A DNA stretch of 32,000 bases from an uncultured bacterium (GTDB lineage: Bacteria > GCA-001730085): assembly GCA_964565945.1 (NCBI GenBank), contig CAZMGY010000005.1, forward strand, positions 1-32,000, written 5' to 3'. Both the position numbers and the translations under genes were made by a program. Numbering within the stretch: the stretch's first letter is position 1; each line of letters begins with the position of its first letter. Shown here in pieces: positions 1 through 32,000 of this stretch. The notes below the pieces were generated by a model. It made no database searches and had not been told where the DNA came from. It saw only the letters and a list, made by a program, of their open reading frames with translations.

Positions 1-26
1 TTATTGATTTTACGGTTCTGGTAACG

Positions 27-1724
27 ATGGAAAAACTGGTTGAAGAGTTTGAAAAACTAGAGCAAGATCAACGAGAATCTTGGTTTAAGGATGTGGTGCA
101 AAAATTCAATAACAACCAACCACCTTGTTACCTTGGCAAAGCGCGTGTTTTGTACGATATTCTCTTTGAGGATAGCTTGCTCTTTTCATCGGAAATGACA
201 TTTGCTGGAAATATGCAAGCATTTATTAAAGATTATGTTAAGAAAAAAGTTCAACGATTTATTAAGGATAATCGGGCCTTAATTAAGGCAGGAGCATCGG
301 TTGCGCTGTATGGGGCTTTTTTTGAATTTCGCAACAAAGAGCTTAGGTGGGAAAGAATTAAGAGCGAGTTGCCTTTAGAATACGTACCGTTTATTTTAGC
401 TATGAGTGCTAGGGAAGAAGTTAGGGATATTCAAGCTCAAGACAAGAGTTTGAATCGCCACAACTATGAAGCCTATTTTGCGGATATGAGTGAAGCTGGG
501 ATAGGCTACCTTGTGCACGATGCTTATGACGCTAGGGCTATGATTTCTGATGAAATGGCACTTGATATAGAAGCTAGTGCGTCAGAGAGGATTCAAGCCA
601 TGGAAAACTATATAAGGGGGGTGTGGTTCATGTTGTCTGGAACGTTTAAAGATGGAGATATGTGGCCCACGCCGTTTATTCGAGGCGTAGTGCATCATCG
701 GTCGTGGATACTGGGAGAATTTTATAATGATTTGCAGAATAATTTTTTTAAGATTCTTCGTAGTGCTGAAGCTAGTTTAGATAATATTAAATGGATAAAC
801 GAAATTGATGTTGAGGATTTGTTTCGAAGAACCTTGATGCAAAATGAGTATGATGTAAGGATTGACGGAGGATCCTTTAGGGTGAAGCACCGTTTCGAGA
901 AAAAAGATTTAAGGCTTCTTAAAACAAAGCTTGGCGAGAATATAAGAGACGATAAATATTTGTCTCTTCGATTTGTGTTTGATTTACTGCCACCAGAATT
1001 ACCCATTCAGAAAATGGTCAAGAGGCAGTTAACTACAGAACGGCGTGGATTGTGGACTACTTTATTTCCGTCTGGGGTGATGGAGGCTGAGGATCCTATT
1101 GAGGTGTCTGTGAACTATCTTGATGATTCGGAGACTTTTGAAACTACGGGACTGCTAAGTCGAATTAAGCCTAAGGATATTCAGGCGGTTCGTTTTGATA
1201 ATTTAGAAGATATGAGAAGAGCGATCATGAGTGCTCTAAATAATCCCCGCAAAGAGGTTTTGGATCGATTACGGGATATTCTTGTTTATGCTCGAATAAC
1301 AGATTTGAATAATTCTTTTGATCTAAAGGTCGAGAAAGGTGGTGACAAATATAGTGTGAATATGCTTCCTTTTGCCGCTCCTGGTGAAAAACTTTTCGAT
1401 TTAGTTGAAGTTCCCGTGATCTATCAAAATCAGTCCTTGGTGACCCTTCCTTTGCAAGGATTTTTTGATGTTAAAGAGATTCAAAATAGCTTGATTCAGC
1501 TGATATCACCAAGGTTCAGAGAGAAGGTTTCATTTGATCTTTATGCTGTTTGGAAGCCTGCGTTAGATGGTGAAGAGGAGGCAAGTGTAAAGGTGGAGTT
1601 TGTCGAAAAATTGACCAAAGATAATCAAGATATTCTTTGGGGATGTAGGTGGACTGGGCTGGAAATGAGACCTAAACCTGGAAGGTTTTTTTCATTGTCA
1701 AATGAGATACTTAAAGCAGCTTAG
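27..1724 (+). CDS. Hypothetical protein (565 aa from first ATG), no recognisable domain; 5' end uncertain
   Basis: Long uninterrupted ORF. The frame stays open from position 3 up to the ATG at 27, so the gene may begin left of the window. I recognise no Walker, nuclease, signal-peptide or other motif. Its TAG stop (1722-1724) overlaps the stop of the convergent gene. Confidence 0.6.
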   Translation: MEKLVEEFEKLEQDQRESWFKDVVQKFNNNQPPCYLGKARVLYDILFEDSLLFSSEMTFAGNMQAFIKDYVKKKVQRFIKDNRALIKAGASVALYGAFFEFRNKELRWERIKSELPLEYVPFILAMSAREEVRDIQAQDKSLNRHNYEAYFADMSEAGIGYLVHDAYDARAMISDEMALDIEASASERIQAMENYIRGVWFMLSGTFKDGDMWPTPFIRGVVHHRSWILGEFYNDLQNNFFKILRSAEASLDNIKWINEIDVEDLFRRTLMQNEYDVRIDGGSFRVKHRFEKKDLRLLKTKLGENIRDDKYLSLRFVFDLLPPELPIQKMVKRQLTTERRGLWTTLFPSGVMEAEDPIEVSVNYLDDSETFETTGLLSRIKPKDIQAVRFDNLEDMRRAIMSALNNPRKEVLDRLRDILVYARITDLNNSFDLKVEKGGDKYSVNMLPFAAPGEKLFDLVEVPVIYQNQSLVTLPLQGFFDVKEIQNSLIQLISPRFREKVSFDLYAVWKPALDGEEEASVKVEFVEKLTKDNQDILWGCRWTGLEMRPKPGRFFSLSNEILKAA

Positions 1725-3964
1725 TTGTTTTCTTGAGATTGAATGCACAGCTCGAACCAGGTATCAAAGGCGCTGGTTTGCATAAAGTTTGTCCAGATAA
1801 ATCCAGTGAGATAATTTTCAATCATGAGCATGCTGAGGCCTTGGTTAATGCCGATGTACTTATTCGAAAACCAACTTTGGCTTAGGTTGAAGGAATCTCT
1901 AAATCCATAAAAACCATAAAGATGATTTTTGTAAGTGTCGTAGAAGTGACGTAGCGCTGGTAAAGAAATCTCGGGAGTGAGAGGTAAGGAACCTATAGCT
2001 GCCGAGGGCGAGAGTGTGCCATCGTGCAAATTAACCCCAGGTTTGGCGCCATAACCTTTGAATCCCTGTGGGCCACCACTTGCGGTAAGGCCCCACGCAT
2101 TTTCGCCATAACTGCGGTATTCTTTTTGGTGGTCGATGCAAAATTGGCGGTTGGCATAGGTGGCGGCAATGGTGTTAGTCCAATGGTTGAGACCATGATC
2201 ATTGATGTTTTTAAAATCAATAAAGAGATGTGGGTATTGGTACACAAATAAACTGCCAGTTTGTGAATAGACCATAGTGTAATCTTTGTAATTACCAAGA
2301 GGGCGTTTGACGTTTATCCAGTATTGCTTGGAAATGGGGTGGGTTGGCGAACCAATTGCAAGGACATAGGCCAAAAGACTTTCGTTGTAGGTGTGCCAGT
2401 AATAGGGTAAAAAGCCTAATTCGGGTTTCCATCCCATGGCTAGGCTCGACTTGCCGTTGGTCATCCATTCCCAGTCGATTCGTTCGTAGAGTCGTTGCGC
2501 AATATCACTGATTTCGGAATTTTTAAAGAATTGCCCAGCGGTGAGGGCGCCAGCGATAAACAGGGCTGTGTCCATCGAGGAGATTTCGGAACTCCATACA
2601 CGTTGACCTGTTTTAAGATCGACAAAGTGATAGTAAAAACCATTTTTGTGTTCCACAGTATTTTCGATGGTTTTGAGAGCTTTAAGTGTCATTTTGAAGG
2701 CCTCGTCGTAGTCGAGCCAACCTTTGTCGCTAGCAATGCAATAGGAGACTAAGGCGAAGCCTAAAGCCGAAATACTGGCGGGAGACTTGGGAGTACTGTT
2801 GTCTTTGACCAGGCCATTGTCTTTATTGATTTCGCCAGTGAAGTATTTAAAGGTATCATATTCGATTTTTTTCAAGAAATCGATACGGGTGTCACGCGAT
2901 GTTTTGGAGGCCTCTTGCACAACTTCACTTTGTTCGTTGTTGTGATAGAGATCGTAGTCGATCAGTTTAACACTTGTGATACTGGCGATTTCGGTGGGTA
3001 GTAGTGTTGTTTCTGATCCGTCAATAGTATTGAGGTTGACAATATCGTAATCGGTTTGGCTGAGTTTACCAATAAGGGTATTGGTGTTGTTGAGGGTTAC
3101 AATGTCGAGCGTATCATTTTCGTTGAGTTTGGCATAGTGTTGTGTGCCCAAAATGTGAATGCCGTAGTTCTTGTTTTGAAAGTTGAGCAATTGGTTGCGC
3201 GTGCTGCGTAGTTCCTGATTAAGATTTTCGATATTATCTTTGAGAAGCAAATTGCTTTTTTTAAGCTGATTGATCAGAGCTTCGATCTTTTCGTCAGTTT
3301 GATTGAGTGCAATGGTAGTGATTTCTTTTTTAAGTTTTGTCTGTGTTTTTTTCTCGCTTTCCAATTGACCTTTAAGAGTAATTTCTTTTTTCTTGAGTTG
3401 ACTCAGACTTTCTTGAGTTTTTACCTGAGATTGTTGCAGTTCGGAGATATTACCTTCGAGCGTTTTGTTCTGCTGAGAGGCATCCCAGTAATAAAAAGAG
3501 ATATAAGCACCAAAAGTGAGTAGCAGAAGAATGAGAATGGCTAATTCATAAGGTTTGCGCCGCAGTGAGTTGACATAGGCACAGAGGCGCTTGCGATCAT
3601 GTTCGATAATATCTTCGTATTGCACTCCAATCAAGACCGATTCGATGCCTTGATCTTTAATCACTTTATACCAAGCTTTTTGGGCAAAAGCTGCGATCGG
3701 GTGGCGCGAAAATGGGGGTGTGATCATAAGAGCCATACGGTATTGATTGCTATCCAAATAATCGTAAAAAGATTTTTGTGGAGAGTAGAGCTGTAGGCAA
3801 AGGCCTCCTTTGGAGATATCCCGCGTAAAACATTGGAGGGTCTTGCTTGCTGTTTGACTGGACTTTTTATCGACAAATCGTATCTCCACTGGAAAAACAG
3901 TGTTGACGCGTAGATACGTTCTTTGTTCATGTTCGGCAGGACGTTTTTTTTTGAATAAACCCAT
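1721..3964 (-). CDS. PilZ domain / single TM helix / coiled coil / GH144-like (DUF3131, putative beta-1,2-glucanase) fusion protein
   Basis: PilZ motifs RTYLR (RxxxR, 3908-3922) and DISKGG (DxSxxG, 3803-3820). Hydrophobic helix PYELAILILLLLTFGAYISFYYW (about 3484-3552). Next comes about 130 aa of heptad-like K/E/Q/L-rich sequence. The C-terminal ~390 aa carry strings typical of the GH144/DUF3131 family (NGFYYHFVDLKTGQ, YGFYGFRDSFN, GINQGLSMLMIENY). I prefer the ATG at 3964 (MGLFKKKRP): AAGGA lies 11 nt upstream and a TTGACA-17-CATAAT promoter precedes it. The track start at 4153 is a TTG followed by 63 aa of low-quality sequence. Confidence 0.8.
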   Translation of the reverse strand: MGLFKKKRPAEHEQRTYLRVNTVFPVEIRFVDKKSSQTASKTLQCFTRDISKGGLCLQLYSPQKSFYDYLDSNQYRMALMITPPFSRHPIAAFAQKAWYKVIKDQGIESVLIGVQYEDIIEHDRKRLCAYVNSLRRKPYELAILILLLLTFGAYISFYYWDASQQNKTLEGNISELQQSQVKTQESLSQLKKKEITLKGQLESEKKTQTKLKKEITTIALNQTDEKIEALINQLKKSNLLLKDNIENLNQELRSTRNQLLNFQNKNYGIHILGTQHYAKLNENDTLDIVTLNNTNTLIGKLSQTDYDIVNLNTIDGSETTLLPTEIASITSVKLIDYDLYHNNEQSEVVQEASKTSRDTRIDFLKKIEYDTFKYFTGEINKDNGLVKDNSTPKSPASISALGFALVSYCIASDKGWLDYDEAFKMTLKALKTIENTVEHKNGFYYHFVDLKTGQRVWSSEISSMDTALFIAGALTAGQFFKNSEISDIAQRLYERIDWEWMTNGKSSLAMGWKPELGFLPYYWHTYNESLLAYVLAIGSPTHPISKQYWINVKRPLGNYKDYTMVYSQTGSLFVYQYPHLFIDFKNINDHGLNHWTNTIAATYANRQFCIDHQKEYRSYGENAWGLTASGGPQGFKGYGAKPGVNLHDGTLSPSAAIGSLPLTPEISLPALRHFYDTYKNHLYGFYGFRDSFNLSQSWFSNKYIGINQGLSMLMIENYLTGFIWTNFMQTSAFDTWFELCIQSQENN

Positions 3965-3997
3965 GGAATACAAAATCCTTTTCAAAACACGTCCATT

Positions 3998-4026
3998 ATT
4001 ATGGTCAAGACCTGGGAAATTGTCAA
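3998..4026 (-). promoter_or_regulatory. Sigma70-type promoter for the PilZ-glucanase gene
   Basis: On the minus strand: TTGACA (4021-4026), exactly 17 nt spacer, CATAAT (3998-4003). It lies about 35 nt upstream of the ATG at 3964. Confidence 0.5.
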
Positions 4027-4175
4027 TATATAGCATTAAAGATAAAGATTTCTTCAAAAAATTTGACAGAAAGTTTTTATTTTTCGTACGCTTAACATAT
4101 AATGATCCCATATTGGGGGAAATGGGAATGCTCTCATATGAATTATCTATCAAAAATTGGGGTTGTTCTAGTTAG

Positions 4176-7100
4176 ATGAAAAAGTCTTATGTGTTTTTAC
4201 TATTAATAGGTTTTGTTGCTCAATCCGCGATTCTGTTTCCTTTCGAACGTGAACAAGATATTCCACGCATTGTTCAAAATGAGCGTCAGCTTATGTTGCA
4301 TTTTATGCAAGGTAAGGGGTTTTTTAAAAATAGCAATTACGAACAGGCGAGAGAAGAATTTTTGCGTGTTATTCAAATCAATTCTGACTATCGCCCGGCC
4401 TATGAGTATTTAGAGAGAATTCAGGATATAGCGATCCAAAAATCGCAAGAGGAACAGGAACGTCGTGCCTATATGAATCGTGCCTTGGATATGATGGATA
4501 CGGTTAAAGAAAAATTACGTTTACCTTCAGATGAAGACTTGTTTTACCAACTCACTGAGTCGGAGCAAAAAAAGCTAGATGGTTATGTGGGTGACAATGA
4601 GTTTAGCAAAATGATCGAAGAGCAGCGTTTAACGGTGTTAAATAAAGCTAAGCAAATCAAAAAAGACATTGATAAAGTTCTTGAGGAAAGACAAAAATCC
4701 GATGTTATGCGTAATGTGGCTGGGCGGGACGAGGCTTTTATGGTTCAAGGGTTTGAGCCTTACACACGCGAAAATGCGACGATGAAAGAAAACGTAGAAA
4801 GGGTGGCCGAAGCGCAAGAAGAGATGGATGCCAATTTCTTTTTTAATCGACGTCAAAAAATCGAAAGCTTTTATCAACGTGGGGTTCAGGCCTACAAACT
4901 CAGAGATTATCCTTTGGCTAAGGATATGTTTGAAAAAGTTCTTAAGTTGGAGCCAGGCTATAGGTATGCACAAGATTATCACGAAAGTAGCACGTCTCAG
5001 CTAATGATTAAAGAAATTCAAGAGCGTAAAAATCGTAAATTGCTCAAAAGGGCGCGTAGAAATCGTAAGCCAAGGGTGCAGGAACCCATTGAAATTGTTT
5101 CTCAAAACCGGGCTCTTGAAGAAAGTTCTGCCGTGGCTGAGCAGATGAGTCAAGCTTTTGAAGAACGCAAGGGAGCCTTATTGACTGGACATCGCGATGA
5201 GCTGTTGGCTACAGGTATTAAAGCGATGGAGATGAAAGACTACAACAAAGCGATGGAGATTTTTGAACAAATCCTGCGTTATGACCCCAAAGACCGCAGT
5301 GCAGAAAAGTATCGTCAGAAAATTCTTGTTCATATCAGTGAGAAGGAAGAAGCTGTTTTAGAAGCTTTAAGTCAGGTTCAAAATATGGCATTTGAGGAGT
5401 CTATGTCTCCAGCGACGCCTAAGGTTGACTTGGACCCCAATGCGGATTTTCAAGCTAATGAAGCTTTGGTTGATGTTGTTGCCAAACAACGTCGTGTGGT
5501 TGAACTTTATGAGAAAGGAAAGCATTTTTATCGTCAAAAAAATTATACGGCTGCATTGCAGCATTTTCGAGAGTTGGAATTGCTTGACCCTGCACACCGT
5601 TATGTTAGAAAGTATATGCATCGGTGTGAGCATCTTCTCAATATAGGACGTAAGGAAGTACCTCGCTTAGATCCTGCCAAACTTTACGCTCAAGGTGTGA
5701 AGCATTTCAAAAATAAGGAGTATCGTTTGGCGGCTCGAAGATTCTGGGATGTCCTTAAATTGAATCCACAACATCGCAAAGCCCAAAAAATGTTAAAGAA
5801 AGCTCTTTCTCCACTAGATATGGGGATTAAGACTTTATTGTCCGAAATTTCTGCAGCTGAAGAGGTGCGTTCAAAACCTCAAGCCATTGAAGCTATGCCC
5901 GCACCGAAGTTACCCACAATTACAGGTGAAGAAGATCCTGAAACATTGTATGAAAAAGCTAAGCAGCTTTATCGTGCTGGAAAATACAAGCAAGTGATTC
6001 CTTTATTTGAAACTCTTGTGTCTTTATTGCCGAAGGATCCTCATGTGGAGCGCTTTTTAGAATTGAGTCGCAAAAAATTTGTTAAAGCAGGTGGTCAAGT
6101 AAAGGAAGTTGTGCCAGAGCTGGTTGCGAAATTCAAGTCGCAGGCAACTTCCGATCTGTCATTGGATCCTTCTAATAACCTTTCTGCAGCTAATGCTATT
6201 TCCCCAAAATTTACAGTGCATTACGAAAAAGGGAAAGCTTTGTTTCGTCAAGGTCAATACAAAGAAGCTATTCTGGAGTTTGAAAAAGCGGTTAAGTTGG
6301 TGCCCAATCATCGTTATGCGCCGCGTTATCTCCAACGTAGTAAAGAAAAAATGCAGGCTCAGGGCAAAGTGGCTGTTGCTTCTGCTCAAGAGATGTCCCC
6401 TCAAGACAAAGAATTCAAAACTAATTATGAAGAAGGCAAGTATTTGTATCGTCAAGGTCAATATGCTCAGGCGGAACCTTTTTTCGAAAAAGCTGTGGAA
6501 CTTAAACCGAATCATCGCTATGCCTCACGTTATTTAGAGCGTAACAAAGAAAAGCAGGCCGAAAAACAAGCGATTTCTCAACCTCTTGCATCCCCATCTC
6601 TTCCTGCAGCAGGCGTTGCGACACCACAAGCGGAAAAACAGTCTGTGAATGAAGAAACTTTTAACCGCTTTTATGAAGAGGGCAAGCGTTTGTATCGTCA
6701 AGGTCAATATGCTCAGGCGGGACCTTTTTTCGAAAAAGCTGTGGAACTTAAACCGAATCATCGCTATGCCTCACGTTATTTAGAGCGTAGCAAAGAAAAG
6801 CAGGCCGAAAAACAAGCGATTTCTCAACCTGTTGCATCCCCATCTCCTCCTACACCAGCCATTGCGATACCACAAGCGGAAAAACAATCTGTGAATGAAG
6901 AAACTTTTAACCGTTTTTATGAAGAGGGCAAGCGTTTATATCGTCAGGGAAACTATTTGGAAGCGATTGGTCAGTTTGAGGAAGCCGTTAAACTCAATTT
7001 CAATCATCGTTATGCGCCACGTTATCTTAAACGCAGTCGGGAAAAATGGGCCGAACGTCAAGAGGCTCAAAAAGAGCGTTTGGCCACAAGTGAAACGCAA

Positions 7101-10100
7101 GCCCCAGCTCCTGCTCAACAAGTTGTTACCGAGGAACAAAAAAATTCAAAAAAACTTTATGAGCAAGGCACGACGATGTATCGCGAGGGGCGTTACGCCG
7201 AAGCGTCCGATATTTTTGAACAAGTGGTGGCTCTTGAGCCTAATCATCTCTACGCGGGAGGTTATTTACTTCGTTCCAAAGAAAAAGTTTCTGCAGCTGA
7301 GTCGCGAGCTCAAGGAGCCTCGAATCCTATTGTTGTAACCGCTCTTACCAAATCTAGCCCTGCGTCTTCAGATGTCGCTGAAGATTCTGCCCGTTTGTAT
7401 GAACAAGGAAAAACAGATTTTCGTCAAGAAAATTACAAAGGGGCTATAGAAAAATTCAAGAGAGTGGTACTGCTTGACCCTAATCATCGCTATGTCAGGC
7501 GTTATTTGAAAAAATCGGAAGAGCGTTTTGCTGAGCAAAAAAAGAATGATGTTCAAACGGCTCTTTACCAAGATAAGCAGACAGATGGGGTTGCCTTAGG
7601 TCAAAAAGAGCGCTTCACTGCTGGAGAAGGTGTTTTGGAGTTTAGGGTTAATCGTAATGTAGGCATTATTGAGTTAAGTCAGGAAGCTGCAGAAATTTTA
7701 GAGTTTCGTTCTACGCAAAATAAATTTGTTCGGGTTGTTGGAAAAGAAGACTTTGAGGCAGAAGAAGATCTGATGATGTTTGAACGAGAGACGTCTATGG
7801 AAGATTATGTTGAAGAGCCTGGTGAGCATGTCGATATTGTTTTGGCCGAAGGCGATAAAAAGGTAGCTATGAAAGAAGCCAGAAAGCGCGTTAGGGCTGT
7901 TGATGTTCCTGTGGTTGCTAAACGTGCTAAACAAAAAGTTCTGAAAAAATCGAACCGTAAGAGTCGTAAGGCTTATTTTAGCGGTCTTAAGCTTTATAAG
8001 CGTTGCAACTACAAGAGGGCGGCCATTGAATTTGACAAGGCTGTGGCTTTTGATGAGGACAATTCCCTTGCTCAAAGATATTTGGTTTTGTCGTCACAAG
8101 AACTTAAGAAAAAAGGTATCACATTTAAGTCGGAATATTTGCCAGAGAATTTATCTAAGGTGGTTCAGTTTAAACAACCTTCTGTCGAAGAGGTTAAGTC
8201 AGTTTTTGAAGACGCTAAGCCTATTATGGAGAGGGTGCCTATATCCACCGACGGATCGCAAGATAATTATGAAGTTGTGAAAACCGTTCAGATGACAGAT
8301 CCTGCGGTTTTAATTAAACGTAAGCAGCAGCGTGAAAATGTGAAGAAAATATACACCAAAGGTGTCGAGGCTTACGAAGCTAAAGACTATGAAACGGCTC
8401 TTGTTCTATTTGAGCAATCCAGTGTTATGGCGCCTAAGAATAAGAGCGTGCTTAAAGCTCTAAGGTTAACGAAACAGAAACTTAGTGCTGCTGCCAAAGC
8501 CAAACAGATGGCTACCCAAAGAGAAGAGGAGAAAAAAGTTTCTCAAAAGATAGATGTGATTTATGTTCGGGCGAAAGAACTCTTTCGGGAGAAAAAATAT
8601 CAAGAGGCCTATGTGATTTTTAAAGATGTGATTGCTCAGGATCCTAAGCATTATTTTGCTCAAAAATATTTTGTTAAATCTAGGGAAGAATTAATTGCTT
8701 TAGGCGTTGATCCAGAAAAAAAATCAATAGCCATGCATCAAAAAGCTTTATTGACGGAAGAAGCGGATATGGCGTCACGCTTGTTCGAAAAGGGTAAACG
8801 CAACTTCGAAAAAAAGTTGTACGAAAGAGCGGTTAAAGAGTTTTATGTGGTTAAGTTGATGCAACCTGATCATCGTCACACGTGCAAATATTTGAATCGA
8901 AGCGTGAAACATATTGAACTTAGCCGTTGGATGGATATGAAAGATAATTTGGATGAGAATTTCAAAAAAAGTCCCTACTATGCCACCCAAAGGGAGGGAT
9001 ATGCTCTGAGTCGGAGTGATCAAAAAAATATCGACTCTTTCATCACCAAAGGCTTAAGACATTATCGTAGGCAAGAGTTTGAGAAAGCTTTGCTGTTTTT
9101 TGATAAAGCGAGAGATATAGATCCTTATTATGGTGAGTTGTCGATTTGGAAGACTAATGCAAGATATTTGTTAGATATATTGGAACATAAAATCAATGGT
9201 GAAATGGAGCAGGTTAAGGTTAAGTCCGAATTTGTTCTTAAAACAGATCCCGACAATGCATTAGCGAAGAAATATGCCACTTTAGGTGAGTTGGAGCTTC
9301 AGTTTTATAAGGATGAGCATAAAGTGTTAAATCAATTTCAAGAAGAGTTGCGTCAGCTTAAAAACAAAAGAACGAGGCAAGAAAAATTAGTTCGAGCGTT
9401 TCAAGAAGCTAAAATTTTACATGAAAAAGGACGTTATATGGAAGCTTTAAATGGGTTTGAAGACGTTTTGGCACAGGATCCTACGAATACTTACGCGATG
9501 ACATTTGCGAAATATGCGCGTCAGAGAATTCAGGAAAAGAAGAAGCTAGAGTTAGAAATGCGTAAAGTCGAAGAGTTGCAACGAGCTGTTGAAATTCAAC
9601 AGGAAGTCAAAGTGTATGATTACTATGAAAGAGTGGAGCAGGCACAGGCAGGTATGGCGATTGTGGCCACAGGTGAAATTCCTATAAAGCAGCCTCTGGA
9701 CACAAACCCTGATGCCGTAGAGAAAATGACAGCATCAGAAAAAGCGCAGGCCTTTGTCGATAAAGGAAAAAGTGCTTACTTGCGTGGAGAATATGATAAG
9801 TCAGTTGCTTTGCTAGAAAAAGCAATTGAGATGGATGATGGAGCTAATCGTGACGAAATTCAGATATATTTGGAGCAATCAATTAAAAAACGTGAATGTC
9901 AAAAAGTTCCTTTTATATCTCCACGCGAACTGACCGAAGAAGAAAAGCAAATTATGTTGCGCAATGAATTGATGAGAAAAGGACGTTCTTTGTTCTACCG
10001 AAATAAGTATGAGTTGGCGATCACTCAATTTGAAAAAGTTTTGGGCGTCGAACCTGGATTTGAGATGGCTCAGAAGTACATGGAGTTGGTGAATAAGAAA

Positions 10101-11060
10101 CTGGAAATTAAGCGCAAGCAAGAATTGGAGCGTTTGCAACAGTCTGTTTATGCTGATGAAATGTCGACGATGTTACAGCAAGAGAAGAGGATTGTTATGC
10201 TTTTGGAAAAAGGCAAAGAGTTTTTTGTTCAGGATCAATATCGTTTGGCACGTGAGCATTTTGAAAAAGTGCTCGAACTTCAAGAAGATCATGTGATTGC
10301 ACGCGATTATTTGTATTTAACTGAGGAAAAGTTAGTTAAACGAGCAATGATGGAGGAAAAACACTTAGCAGAGATGCAGTTGTTAAAAATTCGCGAAGAG
10401 CGTGAGGAACGTATTCACTTGGCTAAACAGGCTAAAGAAAAAGTGCGCCTCCAAGAATTAAAAAAGCAAGTGCAAGAAATCGATAGGTTGTTTGGTGAAG
10501 GTAAGGTGGCTTACGAAAAAGGGGAGGTTCAGGTGGCTATCGTTTATTTTGAAAAAATTCTCCAAATTAATTCTAAACATAGACTTGCTTTTGAATATTT
10601 GAATTTGGCAAGACAAAGCTTGCGAACTTTGCAAAGGAACGAATTGAAACAGGTTAATCGTGAAAAACAAGAAGTCTTTCAAAAAGAAGCGGAAAAGTAC
10701 ACAAATGTCCAATTGGCTTACGATAAAGGCCTTATTTATTACAATCGGGGTGAATACGGTCGTGCTTTAGCTTTGTTTAAACGGGTGTGGATGTTAGATC
10801 AAACATTTCCTTATTTGACAAAAGTCCAGGAATATATAGAAAATATCTCTCAACGAAAAATGTTGGCGAACACATCCTCTCCGAATCAGAATTATTTAGC
10901 AGAGTTGTACGAGAATGGTAAGGATAAGTTTATTGCGGGTCAATGGCAAGAGGCTTTTTCGACTTTTCAAAGTGTTTCTAATATTGATGCTCATTACAAA
11001 TCTGTTCAAATGTATCTGCAAGTGGCCCAAGGTGAAATTCAGAAGGCCAGAGCGGCCTAA
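4176..11060 (+). CDS. Giant secreted TPR-like repeat protein (2294 aa, about 24 repeat units)
   Basis: N-terminal signal peptide MKKSYVFLLLIGFVAQSA. By eye, about 24 copies of a ~45-aa unit with consensus [LF]YExGKxxYRxxxYxxAxxxFExVLxLxPxHRYAxxYLxRSxEK. Each unit is one TPR hairpin plus a third helix. Units are joined by K/E/Q-rich or P/A/S-rich linkers. A non-repeat insert sits at about 7546-7975. Confidence 0.85.
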   Translation: MKKSYVFLLLIGFVAQSAILFPFEREQDIPRIVQNERQLMLHFMQGKGFFKNSNYEQAREEFLRVIQINSDYRPAYEYLERIQDIAIQKSQEEQERRAYMNRALDMMDTVKEKLRLPSDEDLFYQLTESEQKKLDGYVGDNEFSKMIEEQRLTVLNKAKQIKKDIDKVLEERQKSDVMRNVAGRDEAFMVQGFEPYTRENATMKENVERVAEAQEEMDANFFFNRRQKIESFYQRGVQAYKLRDYPLAKDMFEKVLKLEPGYRYAQDYHESSTSQLMIKEIQERKNRKLLKRARRNRKPRVQEPIEIVSQNRALEESSAVAEQMSQAFEERKGALLTGHRDELLATGIKAMEMKDYNKAMEIFEQILRYDPKDRSAEKYRQKILVHISEKEEAVLEALSQVQNMAFEESMSPATPKVDLDPNADFQANEALVDVVAKQRRVVELYEKGKHFYRQKNYTAALQHFRELELLDPAHRYVRKYMHRCEHLLNIGRKEVPRLDPAKLYAQGVKHFKNKEYRLAARRFWDVLKLNPQHRKAQKMLKKALSPLDMGIKTLLSEISAAEEVRSKPQAIEAMPAPKLPTITGEEDPETLYEKAKQLYRAGKYKQVIPLFETLVSLLPKDPHVERFLELSRKKFVKAGGQVKEVVPELVAKFKSQATSDLSLDPSNNLSAANAISPKFTVHYEKGKALFRQGQYKEAILEFEKAVKLVPNHRYAPRYLQRSKEKMQAQGKVAVASAQEMSPQDKEFKTNYEEGKYLYRQGQYAQAEPFFEKAVELKPNHRYASRYLERNKEKQAEKQAISQPLASPSLPAAGVATPQAEKQSVNEETFNRFYEEGKRLYRQGQYAQAGPFFEKAVELKPNHRYASRYLERSKEKQAEKQAISQPVASPSPPTPAIAIPQAEKQSVNEETFNRFYEEGKRLYRQGNYLEAIGQFEEAVKLNFNHRYAPRYLKRSREKWAERQEAQKERLATSETQAPAPAQQVVTEEQKNSKKLYEQGTTMYREGRYAEASDIFEQVVALEPNHLYAGGYLLRSKEKVSAAESRAQGASNPIVVTALTKSSPASSDVAEDSARLYEQGKTDFRQENYKGAIEKFKRVVLLDPNHRYVRRYLKKSEERFAEQKKNDVQTALYQDKQTDGVALGQKERFTAGEGVLEFRVNRNVGIIELSQEAAEILEFRSTQNKFVRVVGKEDFEAEEDLMMFERETSMEDYVEEPGEHVDIVLAEGDKKVAMKEARKRVRAVDVPVVAKRAKQKVLKKSNRKSRKAYFSGLKLYKRCNYKRAAIEFDKAVAFDEDNSLAQRYLVLSSQELKKKGITFKSEYLPENLSKVVQFKQPSVEEVKSVFEDAKPIMERVPISTDGSQDNYEVVKTVQMTDPAVLIKRKQQRENVKKIYTKGVEAYEAKDYETALVLFEQSSVMAPKNKSVLKALRLTKQKLSAAAKAKQMATQREEEKKVSQKIDVIYVRAKELFREKKYQEAYVIFKDVIAQDPKHYFAQKYFVKSREELIALGVDPEKKSIAMHQKALLTEEADMASRLFEKGKRNFEKKLYERAVKEFYVVKLMQPDHRHTCKYLNRSVKHIELSRWMDMKDNLDENFKKSPYYATQREGYALSRSDQKNIDSFITKGLRHYRRQEFEKALLFFDKARDIDPYYGELSIWKTNARYLLDILEHKINGEMEQVKVKSEFVLKTDPDNALAKKYATLGELELQFYKDEHKVLNQFQEELRQLKNKRTRQEKLVRAFQEAKILHEKGRYMEALNGFEDVLAQDPTNTYAMTFAKYARQRIQEKKKLELEMRKVEELQRAVEIQQEVKVYDYYERVEQAQAGMAIVATGEIPIKQPLDTNPDAVEKMTASEKAQAFVDKGKSAYLRGEYDKSVALLEKAIEMDDGANRDEIQIYLEQSIKKRECQKVPFISPRELTEEEKQIMLRNELMRKGRSLFYRNKYELAITQFEKVLGVEPGFEMAQKYMELVNKKLEIKRKQELERLQQSVYADEMSTMLQQEKRIVMLLEKGKEFFVQDQYRLAREHFEKVLELQEDHVIARDYLYLTEEKLVKRAMMEEKHLAEMQLLKIREEREERIHLAKQAKEKVRLQELKKQVQEIDRLFGEGKVAYEKGEVQVAIVYFEKILQINSKHRLAFEYLNLARQSLRTLQRNELKQVNREKQEVFQKEAEKYTNVQLAYDKGLIYYNRGEYGRALALFKRVWMLDQTFPYLTKVQEYIENISQRKMLANTSSPNQNYLAELYENGKDKFIAGQWQEAFSTFQSVSNIDAHYKSVQMYLQVAQGEIQKARAA
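6426..6950 (+). repeat. In-frame 246-bp (82-aa) tandem repeat, about 2.1 copies, roughly 95% identical
   Basis: TATGAAGA(A/G)GGCAAG recurs at 6426, 6672 and 6918, exactly 246 bp apart. Copies 1 and 2 differ at only a handful of positions, mostly in the P/A/S linker. Copy 3 diverges after about 6950. Confidence 0.9.
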
Positions 11061-11077
11061 GCAATTAAGGAGGAGGA

Positions 11078-13345
11078 GTGAAAAAAATCATTGTTTGGGG
11101 AGTACCCCTTCTTTGTGTACCTTCTATAGCTGTGTTTGCACAAAATGTTATAACAACAGGTGTTGTTGATATTTTCCAAAAACAGTCTATAGTCTCTTCC
11201 GAGTTTAAAAAAGCGGAGGACTTTTTTGAGGAGGGCAAAAGGCTTTATAACGAGAAATCTTATGGCTTTGCGATCAAAATGTTTCAAAAAGCTTTAGCCT
11301 TAGACCTTACGCATACGACAGCTCAGAAATACATTCAGTTATGCGAGCAAAATATTGCTTGGCAAGAGCAAGAGTCTCTGGCTTTGTTAGATATAAAGCG
11401 TAAGGAAGAGGAATTAAATCGTCATAAAAAATTAGAATCTTGGTTGGAGAGTGGGATTCACCATTACAAATTGAAGAAGTATGATCTTGCGCTGATTGAG
11501 TTTGAAAAAGTTCTTAAATTTAAGCCCAATCACACCGTGGCGAAAAAATATATAGATGAAACTAAAAGAAAACTCAATGTTTTGGGATTGCAGCAGATAT
11601 CCGAGATTTCGAAACGTGAACGCCTGGATCAAATGATTGCCAAAGAAAAGAAAATTGAACAATTGGGGCAAAGAGGGATTGATTTGGTTAAACAACGTCA
11701 ATTTGAATTGGCCTTGAACACTTTTAAAGATCTTGTGATGTTAGATCCTCATAATACTTGGGCGCAGGAGTATATCGACCTTTGTGAACAATGTTTAGAT
11801 TGGGAAACCAAAGAAAAAAAAATGCAGCTAGAGCTCGATCGTAAATATGTTTTGAACGAAGAGCGACAACGCACGGAGTTGTTGCAAAAGGCGCAAGCTT
11901 TTTTTGAGGAAGGTAAAGGGGCTTTTAAAGAGAAACGGTACCAAGAGGCGCTTGAGTTATTCCAAAAATCATTGGATTTTAATGTTGAGCATGAGTTGGC
12001 TCACAACTACCATAAGTTAACCTCCAAAATTATAGAAGAAAAACACTTGAGTGACTTAAGATACTTTAATCAAGTTAAAGAAAGTGCCACACGTGAGATA
12101 CATTTGGATCAGATGATGCAAACACATCTTGAGAACGAAAAGATGCTTGAACGCGGTCAAAAGCTTTTTAATGAACAAAAATTTTATCCGGCCTTAGAGT
12201 TCTTTCGTAATGTGGCCAAACGTTATTCCGAAAATAAAATGGTTCACGATTATATTCGTTTATGTGAGAAATCGATTGAATATAACCGTAAAAAAATTAA
12301 GGCCCAAGCTGATATGGCTCAAGTTTTGCTAAGGTACAAAAATATTGAGTATAATTTGAACCAAGGAAAAATGATGCACGAACAGGGTAAGTACGAGGTG
12401 AGCACCGAGCTTATGAAAAAGGTGCTTCAAGATGTACCTAATCATGCCTTAGCACTTAAATGCATTGAGCTGAACTATAAGTGCCTGGAGCTAGATAAAG
12501 AGCGTGAGAAAGTTCAGCTAGAGCAAAAAGAGTGGATGTTGCAAGAAAAAGAAAAAATGCTCGAAGATCAAAAGAATAGCGGCTTTATTGAACAGAATAT
12601 TAGCAAAGGTATGGCCTTTTTCGAATCTAAGCAATACCATCTAGCTTCGCAACGGTTTGAGGTTGTGTTAAGTAAAGTGCCTGACCATCGTGTGGCTCAA
12701 GAGTATTTTAAGTTATGTGAACGTTACTTGGTGATTAAAGAGAATAAGCATCTAGAAAAAATTGCCCAAGTTAAAAATAGTCTAGAGCAAAAAAGTTTAG
12801 CCTATTTTAATGATGGTAAAGAATTGTTTGCTCAAAACAAATATCGGGAAGCTATTCAGAAGTTTTCTAAAGCATGGGAGTTAAGTCCAGATGCCGCTAT
12901 AATGACGGAGCTTCAGACATATGTCGAGAAATCTTTTAAGCAACTTGAGCTAATGAAACAAAGGAAAAAAAAGGTGGAGAATGAGAAAAAACAACGCCAA
13001 TACACGGATCTTTACCGTCAAGGTGTGGTGTTGTTTGAAACAAAGAATTACCAGGGAGCTATCGCTTATTTTCGCAAAGCCTTGGCTCTTTCTCCCAAAA
13101 TGAAAGACGGAGCTCTCAAGGGCTACATCGAGAAGTCGTACAAAGGGATTGATGAAGAGAAAAAACATGAACAACGCAAAAAGCTAGCGATCAAATATCG
13201 ACAAGGTATGGATTCTTATCGTTCAGAAAAATGGGAAGACGCTTTGAAATACTTTAGCGAAGTTCACATTGTTGATCCTAAATTCGAAGATGTACGGCTT
13301 TATCTTAAGCTTGCTCAGAAGCAAATAGAAGCCTCTCAAGAGTAG
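11078..13345 (+). CDS. Secreted TPR-like repeat protein, paralog of the giant upstream gene (755 aa, about 10 units)
   Basis: GTG start preceded by AAGGAGGAGGA (11067-11077), 17 nt after the upstream stop, so probably one operon. Signal peptide MKKIIVWGVPLLCVPSIAVFA. The repeat unit is the same, but the third helix often reads Y[IF]xLCExx (YIQLCEQNI, YIDLCEQCL, YIRLCEKSI, YFKLCERYL). Confidence 0.85.
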   Translation: MKKIIVWGVPLLCVPSIAVFAQNVITTGVVDIFQKQSIVSSEFKKAEDFFEEGKRLYNEKSYGFAIKMFQKALALDLTHTTAQKYIQLCEQNIAWQEQESLALLDIKRKEEELNRHKKLESWLESGIHHYKLKKYDLALIEFEKVLKFKPNHTVAKKYIDETKRKLNVLGLQQISEISKRERLDQMIAKEKKIEQLGQRGIDLVKQRQFELALNTFKDLVMLDPHNTWAQEYIDLCEQCLDWETKEKKMQLELDRKYVLNEERQRTELLQKAQAFFEEGKGAFKEKRYQEALELFQKSLDFNVEHELAHNYHKLTSKIIEEKHLSDLRYFNQVKESATREIHLDQMMQTHLENEKMLERGQKLFNEQKFYPALEFFRNVAKRYSENKMVHDYIRLCEKSIEYNRKKIKAQADMAQVLLRYKNIEYNLNQGKMMHEQGKYEVSTELMKKVLQDVPNHALALKCIELNYKCLELDKEREKVQLEQKEWMLQEKEKMLEDQKNSGFIEQNISKGMAFFESKQYHLASQRFEVVLSKVPDHRVAQEYFKLCERYLVIKENKHLEKIAQVKNSLEQKSLAYFNDGKELFAQNKYREAIQKFSKAWELSPDAAIMTELQTYVEKSFKQLELMKQRKKKVENEKKQRQYTDLYRQGVVLFETKNYQGAIAYFRKALALSPKMKDGALKGYIEKSYKGIDEEKKHEQRKKLAIKYRQGMDSYRSEKWEDALKYFSEVHIVDPKFEDVRLYLKLAQKQIEASQE

Positions 13346-13360
13346 CTTATTGATTCCGTA

Positions 13361-13678
13361 TTAAATAGCCAAATAGTCCTTAAAAGGATTATCGGCATCA
13401 ATAAGTAGGGTCACATTGGAGTCGTGCTTAAAAAGGTCTTCTTTTTGCATGCTTTCCATGAGCTTTTTGTTGGGGTAGTTGATGGTTTTTTTGAGTATTG
13501 GGTTACTTTCAATGAGGGTGACTGTTCCGAGAATTGTGCCATAAGACCCTAGCGTGTTGTCGATATTTTTTGGATCAAGTAGTAGCTCGGAGGTTTTTTT
13601 CAAGATAGTTTGGTTTGCATGGAAACAGTTGCAGACTCCAAAAGTGAGGTAAACGGTTAATGTGTGCCATTTTTTCAT
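13361..13678 (-). CDS. Small hypothetical secreted protein (105 aa)
   Basis: ORF with a signal-peptide-like N-terminus (MKKWHTLTVYLTFGVCNCFHA). No clear Shine-Dalgarno sequence and no recognisable domain. Confidence 0.45.
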   Translation of the reverse strand: MKKWHTLTVYLTFGVCNCFHANQTILKKTSELLLDPKNIDNTLGSYGTILGTVTLIESNPILKKTINYPNKKLMESMQKEDLFKHDSNVTLLIDADNPFKDYLAI

Positions 13679-13726
13679 AGTTAGTAGTCTAACACAATGT
13701 AATTCTTTAGATCAGTTTTCTTTTTC

Positions 13727-13756
13727 TTGACTATTTAAGGGCTTCTTAACTATAAT
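13727..13756 (+). promoter_or_regulatory. Sigma70-type promoter of the tRNA cluster
   Basis: TTGACT (13727-13732), 18 nt spacer, TATAAT (13751-13756). It ends 17 nt before the tRNA-Pro 5' end. Confidence 0.5.
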
Positions 13757-13773
13757 ATTGATCTTGTTATTAG

Positions 13774-13848
13774 CGGGGCGTAGCGCAGCTTGGTTAGCGC
13801 GCCTGCCTTGGGAGCAGGAGGTCTCCAGTTCGAATCTGGGCGCCCCGA
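13774..13848 (+). tRNA. tRNA-Pro (anticodon TGG)
   Basis: Hand-folded cloverleaf. Acceptor CGGGGCG/CGCCCCG, D arm GCGC-AGCTTGGTTA-GCGC, anticodon arm CCTGC-CTTGGGA-GCAGG, T arm TCCAG-TTCGAAT-CTGGG. 75 nt, CCA not encoded. Confidence 0.9.
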
Positions 13849-13914
13849 TAAAAATTTTTTGCGTGTGCAATAACACAAATAAGGCCGAGGCTTTAGTTAG
13901 GTATTTTGTGTTGC

Positions 13915-13954
13915 TAGCTTAGCTGGATAGAGCAATGGATTTCTAATCCGTAGG
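13915..13954 (+). pseudogene. Partial copy of tRNA-Arg(TCT), D arm and anticodon arm only
   Basis: TAGCTTAGCTGGATAGAGCAATGGATTTCTAATCCGTAGG matches positions 8 to about 47 of the intact tRNA-Arg 96 nt downstream with 4 mismatches in 40 nt. No T arm (no GGTTCGAATCC) and no complementary acceptor 3' strand follow. Confidence 0.6.
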
Positions 13955-14010
13955 ATTCTTTAGAGGAACGAAGCCGTAAGATAAGCACTGCCTAGGAAGA
14001 GAAAGATTTT

Positions 14011-14084
14011 GCGCCAGTAGCTCAGCTGGATAGAGCAACGGGTTTCTAATCCGTAAGTCCTAGGTTCGAATCCTAGCTGGCGTA
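14011..14084 (+). tRNA. tRNA-Arg (anticodon TCT)
   Basis: Hand-folded cloverleaf. Acceptor GCGCCAG/CTGGCGT, D arm GCTC-AGCTGGATA-GAGC, anticodon arm ACGGG-TTTCTAA-TCCGT, T arm CTAGG-TTCGAAT-CCTAG. 74 nt. Confidence 0.9.
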
Positions 14085-14107
14085 CTATAGAATTAAAAGT
14101 GATTTGT

Positions 14108-14185
14108 GGTGGGTGTAGCTCAGCTGGTTAGAGTGCTAGATTGTGGCTCTAGTTGTCGCGGGTTCGAATCCCGTCATCCACCCCA
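14108..14185 (+). tRNA. tRNA-His (anticodon GTG), with encoded G-1 and CCA
   Basis: Extra 5' G (14108) opposite C73. Acceptor GTGGGTG/CATCCAC, anticodon arm CTAGA-TTGTGGC-TCTAG, T arm GCGGG-TTCGAAT-CCCGT. CCA at 14183-14185. Confidence 0.9.
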
Positions 14186-14332
14186 TTTTACATTTTCCGA
14201 GTACAAATCTTCATAATACCCTTGGATATATTTATAATTTAAAAATGAGATTTACTTGTTGTGAAAATATAAAAAAATCTTCTTCGCAGTGTATTAAAAG
14301 GATTTTGATGTTAAAATGTCTAGCCATTGTCC

Positions 14333-14602
14333 TTATTGTTTAATATTTCGTTCTACTTTCTTTTTCCAATAATCCTTATTAGAGGCGGGCATTCTACAAT
14401 GTAAAGAGCAACCATGCCAAAAACAAGAATCAATAAAAACAACTAATTTATATTTTTTTATCGCCAAATCTGCCTTGCCCAACAAGTTTTTAACATTACC
14501 TCTAAACCGCAAACCATTTTTCCAAAGATTTTTTAATATTTCATTTTCTAATTTAGTATGAGAAGAACTTATTGACTGCATTCGCTTTCTTCTAATATCT
14601 TT
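14333..14602 (-). pseudogene. vsr: Truncated very-short-patch repair endonuclease (Vsr) remnant
   Basis: The translation KDIRRKRMQSISSSHTKLE...LGKADLAIKKYKLVVFIDSCFWHGCSLHC...NKDYWKKKVERNIKQ* follows the Vsr family pattern (RSxNMxxI..TKPE ... PD ... FVxGCFWHxH ... FWxxKxxxNxxRD). It stops before the C-terminal GWxVxxxWE block. An in-frame TAA (14603-14605) removes the native N-terminus. No partner cytosine methyltransferase is present. Confidence 0.7.
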
Positions 14603-14646
14603 TTATTGATGTTAAAGGCAATAAAGGCAAAGTTTTTGATTTAATC

Positions 14647-15069
14647 GTGCAAAGAACCCAAATCAAAGGACAAAGGGAGATGTATTTAGACATGAATATG
14701 GATAATACCAATGACACAGACCAAAGTCTTGCGATTGGTATGTATGTCTATCGCATGATTGCCACTAACTTTGAGGGTTTAAATAACAGTGAGATTGTAT
14801 ATTTTTACAATCAAAGAGCGGAGGATAGTGAAAATCGTATTAAAGAGTTAAAAGATGATTTTGGGGCAAAACAAATGTCTTGTAGCAATTTTGCTGCCAA
14901 TGCTTTGTATTTTAATATTTGTAGTTTTTCTTATCATCTGTTCGCCCTAATGCGTCAACTAGTGCCGCTTGAATTTGTCAACAAAAGAGCAAAATATGTG
15001 CGTCACCGTTTTTACAACATCGATGCCAAAGTAATCCAGCATGGTAGACAGATAATGATTAAATGCTAA
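14647..15069 (+). mobile_element. C-terminal fragment of an IS1380-like DDE transposase (pseudogene)
   Basis: YFYNQRAEDSENRIKELKDDFGAKQMSCSNFAANALYFNICSFSYHLF matches the conserved YxxRGxxENxIKELKxxFxxxxxPxxxFxANxxxxxxxxxAYNL block holding the catalytic Glu of IS1380-type (DDE group 1) transposases. Only about 140 aa remain. The N-terminal roughly two-thirds and any recognisable inverted repeats are missing. Confidence 0.6.
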
Positions 15070-15597
15070 GCACAATACCACGGCTTGTTTAAGCATGTGT
15101 TAAGATAAGTTAAGATGCTTAAATTATTCTTAACATAAATTAATATATTTATATTACTGACAAGACTTTTTTACTAAGGAGGGCAAAGTTTGCTTAAAAA
15201 TAGAAAAATCAGTGAAAAACGCTCTGAATTAAATGGACAAAAGCATTAGGCAATTGATTGTTGGTGAAATCATAATATTTAAGTGAAAAAATAGTGGTTA
15301 AGTGGTTTTTTACGTTGAAAAAACTATTTTTGTGGTGTTGGTGGTTTTTATTTTTGGATTTGGGTAATATATTAAATATTGATTGTTTATCTAATTTTAA
15401 ACAAAAAAATCAAACAATTTTCAATAAACAGGTGCTAACATTGTCTACCCAGTGACCCCAAAAGATAAAAATAGTGTAAGTCACCCTGCAATACTCCCTA
15501 AATTAAGTTCAAGTAAAAGTAGAGTTTTTTTGATTTTTAGTTAGCATACCAGCCCTCTCATCGGGAGTTAACTGCCCTAGATAATTTTCCTATCATT

Positions 15598-15620
15598 AAA
15601 AAAAAAGGGGGGGGGGGGGG
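15598..15620. repeat. Homopolymer junction A9 G14
   Basis: Direct reading: A run 15598-15606, G run 15607-15620. Noncoding, 57 nt beyond the 3' end of the minus-strand tRNA-Ser. Confidence 0.95.
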
Positions 15621-15676
15621 AGAGCAACAGAATTAAGCCAGCAAGATTACTAGCTGTCTAGGCGTTTTGGTGTCAA

Positions 15677-15766
<90 letters not shown>

Positions 15767-15786
15767 AACAATCCAACAGATTAAAT

Positions 15787-15795
15787 ATTTTACCA
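15787..15795 (-). promoter_or_regulatory. Possible extended -10 promoter for tRNA-Ser
   Basis: The minus strand reads TGgTAAAAT, 20 nt upstream of the tRNA 5' end. No good -35 element. Confidence 0.3.
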
Positions 15796-15953
15796 TAAAA
15801 GCCCAAAAAGGGAATGAGTTCTTACAGAATGCAAGGTTAAAATAGTGCCACTAAGAGCGCTAAAAAAACCCAAAATCGCACCTATTATTTGGGGGGAAGA
15901 TTACCGTGAAAAACAGCATTGGTGACGTAGGGGTGGGGCTGTTCTTGTTATTA

Positions 15954-15962
15954 TGATAGAAT
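15954..15962 (+). promoter_or_regulatory. Possible extended -10 promoter for def-fmt-rsmB
   Basis: TGaTAGAAT lies 35 nt upstream of the def ATG. AAGGTG is the ribosome-binding site, 7 nt before the ATG. Confidence 0.35.
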
Positions 15963-15996
15963 AGTTAGAGCAAAGACGTGAGAATAAGGTGCTATT

Positions 15997-16491
15997 ATGA
16001 GAGAAGTATTAACATATCCTAACGAAGAGTTGCGTCAGACTTCGAGACCTGTCGAGGATTCTGAGTTTGGTCGGCCGATGGAAGAGTTTATTGAAGAGTT
16101 ATACACCCTTATGGATCAAGAAAATGGTGTTGGTTTGGCTGCTCCTCAAGTAGGTGTTTACAAAAATATTTTGGTTTACAAAACCATGGGTGAAGATGAA
16201 GAAACCAAGGCCTACTTGATTAATCCTAATATTGTGGAAACCGAAGGCAAGACACTGGTCGAAGAAGGTTGTTTGAGTATTCCTGGCGTATTTGCCAAGG
16301 TTCCTCGTGCTGTTAAAATTACCGTGGAAGCGCAAAACATCGAAGGTGAAACCTTTTGCAAGACCACTGATGTGTTTTCGGCGGTTATTATTCAGCACGA
16401 AACCGACCATTTGTTTGGCAAACTTTTCATTGATCGATTGTCTTTAATTAAGCGCAAGCTACTGTTAGCGCAATACAATCAACAGAATTAA
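15997..16491 (+). CDS. def: Peptide deformylase
   Basis: The three signature motifs are present: GVGLAAPQ, EGCLS and HETDH. Confidence 0.95.
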   Translation: MREVLTYPNEELRQTSRPVEDSEFGRPMEEFIEELYTLMDQENGVGLAAPQVGVYKNILVYKTMGEDEETKAYLINPNIVETEGKTLVEEGCLSIPGVFAKVPRAVKITVEAQNIEGETFCKTTDVFSAVIIQHETDHLFGKLFIDRLSLIKRKLLLAQYNQQN

Positions 16492-16496
16492 TCCCT

Positions 16497-17441
16497 ATGT
16501 TGCGCTGTTGCTTTATGGGAACGCCAGAATTTGCGGTGCCAGCGCTGGAAGCGGTGGTGGTTGCCAAACATCAGGTTTCTTTGGTGATGTCTCAGCCTGA
16601 TCGGCCGAAAGGGCGTGGTCGCAAACTGTTACCTCCTCCTGTTAAGGTCAAGGCTTTGGACTTGGGTTTAAGGGTTTGGCAGCCAGAAACATTGAAAAAC
16701 GATGCTTGTGCCGAGCATTTGTGCTCCTTTGATTTTGATATAGGCATTGTGGTTGCCTATGGTCTTCTTTTGCCAAAGCCTCTTTTAACGATTCCACGTT
16801 ATGGCTTTATTAATATTCATCCGTCGTTATTGCCGAAGTATCGCGGTCCGTCGCCATTGCAATACGCTTTGGCCGAGGGCGATGACGTGACTGGAATGAG
16901 CATTATGCAGGTGGAACCTCGCATGGATGTTGGTCGGGTTTATTGTCAAACCAAGGTCCCGATTGATTTCAAGGAAAACATGGGGGATTTACATGACCGC
17001 ATGGCGGTGCTCGGTGCCGAAAATCTTTGTCGAGTTTTGGAGTGTTTTGATCGTGACGGGAAGTGTGATTCTGTTGCACAAAATGATGAGGATGCGACCT
17101 ATTGCTACAAGGTTGATGCCGCCTTTTGTCGGATTGATTGGTCGTGGAATACAGAGAAAATTGTGAATCAGATTCGCAGTTTGTCTCCGTTCCCTGGCGC
17201 TCAGGCGATGTGGAAAGGAGTTCCCCTTAAGATTTTGAAAGCGCATAAGCAGGGGTCTCAGGTGAAGGATGCACAAGCGGGAACGATTGTGGCGCATCAC
17301 AAAAATCAAGCGATTGAAGTGGCAACAGTGGATGGCTCTTTATGGATTAATGAACTCAAAATTCAAGGAAGTCGTGCCATGACGGCTCAGGATTTTGTTA
17401 ATGGTCAAGGTGCGCAATCGGTGGGAACTCAATTGGAATGA
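16497..17441 (+). CDS. fmt: Methionyl-tRNA formyltransferase
   Basis: N-terminal FMGTPEFAVP, SQPDRPKGRG and HPSLLPKYRG motifs. Conserved position directly after def. Confidence 0.95.
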   Translation: MLRCCFMGTPEFAVPALEAVVVAKHQVSLVMSQPDRPKGRGRKLLPPPVKVKALDLGLRVWQPETLKNDACAEHLCSFDFDIGIVVAYGLLLPKPLLTIPRYGFINIHPSLLPKYRGPSPLQYALAEGDDVTGMSIMQVEPRMDVGRVYCQTKVPIDFKENMGDLHDRMAVLGAENLCRVLECFDRDGKCDSVAQNDEDATYCYKVDAAFCRIDWSWNTEKIVNQIRSLSPFPGAQAMWKGVPLKILKAHKQGSQVKDAQAGTIVAHHKNQAIEVATVDGSLWINELKIQGSRAMTAQDFVNGQGAQSVGTQLE

Positions 17442-18679
17442 ATATTCGAAAATTAGCTTGTGATCTCTTGCTTAAGTGGGAGGATTCCTCTTGGTTTGCT
17501 TCGGACCTTTTGGAAGATTGTGGACAGAAGCATCAGCTTGCGGCCCAAGATCGTTCTCTTTTGCACGAAATGGTTTACGGAGTTTTGCGTTGGCGCCCAT
17601 GGCTCGATCAATGTATTGCGCGCTGTTTAACGAACCCTAATCAACGTTTAGATATGTGTGTGCAAATCCTTTTACGTTTAGGTGTGTATCAGATGGATAT
17701 GCTTGATCGTATTCCCGATTACGCGGCGATTGATCAGACGGTTGCCGTTTTGCGAGATCGCACAAAACGTGGGTTTGTGAATGCTGTTTTGCGTCGTTGG
17801 GGGCGCGAAAGCAAGGATAAAAAGAAGCCTTTGCCGCAAGAGGGGTTTTCTTTATGGGTGCAAGAGCATTTTGCTCAGGAATTTCCAGACCAAGATTTAA
17901 CGTCTCTTTGGCAAGCGATGCAAAGTAAGCCTGTTATGTATGCACGATGGAACCCTGGAAAGGGAAGTCAAGACGACTTAGAAAAGTGTTGGCAGGACGA
18001 GTGTGTTGCAGGCACTTTGATGAATCCCGAGTTAGGCCTTTATTCATTGACGTCGATTGAGGGGTTAACTCAATGGCCGAGTTTTCAACAAGGCTTATTT
18101 GTTATTCAAGATGTGCATGCGGCGCGGGTGGTGGCTCATATGGATGTTGAGGCGGATCATCAAGTGTTAGATGCTTGTGCGGCCCCAGGAGGAAAAACTT
18201 TCCAGATTACGTCTTATGTGAGGGATGCCTCTCAAGTGGTGGCGCTTGACCTTAAAAAGAAGCGTTTAGAGCGCTTGTCTGAGGCTGCCAAGCGTTTGGG
18301 TTTTCCTGCGGTGCGTACGGTGTGTGCCGATGCTTCGTCGTGGATGACCGAGGAACGCTTTGATCGTATTTTGCTTGATGCACCTTGTTCAAATTTAGGC
18401 GTGTTGAATCGTCGGCTCGATGTAAGATACCGCTTTTCCAAAAAGCAGCAAGAGGCTTTGATTGCAACCCAGCGTAAGCTCTTGTTGTCTATGATCGATT
18501 TGCTTAAACCTGGTGGACGTTTGGTTTATAGCACCTGCACCCTAGCGCGCCTAGAAAACCAAGATCAAGTGACCTGGTTATTGGAACACTATCCTGGTGC
18601 TACTTGCCTCGAGGCGCATCTTCATTTGCCAGGGGACGGTTTAGGTGATGGTGGCTATGTGGCGGTGGTTCAGGTCTAA
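17438..18679 (+). CDS. rsmB: 16S rRNA (cytosine-C5) methyltransferase RsmB/Sun
   Basis: NusB-like N-terminal domain. SAM motif DACAAPGGKT and catalytic Cys motifs DAPCS and YSTCT. ATGA start/stop overlap with fmt. The def-fmt-rsmB order is classical. Confidence 0.9.
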   Translation: MNIRKLACDLLLKWEDSSWFASDLLEDCGQKHQLAAQDRSLLHEMVYGVLRWRPWLDQCIARCLTNPNQRLDMCVQILLRLGVYQMDMLDRIPDYAAIDQTVAVLRDRTKRGFVNAVLRRWGRESKDKKKPLPQEGFSLWVQEHFAQEFPDQDLTSLWQAMQSKPVMYARWNPGKGSQDDLEKCWQDECVAGTLMNPELGLYSLTSIEGLTQWPSFQQGLFVIQDVHAARVVAHMDVEADHQVLDACAAPGGKTFQITSYVRDASQVVALDLKKKRLERLSEAAKRLGFPAVRTVCADASSWMTEERFDRILLDAPCSNLGVLNRRLDVRYRFSKKQQEALIATQRKLLLSMIDLLKPGGRLVYSTCTLARLENQDQVTWLLEHYPGATCLEAHLHLPGDGLGDGGYVAVVQV

Positions 18680-20874
18680 GCTGATGTTTGTATTTTAGCG
18701 GGCAAAAATTCTTGTTTGCGTAGAAGAATATTGATGGTCCACTTGTCTTGCCTGAAACGATCAAAAGCTAATTGGAATTGTTCATGGTTGACGACAGGGA
18801 CTCCATTGATTTTGAGAATATAATCGTCTGGATCAAGTGAAAGGTGGGTGCTTAAGAATGTTTGGATGTGTGACCACGAGTCTTCTGTGATGGTGTAGCT
18901 TTCGAATATTAAAGGAACATGTTCGACAAGAATGTGCGTGGTGGTTTTTATTTGATGGAGAGATTGCGGGGTTGTCTTGGATGAATTTGGCCACAGAGAT
19001 GGAAACGAATGTTCAAGGGCTTGGGCATACTGAGAAATTTGGTTGACCACATGTTTATAAATCAAGTGGTCGTGTTCGCGCAGATCATCAAGGTTGTTGA
19101 TAGGCTTGATGCTTGGTAGCTTCCACGAAAGAGTAAAGTGATTGTCTTGATTTACTTGTGCGGTAAAGGGACCTTTGGAAGATTTCAGATTAATGGACAG
19201 CGTAGCAATATTTTTAAGTGCATGCTTGTGATATAGTTGGGTTGTTTTATCTTCGGAGGGGGGGGTTCCAAAGATATTCCTGAATAGGTTTCGTTCAGCT
19301 TGACTGGAAAAAAAAATGTGGAGAATACCTTCCTGATCGATTTTCCATCCTGTACGAGATCTTTTCTCAAAAGCTTCGAAATTAATGCTGAAGTTAGGTC
19401 CTTCTTGAATAATGTCTGGAAAGAGCATGTCTTCGATGGATCCACGAAGGTTGTGGAGTTGTTCCAGAAACGTTTTCAAGTATAACAAGGAATTCTCATC
19501 GAAGGTGATCTTAAGTGTTCCTGTGTTTTTATCCAAACTGAGTGTGGCTTTAGAGGCTTCCTGTGGGGTAACGTTGCATAAGTGGGTAAAGTTAGTGGCG
19601 TCAAAGTTTTGAATAGAAGTTTCTTGGATTGAGGGCAAGTATTTCCATGGTTCTTGTTGAGCTTTATGAAAATTTTCAAAAAAACTTTTTGTCCAAAGAG
19701 GAATATTCCTTTTAAAATCATCTGGGAAAAGATATCCGGCTTGTTTTTGAATGTAATCGACCCATTCCACACGAAAACCTTGGAATTCTTTCTCTTTTTT
19801 TTCAGGTTTTTGGGTGAGAAAGGTGCTAATGTTGGCAGAGCTATAGCTTTTGTCTTGCTTAAAGAAATGGCTCATATTGATGCTGTGGCTTAAGGCTTCA
19901 CCTACGTCGACGAGAAATGGTTGATAAATGTCATCTTGATTTTTGTGAAAACGAACGTTCCCCAAAGTAAAAAAATCCCAAGTGCCTAGCAGTGTCGCAG
20001 CCAGGAACATCTTACCGTAAAGCGTACGATTAACTTTCACTTGTGAAGTTGCTGTATCATACTCTTCCTGGATTTGTTCTGTGTCTAGTGATTGTTCGAT
20101 ATAGGGTGATGCCACATAAAGCTTGCCATTGATTCCACGAATGATTTGCGTGTTGATAACGGGAAAGCCCATTTCTCTAAACAGATTCGCCAAGGCTACC
20201 TCACGTATGACGGTGTCATAGAGAAAGATTTGCCTTGAAGGAGAACCAGCTTCTTTGATCATCCATGTGCGTTCTTGGGAATCTTTAAAAATTCCACCCT
20301 TCATTCCTCCGCCAGGCTTTCGTGCTATGAATCGGTATTGTTGAGGTAAGCTTAAATCATGGGAATCTTTGCCCAAAATCCACCCGCCAGCTTGAGTGAG
20401 TTTCTTCAAAGGGATGTCAAGCGAAATGTGGTCGTCTTCGTACTCTTGAACTGTTGTTGAGTTGGCGATACTGGCGCTTTCTGTATGAGTTGATATGCCC
20501 AGTGTTGCTGTGAGAAAGGAAGAGATGTCGGCAGGCCTGTTAAAATGAATTCTTAAGAAATTTTGATCAATTTGTTCGTAATATTGCATATTTTTAAAGT
20601 GATGGTAGTCCTCAATGGTCCTGATAAAGTGATATTCGTCGGAGATATTATAATGTAGCTGTTGCGTAGAAAGGTCAAACCAGATGCGTGCTTGATGTTC
20701 ATTTTCGAGCCTATAAGGATCTGTCGAGCTTTGTTCGATGTGGCGGATGGCTTGGCTTTTGTGCGCCAGTTCCAGTGTCAGTGCTATTTCTTTTATCTGT
20801 GAGCGGGGCGACAAAGCAGTGGCTTTCGACAAAGATAAACTTAGCAATAGGATTAGGCTAAGATGGCGCCACAT
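18676..20874 (-). CDS. Secreted hypothetical protein (732 aa) with a kinase-like motif series and a possible PDZ-like C-terminus
   Basis: Signal peptide MWRHLSLILLLSLSLSKATA. Residues about 185-330 carry, in order, GGGMKGGIF, WMIK, REVALANLF, YVASPYIEQS, WDFFTLGN and VDVGEAL. This is the order expected of a protein or lipid kinase fold (Gly loop, Lys, Glu, hinge, Dx5N, DxG). The C-terminal DDYILKINGVPVVNHEQFQLAF resembles a PDZ strand-helix segment. The domain calls rest on pattern only. Confidence 0.7.
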   Translation of the reverse strand: MWRHLSLILLLSLSLSKATALSPRSQIKEIALTLELAHKSQAIRHIEQSSTDPYRLENEHQARIWFDLSTQQLHYNISDEYHFIRTIEDYHHFKNMQYYEQIDQNFLRIHFNRPADISSFLTATLGISTHTESASIANSTTVQEYEDDHISLDIPLKKLTQAGGWILGKDSHDLSLPQQYRFIARKPGGGMKGGIFKDSQERTWMIKEAGSPSRQIFLYDTVIREVALANLFREMGFPVINTQIIRGINGKLYVASPYIEQSLDTEQIQEEYDTATSQVKVNRTLYGKMFLAATLLGTWDFFTLGNVRFHKNQDDIYQPFLVDVGEALSHSINMSHFFKQDKSYSSANISTFLTQKPEKKEKEFQGFRVEWVDYIQKQAGYLFPDDFKRNIPLWTKSFFENFHKAQQEPWKYLPSIQETSIQNFDATNFTHLCNVTPQEASKATLSLDKNTGTLKITFDENSLLYLKTFLEQLHNLRGSIEDMLFPDIIQEGPNFSINFEAFEKRSRTGWKIDQEGILHIFFSSQAERNLFRNIFGTPPSEDKTTQLYHKHALKNIATLSINLKSSKGPFTAQVNQDNHFTLSWKLPSIKPINNLDDLREHDHLIYKHVVNQISQYAQALEHSFPSLWPNSSKTTPQSLHQIKTTTHILVEHVPLIFESYTITEDSWSHIQTFLSTHLSLDPDDYILKINGVPVVNHEQFQLAFDRFRQDKWTINILLRKQEFLPAKIQTSA

Positions 20875-21054
20875 GTGGAAATATACCTAATTAAATTAAT
20901 ATAAAATATTATTATCATATACATATAACAAATTTATAGAAATCTTGTCAAATTAAGTATCACAATGCCTTTTTGTGGTTCCCTGAAGGCTTGTTAAAAA
21001 GGAAGAGTAGGGGTCCTAGGGTTCTGATAGAAGAGGGTGATTAGGTATGTAAAG

Positions 21055-21075
21055 CGATTATTTGAAAAATAATCG
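21055..21075. promoter_or_regulatory. Perfect 9-bp inverted repeat (candidate operator) over the -35 of the DAHP synthase promoter
   Basis: CGATTATTT-GAA-AAATAATCG at 21055-21075. It overlaps TTGAAA (21062-21067). Confidence 0.35.
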
Positions 21076-21091
21076 GCTAGTTTGTTATACT
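21062..21091 (+). promoter_or_regulatory. Sigma70-type promoter with extended -10 for the DAHP synthase gene
   Basis: TTGAAA (21062-21067), 18 nt spacer containing TG at 21083-21084, then TATACT (21086-21091). It lies 42 nt upstream of the ATG; AAGGA is the ribosome-binding site. Confidence 0.5.
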
Positions 21092-21133
21092 GTTATCGGT
21101 AAAAATGCAATAATAAAAAAGGATATTTAATTC

Positions 21134-22144
21134 ATGATTATTATATTCAAAACAAGTGCCACGGAAGAGCAAATTTCCCATGTGGTCGAAAAAATTGAAG
21201 AGCTTAAGTTGACCCCTATGGTGGCTCGTGGAACCCTCAAAACCGTGATCAATGTTTTGGGTGAGGAAGAAGTGATTCGCGAAGCTCCTTTGCAGACATT
21301 TCCTGGGGTAGAAATTGTAATGCCTGTGATGAAAAAATATAAATTGATTTCACGCGAAGGGCACGAAAATAACACTGTTGTTCAGCTCGGTGAAGGTGTT
21401 CATATTGGTGATGGGAAGTTAGCCGTTATTGCAGGCCCTTGTTCGGTTGAAAGTCGAGAGCAATTGGTTGGTATTGCCGAAAAGGTAATTGCAATGGGTG
21501 CAATTGCGGTGAGAGGCGGAGCCTTTAAACCACGAACTTCACCTTATTCGTTCCAGGGTTTAGGAGAAGAAGGTCTTAAATATTTGCAAGAAGTTCGGGA
21601 ACAGTTCGATGTGCCTGTGGTAACCGAAGTGATGGACACTCGGGATGTTGAGCTTGTTACTAAGTACGCCGATGCGTTACAAGTGGGTGCACGCAATATG
21701 CAAAACTTTAGCCTGCTTAAAGAGCTAGGCATTTGCGGGAAACCGATCGTGCTAAAGCGCGGAATGGCGGCTACCATCGAAGATTTATTGCAGTCGGCCG
21801 AATACATTGCGGCATCGGGCAACTTGAATATTATTTTGTGCGAGCGAGGCATTCGGACTTTCGAAACATCGATCCGCAATTCGCTGGATGTGAGTTCGAT
21901 TCCTGTCCTCAAAACGTTGACACATTTGCCAGTGATTGTAGACCCTAGTCATGTCGCAGGTATTTGGGAGTATGTGTCCCCGTTGGCCTTGGCTGGTGTG
22001 GCTGCTGGTGCGGATGGAGTGATTGTTGAGGTGCATGAAAATCCCGAGGAAGCTCTTTCCGATGGACCTCAAGCCCTTTTGCCTCGAACATTCGAGACTT
22101 TGTTCGCGCGTATGCAAGCCGTGGCTCAAGCCATTCGACTTTAA
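21134..22144 (+). CDS. aroG: 3-deoxy-7-phosphoheptulonate (DAHP) synthase, type I-beta, with N-terminal ferredoxin/ACT-like regulatory domain
   Basis: Motifs AGPCSVES, KPRTSPYSFQGLG, QVGARNMQNF, CERGIRTFE and VDPSH. A ~65-aa N-terminal extension resembles that of the Thermotoga-type enzyme. The symbol is nominal (aroF/aroG/aroA(G) naming varies). Confidence 0.9.
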   Translation: MIIIFKTSATEEQISHVVEKIEELKLTPMVARGTLKTVINVLGEEEVIREAPLQTFPGVEIVMPVMKKYKLISREGHENNTVVQLGEGVHIGDGKLAVIAGPCSVESREQLVGIAEKVIAMGAIAVRGGAFKPRTSPYSFQGLGEEGLKYLQEVREQFDVPVVTEVMDTRDVELVTKYADALQVGARNMQNFSLLKELGICGKPIVLKRGMAATIEDLLQSAEYIAASGNLNIILCERGIRTFETSIRNSLDVSSIPVLKTLTHLPVIVDPSHVAGIWEYVSPLALAGVAAGADGVIVEVHENPEEALSDGPQALLPRTFETLFARMQAVAQAIRL

Positions 22145-22222
22145 GCAACTGATCTGGATTCCCTTAGGCAGGTTTGGTGTCATATTGTTACGGTTCTAGG
22201 TCTTTTTTAAGGTGGAACAGAA

Positions 22223-22975
22223 ATGATTACTTTTAAAAATTTAAATAAAGCTTTCGGATCCAAAGTGGTTTATCGCGATTTGAATATTAGCATTCAGGCG
22301 CAAACATTTCAGGCGATTATTGGACGCAGTGGTTGTGGAAAAAGTGTTTTGCTCAAGCACATATTGGGTATGTTGCAGCCCGATGCTGGTGAAGTTTGGG
22401 TCAATCAACTTTGCGTCAATCAGGCTTCTGAGTTAGAGCTAAATCATATGAGACAAGATTGCTCCATGGTGTTTCAGGGAGGCGCTTTGTTTGATTCGTT
22501 GACGGTCTGGGAAAATGTCAGTTTTGGTTTGCACCAACAAGGTGGCTATACGCGTCAAAAATGTCGTGATGTGGCGCAGGAAAAATTGTCGTGGGTTGGT
22601 CTAGAGTCAACCATGGATCAGTATCCATCTGAGTTAAGTGGTGGGATGTGTAAACGTGTGGCCATTGCACGGGCGATTGCGATTGATCCCCAAATTATTC
22701 TCTACGATGAGCCTACCGCGGGACTTGATCCCATTACGTCGGATGTGATCAATTGCCTTATGCGCGATTTGCATGAACGGATAGGAGCCACGTCAATTGT
22801 AGTTACGCACGATTTAGCAAGTGCTTATCACGTTTGTGATGAAATGGCCATGATGTATAATGGGAGCTTTATTGTACACGATAAAGTAGAGGCGGTTAGG
22901 CATTCCGATAATCCTTATGTGAAACAGTTTTTGGAAGGTTCCTCGACTGGCCCCATAGGAGTCGAGGTAACATGA
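22223..22975 (+). CDS. mlaF: ABC transporter ATP-binding protein, MlaF-like
   Basis: Walker A GRSGCGKS, Q-loop FQGGALF, signature LSGGMCKRVAIARA, Walker B ILYDEPTAGLD, H-loop VVTHD. ATGA overlap with the following MCE-domain gene. Confidence 0.85.
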   Translation: MITFKNLNKAFGSKVVYRDLNISIQAQTFQAIIGRSGCGKSVLLKHILGMLQPDAGEVWVNQLCVNQASELELNHMRQDCSMVFQGGALFDSLTVWENVSFGLHQQGGYTRQKCRDVAQEKLSWVGLESTMDQYPSELSGGMCKRVAIARAIAIDPQIILYDEPTAGLDPITSDVINCLMRDLHERIGATSIVVTHDLASAYHVCDEMAMMYNGSFIVHDKVEAVRHSDNPYVKQFLEGSSTGPIGVEVT

Positions 22976-23871
22976 ATCAATCTCACTTAGAACTTAAAGT
23001 AGGCACTTTTGTAGCGATGGCCTTGGTGATTTTAGTGGCAGGTATTTTGTTTTTTGGCAATCAAAGTTTATTTTCGGAAGGATACAAAGTTAAGGTTCAC
23101 TTTCGTTTTACCAACAGTGTGATGGAAGGGGCACCTGTTCGCTATTCTGGTGTGAATGTGGGTAAGGTTAAAAACATTGAAATTTTGAATGATCAGGGTG
23201 TAATTGAGCTCACGTTGTTGATTGACCAAGGGGTTGTTTTGCGAGAAAACATTGAGGTTTATATTAATACCTTAGGTGTGATGGGAGAAAAGTACATTGA
23301 ATTGATTGGAGGCTCTACTGATTTTGCGATTGTGACAGAAGGTAGTGTGCCTCTCCAAGGTAAAGAGCCAATAGCCATGAACAATATCATCGAAATGGCT
23401 CGAGATATTACCAGTGAGCTCAGTGGCGTGATCAAAAGTTTGAATGCTGTTTTGGGAGAGCCAAAAATGCAAGAAGATTTTAAAACTACCATTGCCCAAG
23501 TCCGTATGGTAACGCAAGATTTAAGTCAGTTAACCAAAACAGTTAATGAGATGATTGGAAAAAATAAACCTAACATTGAGCAAACGATTACGAATGTTTG
23601 CGACGCCTCTCAAGGAATCAATAAAAACATGGCTATTCTGGAAGAGTTGTTTGTCAAAATTAAAAAAGGTGAAGGGGTTATAGGGCAGTTGTTGACCGAT
23701 AAAGATTTGTATAAAGATATGGAAATGTTGATGGCCGATATTCGAGAACATCCATGGAAGCTATTGATTAAGACTCGAGAGAAAAAAGTAAAAAAAACAA
23801 AAGTTTCTAAAAGGGATACGTTATCGAAGACCTCTGTTCAAAAAAGTATTGTCTCAGCCAGGCGTGGGTGA
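22972..23871 (+). CDS. mlaD: MlaD-like MCE-domain protein with extended helical region and Lys-rich tail
   Basis: N-terminal TM anchor GTFVAMALVILVAGILFF. MCE core VRYSGVNVGKVKNIEI ... LGVMGEKYIELIGG. C-terminal tail KTREKKVKKTKVSKR. Confidence 0.85.
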   Translation: MNQSHLELKVGTFVAMALVILVAGILFFGNQSLFSEGYKVKVHFRFTNSVMEGAPVRYSGVNVGKVKNIEILNDQGVIELTLLIDQGVVLRENIEVYINTLGVMGEKYIELIGGSTDFAIVTEGSVPLQGKEPIAMNNIIEMARDITSELSGVIKSLNAVLGEPKMQEDFKTTIAQVRMVTQDLSQLTKTVNEMIGKNKPNIEQTITNVCDASQGINKNMAILEELFVKIKKGEGVIGQLLTDKDLYKDMEMLMADIREHPWKLLIKTREKKVKKTKVSKRDTLSKTSVQKSIVSARRG

Positions 23872-23877
23872 GCTTTC

Positions 23878-25236
23878 ATGAAAACAAAAGTTAAGCAAGT
23901 CTATGTCTGTCAAGAATGTGGGGCTATTTCACCCAAATGGTCTGGCCGTTGCGCGGAATGTTCCGCTTGGAATAGTTTGGTCGAAGAAAAACGACTTCCT
24001 CAGTCCAAAAATAAATCTTACGATGCGGTTGATCCGATTCATTTGACCGAATTGCATTCGGAGCAATATTCTCGCGTGTCGAGTGGATTTTCTGAACTTA
24101 ACCGATTGCTGGGTGGTGGGATTGTGGCAGGATCGTTTGTATTGATAGGAGGAGAACCGGGCATTGGGAAGTCCACATTATTGCTTCAAGTAAGTCATGC
24201 TTTAGCCAGTCAGCAGAGCAAGGTCCTTTATGTGAGCGGTGAAGAGTCGGTGCATCAAATTAAAGATCGCGCAATTCGTTTGGGGGCATCTGTCGATAAT
24301 CTCTACGTTTTGTCGGAAGTTAATCTCGATGTGATTGTGGCCTCGATTAAACAAATGAAACCAGACTTTGTGATTATAGACTCCATTCAAATCATGTATC
24401 GTGATGATGTGGGGTCTTCACCAGGTAGTGTGAGCCAAGTTCGAGAATGCTCCAACACACTCTTGCATGTGGCTAAGAATATGAATATTCCTATTTTTGT
24501 GGTTGGCCATGTGAATAAAGAGGGAAGTTTAGCTGGTCCCAAAGTGTTGGAACATATTGTTGATACTGTTCTTTATTTTGAAGGTGATCGACATCATGCG
24601 TATCGGATTGTGCGTGCAGTGAAAAACCGCTTTGGATCGACCAATGAAATGGCTGTTTTCGAAATGTGCGAAGAAGGTTTGGTTGAAGTATCTAATCCGT
24701 CGGAGCTTTTTTTAAGTGACGAGCAAGAAAAAATTCCCGGATCAGTGGTGGTGCCTTGCATGGAAGGTTCACGGCCTTTGCTGGTTGAGATTCAGGCTTT
24801 GTTGAGTGACTCGCATCAGTTTGGCCATCCGCGCAGAGTGTCGACTTTTATTGATCATAACCGTGTGGCTTTGTTGATTGCCATTTTTGAAAAACGTTTG
24901 GGCGCTTCATTGGTTCAGCAAGATGTCTTCATTAACTTGGTGGGAGGTATTAAAATGAATGAGCCTGCCGCGGATTTGGGTGTGATTGTGGCTATGATGT
25001 CGAGCTTGCGTAACCGTTGTGTTGTTTCGGGCTTAGTTCTTATTGGTGAAGTAGGACTTGGCGGAGAGATTCGTAATGTGGCTCAGTGTGAGCGACGGAT
25101 TGTCGAAGCGGAACGTCTGGGGTTTCGCAAGTGCCTTGTGCCAGCTAAATCGGCCGACATTTATAAAGGAGGCTCGATAGAAATTGTGGGGGTGAAACAT
25201 ATTGAAGAAGCTATTGAGGAGGCTTTGGAGGCATGA
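23878..25236 (+). CDS. radA: DNA repair protein RadA
   Basis: Zinc finger CQECGAISPKWSGRCAECSAWNS. Walker A GGEPGIGKST. KNRFG motif. Lon-protease-like C-terminal domain. Confidence 0.95.
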   Translation: MKTKVKQVYVCQECGAISPKWSGRCAECSAWNSLVEEKRLPQSKNKSYDAVDPIHLTELHSEQYSRVSSGFSELNRLLGGGIVAGSFVLIGGEPGIGKSTLLLQVSHALASQQSKVLYVSGEESVHQIKDRAIRLGASVDNLYVLSEVNLDVIVASIKQMKPDFVIIDSIQIMYRDDVGSSPGSVSQVRECSNTLLHVAKNMNIPIFVVGHVNKEGSLAGPKVLEHIVDTVLYFEGDRHHAYRIVRAVKNRFGSTNEMAVFEMCEEGLVEVSNPSELFLSDEQEKIPGSVVVPCMEGSRPLLVEIQALLSDSHQFGHPRRVSTFIDHNRVALLIAIFEKRLGASLVQQDVFINLVGGIKMNEPAADLGVIVAMMSSLRNRCVVSGLVLIGEVGLGGEIRNVAQCERRIVEAERLGFRKCLVPAKSADIYKGGSIEIVGVKHIEEAIEEALEA

Positions 25237-25709
25237 GAGTTGGTTTAGGTTTTGATATTCATCGTACCGATCCTGATCGGGTTCTTATCTTAGGGGGCGT
25301 TCAGGTGGAAGCCCCTTTTGGATTAGCTGGGTATTCAGATGCCGATGTTGTAACGCATGCCGTCATTGATGCTTTGTTGGGAGCGATGGGAATGGGCGAT
25401 ATTGGTGATCGTTTTCCAAATACCGATATGTGTCATAAGGATCGTTCGAGTCTGAACATGCTTGATGAAGTGATGGAAACGTTGCAAAAGCAAGGATATG
25501 TAGTGGTGAATGTGGATTGTAATATTATTGCTCAAAAGCCCAAATTAGCTACGTATAAGCCACTTATTGAGGCTTCTTTAGCTAAAGTTTTAAAGATCAA
25601 TGAAAAATCTATTAACGTGAAAGCCAAAACACATGAGACAATAGGACCCTTGGGTGCGTGTGAAGCGATTGAAGCCCAAGCAATTGCTTTGATTCAGAAG
25701 GAGATGTAG
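25233..25709 (+). CDS. ispF: 2-C-methyl-D-erythritol 2,4-cyclodiphosphate synthase
   Basis: GLGFDIHR and GYSDADVVTHAVIDALLGA motifs, with typical length of 158 aa. ATGA overlap with radA. No fused or adjacent ispD. Confidence 0.95.
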   Translation: MRVGLGFDIHRTDPDRVLILGGVQVEAPFGLAGYSDADVVTHAVIDALLGAMGMGDIGDRFPNTDMCHKDRSSLNMLDEVMETLQKQGYVVVNVDCNIIAQKPKLATYKPLIEASLAKVLKINEKSINVKAKTHETIGPLGACEAIEAQAIALIQKEM

Positions 25710-25711
25710 CA

Positions 25712-27169
25712 ATGACAGACGTTAGGGTTCGTTTTGCCCCCAGTCCCACAGGTTTTATGCATATGGGAAATGCACGAACCGCCTTATTCAATTGGTTGTT
25801 TGCTCGTAAAAACAATGGAAAATTTATCTTACGTATCGAGGATACTGATTTAGAGCGTTCGACGGATGAATCCACCGAAATGATTATTAGAGATTTAACC
25901 TGGCTGAACCTTAAATGGGATGAAGGTTTCGACAAAGGAGGGGAATATGGTCCTTATCGCCAGACTGATCGTGCTCATATTTATCAAAAACATTTAGAGC
26001 GTTTGAAAAATAAAGGAGTTATCTACCCGTGTTATTGCACTCTGGATGAATTGGATCAGATGCGTCAAGAGCAATTGGCGCAGGGCAAAATGCCTCGCTA
26101 CGATAATCGTCATCGCGATTTGAGTGATTCACAGAAAATTTTTTTTGAAGATGAAGGACGTAGTTTTGTATGGCGCTTTGTTGTGCCAGATGAGCCGATT
26201 GTGGTTCACGACATGATACGTGGAGATATTACCTTCGACCCTAAAACGATCGGTGATATGGTGTTAACCAAGTCCACAGGGGATGTGACATTTAACTTCG
26301 CTGTATCTGTGGATGATGCGTGTATGAAAATTTCTCATGTGATACGCGGTGAAGATCACCTGACTAATACGGCGCGTCATGTGCTCTTATTTGATGCCTT
26401 GGGCTATGAACGGCCCAATTTTGCCCATATGCCGATGATTTTGGGGGAAGATGGGCTCAAGTTGAGCAAACGTAATGGACTTATTTCTTTGGATGATTAC
26501 CGTCGGCAAGGGTTTTTGCCCGAGGCGATGGTGAACTATATGTCGTTTTTAGGATGGTCGCCTTATAAAGATCAGGATACCGAAATTTTTTCTTTGGGAG
26601 AATTGGTTGATTGTTTCGATCTTAAAAATATCACTAAATCGCCAGCGACATTTAACCTAACTAAACTTAAATGGGTGAATTCGTACTATCTAAGACATTT
26701 GGATTTAGTCCGTTTAGCCACCATGAGTTTGCCTGTTCTTCGAGAGGCGCGGCTGGTGGAAGAAGATATGAGTGAAGAGGCGTTTGCTTATGTGAAAGAA
26801 GTGGTCGATGCGGTTAAGGGAAATTTGGACTGTTTGGATGATTTGCCCCGTCTTTCGCACATTTATTTTAAAGATGATTTGACCTTCGACGAAGACAATG
26901 TGGCCACTGTTTTGCAAAAGCGTTCAAGCAAAGATGTATTGCTTCATTTTCGTGAAAATATTCAGGGGCAAAGTGATCTATCCGATGAAGTGATAAAGCA
27001 AGCACTCAAGGCCGTTCAGAAAGAGACGGGAGTTAAAGGTAAAGACCTTTATTTACCGATTCGTCTTGCCTTAAGTGCTCAAAATGATGGTGTAGAGTTG
27101 TACAAAATGATTCGATTATTGGGTTTAGATCGTTGCTTAGAGCGTCTAAATCGAGCCATTTTGGTGTGA
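25712..27169 (+). CDS. gltX: Glutamate--tRNA ligase
   Basis: RFAPSPTGFMHMGNARTALFNW (HIGH-type motif) and KLSKRNG (KMSKS-type motif). The gene starts 2 nt after the ispF stop. Confidence 0.95.
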   Translation: MTDVRVRFAPSPTGFMHMGNARTALFNWLFARKNNGKFILRIEDTDLERSTDESTEMIIRDLTWLNLKWDEGFDKGGEYGPYRQTDRAHIYQKHLERLKNKGVIYPCYCTLDELDQMRQEQLAQGKMPRYDNRHRDLSDSQKIFFEDEGRSFVWRFVVPDEPIVVHDMIRGDITFDPKTIGDMVLTKSTGDVTFNFAVSVDDACMKISHVIRGEDHLTNTARHVLLFDALGYERPNFAHMPMILGEDGLKLSKRNGLISLDDYRRQGFLPEAMVNYMSFLGWSPYKDQDTEIFSLGELVDCFDLKNITKSPATFNLTKLKWVNSYYLRHLDLVRLATMSLPVLREARLVEEDMSEEAFAYVKEVVDAVKGNLDCLDDLPRLSHIYFKDDLTFDEDNVATVLQKRSSKDVLLHFRENIQGQSDLSDEVIKQALKAVQKETGVKGKDLYLPIRLALSAQNDGVELYKMIRLLGLDRCLERLNRAILV

Positions 27170-27222
27170 TATTGGAACATATTGGAGAAATAAGAGCGGA
27201 TTTTTTAAAAATCTTTGCTTAT

Positions 27223-27252
27223 TTGACAGTGTTTTCTTCAATATGCTATGCT
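27223..27252 (+). promoter_or_regulatory. Possible sigma70-type promoter for the small PilZ gene
   Basis: TTGACA (27223-27228), 18 nt spacer, TATGCT (27247-27252). Confidence 0.3.
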
Positions 27253-27313
27253 TCCAACGCAGTATAGGCGTGTCTAAGCGAGGCCCTTTCGGGTAACAAT
27301 AAGGATGAGACCT

Positions 27314-27676
27314 ATGAAAGAAAAAAGAGAGTATCCTCGAGTTCGTGGTGATTTGGAATGGTTATTTGTGGTTCAGATTACAGCTGAACACAGTTCTGTG
27401 ATTACGGAGACAAAAGATATTAGTTGTTCTGGAATCAAATGTTGTGTTGATGATTTTTTTCCCGAAAATAAAGAAGTCGAGATTGTGTTGCTTTTGCCTC
27501 TGACAGAAAAAGGACTCATTTTCGAAAAGGTTAAATGCCAGGCTAAAACCATTCGTTGCGTGGGTGTCCGTAAAGAAAACAAAAACGCTTACGCAACAGC
27601 TTTTAGTTTTATTGATCTTAAAGACGCGGATCGAAAAAAAATTGATCAGTATGTTATGCATGCTCAAGAAATCTAA
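27314..27676 (+). CDS. Stand-alone PilZ domain protein (c-di-GMP receptor family)
   Basis: REYPR (RxxxR) and DISCSG (DxSxxG, 27416-27433). I prefer the ATG at 27314 because AAGGA (27301-27305) is spaced 8 nt upstream of it. The track start at 27305 overlaps that AAGGA directly. Confidence 0.85.
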   Translation: MKEKREYPRVRGDLEWLFVVQITAEHSSVITETKDISCSGIKCCVDDFFPENKEVEIVLLLPLTEKGLIFEKVKCQAKTIRCVGVRKENKNAYATAFSFIDLKDADRKKIDQYVMHAQEI

Positions 27677-28103
27677 AAGCCAGCAAAATCCGTGGTATCA
27701 TAAAGGCCTTCATTTTGATTGTCATCGCTGTGGTTATTGTTGCACCTTTCCTGGTGGCTATGTATGGCTTTCTCTAGAAGAAATTCAAATTTTGGCCGAT
27801 CACTTGGCTCTATCGCTTGAAAAGTTTGGTCAAAAATATTTACGTTTGTTTCGTGGACGCTATAGCTTAGTTGAAAAATCTAATGAACATTGTATCTTTT
27901 ATGAGGATGGTGGGTGTTCGGTGTATCATTTGCGTCCAGCACAGTGCCAAACTTTTCCGTTTTGGCCCGAAAACTTAGACAGTCCCGAATCTTGGAAGGC
28001 CTTGGGAAAAACCTGTCAGGGTGTGGATCAAGATAAACTACGATCTTGCGAAGAGATTAGCGAAACCTTAAATCGTCAAATAGAGAGCGAACAAAACCTC
28101 TAG
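27651..28103 (+). CDS. YkgJ-family (UPF0153, CxxCxxCC) cysteine-cluster protein
   Basis: CHRCGYCC motif plus downstream Cys residues (CIFYEDGGCSVY, CQTFPFWP). The true start is probably the ATG at 27651 or 27660 (MLKKSKSQQNPWYHKG). The track start at 27564 would overlap the PilZ gene by 113 nt. Confidence 0.8.
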   Translation: MLCMLKKSKSQQNPWYHKGLHFDCHRCGYCCTFPGGYVWLSLEEIQILADHLALSLEKFGQKYLRLFRGRYSLVEKSNEHCIFYEDGGCSVYHLRPAQCQTFPFWPENLDSPESWKALGKTCQGVDQDKLRSCEEISETLNRQIESEQNL

Positions 28104-28110
28104 AGTGGCT

Positions 28111-28698
28111 TTAGGAGGATATGAAAGGGGTTTGTTTGAGTGCTTCGAGTGCGGAAAGATTTTTGAAGGCCCGTTGGATATCGGCATCTTGAGGAGCTAG
28201 TGCTTTTAATTTGTTCAGCGTTGTTTTGGCTTCTTGCAGTTGCCCTTGTTTGATATAAATTTCACCAATTTGCTTAAGGGCTTTAATATTGACTGGGTCG
28301 ATGAGTAGAATTTCTTGCAAGTAAGTGAGAATTTCTTTGGGTTTATTCTGACGGTTTAACAGAGCAATGAGTTGCCAGTAATAACCTGTTTGTAAGGGGA
28401 AATGCTGAATTAGGTGGGTGTAAATTGACTGAGATTTGCGATTGTCCTCAATGAGAAATACAAAAAGCCCGTAGGTCTTAAGATGGAAGGTGAAGATATG
28501 TTTTAAGCTATAAGCTATCAGCGATGTTTTTTTAAGTTGAGCATTTTTGATGCGACAAACATGCTGGTAGTGACGAATGCGACCATCTTGAGGGTGCGAG
28601 TGTGTTAGCCCATCAAGCAGGTTTTGTGCATAAGCATACTCGTGATTTTCGAAGAGCTTAAGAGCCTTACTTAAGGTGTCGGAATGATGATTGTTCAT
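28111..28698 (-). CDS. TPR-repeat protein (195 aa)
   Basis: Several 34-aa TPR-like helical pairs, e.g. ALKQIGEIYIKQGQLQEAKTTLNKLKALAPQDADIQRAF. Convergent with the ykgJ-like gene and divergent from the glnE-like gene. Confidence 0.75.
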   Translation of the reverse strand: MNNHHSDTLSKALKLFENHEYAYAQNLLDGLTHSHPQDGRIRHYQHVCRIKNAQLKKTSLIAYSLKHIFTFHLKTYGLFVFLIEDNRKSQSIYTHLIQHFPLQTGYYWQLIALLNRQNKPKEILTYLQEILLIDPVNIKALKQIGEIYIKQGQLQEAKTTLNKLKALAPQDADIQRAFKNLSALEALKQTPFISS

Positions 28699-28832
28699 GG
28701 AAGCATCCTAGCAAGACTTGAATTTAAGAGTCAATGTCTTTTTCAATATCCCTTATGGTTATGTGTCGTGCAGGTCATTCGCGGGAAAGAGCTGGAAAGG
28801 TTATAATGGAAGTTTAAGGAGAAACTAAAGCG

Positions 28833-31800
28833 ATGCATAAAGATGTTGTGTGCGAACAGTTAAAAGTATCGGCCAGTCAGCAAGACCGAGCCCTATCTCT
28901 GATCGAGAAGCATTGCGAACGTATGCCACAAACGTATTTTAATCAATTTTCTTTGCCCGATATTCGATTACATTTGGATCTTGTTCAAAAATTGCTGGAT
29001 GGAGATTTACTTGAATATCAATGGTCGAAGATGGCAGAAGTCAAATGTTTCGAATTAATTTTAGTGGCCTATGACTATTCTTGGCTGATGGTGGCGTTAA
29101 CGGGGTATTTGGCTTTGTATGGATTTGATATTCGCACAGGACATGTGTTTACCTATCGTGAAGCTGCTCCATCAGACGAACAATCCTACTATGAACAACG
29201 TAAAAAAGTTGTCGATGTTCTCGAAGTGGTTTATGAAGGCTCCAGTGACGATGTGGCAAAGGCGCAAAAAGCTTTCGAGGACGACCTGAAAGCTTTTTTT
29301 TATGAGGTTGACGCGCATAAACTTAATGAATTTCGTTTAAGGCTAATGAGACAAGTGGGGGAGTTTTTGGAGAAACAAGAGGTCCGAAAGCAGCCGTTAT
29401 TCCCGATAGATATTGACGTTGATATTGATTCTGGTGCAATCATGCTAGCGATTAAAGGCAAGGATACACCATTTTTCTTATTCACGTTGTCGTTAGCTTT
29501 AAGCACGCAAAATATTGAAATTGTCGAAATTGCGATCAACACGCAAAATGATCATGTCGAAGATATCTTGACGGTCCATGACCGAAGTGGTCGTTTGTCC
29601 AAGGATGTGAATTATCTGAATTGCTTTAAAGTGGTAGTAGCTTTAGTGAAGCATTTTACCTATTTGTTGCCCCTGGCAACCGATTATCACAAAGCTTTTC
29701 ATCACTTTGAATTATTTATCGATAAGTTGCTTAAATCAGATGAGTCGATGGATGATGTGATGCAATGGCATCAATCGGATGCCTTGGGATCGTTTGCTGC
29801 TATTTTTGGGTCGGGGTCTCATATGTGGGAACAGTTTTTAAAAATCCAACACAAGACCTTTGGGCCCTTTTTTCGCACCGAATCATGGGCTGTGCGCAGT
29901 GATTCTTTTGAAGAGGATTATCATGAACTTTCTGAACGCTTGAAGGATTGCAAAGATACCGATACGTATGTGGATCAGGTGAATCAATTCAAAGATTCGC
30001 AGTTGTTTCAGTTAGATATGTGCCATTTGGTGTATCCGCACTATTCTTTTCGAGATTTTGGGTCCGACCTGAGTCGCCTGGCACAGAATGTGTTAATCTT
30101 AATGGCGCAGCGATTGTATCAGGATATATGTCAGGCTGAGGGCATGCCGCAGTTTGAAGGGCATGAGTGTGGGTATGCGTTGATGCGTTTAGGCAAGTGG
30201 GGTGGAGATGAGTTGGGCTATGCCTCCGACTTAGAGATGATTATGATTTATGAGGGTTATGGTTGGACAGATTCTAAGAGCCAGGTATCGAATCAAGAAT
30301 TTTTTAATCTTTTGATGCAAAAAATCAAAGAGTCTGTGCACGTTAAGGCGCAAGGTATTTTTGAACTCGATTTGCGTTTGCGACCCGATGGCCAAAAAGG
30401 TCCCCTGTCGACGAGTTTTAAGCGTTGGAATGAATATTACCAAAAAGGACAGGCTCATGCTTATGAGGTTCAGTCCTTGGTTAAAATGGATCACATTTAT
30501 GGATTACGAGAATTGATTGAACAAATCTTGCAAAGTCGTGATGATATTGTTTATGCCGACGAAAACATTCCTTTGCAAGATTTACTGGATTTGCGCATGC
30601 AACAGAAAGACGAGTTGGTCAAACCTGGGCACATTAATGCCAAGTTTTCATTGGGGGGTTTGGTCGATATTGAATATGCTGTTCAAATGTTGCAGATGAA
30701 GCATGGGGCGAAGCACCCCTCAGTGAGAACGCCTCGAACACTTAAAGCTATGGGGCGTCTGTTGGAGGAAGGTTTGTTGAAGCCGTCCGATTATGAGCAC
30801 ATTTCCAATGCCTATTCTTTTTTTCGCCGTTTGATTAATGCTTTGCGCATGGTGCGGGGACATGCCAAAGATTTGCTTGCACCTGCTCTTGACAGTGATG
30901 AGTTTCTGTTTTTGGCGCGTCGGATGAAGTATAAAGATCAAGGTCAAAATACAATGAAAGACCAGCTACAGCAAGATATTACGGACTATATGAATCAGGT
31001 TCAGCGATTTTTTAATCGTAGTTTTGTTGATGATGAGGATGTGAGTCTCAATGAAATTACGGTTTCGGACTTGGTGGTCCGTTGCGAAATTAACGAAGAA
31101 GATGTTCATAAAGTGCTCGAACCTTATGGGTTTAGTCGTGTGATCGATGTGTACAAATCGATGCGGAGAACCTATCAGTTGGTTGAGCATCGGAATCACT
31201 TTATCGCTTTATTGCTAATGGTGTTGCGTCAGCTCGAAGGTTCACCCGATCCCGATCGTGTGATATTTAATTTTGAACACTTATTTTCTAAGTCGTCTGT
31301 AGATTTGTTTCGCGAGTGTTTTTATGATCCCAAAGTTTTGGACTTGATTATTGCTGTTTTTGGGCATAGTGAGTTTTTATCGCAGATATTGATTCAAGAT
31401 CCTTTGGCTATGGATGAAGTATTTCAAATGGAATCTCGCAGTGCTTTTCAAAATCGTCAAGAACTGGAAGCTGAATGGGAGGCTGTTTTGCGTGAACATG
31501 CCGATATTCATGCCTTTTTTGATACTTTGCGACAGTTTCGTAATCGAGTGATTCTGCGGATTGGCATGAGAGACTTTTTTGCACGTGCTGAATTTATACG
31601 GGTGATTCAAGAAGTCTCGGAATTAGCCGACATGATTATTGATTTGGCGTTTAAACGTATTTTATTAGAGCATAATGTGAGCCATTTGTATGACGCGCAG
31701 GTGATTATCGCTTTAGGGAAAATGGGTGGTAAAGAGCTTAACTATAGTTCGGATATTGATTTACTTTTTGCTATTCATGATGATGTGAGCGAAGATGATC

Positions 31801-32000
31801 GCCAAACCTTACTTAAAGTGAGTCAAGAGCTTATCACACATATAATGGCTAGTAGCCCTTATTTTCAGTTGTATCGGATCGATATGCGATTAAGACCTCA
31901 TGGAATCTCGGGGTCTTTGGTGGTCAAAAAAAGTGTCTATCAAAAATACTGCAAAAAAGAGGCTCATGGCTGGGAGTTGCAAGCGTGGGTAAAGGCGCGC
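28833..32000 (+). CDS. glnE: GlnE-family nucleotidyltransferase (glutamine synthetase adenylyltransferase-like) with an ACT-containing N-terminal extension; 3' end outside the window
   Basis: Not in the ORF track because no stop occurs before the window end. I translated the ATG-28833 frame by hand through 32000 (1056 codons) and saw no stop; AAGGAG lies 11 nt upstream. Two GlnE-type nucleotidyltransferase cores are present. The first is GKWGGDELGYASDLEMIMIY ... LDLRLRPDGQKGPL (about 30190-30410). The second is GKMGGKELNYSSDIDLLFAI ... YRIDMRLRPHGISGSL ... WELQAWVKAR (about 31710-32000). An ACT-like segment AIMLAIKGKDTPFFLFTLSLALSTQNIEIVEIAINTQNDHVEDILTV lies at about 29430-29600. Confidence 0.8.
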   Translation, partial: MHKDVVCEQLKVSASQQDRALSLIEKHCERMPQTYFNQFSLPDIRLHLDLVQKLLDGDLLEYQWSKMAEVKCFELILVAYDYSWLMVALTGYLALYGFDIRTGHVFTYREAAPSDEQSYYEQRKKVVDVLEVVYEGSSDDVAKAQKAFEDDLKAFFYEVDAHKLNEFRLRLMRQVGEFLEKQEVRKQPLFPIDIDVDIDSGAIMLAIKGKDTPFFLFTLSLALSTQNIEIVEIAINTQNDHVEDILTVHDRSGRLSKDVNYLNCFKVVVALVKHFTYLLPLATDYHKAFHHFELFIDKLLKSDESMDDVMQWHQSDALGSFAAIFGSGSHMWEQFLKIQHKTFGPFFRTESWAVRSDSFEEDYHELSERLKDCKDTDTYVDQVNQFKDSQLFQLDMCHLVYPHYSFRDFGSDLSRLAQNVLILMAQRLYQDICQAEGMPQFEGHECGYALMRLGKWGGDELGYASDLEMIMIYEGYGWTDSKSQVSNQEFFNLLMQKIKESVHVKAQGIFELDLRLRPDGQKGPLSTSFKRWNEYYQKGQAHAYEVQSLVKMDHIYGLRELIEQILQSRDDIVYADENIPLQDLLDLRMQQKDELVKPGHINAKFSLGGLVDIEYAVQMLQMKHGAKHPSVRTPRTLKAMGRLLEEGLLKPSDYEHISNAYSFFRRLINALRMVRGHAKDLLAPALDSDEFLFLARRMKYKDQGQNTMKDQLQQDITDYMNQVQRFFNRSFVDDEDVSLNEITVSDLVVRCEINEEDVHKVLEPYGFSRVIDVYKSMRRTYQLVEHRNHFIALLLMVLRQLEGSPDPDRVIFNFEHLFSKSSVDLFRECFYDPKVLDLIIAVFGHSEFLSQILIQDPLAMDEVFQMESRSAFQNRQELEAEWEAVLREHADIHAFFDTLRQFRNRVILRIGMRDFFARAEFIRVIQEVSELADMIIDLAFKRILLEHNVSHLYDAQVIIALGKMGGKELNYSSDIDLLFAIHDDVSEDDRQTLLKVSQELITHIMASSPYFQLYRIDMRLRPHGISGSLVVKKSVYQKYCKKEAHGWELQAWVKAR

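What the first reader, a model, noticed from the sequence alone, without database searches (positions are those of the whole stretch)
1721..13345. Candidate c-di-GMP-gated envelope glycan module: a membrane-anchored PilZ-glucanase divergent from two secreted TPR-bead giants
Seen: a PilZ/TM/coiled-coil/GH144-like gene shares a 211-bp divergent promoter region with a probable two-gene operon. That operon encodes signal-peptide proteins of 2294 and 755 aa made almost entirely of TPR-like units. Established: synthase-dependent exopolysaccharide systems each combine a c-di-GMP receptor, a periplasmic hydrolase or lyase, and a TPR scaffold. Examples are BcsA-PilZ/BcsZ/BcsC, Alg44-PilZ/AlgL/AlgK and PelD/PelA/PelB. 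Inference: the same three functional classes occur here but are wired differently. The PilZ domain is fused across the membrane directly to the hydrolase. No glycosyltransferase or beta-barrel porin lies in the window. This could be an undescribed second-messenger-controlled periplasmic glucan remodelling or scaffold system.
Basis: partly seen in the sequence, partly recalled or inferred. Interest (0 to 1): 0.72.

Follow-up and report, generated by a model that had tools for sequence, protein, structure and literature searches.

The report
PilZ-anchored periplasmic beta-1,2-glucanase beside TPR operon
One gene encodes a sugar-chain-cutting enzyme tethered outside the inner membrane to an internal receptor for the signal molecule c-di-GMP, a design that recurs on several enzyme types and seems undescribed, but its link to the two giant repeat-protein genes next door is not supported.

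Summary
Gene 1721-3964(-) encodes a 747-aa protein. It has an N-terminal PilZ domain with intact RxxxR and DxSxxG motifs, one transmembrane helix, a helical stalk, a small beta domain and a GH144 endo-beta-1,2-glucanase domain with its catalytic Glu. It lies 211 bp from, and divergent to, a two-gene operon for signal-peptide proteins of 2294 and 755 aa. These carry about 25 and 10 consensus-like 46-aa TPR beads.

The "single c-di-GMP-gated glycan module" reading is only weakly supported. The adjacency is kept in three independent relatives. It is lost in the PVC bacterium from Bugula neritina, which has both genes on separate contigs. It is also absent around a more distant PilZ-GH144 and around distant TPR giants. 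The junction is no better conserved than the meaningless GH144-gatB junction. No synthase, porin or GGDEF/EAL gene lies nearby.

The unexpected result concerns gene 1. Its PilZ-TM-stalk module recurs in at least 157 protein clusters, named so far in Omnitrophota and one PVC-group bacterium. It is fused to different periplasmic carbohydrate-active domains: the beta-1,2-glucanase clan, GH26, GH2/GH5-like and GH42-like barrels, and a new six-hairpin barrel. I found no description of this. It suggests inside-out c-di-GMP control of periplasmic glycan hydrolysis, which is untested.

The parts
1721..3964 (-). Gene for a 747-aa PilZ / TM / helical stalk / beta domain / GH144 protein, stop codon included
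   Evidence: ORF; start fixed by orthologue N-termini and an upstream promoter-like site; Pfam; PDB sequence hits 8xul at 2.6e-69 and 5gzh at 2.7e-48; AF2 mean pLDDT 88
3572..3928 (-). Cytoplasmic PilZ domain (residues 13-131). The c-di-GMP motifs are R15xxxR19 (3908-3922) and D49xS51xxG54 (3803-3820).
   Evidence: Pfam PilZ 21.0 bits, below the 22.5 cut-off; motifs invariant in orthologues; beta barrel at residues 18-119 with pLDDT above 94; Foldseek hits to MotI (5vx6) and MrkH (5kec) at about 3e-4
3485..3553 (-). Single transmembrane helix (residues 138-160), preceded by RRK, which implies N-in / C-out topology
   Evidence: It is the only Kyte-Doolittle segment of at least 1.6 in the protein. 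It lies inside one continuous predicted helix spanning residues 121-219.
3185..3484 (-). Periplasmic helical stalk (residues 161-260): two long helices with a break at 220-225
   Evidence: AF2 secondary structure; the same arrangement appears in the P0036 model
2966..3166 (-). Small all-beta domain (residues 267-333) of unknown function. It is shared with some relatives that carry other GH domains.
   Evidence: AF2 strands at 267-333 with pLDDT 82-92; profile matches extend to about position 335 in P0045, P0046 and P0065
1727..2890 (-). Periplasmic GH144 (alpha/alpha)6 endo-beta-1,2-glucanase domain (residues 359-746). Key residues: E528 (general acid), D465 (candidate base), F573.
   Evidence: PF10091 at 6e-69; Foldseek 8xul TMt 0.82, rmsd 1.9 A; residue mapping from the HMMER alignment against roles given in PMC12102758; conservation
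3965..4175 (.). 211-bp divergent intergenic region, with a promoter-like site for the GH144 gene at 4026-3998(-)
   Evidence: A stretch TTGACAG...TCGTACRCTTA is shared with L002; its function is unknown.
4176..11060 (+). Gene for a 2294-aa exported protein with about 25 TPR beads of 46 aa (22 full-length units) separated by linkers of 13-148 aa. The signal peptide is roughly residues 1-24.
   Evidence: The best PDB matches are designed consensus TPRs.
6425..7025 (+). 246-bp tandem duplication (2.1-2.4 copies, 87-94% identical) inside the giant gene. Each copy is one bead plus its linker.
   Evidence: protein repeats at residues 751-832 and 833-914
11078..13345 (+). Gene for a 755-aa exported protein with 10 TPR beads. 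It has a GTG start preceded by the Shine-Dalgarno sequence AAGGAGGAGGA and lies 17 bp after the giant gene.
   Evidence: It is colinear with the L007 orthologue (47% identity, 2 gaps over 755 aa).

Best explanation
The interval holds two units that are probably independent.

Unit 1 (1721-3964, minus strand) encodes an inner-membrane protein. Its N-terminal PilZ domain sits in the cytoplasm. Its GH144 endo-beta-1,2-glucanase domain is held in the periplasm on a helical stalk. It belongs to a larger and apparently undescribed family. In that family the same PilZ / single-TM / helical-stalk module is fused to interchangeable periplasmic carbohydrate-active domains.

Proposed mechanism:
- c-di-GMP binds at R15xxxR19 and D49xSxxG54.
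- The PilZ C-terminal helix is predicted to be continuous with the TM helix and the stalk. Ligand-induced re-packing or dimerisation of PilZ could therefore be relayed through this rigid helix. That would change the oligomeric state, position or accessibility of the periplasmic enzyme.
- This is inside-out signalling, comparable in logic to LapD and in topology to Alg44.
- The likely substrate is the cell's own periplasmic beta-1,2-glucan (an OPG-like or cyclic glucan), so c-di-GMP would tune the size or amount of the envelope glucan.

Unit 2 (4176-13345, plus strand) is a two-gene operon for Sec-exported beads-on-a-string TPR proteins, probably a periplasmic or surface scaffold. Its adjacency to unit 1 is best explained as inherited gene order in a narrow clade.

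Shown here: domain identities, motifs, predicted topology, modularity of the family, and the synteny pattern. Inferred: c-di-GMP binding, the signal relay, the substrate in vivo, and the role of the TPR proteins.
For: GH144 identity:
- PF10091 scores 6e-69.
- XcSGL/8xul matches at 2.6e-69 by sequence and at TMt 0.82, rmsd 1.9 A by fold.
- The general-acid Glu (NE motif, E528), F573 and the acidic residue equivalent to CpSGL E142 (D465) are conserved. Their roles are taken from PMC12102758.
- The nearest GH144-only relatives (48-52% identity) carry signal peptides, which fits a periplasmic location.

PilZ:
- Both binding motifs are invariant in orthologues.
- Among 154 N-module relatives, 103 have both canonical motifs and 42 more have RxxxR plus an N[IV]GKGG variant.
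- The barrel fold is predicted with pLDDT above 94 and matches MotI and MrkH.

Topology: one TM helix follows RRK, and one continuous helix spans residues 121-219.

Family:
- A profile of the N-terminal module finds 294 cluster representatives at E<=1e-3 and 157 at E<=1e-10.
- Their C-terminal domains are: the GH144/DUF3131 clan (4), GH2_C-like TIM barrels (5), GH26 (2), GH42-like (1), and an unannotated domain (62).
- The unannotated domain folds as an (alpha/alpha)6 barrel resembling AGE epimerases, GH76 and MmpH.
- In Omnitrophota locus L005 such a gene lies between a GH2-like gene, a GH116 gene and a GH161 phosphorylase gene.

Independence of the TPR operon. The operon itself is conserved.
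Against: - There are no biochemical data: c-di-GMP binding, glucanase activity and any coupling between them are untested.
- PilZ scores just below the Pfam gathering cut-off for this protein.
- How a single TM helix could gate a distal (alpha/alpha)6 enzyme is unknown. The PilZ domain might only localise the enzyme or recruit a partner.
- No beta-1,2-glucan synthase or GGDEF/EAL gene could be looked for, because the rest of the genome is not available here.
- The Bugula orthologue has Asn at the candidate-base position. Hydrolysis may therefore not be the conserved function in every member.
- The GH144/TPR pair does persist in three genomes that share only 63-65% (GH144) and 42-65% (TPR giant; 42-43% over the long alignments) protein identity with the window, so a functional link is not excluded.
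Confidence: 0.6

Rival explanations
1. The PilZ-glucanase and the two TPR-bead proteins form one c-di-GMP-controlled periplasmic glucan remodelling or scaffold system, co-regulated from the shared 211-bp divergent region.
For: The divergent pairing is kept in the window, L002 and L003/L007, although the other flank of the GH144 gene differs (a 565-aa ORF here, gatB there). All three products are predicted to be periplasmic or exported. TPR scaffolds accompany hydrolases in the Bcs, Alg and Pel systems (established knowledge). A short stretch of the intergenic region is shared between the window and L002.
Against: The Bugula bacterium keeps both genes but on separate contigs with unrelated neighbours. 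The more distant PilZ-GH144 P0043 has DeoC upstream. The distant TPR giants P0040 and P0041 have no GH144 neighbour. Other members of the PilZ-GH family have no TPR giants nearby. The junction is no better conserved than the GH144-gatB junction. No synthase or porin lies in any of the loci read.
Confidence: 0.17
2. The PilZ domain is an anchor or protein-interaction domain and not a c-di-GMP switch. On this view the protein is simply a membrane-tethered housekeeping beta-1,2-glucanase for osmoregulated glucan turnover, with PilZ binding a partner or nothing.
For: PilZ falls below the Pfam cut-off (21.0 against 22.5 bits). About a third of family members have Gly, Ala or Cys in place of the motif Ser. 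Non-binding PilZ domains that act as adaptors are known, for example Xanthomonas PilZ with FimX (10.1101/814665).
Against: In this clade both canonical binding motifs are invariant across proteins that share only 43-65% identity. Such conservation is not expected for a mere anchor. A signal peptide or a plain TM helix would suffice for tethering, as in the GH144-only relatives.
Confidence: 0.15
3. The TPR-bead proteins are host- or surface-interaction factors (adhesins or secreted repeat proteins) of an invertebrate-associated PVC symbiont and are unrelated to glucan metabolism. This is compatible with the best explanation and only specifies unit 2 further.
For: The only named relative comes from the bryozoan Bugula neritina. 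The family is confined to a small deep clade. A recent 246-bp in-frame bead duplication and differing bead-region lengths between orthologues (2071-2915 aa) resemble the copy-number turnover typical of surface proteins.
Against: No secretion-system gene is nearby, and no adhesin or host-mimic domain is detected. The 755-aa partner is length-invariant (2 gaps over 755 aa), which suggests a defined structural role rather than a variable surface one.
Confidence: 0.25

Closest known systems
GH144 endo-beta-1,2-glucanases (CpSGL from Chitinophaga pinensis, 5gzh; XcSGL/XCC2207 from Xanthomonas campestris, 8xul)
   Same: The catalytic domain is the same: PF10091, an (alpha/alpha)6 barrel, 34% identity and TMt 0.82 to 8xul, with the general-acid Glu and the clan-defining Phe conserved.
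   Different: The characterised enzymes are soluble proteins without a PilZ domain, TM helix or stalk. Here the domain is the C-terminal half of a single-pass membrane protein with a cytoplasmic c-di-GMP receptor domain.
Alg44 (alginate co-polymerase): PilZ / single TM / periplasmic domain
   Same: The topology is the same: an N-terminal cytoplasmic PilZ domain, one TM helix and a periplasmic output domain. It is a precedent for c-di-GMP information crossing the membrane through one helix (my own knowledge, plus 10.1101/814665).
   Different: The periplasmic part of Alg44 is a membrane-fusion-protein-like domain that acts with the Alg8 synthase inside an alginate operon. Here the periplasmic part is a glycoside hydrolase, and no synthase is encoded nearby.
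LapD/LapG inside-out c-di-GMP signalling
   Same: The logic is the same: a cytoplasmic c-di-GMP receptor controls a periplasmic hydrolytic activity.
   Different: LapD uses degenerate GGDEF-EAL domains and a HAMP relay, and it sequesters a separate protease. Here the receptor and the enzyme are one polypeptide, and the receptor is a PilZ domain.
Synthase-dependent exopolysaccharide systems (BcsA-PilZ/BcsZ/BcsC, Alg44/AlgL/AlgK, PelD/PelA/PelB)
   Same: The same three functional classes are encoded side by side: a c-di-GMP receptor, a periplasmic glycan-cleaving enzyme and TPR proteins.
   Different: There is no synthase and no beta-barrel porin. The receptor is on the hydrolase and not on the synthase or co-polymerase. 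The TPR units are isolated beads rather than a contiguous solenoid fused to or paired with a porin. The gene association is not conserved beyond close relatives.
Consensus and designed TPR proteins (CTPR3, 1na0; 8bu0), and the TPR regions of BamD and of the Amuc_1098-type PVC secretin
   Same: The bead sequence is close to the TPR consensus. There are weak NCBIfam hits to BamD (TIGR03302) and to the N-terminal region of Amuc_1098.
   Different: Each bead is a single TPR plus one extra helix, separated from the next bead by a linker of 13-148 aa. There are no contiguous arrays of three or more repeats. No natural solved protein matches specifically.

Membership tests
GH144 (CAZy; endo-beta-1,2-glucanase) | Sequence membership: Pfam PF10091 above the gathering score and significant similarity to characterised GH144 enzymes | tested here: met
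   232.4 bits against a cut-off of 27; 8xul at 2.6e-69 and 5gzh at 2.7e-48
GH144 (CAZy; endo-beta-1,2-glucanase) | (alpha/alpha)6-barrel fold superimposable on CpSGL and XcSGL | tested here: met
   AF2 pLDDT is mostly above 90 for residues 359-746. Foldseek gives 8xul TMt 0.82 at rmsd 1.9 A and 5gzk TMt 0.84.
GH144 (CAZy; endo-beta-1,2-glucanase) | Clan-defining residues: the general-acid Glu (XcSGL E239 / CpSGL E211), Phe (F286), Tyr (Y367), and an acidic residue at the CpSGL E142 position | tested here: met
   E528, F573 and D465 align and are conserved (roles from PMC12102758). Y638 aligns with Y367 in the HMMER alignment, but that column is ambiguous in the MAFFT alignment.
GH144 (CAZy; endo-beta-1,2-glucanase) | Hydrolysis specific for beta-1,2-glucan | not testable with these tools
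   This needs an enzyme assay.
PilZ c-di-GMP receptor domain (PF07238) | Pfam model above the gathering score | tested here: not met
   21.0 bits against 22.5. Family relatives score up to 44.5 bits.
PilZ c-di-GMP receptor domain (PF07238) | RxxxR and [D/N]xSxxG binding motifs at the canonical spacing | tested here: met
   R15-R19 and D49-G54 lie 34 residues apart, which is the modal spacing in the family. They are invariant in orthologues.
PilZ c-di-GMP receptor domain (PF07238) | Six-stranded beta barrel followed by a C-terminal helix | tested here: met
   AF2 strands at 18-119 followed by a helix from residue 121; Foldseek hits to MotI (5vx6) and MrkH (5kec, 5ked) at 2.5e-4 to 8e-4
PilZ c-di-GMP receptor domain (PF07238) | Binds c-di-GMP | not testable with these tools
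   This needs ITC, DRaCALA or a similar assay.
Synthase-dependent exopolysaccharide secretion system (Bcs/Alg/Pel type) | An inner-membrane glycosyltransferase synthase encoded in the cluster | tested here: not met
   No GT gene is found in the 32-kb window or in the called genes of L001, L002, L007 and L009.
Synthase-dependent exopolysaccharide secretion system (Bcs/Alg/Pel type) | An outer-membrane beta-barrel porin fused to or paired with the TPR protein | tested here: not met
   Only TPR families hit the two proteins. The non-TPR segment at about residues 1120-1260 of the giant is too short for a porin.
Synthase-dependent exopolysaccharide secretion system (Bcs/Alg/Pel type) | The receptor, hydrolase and TPR genes stay together across relatives | tested here: not met
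   They are separated in the Bugula PVC bacterium, and the association is absent in more distant relatives of either partner.
TPR repeat proteins | 34-residue helix-turn-helix repeats matching the TPR models | tested here: met
   TPR_2 scores 2.1e-86 and 8.2e-38. The proteins carry about 25 and 10 beads. The best PDB matches are consensus TPRs.

The most novel reading that the evidence does not exclude
The three genes do form one system. On this reading the exported TPR-bead proteins assemble into a periplasmic or envelope lattice that holds beta-1,2-glucan. The PilZ-anchored glucanase trims that glucan on command from cytoplasmic c-di-GMP. This would be a second-messenger-controlled envelope glucan scaffold with no dedicated synthase or porin in the cluster. 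It would use a portable PilZ-TM-stalk 'inside-out' module that evolution has also attached to at least four other glycanase classes.
Probability: 0.12. Interest if true: 0.85.

Novelty: new variant of a known kind. Interest (0 to 1): 0.55.

Why it matters
c-di-GMP is known to switch polysaccharide synthesis on, through PilZ domains on synthases or co-polymerases such as BcsA and Alg44. It is also known to control a periplasmic protease indirectly through LapD.

A receptor domain fused directly, across the membrane, to a glycoside hydrolase would add the opposite lever. That lever is second-messenger control of glycan breakdown or trimming in the periplasm.

The same N-terminal module sits on several unrelated glycanase folds in at least 157 protein clusters. 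That points to a general, portable signalling device and not a one-off fusion. It is also directly testable with recombinant proteins.

For beta-1,2-glucans, whose turnover in the periplasm is poorly understood, it gives a candidate regulated degradative enzyme.

The result also cautions against reading divergent adjacency in a narrow clade as evidence for a functional system.

Tried and rejected
- The longer TTG-initiated ORF (to 4153, 810 aa) was rejected. Orthologues start at the ATG at 3964, and a promoter-like site lies inside the extension.
- I asked whether the 2915-aa Bugula giant is a fusion of the giant and the 755-aa protein. BLASTP gave only diffuse 21-24% repeat-to-repeat matches, so this is undecidable.
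- A sequence search of the P0036-type C-terminal domain against the PDB found nothing. Its fold had to be predicted instead.
- The genome contigs and metagenome-contig scans with the N-terminal alignment added no new close relatives of the window clade, only Omnitrophota-type fusions.
GltX places it nearest the PVC bacterium from Bugula (66% identity), with everything outside the small clade at 50% or below.
- Literature searches for PilZ plus glycoside hydrolase, GH144 or Omnitrophota found no description of such fusions. Absence from this library is not proof of novelty.
- Intergenic alignment for shared regulatory motifs gave one short stretch shared between the window and L002, which is not interpretable. 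It did show that L003 and L007 are the same organism.
- Promoter and terminator scans overall found no more sites than shuffled sequence would give.

Full report
**1. The observation**

The window has four large ORFs in the interval.

The minus-strand ORF 1721-4153 is best started at the ATG at 3964, giving 747 aa. Four orthologues begin at the equivalent Met. The best sigma-70-like match of the region, TTGACA-17-CATAAT at 4026-3998(-), lies just upstream of that ATG and inside the longer reading frame.

Pfam finds PF10091, the GH144 'Glycoamylase' domain, at 6e-69 for residues 520-730. It finds a PilZ match at 21.0 bits, just under the 22.5-bit cut-off.

The two plus-strand ORFs are 2294 aa (4176-11060) and 755 aa (11078-13345). 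Each has a single N-terminal hydrophobic segment typical of a signal peptide and strong TPR scores. They are 17 bp apart, with AAGGAGGAGGA before the GTG start.

**2. Gene 1 in detail**

The AF2 model has mean pLDDT 88. It shows, in order:
- a beta barrel at residues 18-119;
- one uninterrupted helix at 121-219, which contains the only hydrophobic segment of the protein (138-160, preceded by RRK);
- a break, then a second helix at 226-260;
- a small all-beta domain at 267-333;
- a disordered linker at 343-356;
- an (alpha/alpha)6 barrel at 359-746.

Foldseek places the barrel on the Xanthomonas beta-1,2-glucanase XcSGL (8xul; TMt 0.82, rmsd 1.9 A, 34% identity) and on CpSGL (5gzk/5gzh). The N-terminal barrel matches the PilZ proteins MotI and MrkH.

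The paper that characterised XcSGL defines three clan residues: E239 (general acid), F286 and Y367. It names the acidic residue equivalent to CpSGL E142 as the most plausible base (PMC12102758). In the HMMER alignment these correspond to E528, F573, Y638 and D465 of the window protein. E528, F573 and D465 are conserved in the fused orthologues (P0043 has Tyr at 573), with one more exception: the Bugula orthologue has Asn at 465.

The PilZ motifs R15xxxR19 and D49-I-S-K-G-G54 are invariant.

The closest GH144-only relatives (48-52% identity) have signal peptides, which fits a periplasmic location for this domain. The predicted topology is therefore PilZ inside and glucanase outside.

**3. Relatives and synteny**

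Only four full-length relatives were found by the word-indexed search, plus one more distant one (P0043, 43% identity) by the exhaustive profile search.

Contexts:
- L002 has a divergent TPR giant at 43% identity.
- L003 has the giant's N-terminus at 65% identity.
- L007 has the full trio, next to the PGI-surA-pdxA-rsmA-gatCAB genes. L003 and L007 have identical intergenic DNA and are one organism.
- In the PVC group bacterium from Bugula neritina, the GH144 gene is divergent from a 118-aa PilZ gene and PGI. Its 2915-aa TPR giant lies on another contig among unrelated genes.
- P0043 has DeoC upstream.
- The distant giants P0040 and P0041 have no GH144 neighbour. P0041 keeps a downstream 545-aa TPR gene.

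The GH144-gatB junction serves as a neutral comparator. It is kept in L002 and L003/L007 but broken in the window and in Bugula. The GH144-TPR junction is kept in the window, L002 and L003/L007 and broken in Bugula. The two junctions are about equally stable. Adjacency in this small clade therefore gives no evidence of selection. GltX identities within the clade are 78, 66 and 61%, with everything else at 50% or below.

The TPR pair is conserved as an operon. The 755-aa protein is colinear with its L007 orthologue, with only two gaps.

**4. The unexpected part**

A profile of the N-terminal 362 residues was searched against 1.84 billion cluster representatives. It found 294 proteins at E<=1e-3 and 157 at E<=1e-10. 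Two loci carry Omnitrophota labels; most of the other proteins have no taxon label.

I classified the C-terminal domains of the best 150:

| C-terminal domain | Number |
|---|---|
| Uncharacterised domain, P0036 type | 62 |
| GH2_C-like TIM barrel | 5 |
| Beta-1,2-glucanase clan (PF10091 or DUF3131) | 4 |
| GH26 | 2 |
| GH42-like | 1 |
| Short sequences or fragments | the rest |

The P0036-type protein was modelled at pLDDT 89.6. It has the same PilZ / long-helix / helix arrangement, followed by an (alpha/alpha)6 barrel. That barrel resembles AGE-family epimerases, GH76 mannanases and MmpH.

In Omnitrophota locus L005 such a gene sits between a GH2-like gene, a GH116 gene and a GH161 phosphorylase (9qqk, 2e-235).

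Of 154 family members, 103 carry both canonical c-di-GMP motifs. A further 42 carry RxxxR plus an N[IV]GKGG variant.

The PilZ-TM-stalk unit is therefore a portable module attached to diverse periplasmic carbohydrate-active domains.

The main review of PilZ architectures does not mention hydrolase or transmembrane fusions (10.1101/814665). Full-text searches found no paper describing them.

**5. The TPR proteins**

An iterated HMM finds about 25 beads in the giant (22 of them full-length) and 10 in the smaller protein. The consensus is roughly YeeGKrLYrqgqYaeAixxFEkAvxLxPnHryAxrYLxrskek. This is one TPR plus one extra helix.

Linkers are 13-148 aa long. In the middle of the giant they are Pro/Ala/Gln-rich. 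Elsewhere they are charged and helical-looking.

The best PDB matches are designed consensus TPRs, and no natural protein matches specifically.

A 246-bp tandem duplication at 87-94% identity shows recent bead gain.

No porin-like segment is present. Homologues are restricted to five proteins. The function of these proteins remains inferred: an exported scaffold or surface protein.

**6. Mechanism and comparison with known systems**

The best-supported reading is a c-di-GMP receptor and a periplasmic endo-beta-1,2-glucanase in one polypeptide. The continuous helix linking the PilZ C-terminal helix, the TM segment and the stalk is the plausible relay.

In topology the protein is closest to Alg44. 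In logic it is closest to LapD/LapG. Its catalytic domain is that of CpSGL and XcSGL.

It is not a member of a synthase-dependent exopolysaccharide system. The synthase, the porin and conserved clustering were all tested and not met.

**7. Verdict**

The anatomy is correct. The three-gene-module interpretation is weakly supported; I put it at about 0.15.

The PilZ-glycanase fusion is a new variant of known kinds. It belongs to a sizeable family for which I found no description. All functional steps are untested, which limits the score.

Noticed in passing
window 27305-27676 (+): A stand-alone 123-aa PilZ protein (Pfam 34.9 bits, above the cut-off). The Bugula relative also has a 118-aa PilZ gene directly upstream of its PilZ-GH144 gene (L001 9033-9389). 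The lineage therefore has several PilZ receptors, which implies c-di-GMP signalling, although no GGDEF/EAL gene is in the window.
   Followed up: partly
window 13774-15766: Downstream of the TPR operon lie tRNA-Pro, tRNA-Arg and tRNA-His (13774-14185, plus strand). A near-consensus promoter-like site sits at 13727-13756. Next come a C-terminal fragment of a DDE transposase (14647-15069) and tRNA-Ser (15677-15766, minus strand). This may be a rearrangement hot spot.
   Followed up: partly
window 27-1724 (+) and 18676-20874 (-): Two large ORFs of 565 and 732 aa have no Pfam or NCBIfam match. The 565-aa ORF converges on the GH144 gene, and their 3' ends overlap by 4 bp. In relatives this position is occupied by gatB.
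   Followed up: no
whole window: GC skew is positive in every 1-kb bin (0.02 to 0.29) regardless of gene orientation. The cumulative skew rises monotonically to 6.2. This is an unusually strong and uniform strand bias.
   Followed up: no
L001 10001-12241 (protein P0004): The Bugula orthologue has Asn where the window protein has D465. That position is equivalent to CpSGL E142, whose mutation abolishes activity. This orthologue, the one separated from the TPR genes, may be catalytically impaired.
   Followed up: partly
L006 6063-8474 and L013 75-1973: In two independent loci the P0036-type PilZ-six-hairpin gene is preceded by a DUF3857-transglutaminase-DUF3858 gene. This may be a conserved partner for that subfamily.
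   Followed up: partly
L005 132-10995: An Omnitrophota cluster contains a GH2-like TIM-barrel gene, a PilZ-six-hairpin fusion gene, a 1509-aa GH116 protein with a long C-terminal extension, and a GH161 phosphorylase. It looks like a beta-glucan utilisation locus built around a PilZ-anchored enzyme.
   Followed up: partly
window 4063-4095 and L002 (reverse complement of 4823-5053): A stretch TTGACAG...TTTTTCGTAC(G/A)CTTA in the divergent intergenic region is shared between the window and L002 but not with L003/L007. Its meaning is unknown; it could be a promoter or an operator.
   Followed up: no
window 28818-32000 (+): A long ORF runs off the window end and encodes a GlnE/GlnD-type adenylyl- or uridylyl-transferase (PF03710 at 7e-80). 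The rest of the window is housekeeping: def, fmt, rsmB, DAHP synthase, an ABC-transporter ATPase and an MlaD-domain protein, radA, ispF and gltX.
   Followed up: yes

What the first reader, a model, noticed from the sequence alone, without database searches (positions are those of the whole stretch)
1721..3964. PilZ domain fused through one transmembrane helix and a coiled coil to a GH144-like glycoside hydrolase
Both c-di-GMP binding motifs are intact (RTYLR, DISKGG) on the predicted cytoplasmic side. Next come a single TM helix and about 130 aa of coiled coil. The predicted periplasmic domain carries GH144/DUF3131 signature strings (YGFYGFRDSFN, GINQGLSMLMIENY). I do not know of a characterised case of a cytoplasmic second-messenger receptor wired directly to a periplasmic hydrolase. 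It implies inside-out signalling through the coiled coil.
Basis: partly seen in the sequence, partly recalled or inferred. Interest (0 to 1): 0.68.

Follow-up and report, generated by a model that had tools for sequence, protein, structure and literature searches.

The report
Membrane-tethered PilZ–GH144 beta-1,2-glucanase fusion
The gene encodes a membrane protein with a cyclic-di-GMP-sensor domain (PilZ) inside the cell joined through one membrane helix and a helical stalk to a sugar-cutting enzyme (a GH144 beta-1,2-glucanase) outside it, and it belongs to a large unstudied family that couples the same sensor module to many different glycosidase-type domains.

Summary
Window 3964..1721 (minus strand) encodes a 747-aa protein:
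- a PilZ barrel with intact RTYLR and DISKGG motifs
- one TM helix (aa 141-160)
- a GH144 domain with the known catalytic residues conserved, closest to the characterised Xanthomonas beta-1,2-glucanase XcSGL.

The charge distribution, the lack of a signal peptide, and signal peptides on the closest GH144-only relatives all place PilZ in the cytoplasm and GH144 in the periplasm.

New here: the PilZ-TM-coiled-coil module defines a family of at least 468 clusters at 50% identity. It occurs mostly in Candidatus Omnitrophota and other PVC-group MAGs. Its periplasmic end carries GH144, DUF3131, GH2/GH5-like, GH26 or GH42-like domains, or most often an unannotated (alpha/alpha)6 barrel. The c-di-GMP-contacting positions are the most conserved columns in the family.

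Best explanation: a c-di-GMP receptor that controls, or places, a periplasmic glucanase, comparable to Alg44 or LapD. Ligand binding, enzyme activity and transmembrane coupling are all untested, and no diguanylate cyclase could be looked for. I found no published description of this fusion. I rate it a new variant of a known kind.

The parts
1721..3964 (-). Whole CDS, 747 aa plus stop codon: the PilZ-TM-coiled coil-beta domain-GH144 protein.
   Evidence: ORF list. The start is supported by homologue N-termini and by the promoter-like site. Coordinates verified.
3998..4026 (-). Sigma-70-like promoter candidate, TTGACA-17-CATAAT (11/12 match), about 34 nt upstream of the ATG.
   Evidence: This is a consensus match only; the total number of sites in the region is no higher than in shuffled sequence.
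3572..3928 (-). PilZ domain, aa 13-131: a beta-barrel at aa 25-119 followed by the start of the C-terminal helix.
   Evidence: Pfam 21.0 bits against a 22.5-bit cutoff. AF2 pLDDT about 80-92. Foldseek hits to MrkH, MotI, PlzA and YcgR PilZ structures. The family matches PilZ in 63 of 71 members.
3908..3922 (-). RxxxR motif (RTYLR, aa 15-19), lying in a low-confidence and probably flexible N-terminal arm.
   Evidence: R15 is conserved in 70 of 71 and R19 in 71 of 71 family members. pLDDT is below 50 for aa 1-19.
3803..3820 (-). D/NxSxxG motif (DISKGG, aa 49-54).
   Evidence: Across the family, D/N49 is present in 71 of 71, S51 in 49 of 71 and G54 in 71 of 71 members.
3485..3544 (-). Single transmembrane helix, aa 141-160 (LAILILLLLTFGAYISFYYW).
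   Evidence: It is the only Kyte-Doolittle 19-residue window above 1.6. Flanking charges are +4/-1 on the N side and +1/-3 on the C side. AF2 models it as part of one continuous helix, aa 121-216.
3179..3484 (-). Coiled-coil stalk, aa 161-262, in two segments (about 161-216 and 226-262) with a break at about 217-225.
   Evidence: Heptad analysis gives z=3.9. AF2 models helices at aa 121-216 and 226-260. The segment contains no proline and is rich in E, K, Q, L and N.
2945..3172 (-). Small beta-rich domain, aa 265-340, of unknown fold.
   Evidence: AF2 gives 6-7 strands but pLDDT of only about 57. A similar sequence motif occurs in family members with other catalytic domains, L011_+0 and L024_+0. 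There is no Pfam match.
1760..2878 (-). GH144 (alpha/alpha)6 catalytic domain, aa 363-735.
   Evidence: PF10091 at 6e-69. PDB 8xul XcSGL at 2.6e-69 and 5gzh CpSGL at 2.7e-48. AF2 pLDDT 94-99. Foldseek TM 0.82 and rmsd 1.8 A to 8xul.
2381..2383 (-). E528, which aligns with the general acid XcSGL E239 and CpSGL E211.
   Evidence: Alignment mapping. E is present in 27 of 28 aligned GH144 sequences. The residue roles come from PMC12102758.
2570..2572 (-). D465, which aligns with the candidate general base CpSGL E142 and XcSGL D171.
   Evidence: The residue role comes from PMC12102758 section 3.3. The Bugula-associated homologue P0004 has N at this position.
27305..27676 (+). Separate stand-alone PilZ gene, 123 aa, with REYPR and DISCSG motifs. 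It shows that the same genome encodes a second canonical PilZ receptor.
   Evidence: Pfam PilZ at 34.9 bits, above the cutoff. Translation.
4176..11060 (+). Divergently transcribed giant TPR protein, 2294 aa, with a hydrophobic signal-peptide-like N-terminus; a possible periplasmic partner or scaffold. A functional link is not shown.
   Evidence: TPR matches along the whole length. The divergent arrangement is conserved in L002, with 43% identity over 1155 aa, but not in L001.

Best explanation
The protein is an inner-membrane-anchored, probably oligomeric endo-beta-1,2-glucanase whose cytoplasmic end is a c-di-GMP receptor.

Shown:
- The N-terminal domain has a PilZ fold with both ligand-contacting motifs.
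- Its C-terminal helix runs without interruption into the single TM helix and on into a heptad-repeat stalk.
- The stalk carries a small beta domain and then a GH144 domain with the catalytic acid, the candidate base and the substrate-stacking residues of characterised beta-1,2-glucanases.

Inferred:
- c-di-GMP binds the RxxxR arm and the DxSxxG site.
- Binding changes PilZ packing or dimerisation.
- That change passes along the continuous helix and coiled coil, or acts through a recruited membrane partner.
- It thereby alters the activity, oligomeric state or position of the periplasmic glucanase.
- The cell would in this way link second-messenger level to trimming or turnover of periplasmic or envelope beta-1,2-glucan, such as OPG-like or cyclic glucan.

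The same PilZ-TM-coiled-coil module is joined to many other glycosidase-type domains in PVC-group bacteria. It therefore behaves as a portable cytoplasmic control handle for periplasmic carbohydrate-active enzymes.
For: - Domain identities.
- Topology: one TM helix with positive-inside flanks and no N-terminal hydrophobic segment. The closest GH144-only relatives, P0005 and P0006, begin with signal-peptide-like sequences, so that enzyme clade works outside the cytoplasm.
- Catalytic residues E528, D465, F573, Y638 and I706 align with XcSGL E239, D171, F286, Y367 and I453 (residue roles from PMC12102758).
- Selection on the sensor: the PilZ domain is conserved almost as well as the GH144 domain among orthologues (56-70% against 66-73% identity), while the coiled coil is less conserved at 37-53%.
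- Across 71 long family members, R15, R19, D/N49 and G54 are conserved in 70 to 71 of 71.
- Modularity: a profile of the PilZ+TM region finds 468 clusters (197 at E<=1e-10), always matching at the N-terminus. C-terminal domains vary: GH144, DUF3131, GH2_C-like, GH26, GH42-like, and an (alpha/alpha)6 barrel resembling MmpH, GH76 and epimerases.
- The gene is present in all four known members of the window's lineage.
- A second, stand-alone canonical PilZ gene lies in the window, and another lies next to the orthologue in the Bugula-associated PVC bacterium. This implies that a PilZ ligand exists in these cells.
- AF2 models aa 121-216 as one continuous helix spanning the PilZ C-terminal helix, the TM segment and the stalk.
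Against: - No binding or enzyme assay exists for any family member.
- No diguanylate cyclase or phosphodiesterase could be sought in this genome. None was seen in the 474 kb of DNA fetched, which is too little to be informative.
- The Pfam PilZ score is just below the gathering threshold, and a 5-sequence profile of the PilZ-TM module (A1) does not hit any PilZ chain in the PDB by sequence.
- No beta-1,2-glucan synthase (Cgs or OpgH) lies near the gene; the neighbours are mostly housekeeping genes, so the substrate's existence in this organism is unproven.
- One orthologue, P0004, has D465N at the candidate base, so catalysis may not be essential to the protein's role.
- The stalk has a conserved break, and AF2 confidence there is low (pLDDT 41-60), so a rigid transmission path is not established.
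Confidence: 0.5

Rival explanations
1. Alg44-like scaffold. The PilZ domain binds c-di-GMP, but its output is a cytoplasmic or inner-membrane partner, such as a glycosyltransferase or synthase, rather than the fused enzyme. The TM helix and stalk simply hold a constitutively active GH144 domain in the periplasm as the trimming or clearing hydrolase of a trans-envelope polysaccharide machine, combining the roles of Alg44 with those of AlgL, BcsZ or PslG.
For: - Alg44 has the same N-terminal PilZ, single TM helix and periplasmic domain layout, and it acts on Alg8 (10.1101/814665; PMC4436075 listed).
- Synthase-dependent exopolysaccharide systems (alginate, cellulose, Pel, PNAG) generally include a periplasmic hydrolase or lyase and TPR scaffold proteins; this rests on general knowledge.
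- A giant signal-peptide-bearing TPR protein is a conserved divergent neighbour in two of three contexts.
- In Omnitrophota the family sits in conserved gene strings, either with a glycosidase-like gene and an 872-aa protein with only a sub-threshold Pfam outer-membrane beta-barrel match (E=0.009) (L003), or with a GH94 phosphorylase (L017).
- The D465N change in P0004 suggests that a role other than catalysis is conserved.
Against: - No glycosyltransferase or synthase gene lies next to the gene in the window, L001 or L002.
- The TPR neighbour is absent from L001.
- The repeated swapping of only the periplasmic catalytic domain behind an unchanged PilZ-TM-stalk is explained more simply if the module acts on whatever is fused to it.
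Confidence: 0.3
2. The PilZ domain no longer signals with c-di-GMP. It is a structural, dimerisation or localisation domain, or binds a different ligand, and the protein is simply a membrane-tethered beta-1,2-glucanase in a lineage that may lack c-di-GMP.
For: - The Pfam score is sub-threshold.
- No cyclase was found in the available sequence.
- Non-binding PilZ domains are known among stand-alone proteins (10.1101/814665).
- The organism belongs to a poorly known, possibly host-associated PVC lineage, since its relative comes from a bryozoan.
Against: - The ligand-contacting residues are the best-conserved positions in the whole family.
- Galperin and Chou report that PilZ domains in fusion proteins invariably keep c-di-GMP binding.
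- Two further stand-alone PilZ genes with intact motifs occur in this lineage.
Confidence: 0.12
3. The C-terminal domain is not a beta-1,2-glucan hydrolase in vivo. It could be a transglycosylase or cyclase, as the GH189 domain of Cgs is, or a glucan-binding sensor, or it could act on a different glycan.
For: - The GH144 reaction mechanism is not fully resolved, and related (alpha/alpha)6 families include transglycosylases (PMC12102758 and PMC10901819).
- N707 replaces CpSGL D400, and P0004 has D465N.
- No glucan synthase lies nearby.
Against: - The closest structural and sequence relatives are all GH144 hydrolases, at 34% identity to XcSGL.
- The acid, the candidate base and the stacking residues are conserved.
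- The CpSGL D400 mutant keeps sufficient activity.
- The GH189 and Cgs domains are far more distant, at 14% identity.
Confidence: 0.08

Closest known systems
Alg44 (Pseudomonas aeruginosa alginate co-polymerase)
   Same: N-terminal cytoplasmic canonical PilZ, then a single TM helix, then a periplasmic domain. c-di-GMP binding in the cytoplasm governs a process involving envelope polysaccharide. The PilZ C-terminal helix is involved in dimerisation.
   Different: The periplasmic part of Alg44 is a non-catalytic membrane-fusion-protein (HlyD-like) domain, and its output is activation of the synthase Alg8. Here the periplasmic part is a coiled coil, a beta domain and a glycoside hydrolase, and no synthase is nearby. 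Alg44 was not among the top 50 Foldseek PilZ hits listed.
LapD/LapG inside-out signalling (Pseudomonas fluorescens)
   Same: Cytoplasmic c-di-GMP binding is relayed across the inner membrane through helical elements to control a periplasmic hydrolase.
   Different: LapD senses c-di-GMP with a degenerate EAL domain and relays through a HAMP domain. The hydrolase, LapG, is a separate protease that LapD sequesters rather than a fused glycosidase.
GH144 endo-beta-1,2-glucanases XcSGL (XCC2207, PDB 8xul) and CpSGL (PDB 5gzh)
   Same: The same (alpha/alpha)6 fold: TM 0.82 and rmsd 1.8 A to XcSGL, with 34% identity. The general acid, the candidate base and residues F286, Y367 and I453 are conserved.
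   Different: The characterised enzymes are soluble secreted or periplasmic proteins of about 430-540 aa with signal peptides. None has a cytoplasmic sensor, a TM anchor or a stalk.
BcsA (cellulose synthase) PilZ fusion
   Same: A PilZ domain fused in cis to a carbohydrate-active enzyme, giving direct allosteric control by c-di-GMP.
   Different: In BcsA the PilZ domain is C-terminal, sits on the same (cytoplasmic) side as the glycosyltransferase domain, and gates it directly. No signal crosses the membrane, and the enzyme synthesises rather than degrades.
OpgD/OpgG (GH186) periplasmic beta-1,2-glucanases of E. coli
   Same: Periplasmic beta-1,2-glucan-cleaving enzymes thought to tune the chain length of osmoregulated periplasmic glucan. 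This is a plausible physiological analogue.
   Different: They have an unrelated fold and family, are soluble, and have no second-messenger domain.

Membership tests
PilZ domain (PF07238), canonical c-di-GMP-binding type | Significant match to the family profile. | tested here: inconclusive
   The protein scores 21.0 bits against a gathering cutoff of 22.5, E=4.5e-4. Homologues sharing the same module pass the cutoff, for example P0036 at 35 bits, and 63 of 71 family members match at E<=1e-3.
PilZ domain (PF07238), canonical c-di-GMP-binding type | RxxxR and (D/N)xSxxG motifs with about 30 residues between them. | tested here: met
   R15-T-Y-L-R19 and D49-I-S-K-G-G54 are present. They are conserved in the orthologues and across the family.
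PilZ domain (PF07238), canonical c-di-GMP-binding type | Six-stranded beta-barrel followed by a C-terminal alpha-helix. | tested here: met
   AF2 gives strands over aa 25-119 and a helix from aa 121, with pLDDT 80-92. Foldseek hits 5kec, 5vx6, 7mie and 5y6g (TMt 0.63).
PilZ domain (PF07238), canonical c-di-GMP-binding type | Binds c-di-GMP. | not testable with these tools
   This needs ITC, DRaCALA or MST on the purified domain.
GH144 (endo-beta-1,2-glucanase; Pfam PF10091) | Sequence membership. | tested here: met
   PF10091 at 232 bits, E=6e-69. phmmer against GH144 structures gives 8xul at 2.6e-69 and 5gzh at 2.7e-48.
GH144 (endo-beta-1,2-glucanase; Pfam PF10091) | (alpha/alpha)6-barrel fold superposable on CpSGL and XcSGL. 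| tested here: met
   pLDDT 94-99. Foldseek E=3e-33, TMt 0.82 and rmsd 1.8 A to 8xul.
GH144 (endo-beta-1,2-glucanase; Pfam PF10091) | General acid Glu (CpSGL E211, XcSGL E239) and an acidic residue at CpSGL E142, plus clan-conserved Phe and Tyr. | tested here: met
   E528, D465, F573 and Y638 align to these residues (roles from PMC12102758). CpSGL D135 and D139 are not matched, but they are not conserved within the clan either.
GH144 (endo-beta-1,2-glucanase; Pfam PF10091) | Hydrolyses beta-1,2-glucan with inversion of configuration. | not testable with these tools
   This needs an enzyme assay on linear or cyclic beta-1,2-glucan.
Alg44-type PilZ-TM-periplasmic co-polymerase | Periplasmic membrane-fusion-protein (HlyD-like) domain and a partner synthase in the same operon. 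| tested here: not met
   There is no HlyD or MFP Pfam match, and no glycosyltransferase lies in the neighbourhood. The protein shares the topology of Alg44 but is not a family member.
   There is no PF11329 hit for this protein at E<=0.1. Only the distant family member P0086 hits it.

The most novel reading that the evidence does not exclude
The PilZ-TM-coiled-coil unit is a previously unrecognised, portable inside-out transducer. Cytoplasmic c-di-GMP would directly switch the activity of whichever periplasmic glycosidase is fused to it. This would give Omnitrophota and other PVC bacteria post-translational second-messenger control of polysaccharide degradation in cis and across the membrane. 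In this lineage it would link c-di-GMP to beta-1,2-glucan turnover.
Probability: 0.3. Interest if true: 0.8.

Novelty: new variant of a known kind. Interest (0 to 1): 0.62.

Why it matters
c-di-GMP is known to switch polysaccharide synthesis on through BcsA, Alg44, PelD and PgaCD. A receptor fused in cis to a periplasmic degrading enzyme would be the complementary case: second-messenger control of polysaccharide hydrolysis across the membrane.

The same sensor-anchor-stalk module is joined to at least six kinds of carbohydrate-active domain in hundreds of sequence clusters. It therefore offers a natural set of chimeras for studying how a signal travels outward through a single-pass helix and coiled coil.

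It would also provide a first functional clue to c-di-GMP signalling and beta-1,2-glucan biology in Omnitrophota and related PVC lineages, which are essentially uncultured.

The module could be useful in practice as a ligand-controlled anchor for displaying enzymes in the periplasm.

Tried and rejected
- A word-index homology search with the 172-aa N-terminal fragment returned nothing, not even the protein itself. It was replaced by a full HMMER profile search.
- A 5-sequence profile of the N-terminal module against PDB sequences hit only a TM peptide and no PilZ chain. Fold comparison was needed instead.
- Looking up the window's own contig by exact protein sequence found no record.
- The metagenome scan with the full protein recovered only GH144-only relatives and no further fusions.
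- A regex search for GGDEF in all fetched DNA (474 kb) gave one chance match in a beta-clamp-like ORF. This says nothing about whether cyclases are present.
- Pfam on the isolated beta domain gave no credible match.
- The flanking proteins of unknown function (565 aa and 732 aa) have no Pfam or PDB sequence relatives, so they add no functional context.
- I rejected the longer TTG start at 4153. Homologues do not share the extra 63 residues, and the promoter-like site lies inside that extension.
- I rejected GH162, GH189, GH192, GH193 and GH194 as the family assignment. The fold matches to their solved members are much weaker, at 13-18% identity against 26-34% for GH144.
- dN/dS was not attempted. 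Orthologues are only 55-65% identical at the protein level, so synonymous sites would be saturated.

Full report
**1. What is in the sequence**

The finding's coordinates are right. An ORF on the minus strand ends with its stop codon at 1721-1723. The N-termini of three homologues align with it. An 11/12 match to TTGACA-17-CATAAT also lies at 4026-3998 on the same strand, inside the hypothetical extension. The product is 747 aa.

**2. Domain by domain**

- **PilZ.** Pfam PilZ (PF07238) matches aa 13-131 at 21.0 bits, just under the 22.5-bit gathering score. That alone would be borderline. RTYLR (aa 15-19) and DISKGG (aa 49-54) are the two c-di-GMP-contacting motifs, and their spacing is canonical. 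AlphaFold2 models a beta-barrel over aa 25-119 at pLDDT about 80-92. It is preceded by a low-confidence arm that carries RxxxR and followed by a helix, which is the canonical PilZ layout. Although the whole 747-aa model was the query, Foldseek still returned the PilZ structures MrkH, MotI, PlzA and the c-di-GMP complex of YcgR-PilZ, the last at TM 0.63 normalised to the target.
- **TM helix.** There is one hydrophobic segment, aa 141-160. Flanking charges are +4/-1 on the N side and +1/-3 on the C side, and there is no N-terminal signal-like segment.
- **Coiled coil.** A heptad pattern runs in one register over about aa 162-224 and in another over about aa 218-266. It scores z=3.9 against composition-preserving shuffles. 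AF2 gives helices at aa 121-216 and 226-260. The coiled coil is therefore about 100 aa in two segments, not 130 aa. AF2 models the PilZ C-terminal helix, the TM segment and the first stalk segment as one continuous helix.
- **GH144.** Pfam PF10091 scores E=6e-69. The best solved relative is 8xul, XCC2207 (XcSGL), a biochemically characterised GH144 endo-beta-1,2-glucanase (E=2.6e-69; identity of the enzyme from PMC12102758). The model has pLDDT 94-99 and superposes on 8xul with rmsd 1.8 A and TM 0.82.
- **Catalytic residues.** I mapped the residues discussed in PMC12102758 through the HMMER alignments:

| This protein | XcSGL | CpSGL | Role |
|---|---|---|---|
| E528 | E239 | E211 | general acid |
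| D465 | D171 | E142 | most plausible general base |
| F573 | F286 | – | conserved Phe close to the potential nucleophilic water |
| Y638 | Y367 | – | conserved Tyr stacking on the glucose at subsite -3 |
| I706 | I453 | – | hydrophobic residue beneath the glucose at subsite -1 |
| N707 | – | D400 | mutation of D400 retains sufficient activity |

  The domain looks catalytically competent.
- **Naming.** DUF3131 is PF11329, a separate family that does not hit this protein.

**3. Topology**

With a single TM helix the two ends must lie on opposite sides of the membrane. Four observations give the orientation:
- the positive-inside distribution of flanking charges
- the absence of a signal peptide
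- the fact that c-di-GMP is a cytoplasmic ligand
- the closest GH144-only relatives (P0005 at 52% and P0006 at 48% identity), which start with signal-peptide-like sequences.

All four point to PilZ inside and GH144 in the periplasm. This is a prediction, not a measurement.

**4. Relatives and the organism**

Only three other full-length homologues appeared among 5.8 billion clustered proteins, at 65, 63 and 55% identity. The last is from 'PVC group bacterium (ex Bugula neritina AB1)'.

The window's glutamyl-tRNA synthetase shows a matching pattern: relatives at 78, 66 (the same Bugula-associated bacterium) and 61% identity, then a drop to 50% or less. The window therefore comes from a small, deep PVC-group lineage with four sampled members, and each member seems to carry this gene.

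Within these orthologues the PilZ domain (56-70% identity) is conserved nearly as well as the catalytic domain (66-73%). Both are better conserved than the coiled coil (37-53%).

The Bugula-associated orthologue has N instead of D at position 465. The corresponding D-to-N mutants of two other clan members lost more than 99.9% of their activity.

**5. The larger family (the main addition to the finding)**

A profile of the PilZ+TM region (alignment A1) was searched with HMMER against 1.84 billion representative proteins. It found 468 clusters at E<=1e-3 and 197 at E<=1e-10. The match was always at the N-terminus, and many of the proteins are 620-750 aa long.

Of the 154 best members, 150 have RxxxR, and nearly all of the long ones have one hydrophobic segment at about aa 125-160.

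In an alignment of 71 long members the ligand-contacting positions are the most conserved columns: R15 in 70 of 71, R19 in 71 of 71, D/N49 in 71 of 71 and G54 in 71 of 71.

The C-terminal domains differ:
- GH144: this lineage, plus P0037 at 47% identity and the distant P0058
- DUF3131: P0086
- a GH2_C/GH5-like TIM barrel: five members
- GH26: two members
- GH42-like: one member
- in 53 of 75 long members, an unannotated domain.

I modelled the unannotated domain from P0036 (pLDDT 88.6). It is an (alpha/alpha)6 barrel closest to the methylmannose-polysaccharide hydrolase MmpH, to GH76 and to cellobiose 2-epimerases.

A scan of one genome per GTDB species placed the module almost entirely in Candidatus Omnitrophota MAGs. 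Some of these are labelled Planctomycetia, and Auribacterota and UBP3 also appear.

The called start of P0036 cuts off its RxxxR motif. An upstream in-frame TTG restores RQYVR.

The short beta domain also recurs behind the coiled coil in members with other catalytic domains.

**6. Genomic context**

In the window the gene is convergent with a 565-aa protein of unknown function. It is divergent from a 2294-aa TPR protein with a hydrophobic, signal-peptide-like N-terminus, which is followed by a second TPR protein of 755 aa. The divergent giant-TPR arrangement recurs in L002, with 43% identity over 1155 aa. It does not recur in the Bugula-associated genome. There, a 118-aa stand-alone PilZ gene with intact motifs lies immediately upstream instead.

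The window also has its own stand-alone PilZ gene at 27305-27676 (34.9 bits; REYPR and DISCSG motifs). The other neighbours are mostly housekeeping genes: def, fmt, rsmB, DAHP synthase, Mla components, radA, ispF and gltX. No glycosyltransferase, Cgs, OpgH or GGDEF gene is visible, but only 32 kb could be examined.

In Omnitrophota the GH2_C-type members sit in a conserved string after genes that, judged by eye from their translations, look like nagA, glmS, rsmI and lpxA; these were not scanned against Pfam. Some toroid-type members precede a GH94 phosphorylase. Others sit between a GH2-like gene and a large protein with only a sub-threshold Pfam outer-membrane beta-barrel match (OMP_b-brl, E=0.009).

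**7. How it most likely works**

*Shown.* The protein has a PilZ fold with intact motifs, one TM helix, a heptad stalk that AF2 models as continuous with the PilZ C-terminal helix, and a GH144 domain with catalytic residues in place. Selection is strong on the ligand-contacting residues across a family in which only the periplasmic enzyme changes.

*Inferred.* c-di-GMP binds in the cytoplasm and alters the arrangement of PilZ and its C-terminal helix. In Alg44 that helix mediates dimerisation (10.1101/814665). The change then reaches the periplasmic enzyme in one of two ways. It may travel through the helix and coiled coil, which would be cis inside-out control and is my preferred reading at about 0.5. 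Or it may act by recruiting or releasing a membrane partner, which is the Alg44-like reading at about 0.3.

The likely substrate is periplasmic or envelope beta-1,2-glucan. The physiological analogue is chain-length control of osmoregulated periplasmic glucan by OpgD in E. coli (cited in PMC12102758).

*Less likely.* The PilZ domain may have lost c-di-GMP signalling (about 0.12). The domain may not hydrolyse beta-1,2-glucan in vivo (about 0.08).

**8. Comparison with what is known**

By function the protein resembles Alg44 (same topology, non-catalytic periplasmic domain), LapD/LapG (c-di-GMP inside-out control of a separate periplasmic protease; PMC3032545, listed) and BcsA (cis control of a carbohydrate enzyme on the same side of the membrane).

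By membership:
- It is a GH144 protein on sequence, fold and catalytic residues.
- It is a canonical-type PilZ protein on motifs and fold, with a borderline profile score.
- It is not an Alg44-family member, because it has no MFP domain and no adjacent synthase.

Full-text searches combining PilZ with GH144, glycoside or glycosyl hydrolase, domain architectures and periplasmic glucans found no description of a PilZ-glycosidase fusion. A separate search pairing Omnitrophota with c-di-GMP, and two surveys of PilZ diversity, also gave none. The held library is incomplete, so this is absence of evidence only.

**9. Verdict**

The principle is known: a cytoplasmic c-di-GMP receptor coupled to a periplasmic function. 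The output is new, namely a glycoside hydrolase fused in cis, and so is the existence of a large modular family built on it. I rate this a new variant of a known kind, with interest 0.62.

The decisive unknowns are c-di-GMP binding, glucanase activity, whether the ligand changes the enzyme with no other protein present, and whether the genome encodes diguanylate cyclases and a beta-1,2-glucan synthase.

Noticed in passing
window 27305-27676 (+): A stand-alone 123-aa PilZ protein with intact REYPR and DISCSG motifs (Pfam 34.9 bits). It overlaps the annotated-length start of the next ORF (27564-28103, CxxCxxCC domain from aa 52), whose true start is probably further downstream.
   Followed up: partly
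window 4176-11060 (+) and 11078-13345 (+): Two consecutive TPR proteins of 2294 aa and 755 aa with hydrophobic, signal-peptide-like N-termini, made of many copies of a repeat of about 70-100 aa. The giant one is conserved as the divergent neighbour of the PilZ-GH144 gene in L002 (43% identity over 1155 aa).
   Followed up: partly
L003 1344-1385: The called start of P0036 (ATG at 1383) truncates its PilZ domain. An in-frame TTG at 1344 restores an RQYVR motif. Gene calls in this family may systematically lose the RxxxR arm.
   Followed up: partly
P0004 (L001 10001-12241), residue aligned to window D465: The orthologue from the Bugula neritina-associated PVC bacterium has Asn at the candidate general-base position (SSMNTAIF). 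The equivalent D-to-N mutants of related glucanases are nearly inactive, so this copy may be catalytically impaired.
   Followed up: no
L007-L016 (Omnitrophota loci): A strongly conserved gene order runs through nagA-like (366 aa), glmS (609 aa), rsmI (230 aa) and lpxA (266 aa) genes and then the PilZ-TM-coiled coil-GH2_C-like protein (about 700 aa). This suggests a link to amino-sugar or envelope metabolism.
   Followed up: partly
L017, L019, L020: PilZ-TM-coiled coil-(alpha/alpha)6 proteins are followed by a 1074-aa protein with no Pfam match. In L017 and L019 an ORF of about 810 aa comes next; the L017 copy is a GH94 phosphorylase, and the L019 copy was not scanned. This hints at a glucan or oligosaccharide utilisation unit.
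   Followed up: partly
window 13774-14185 and 15677-15766: A tRNA cluster (Pro-TGG, Arg-TCT and His-GTG on the plus strand; Ser-GCT on the minus strand) flanks what look like gene remnants. One is a vsr-like very-short-patch endonuclease fragment (14333-14581, minus strand). The other is a transposase-like fragment (14647-15069, plus strand). This may be a decayed mobile-element insertion site.
   Followed up: no
window ~28820-32000 (+): A long ORF runs off the 3' end of the window (more than 1060 aa). It appears to contain two nucleotidyltransferase-like repeats resembling GlnE (glutamine synthetase adenylyltransferase). This was judged by eye only.
   Followed up: no
window 1-32000: GC skew is positive in every 1-kb bin across the whole window (cumulative skew rises steadily to 6.2), even though genes lie on both strands.
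   Followed up: no
window 27-1724 (+) and 18676-20874 (-): Two large ORFs (565 aa and 732 aa) have no Pfam, NCBIfam or PDB sequence relatives. The 565-aa ORF is convergent with the PilZ-GH144 gene and overlaps its stop codon.
   Followed up: partly
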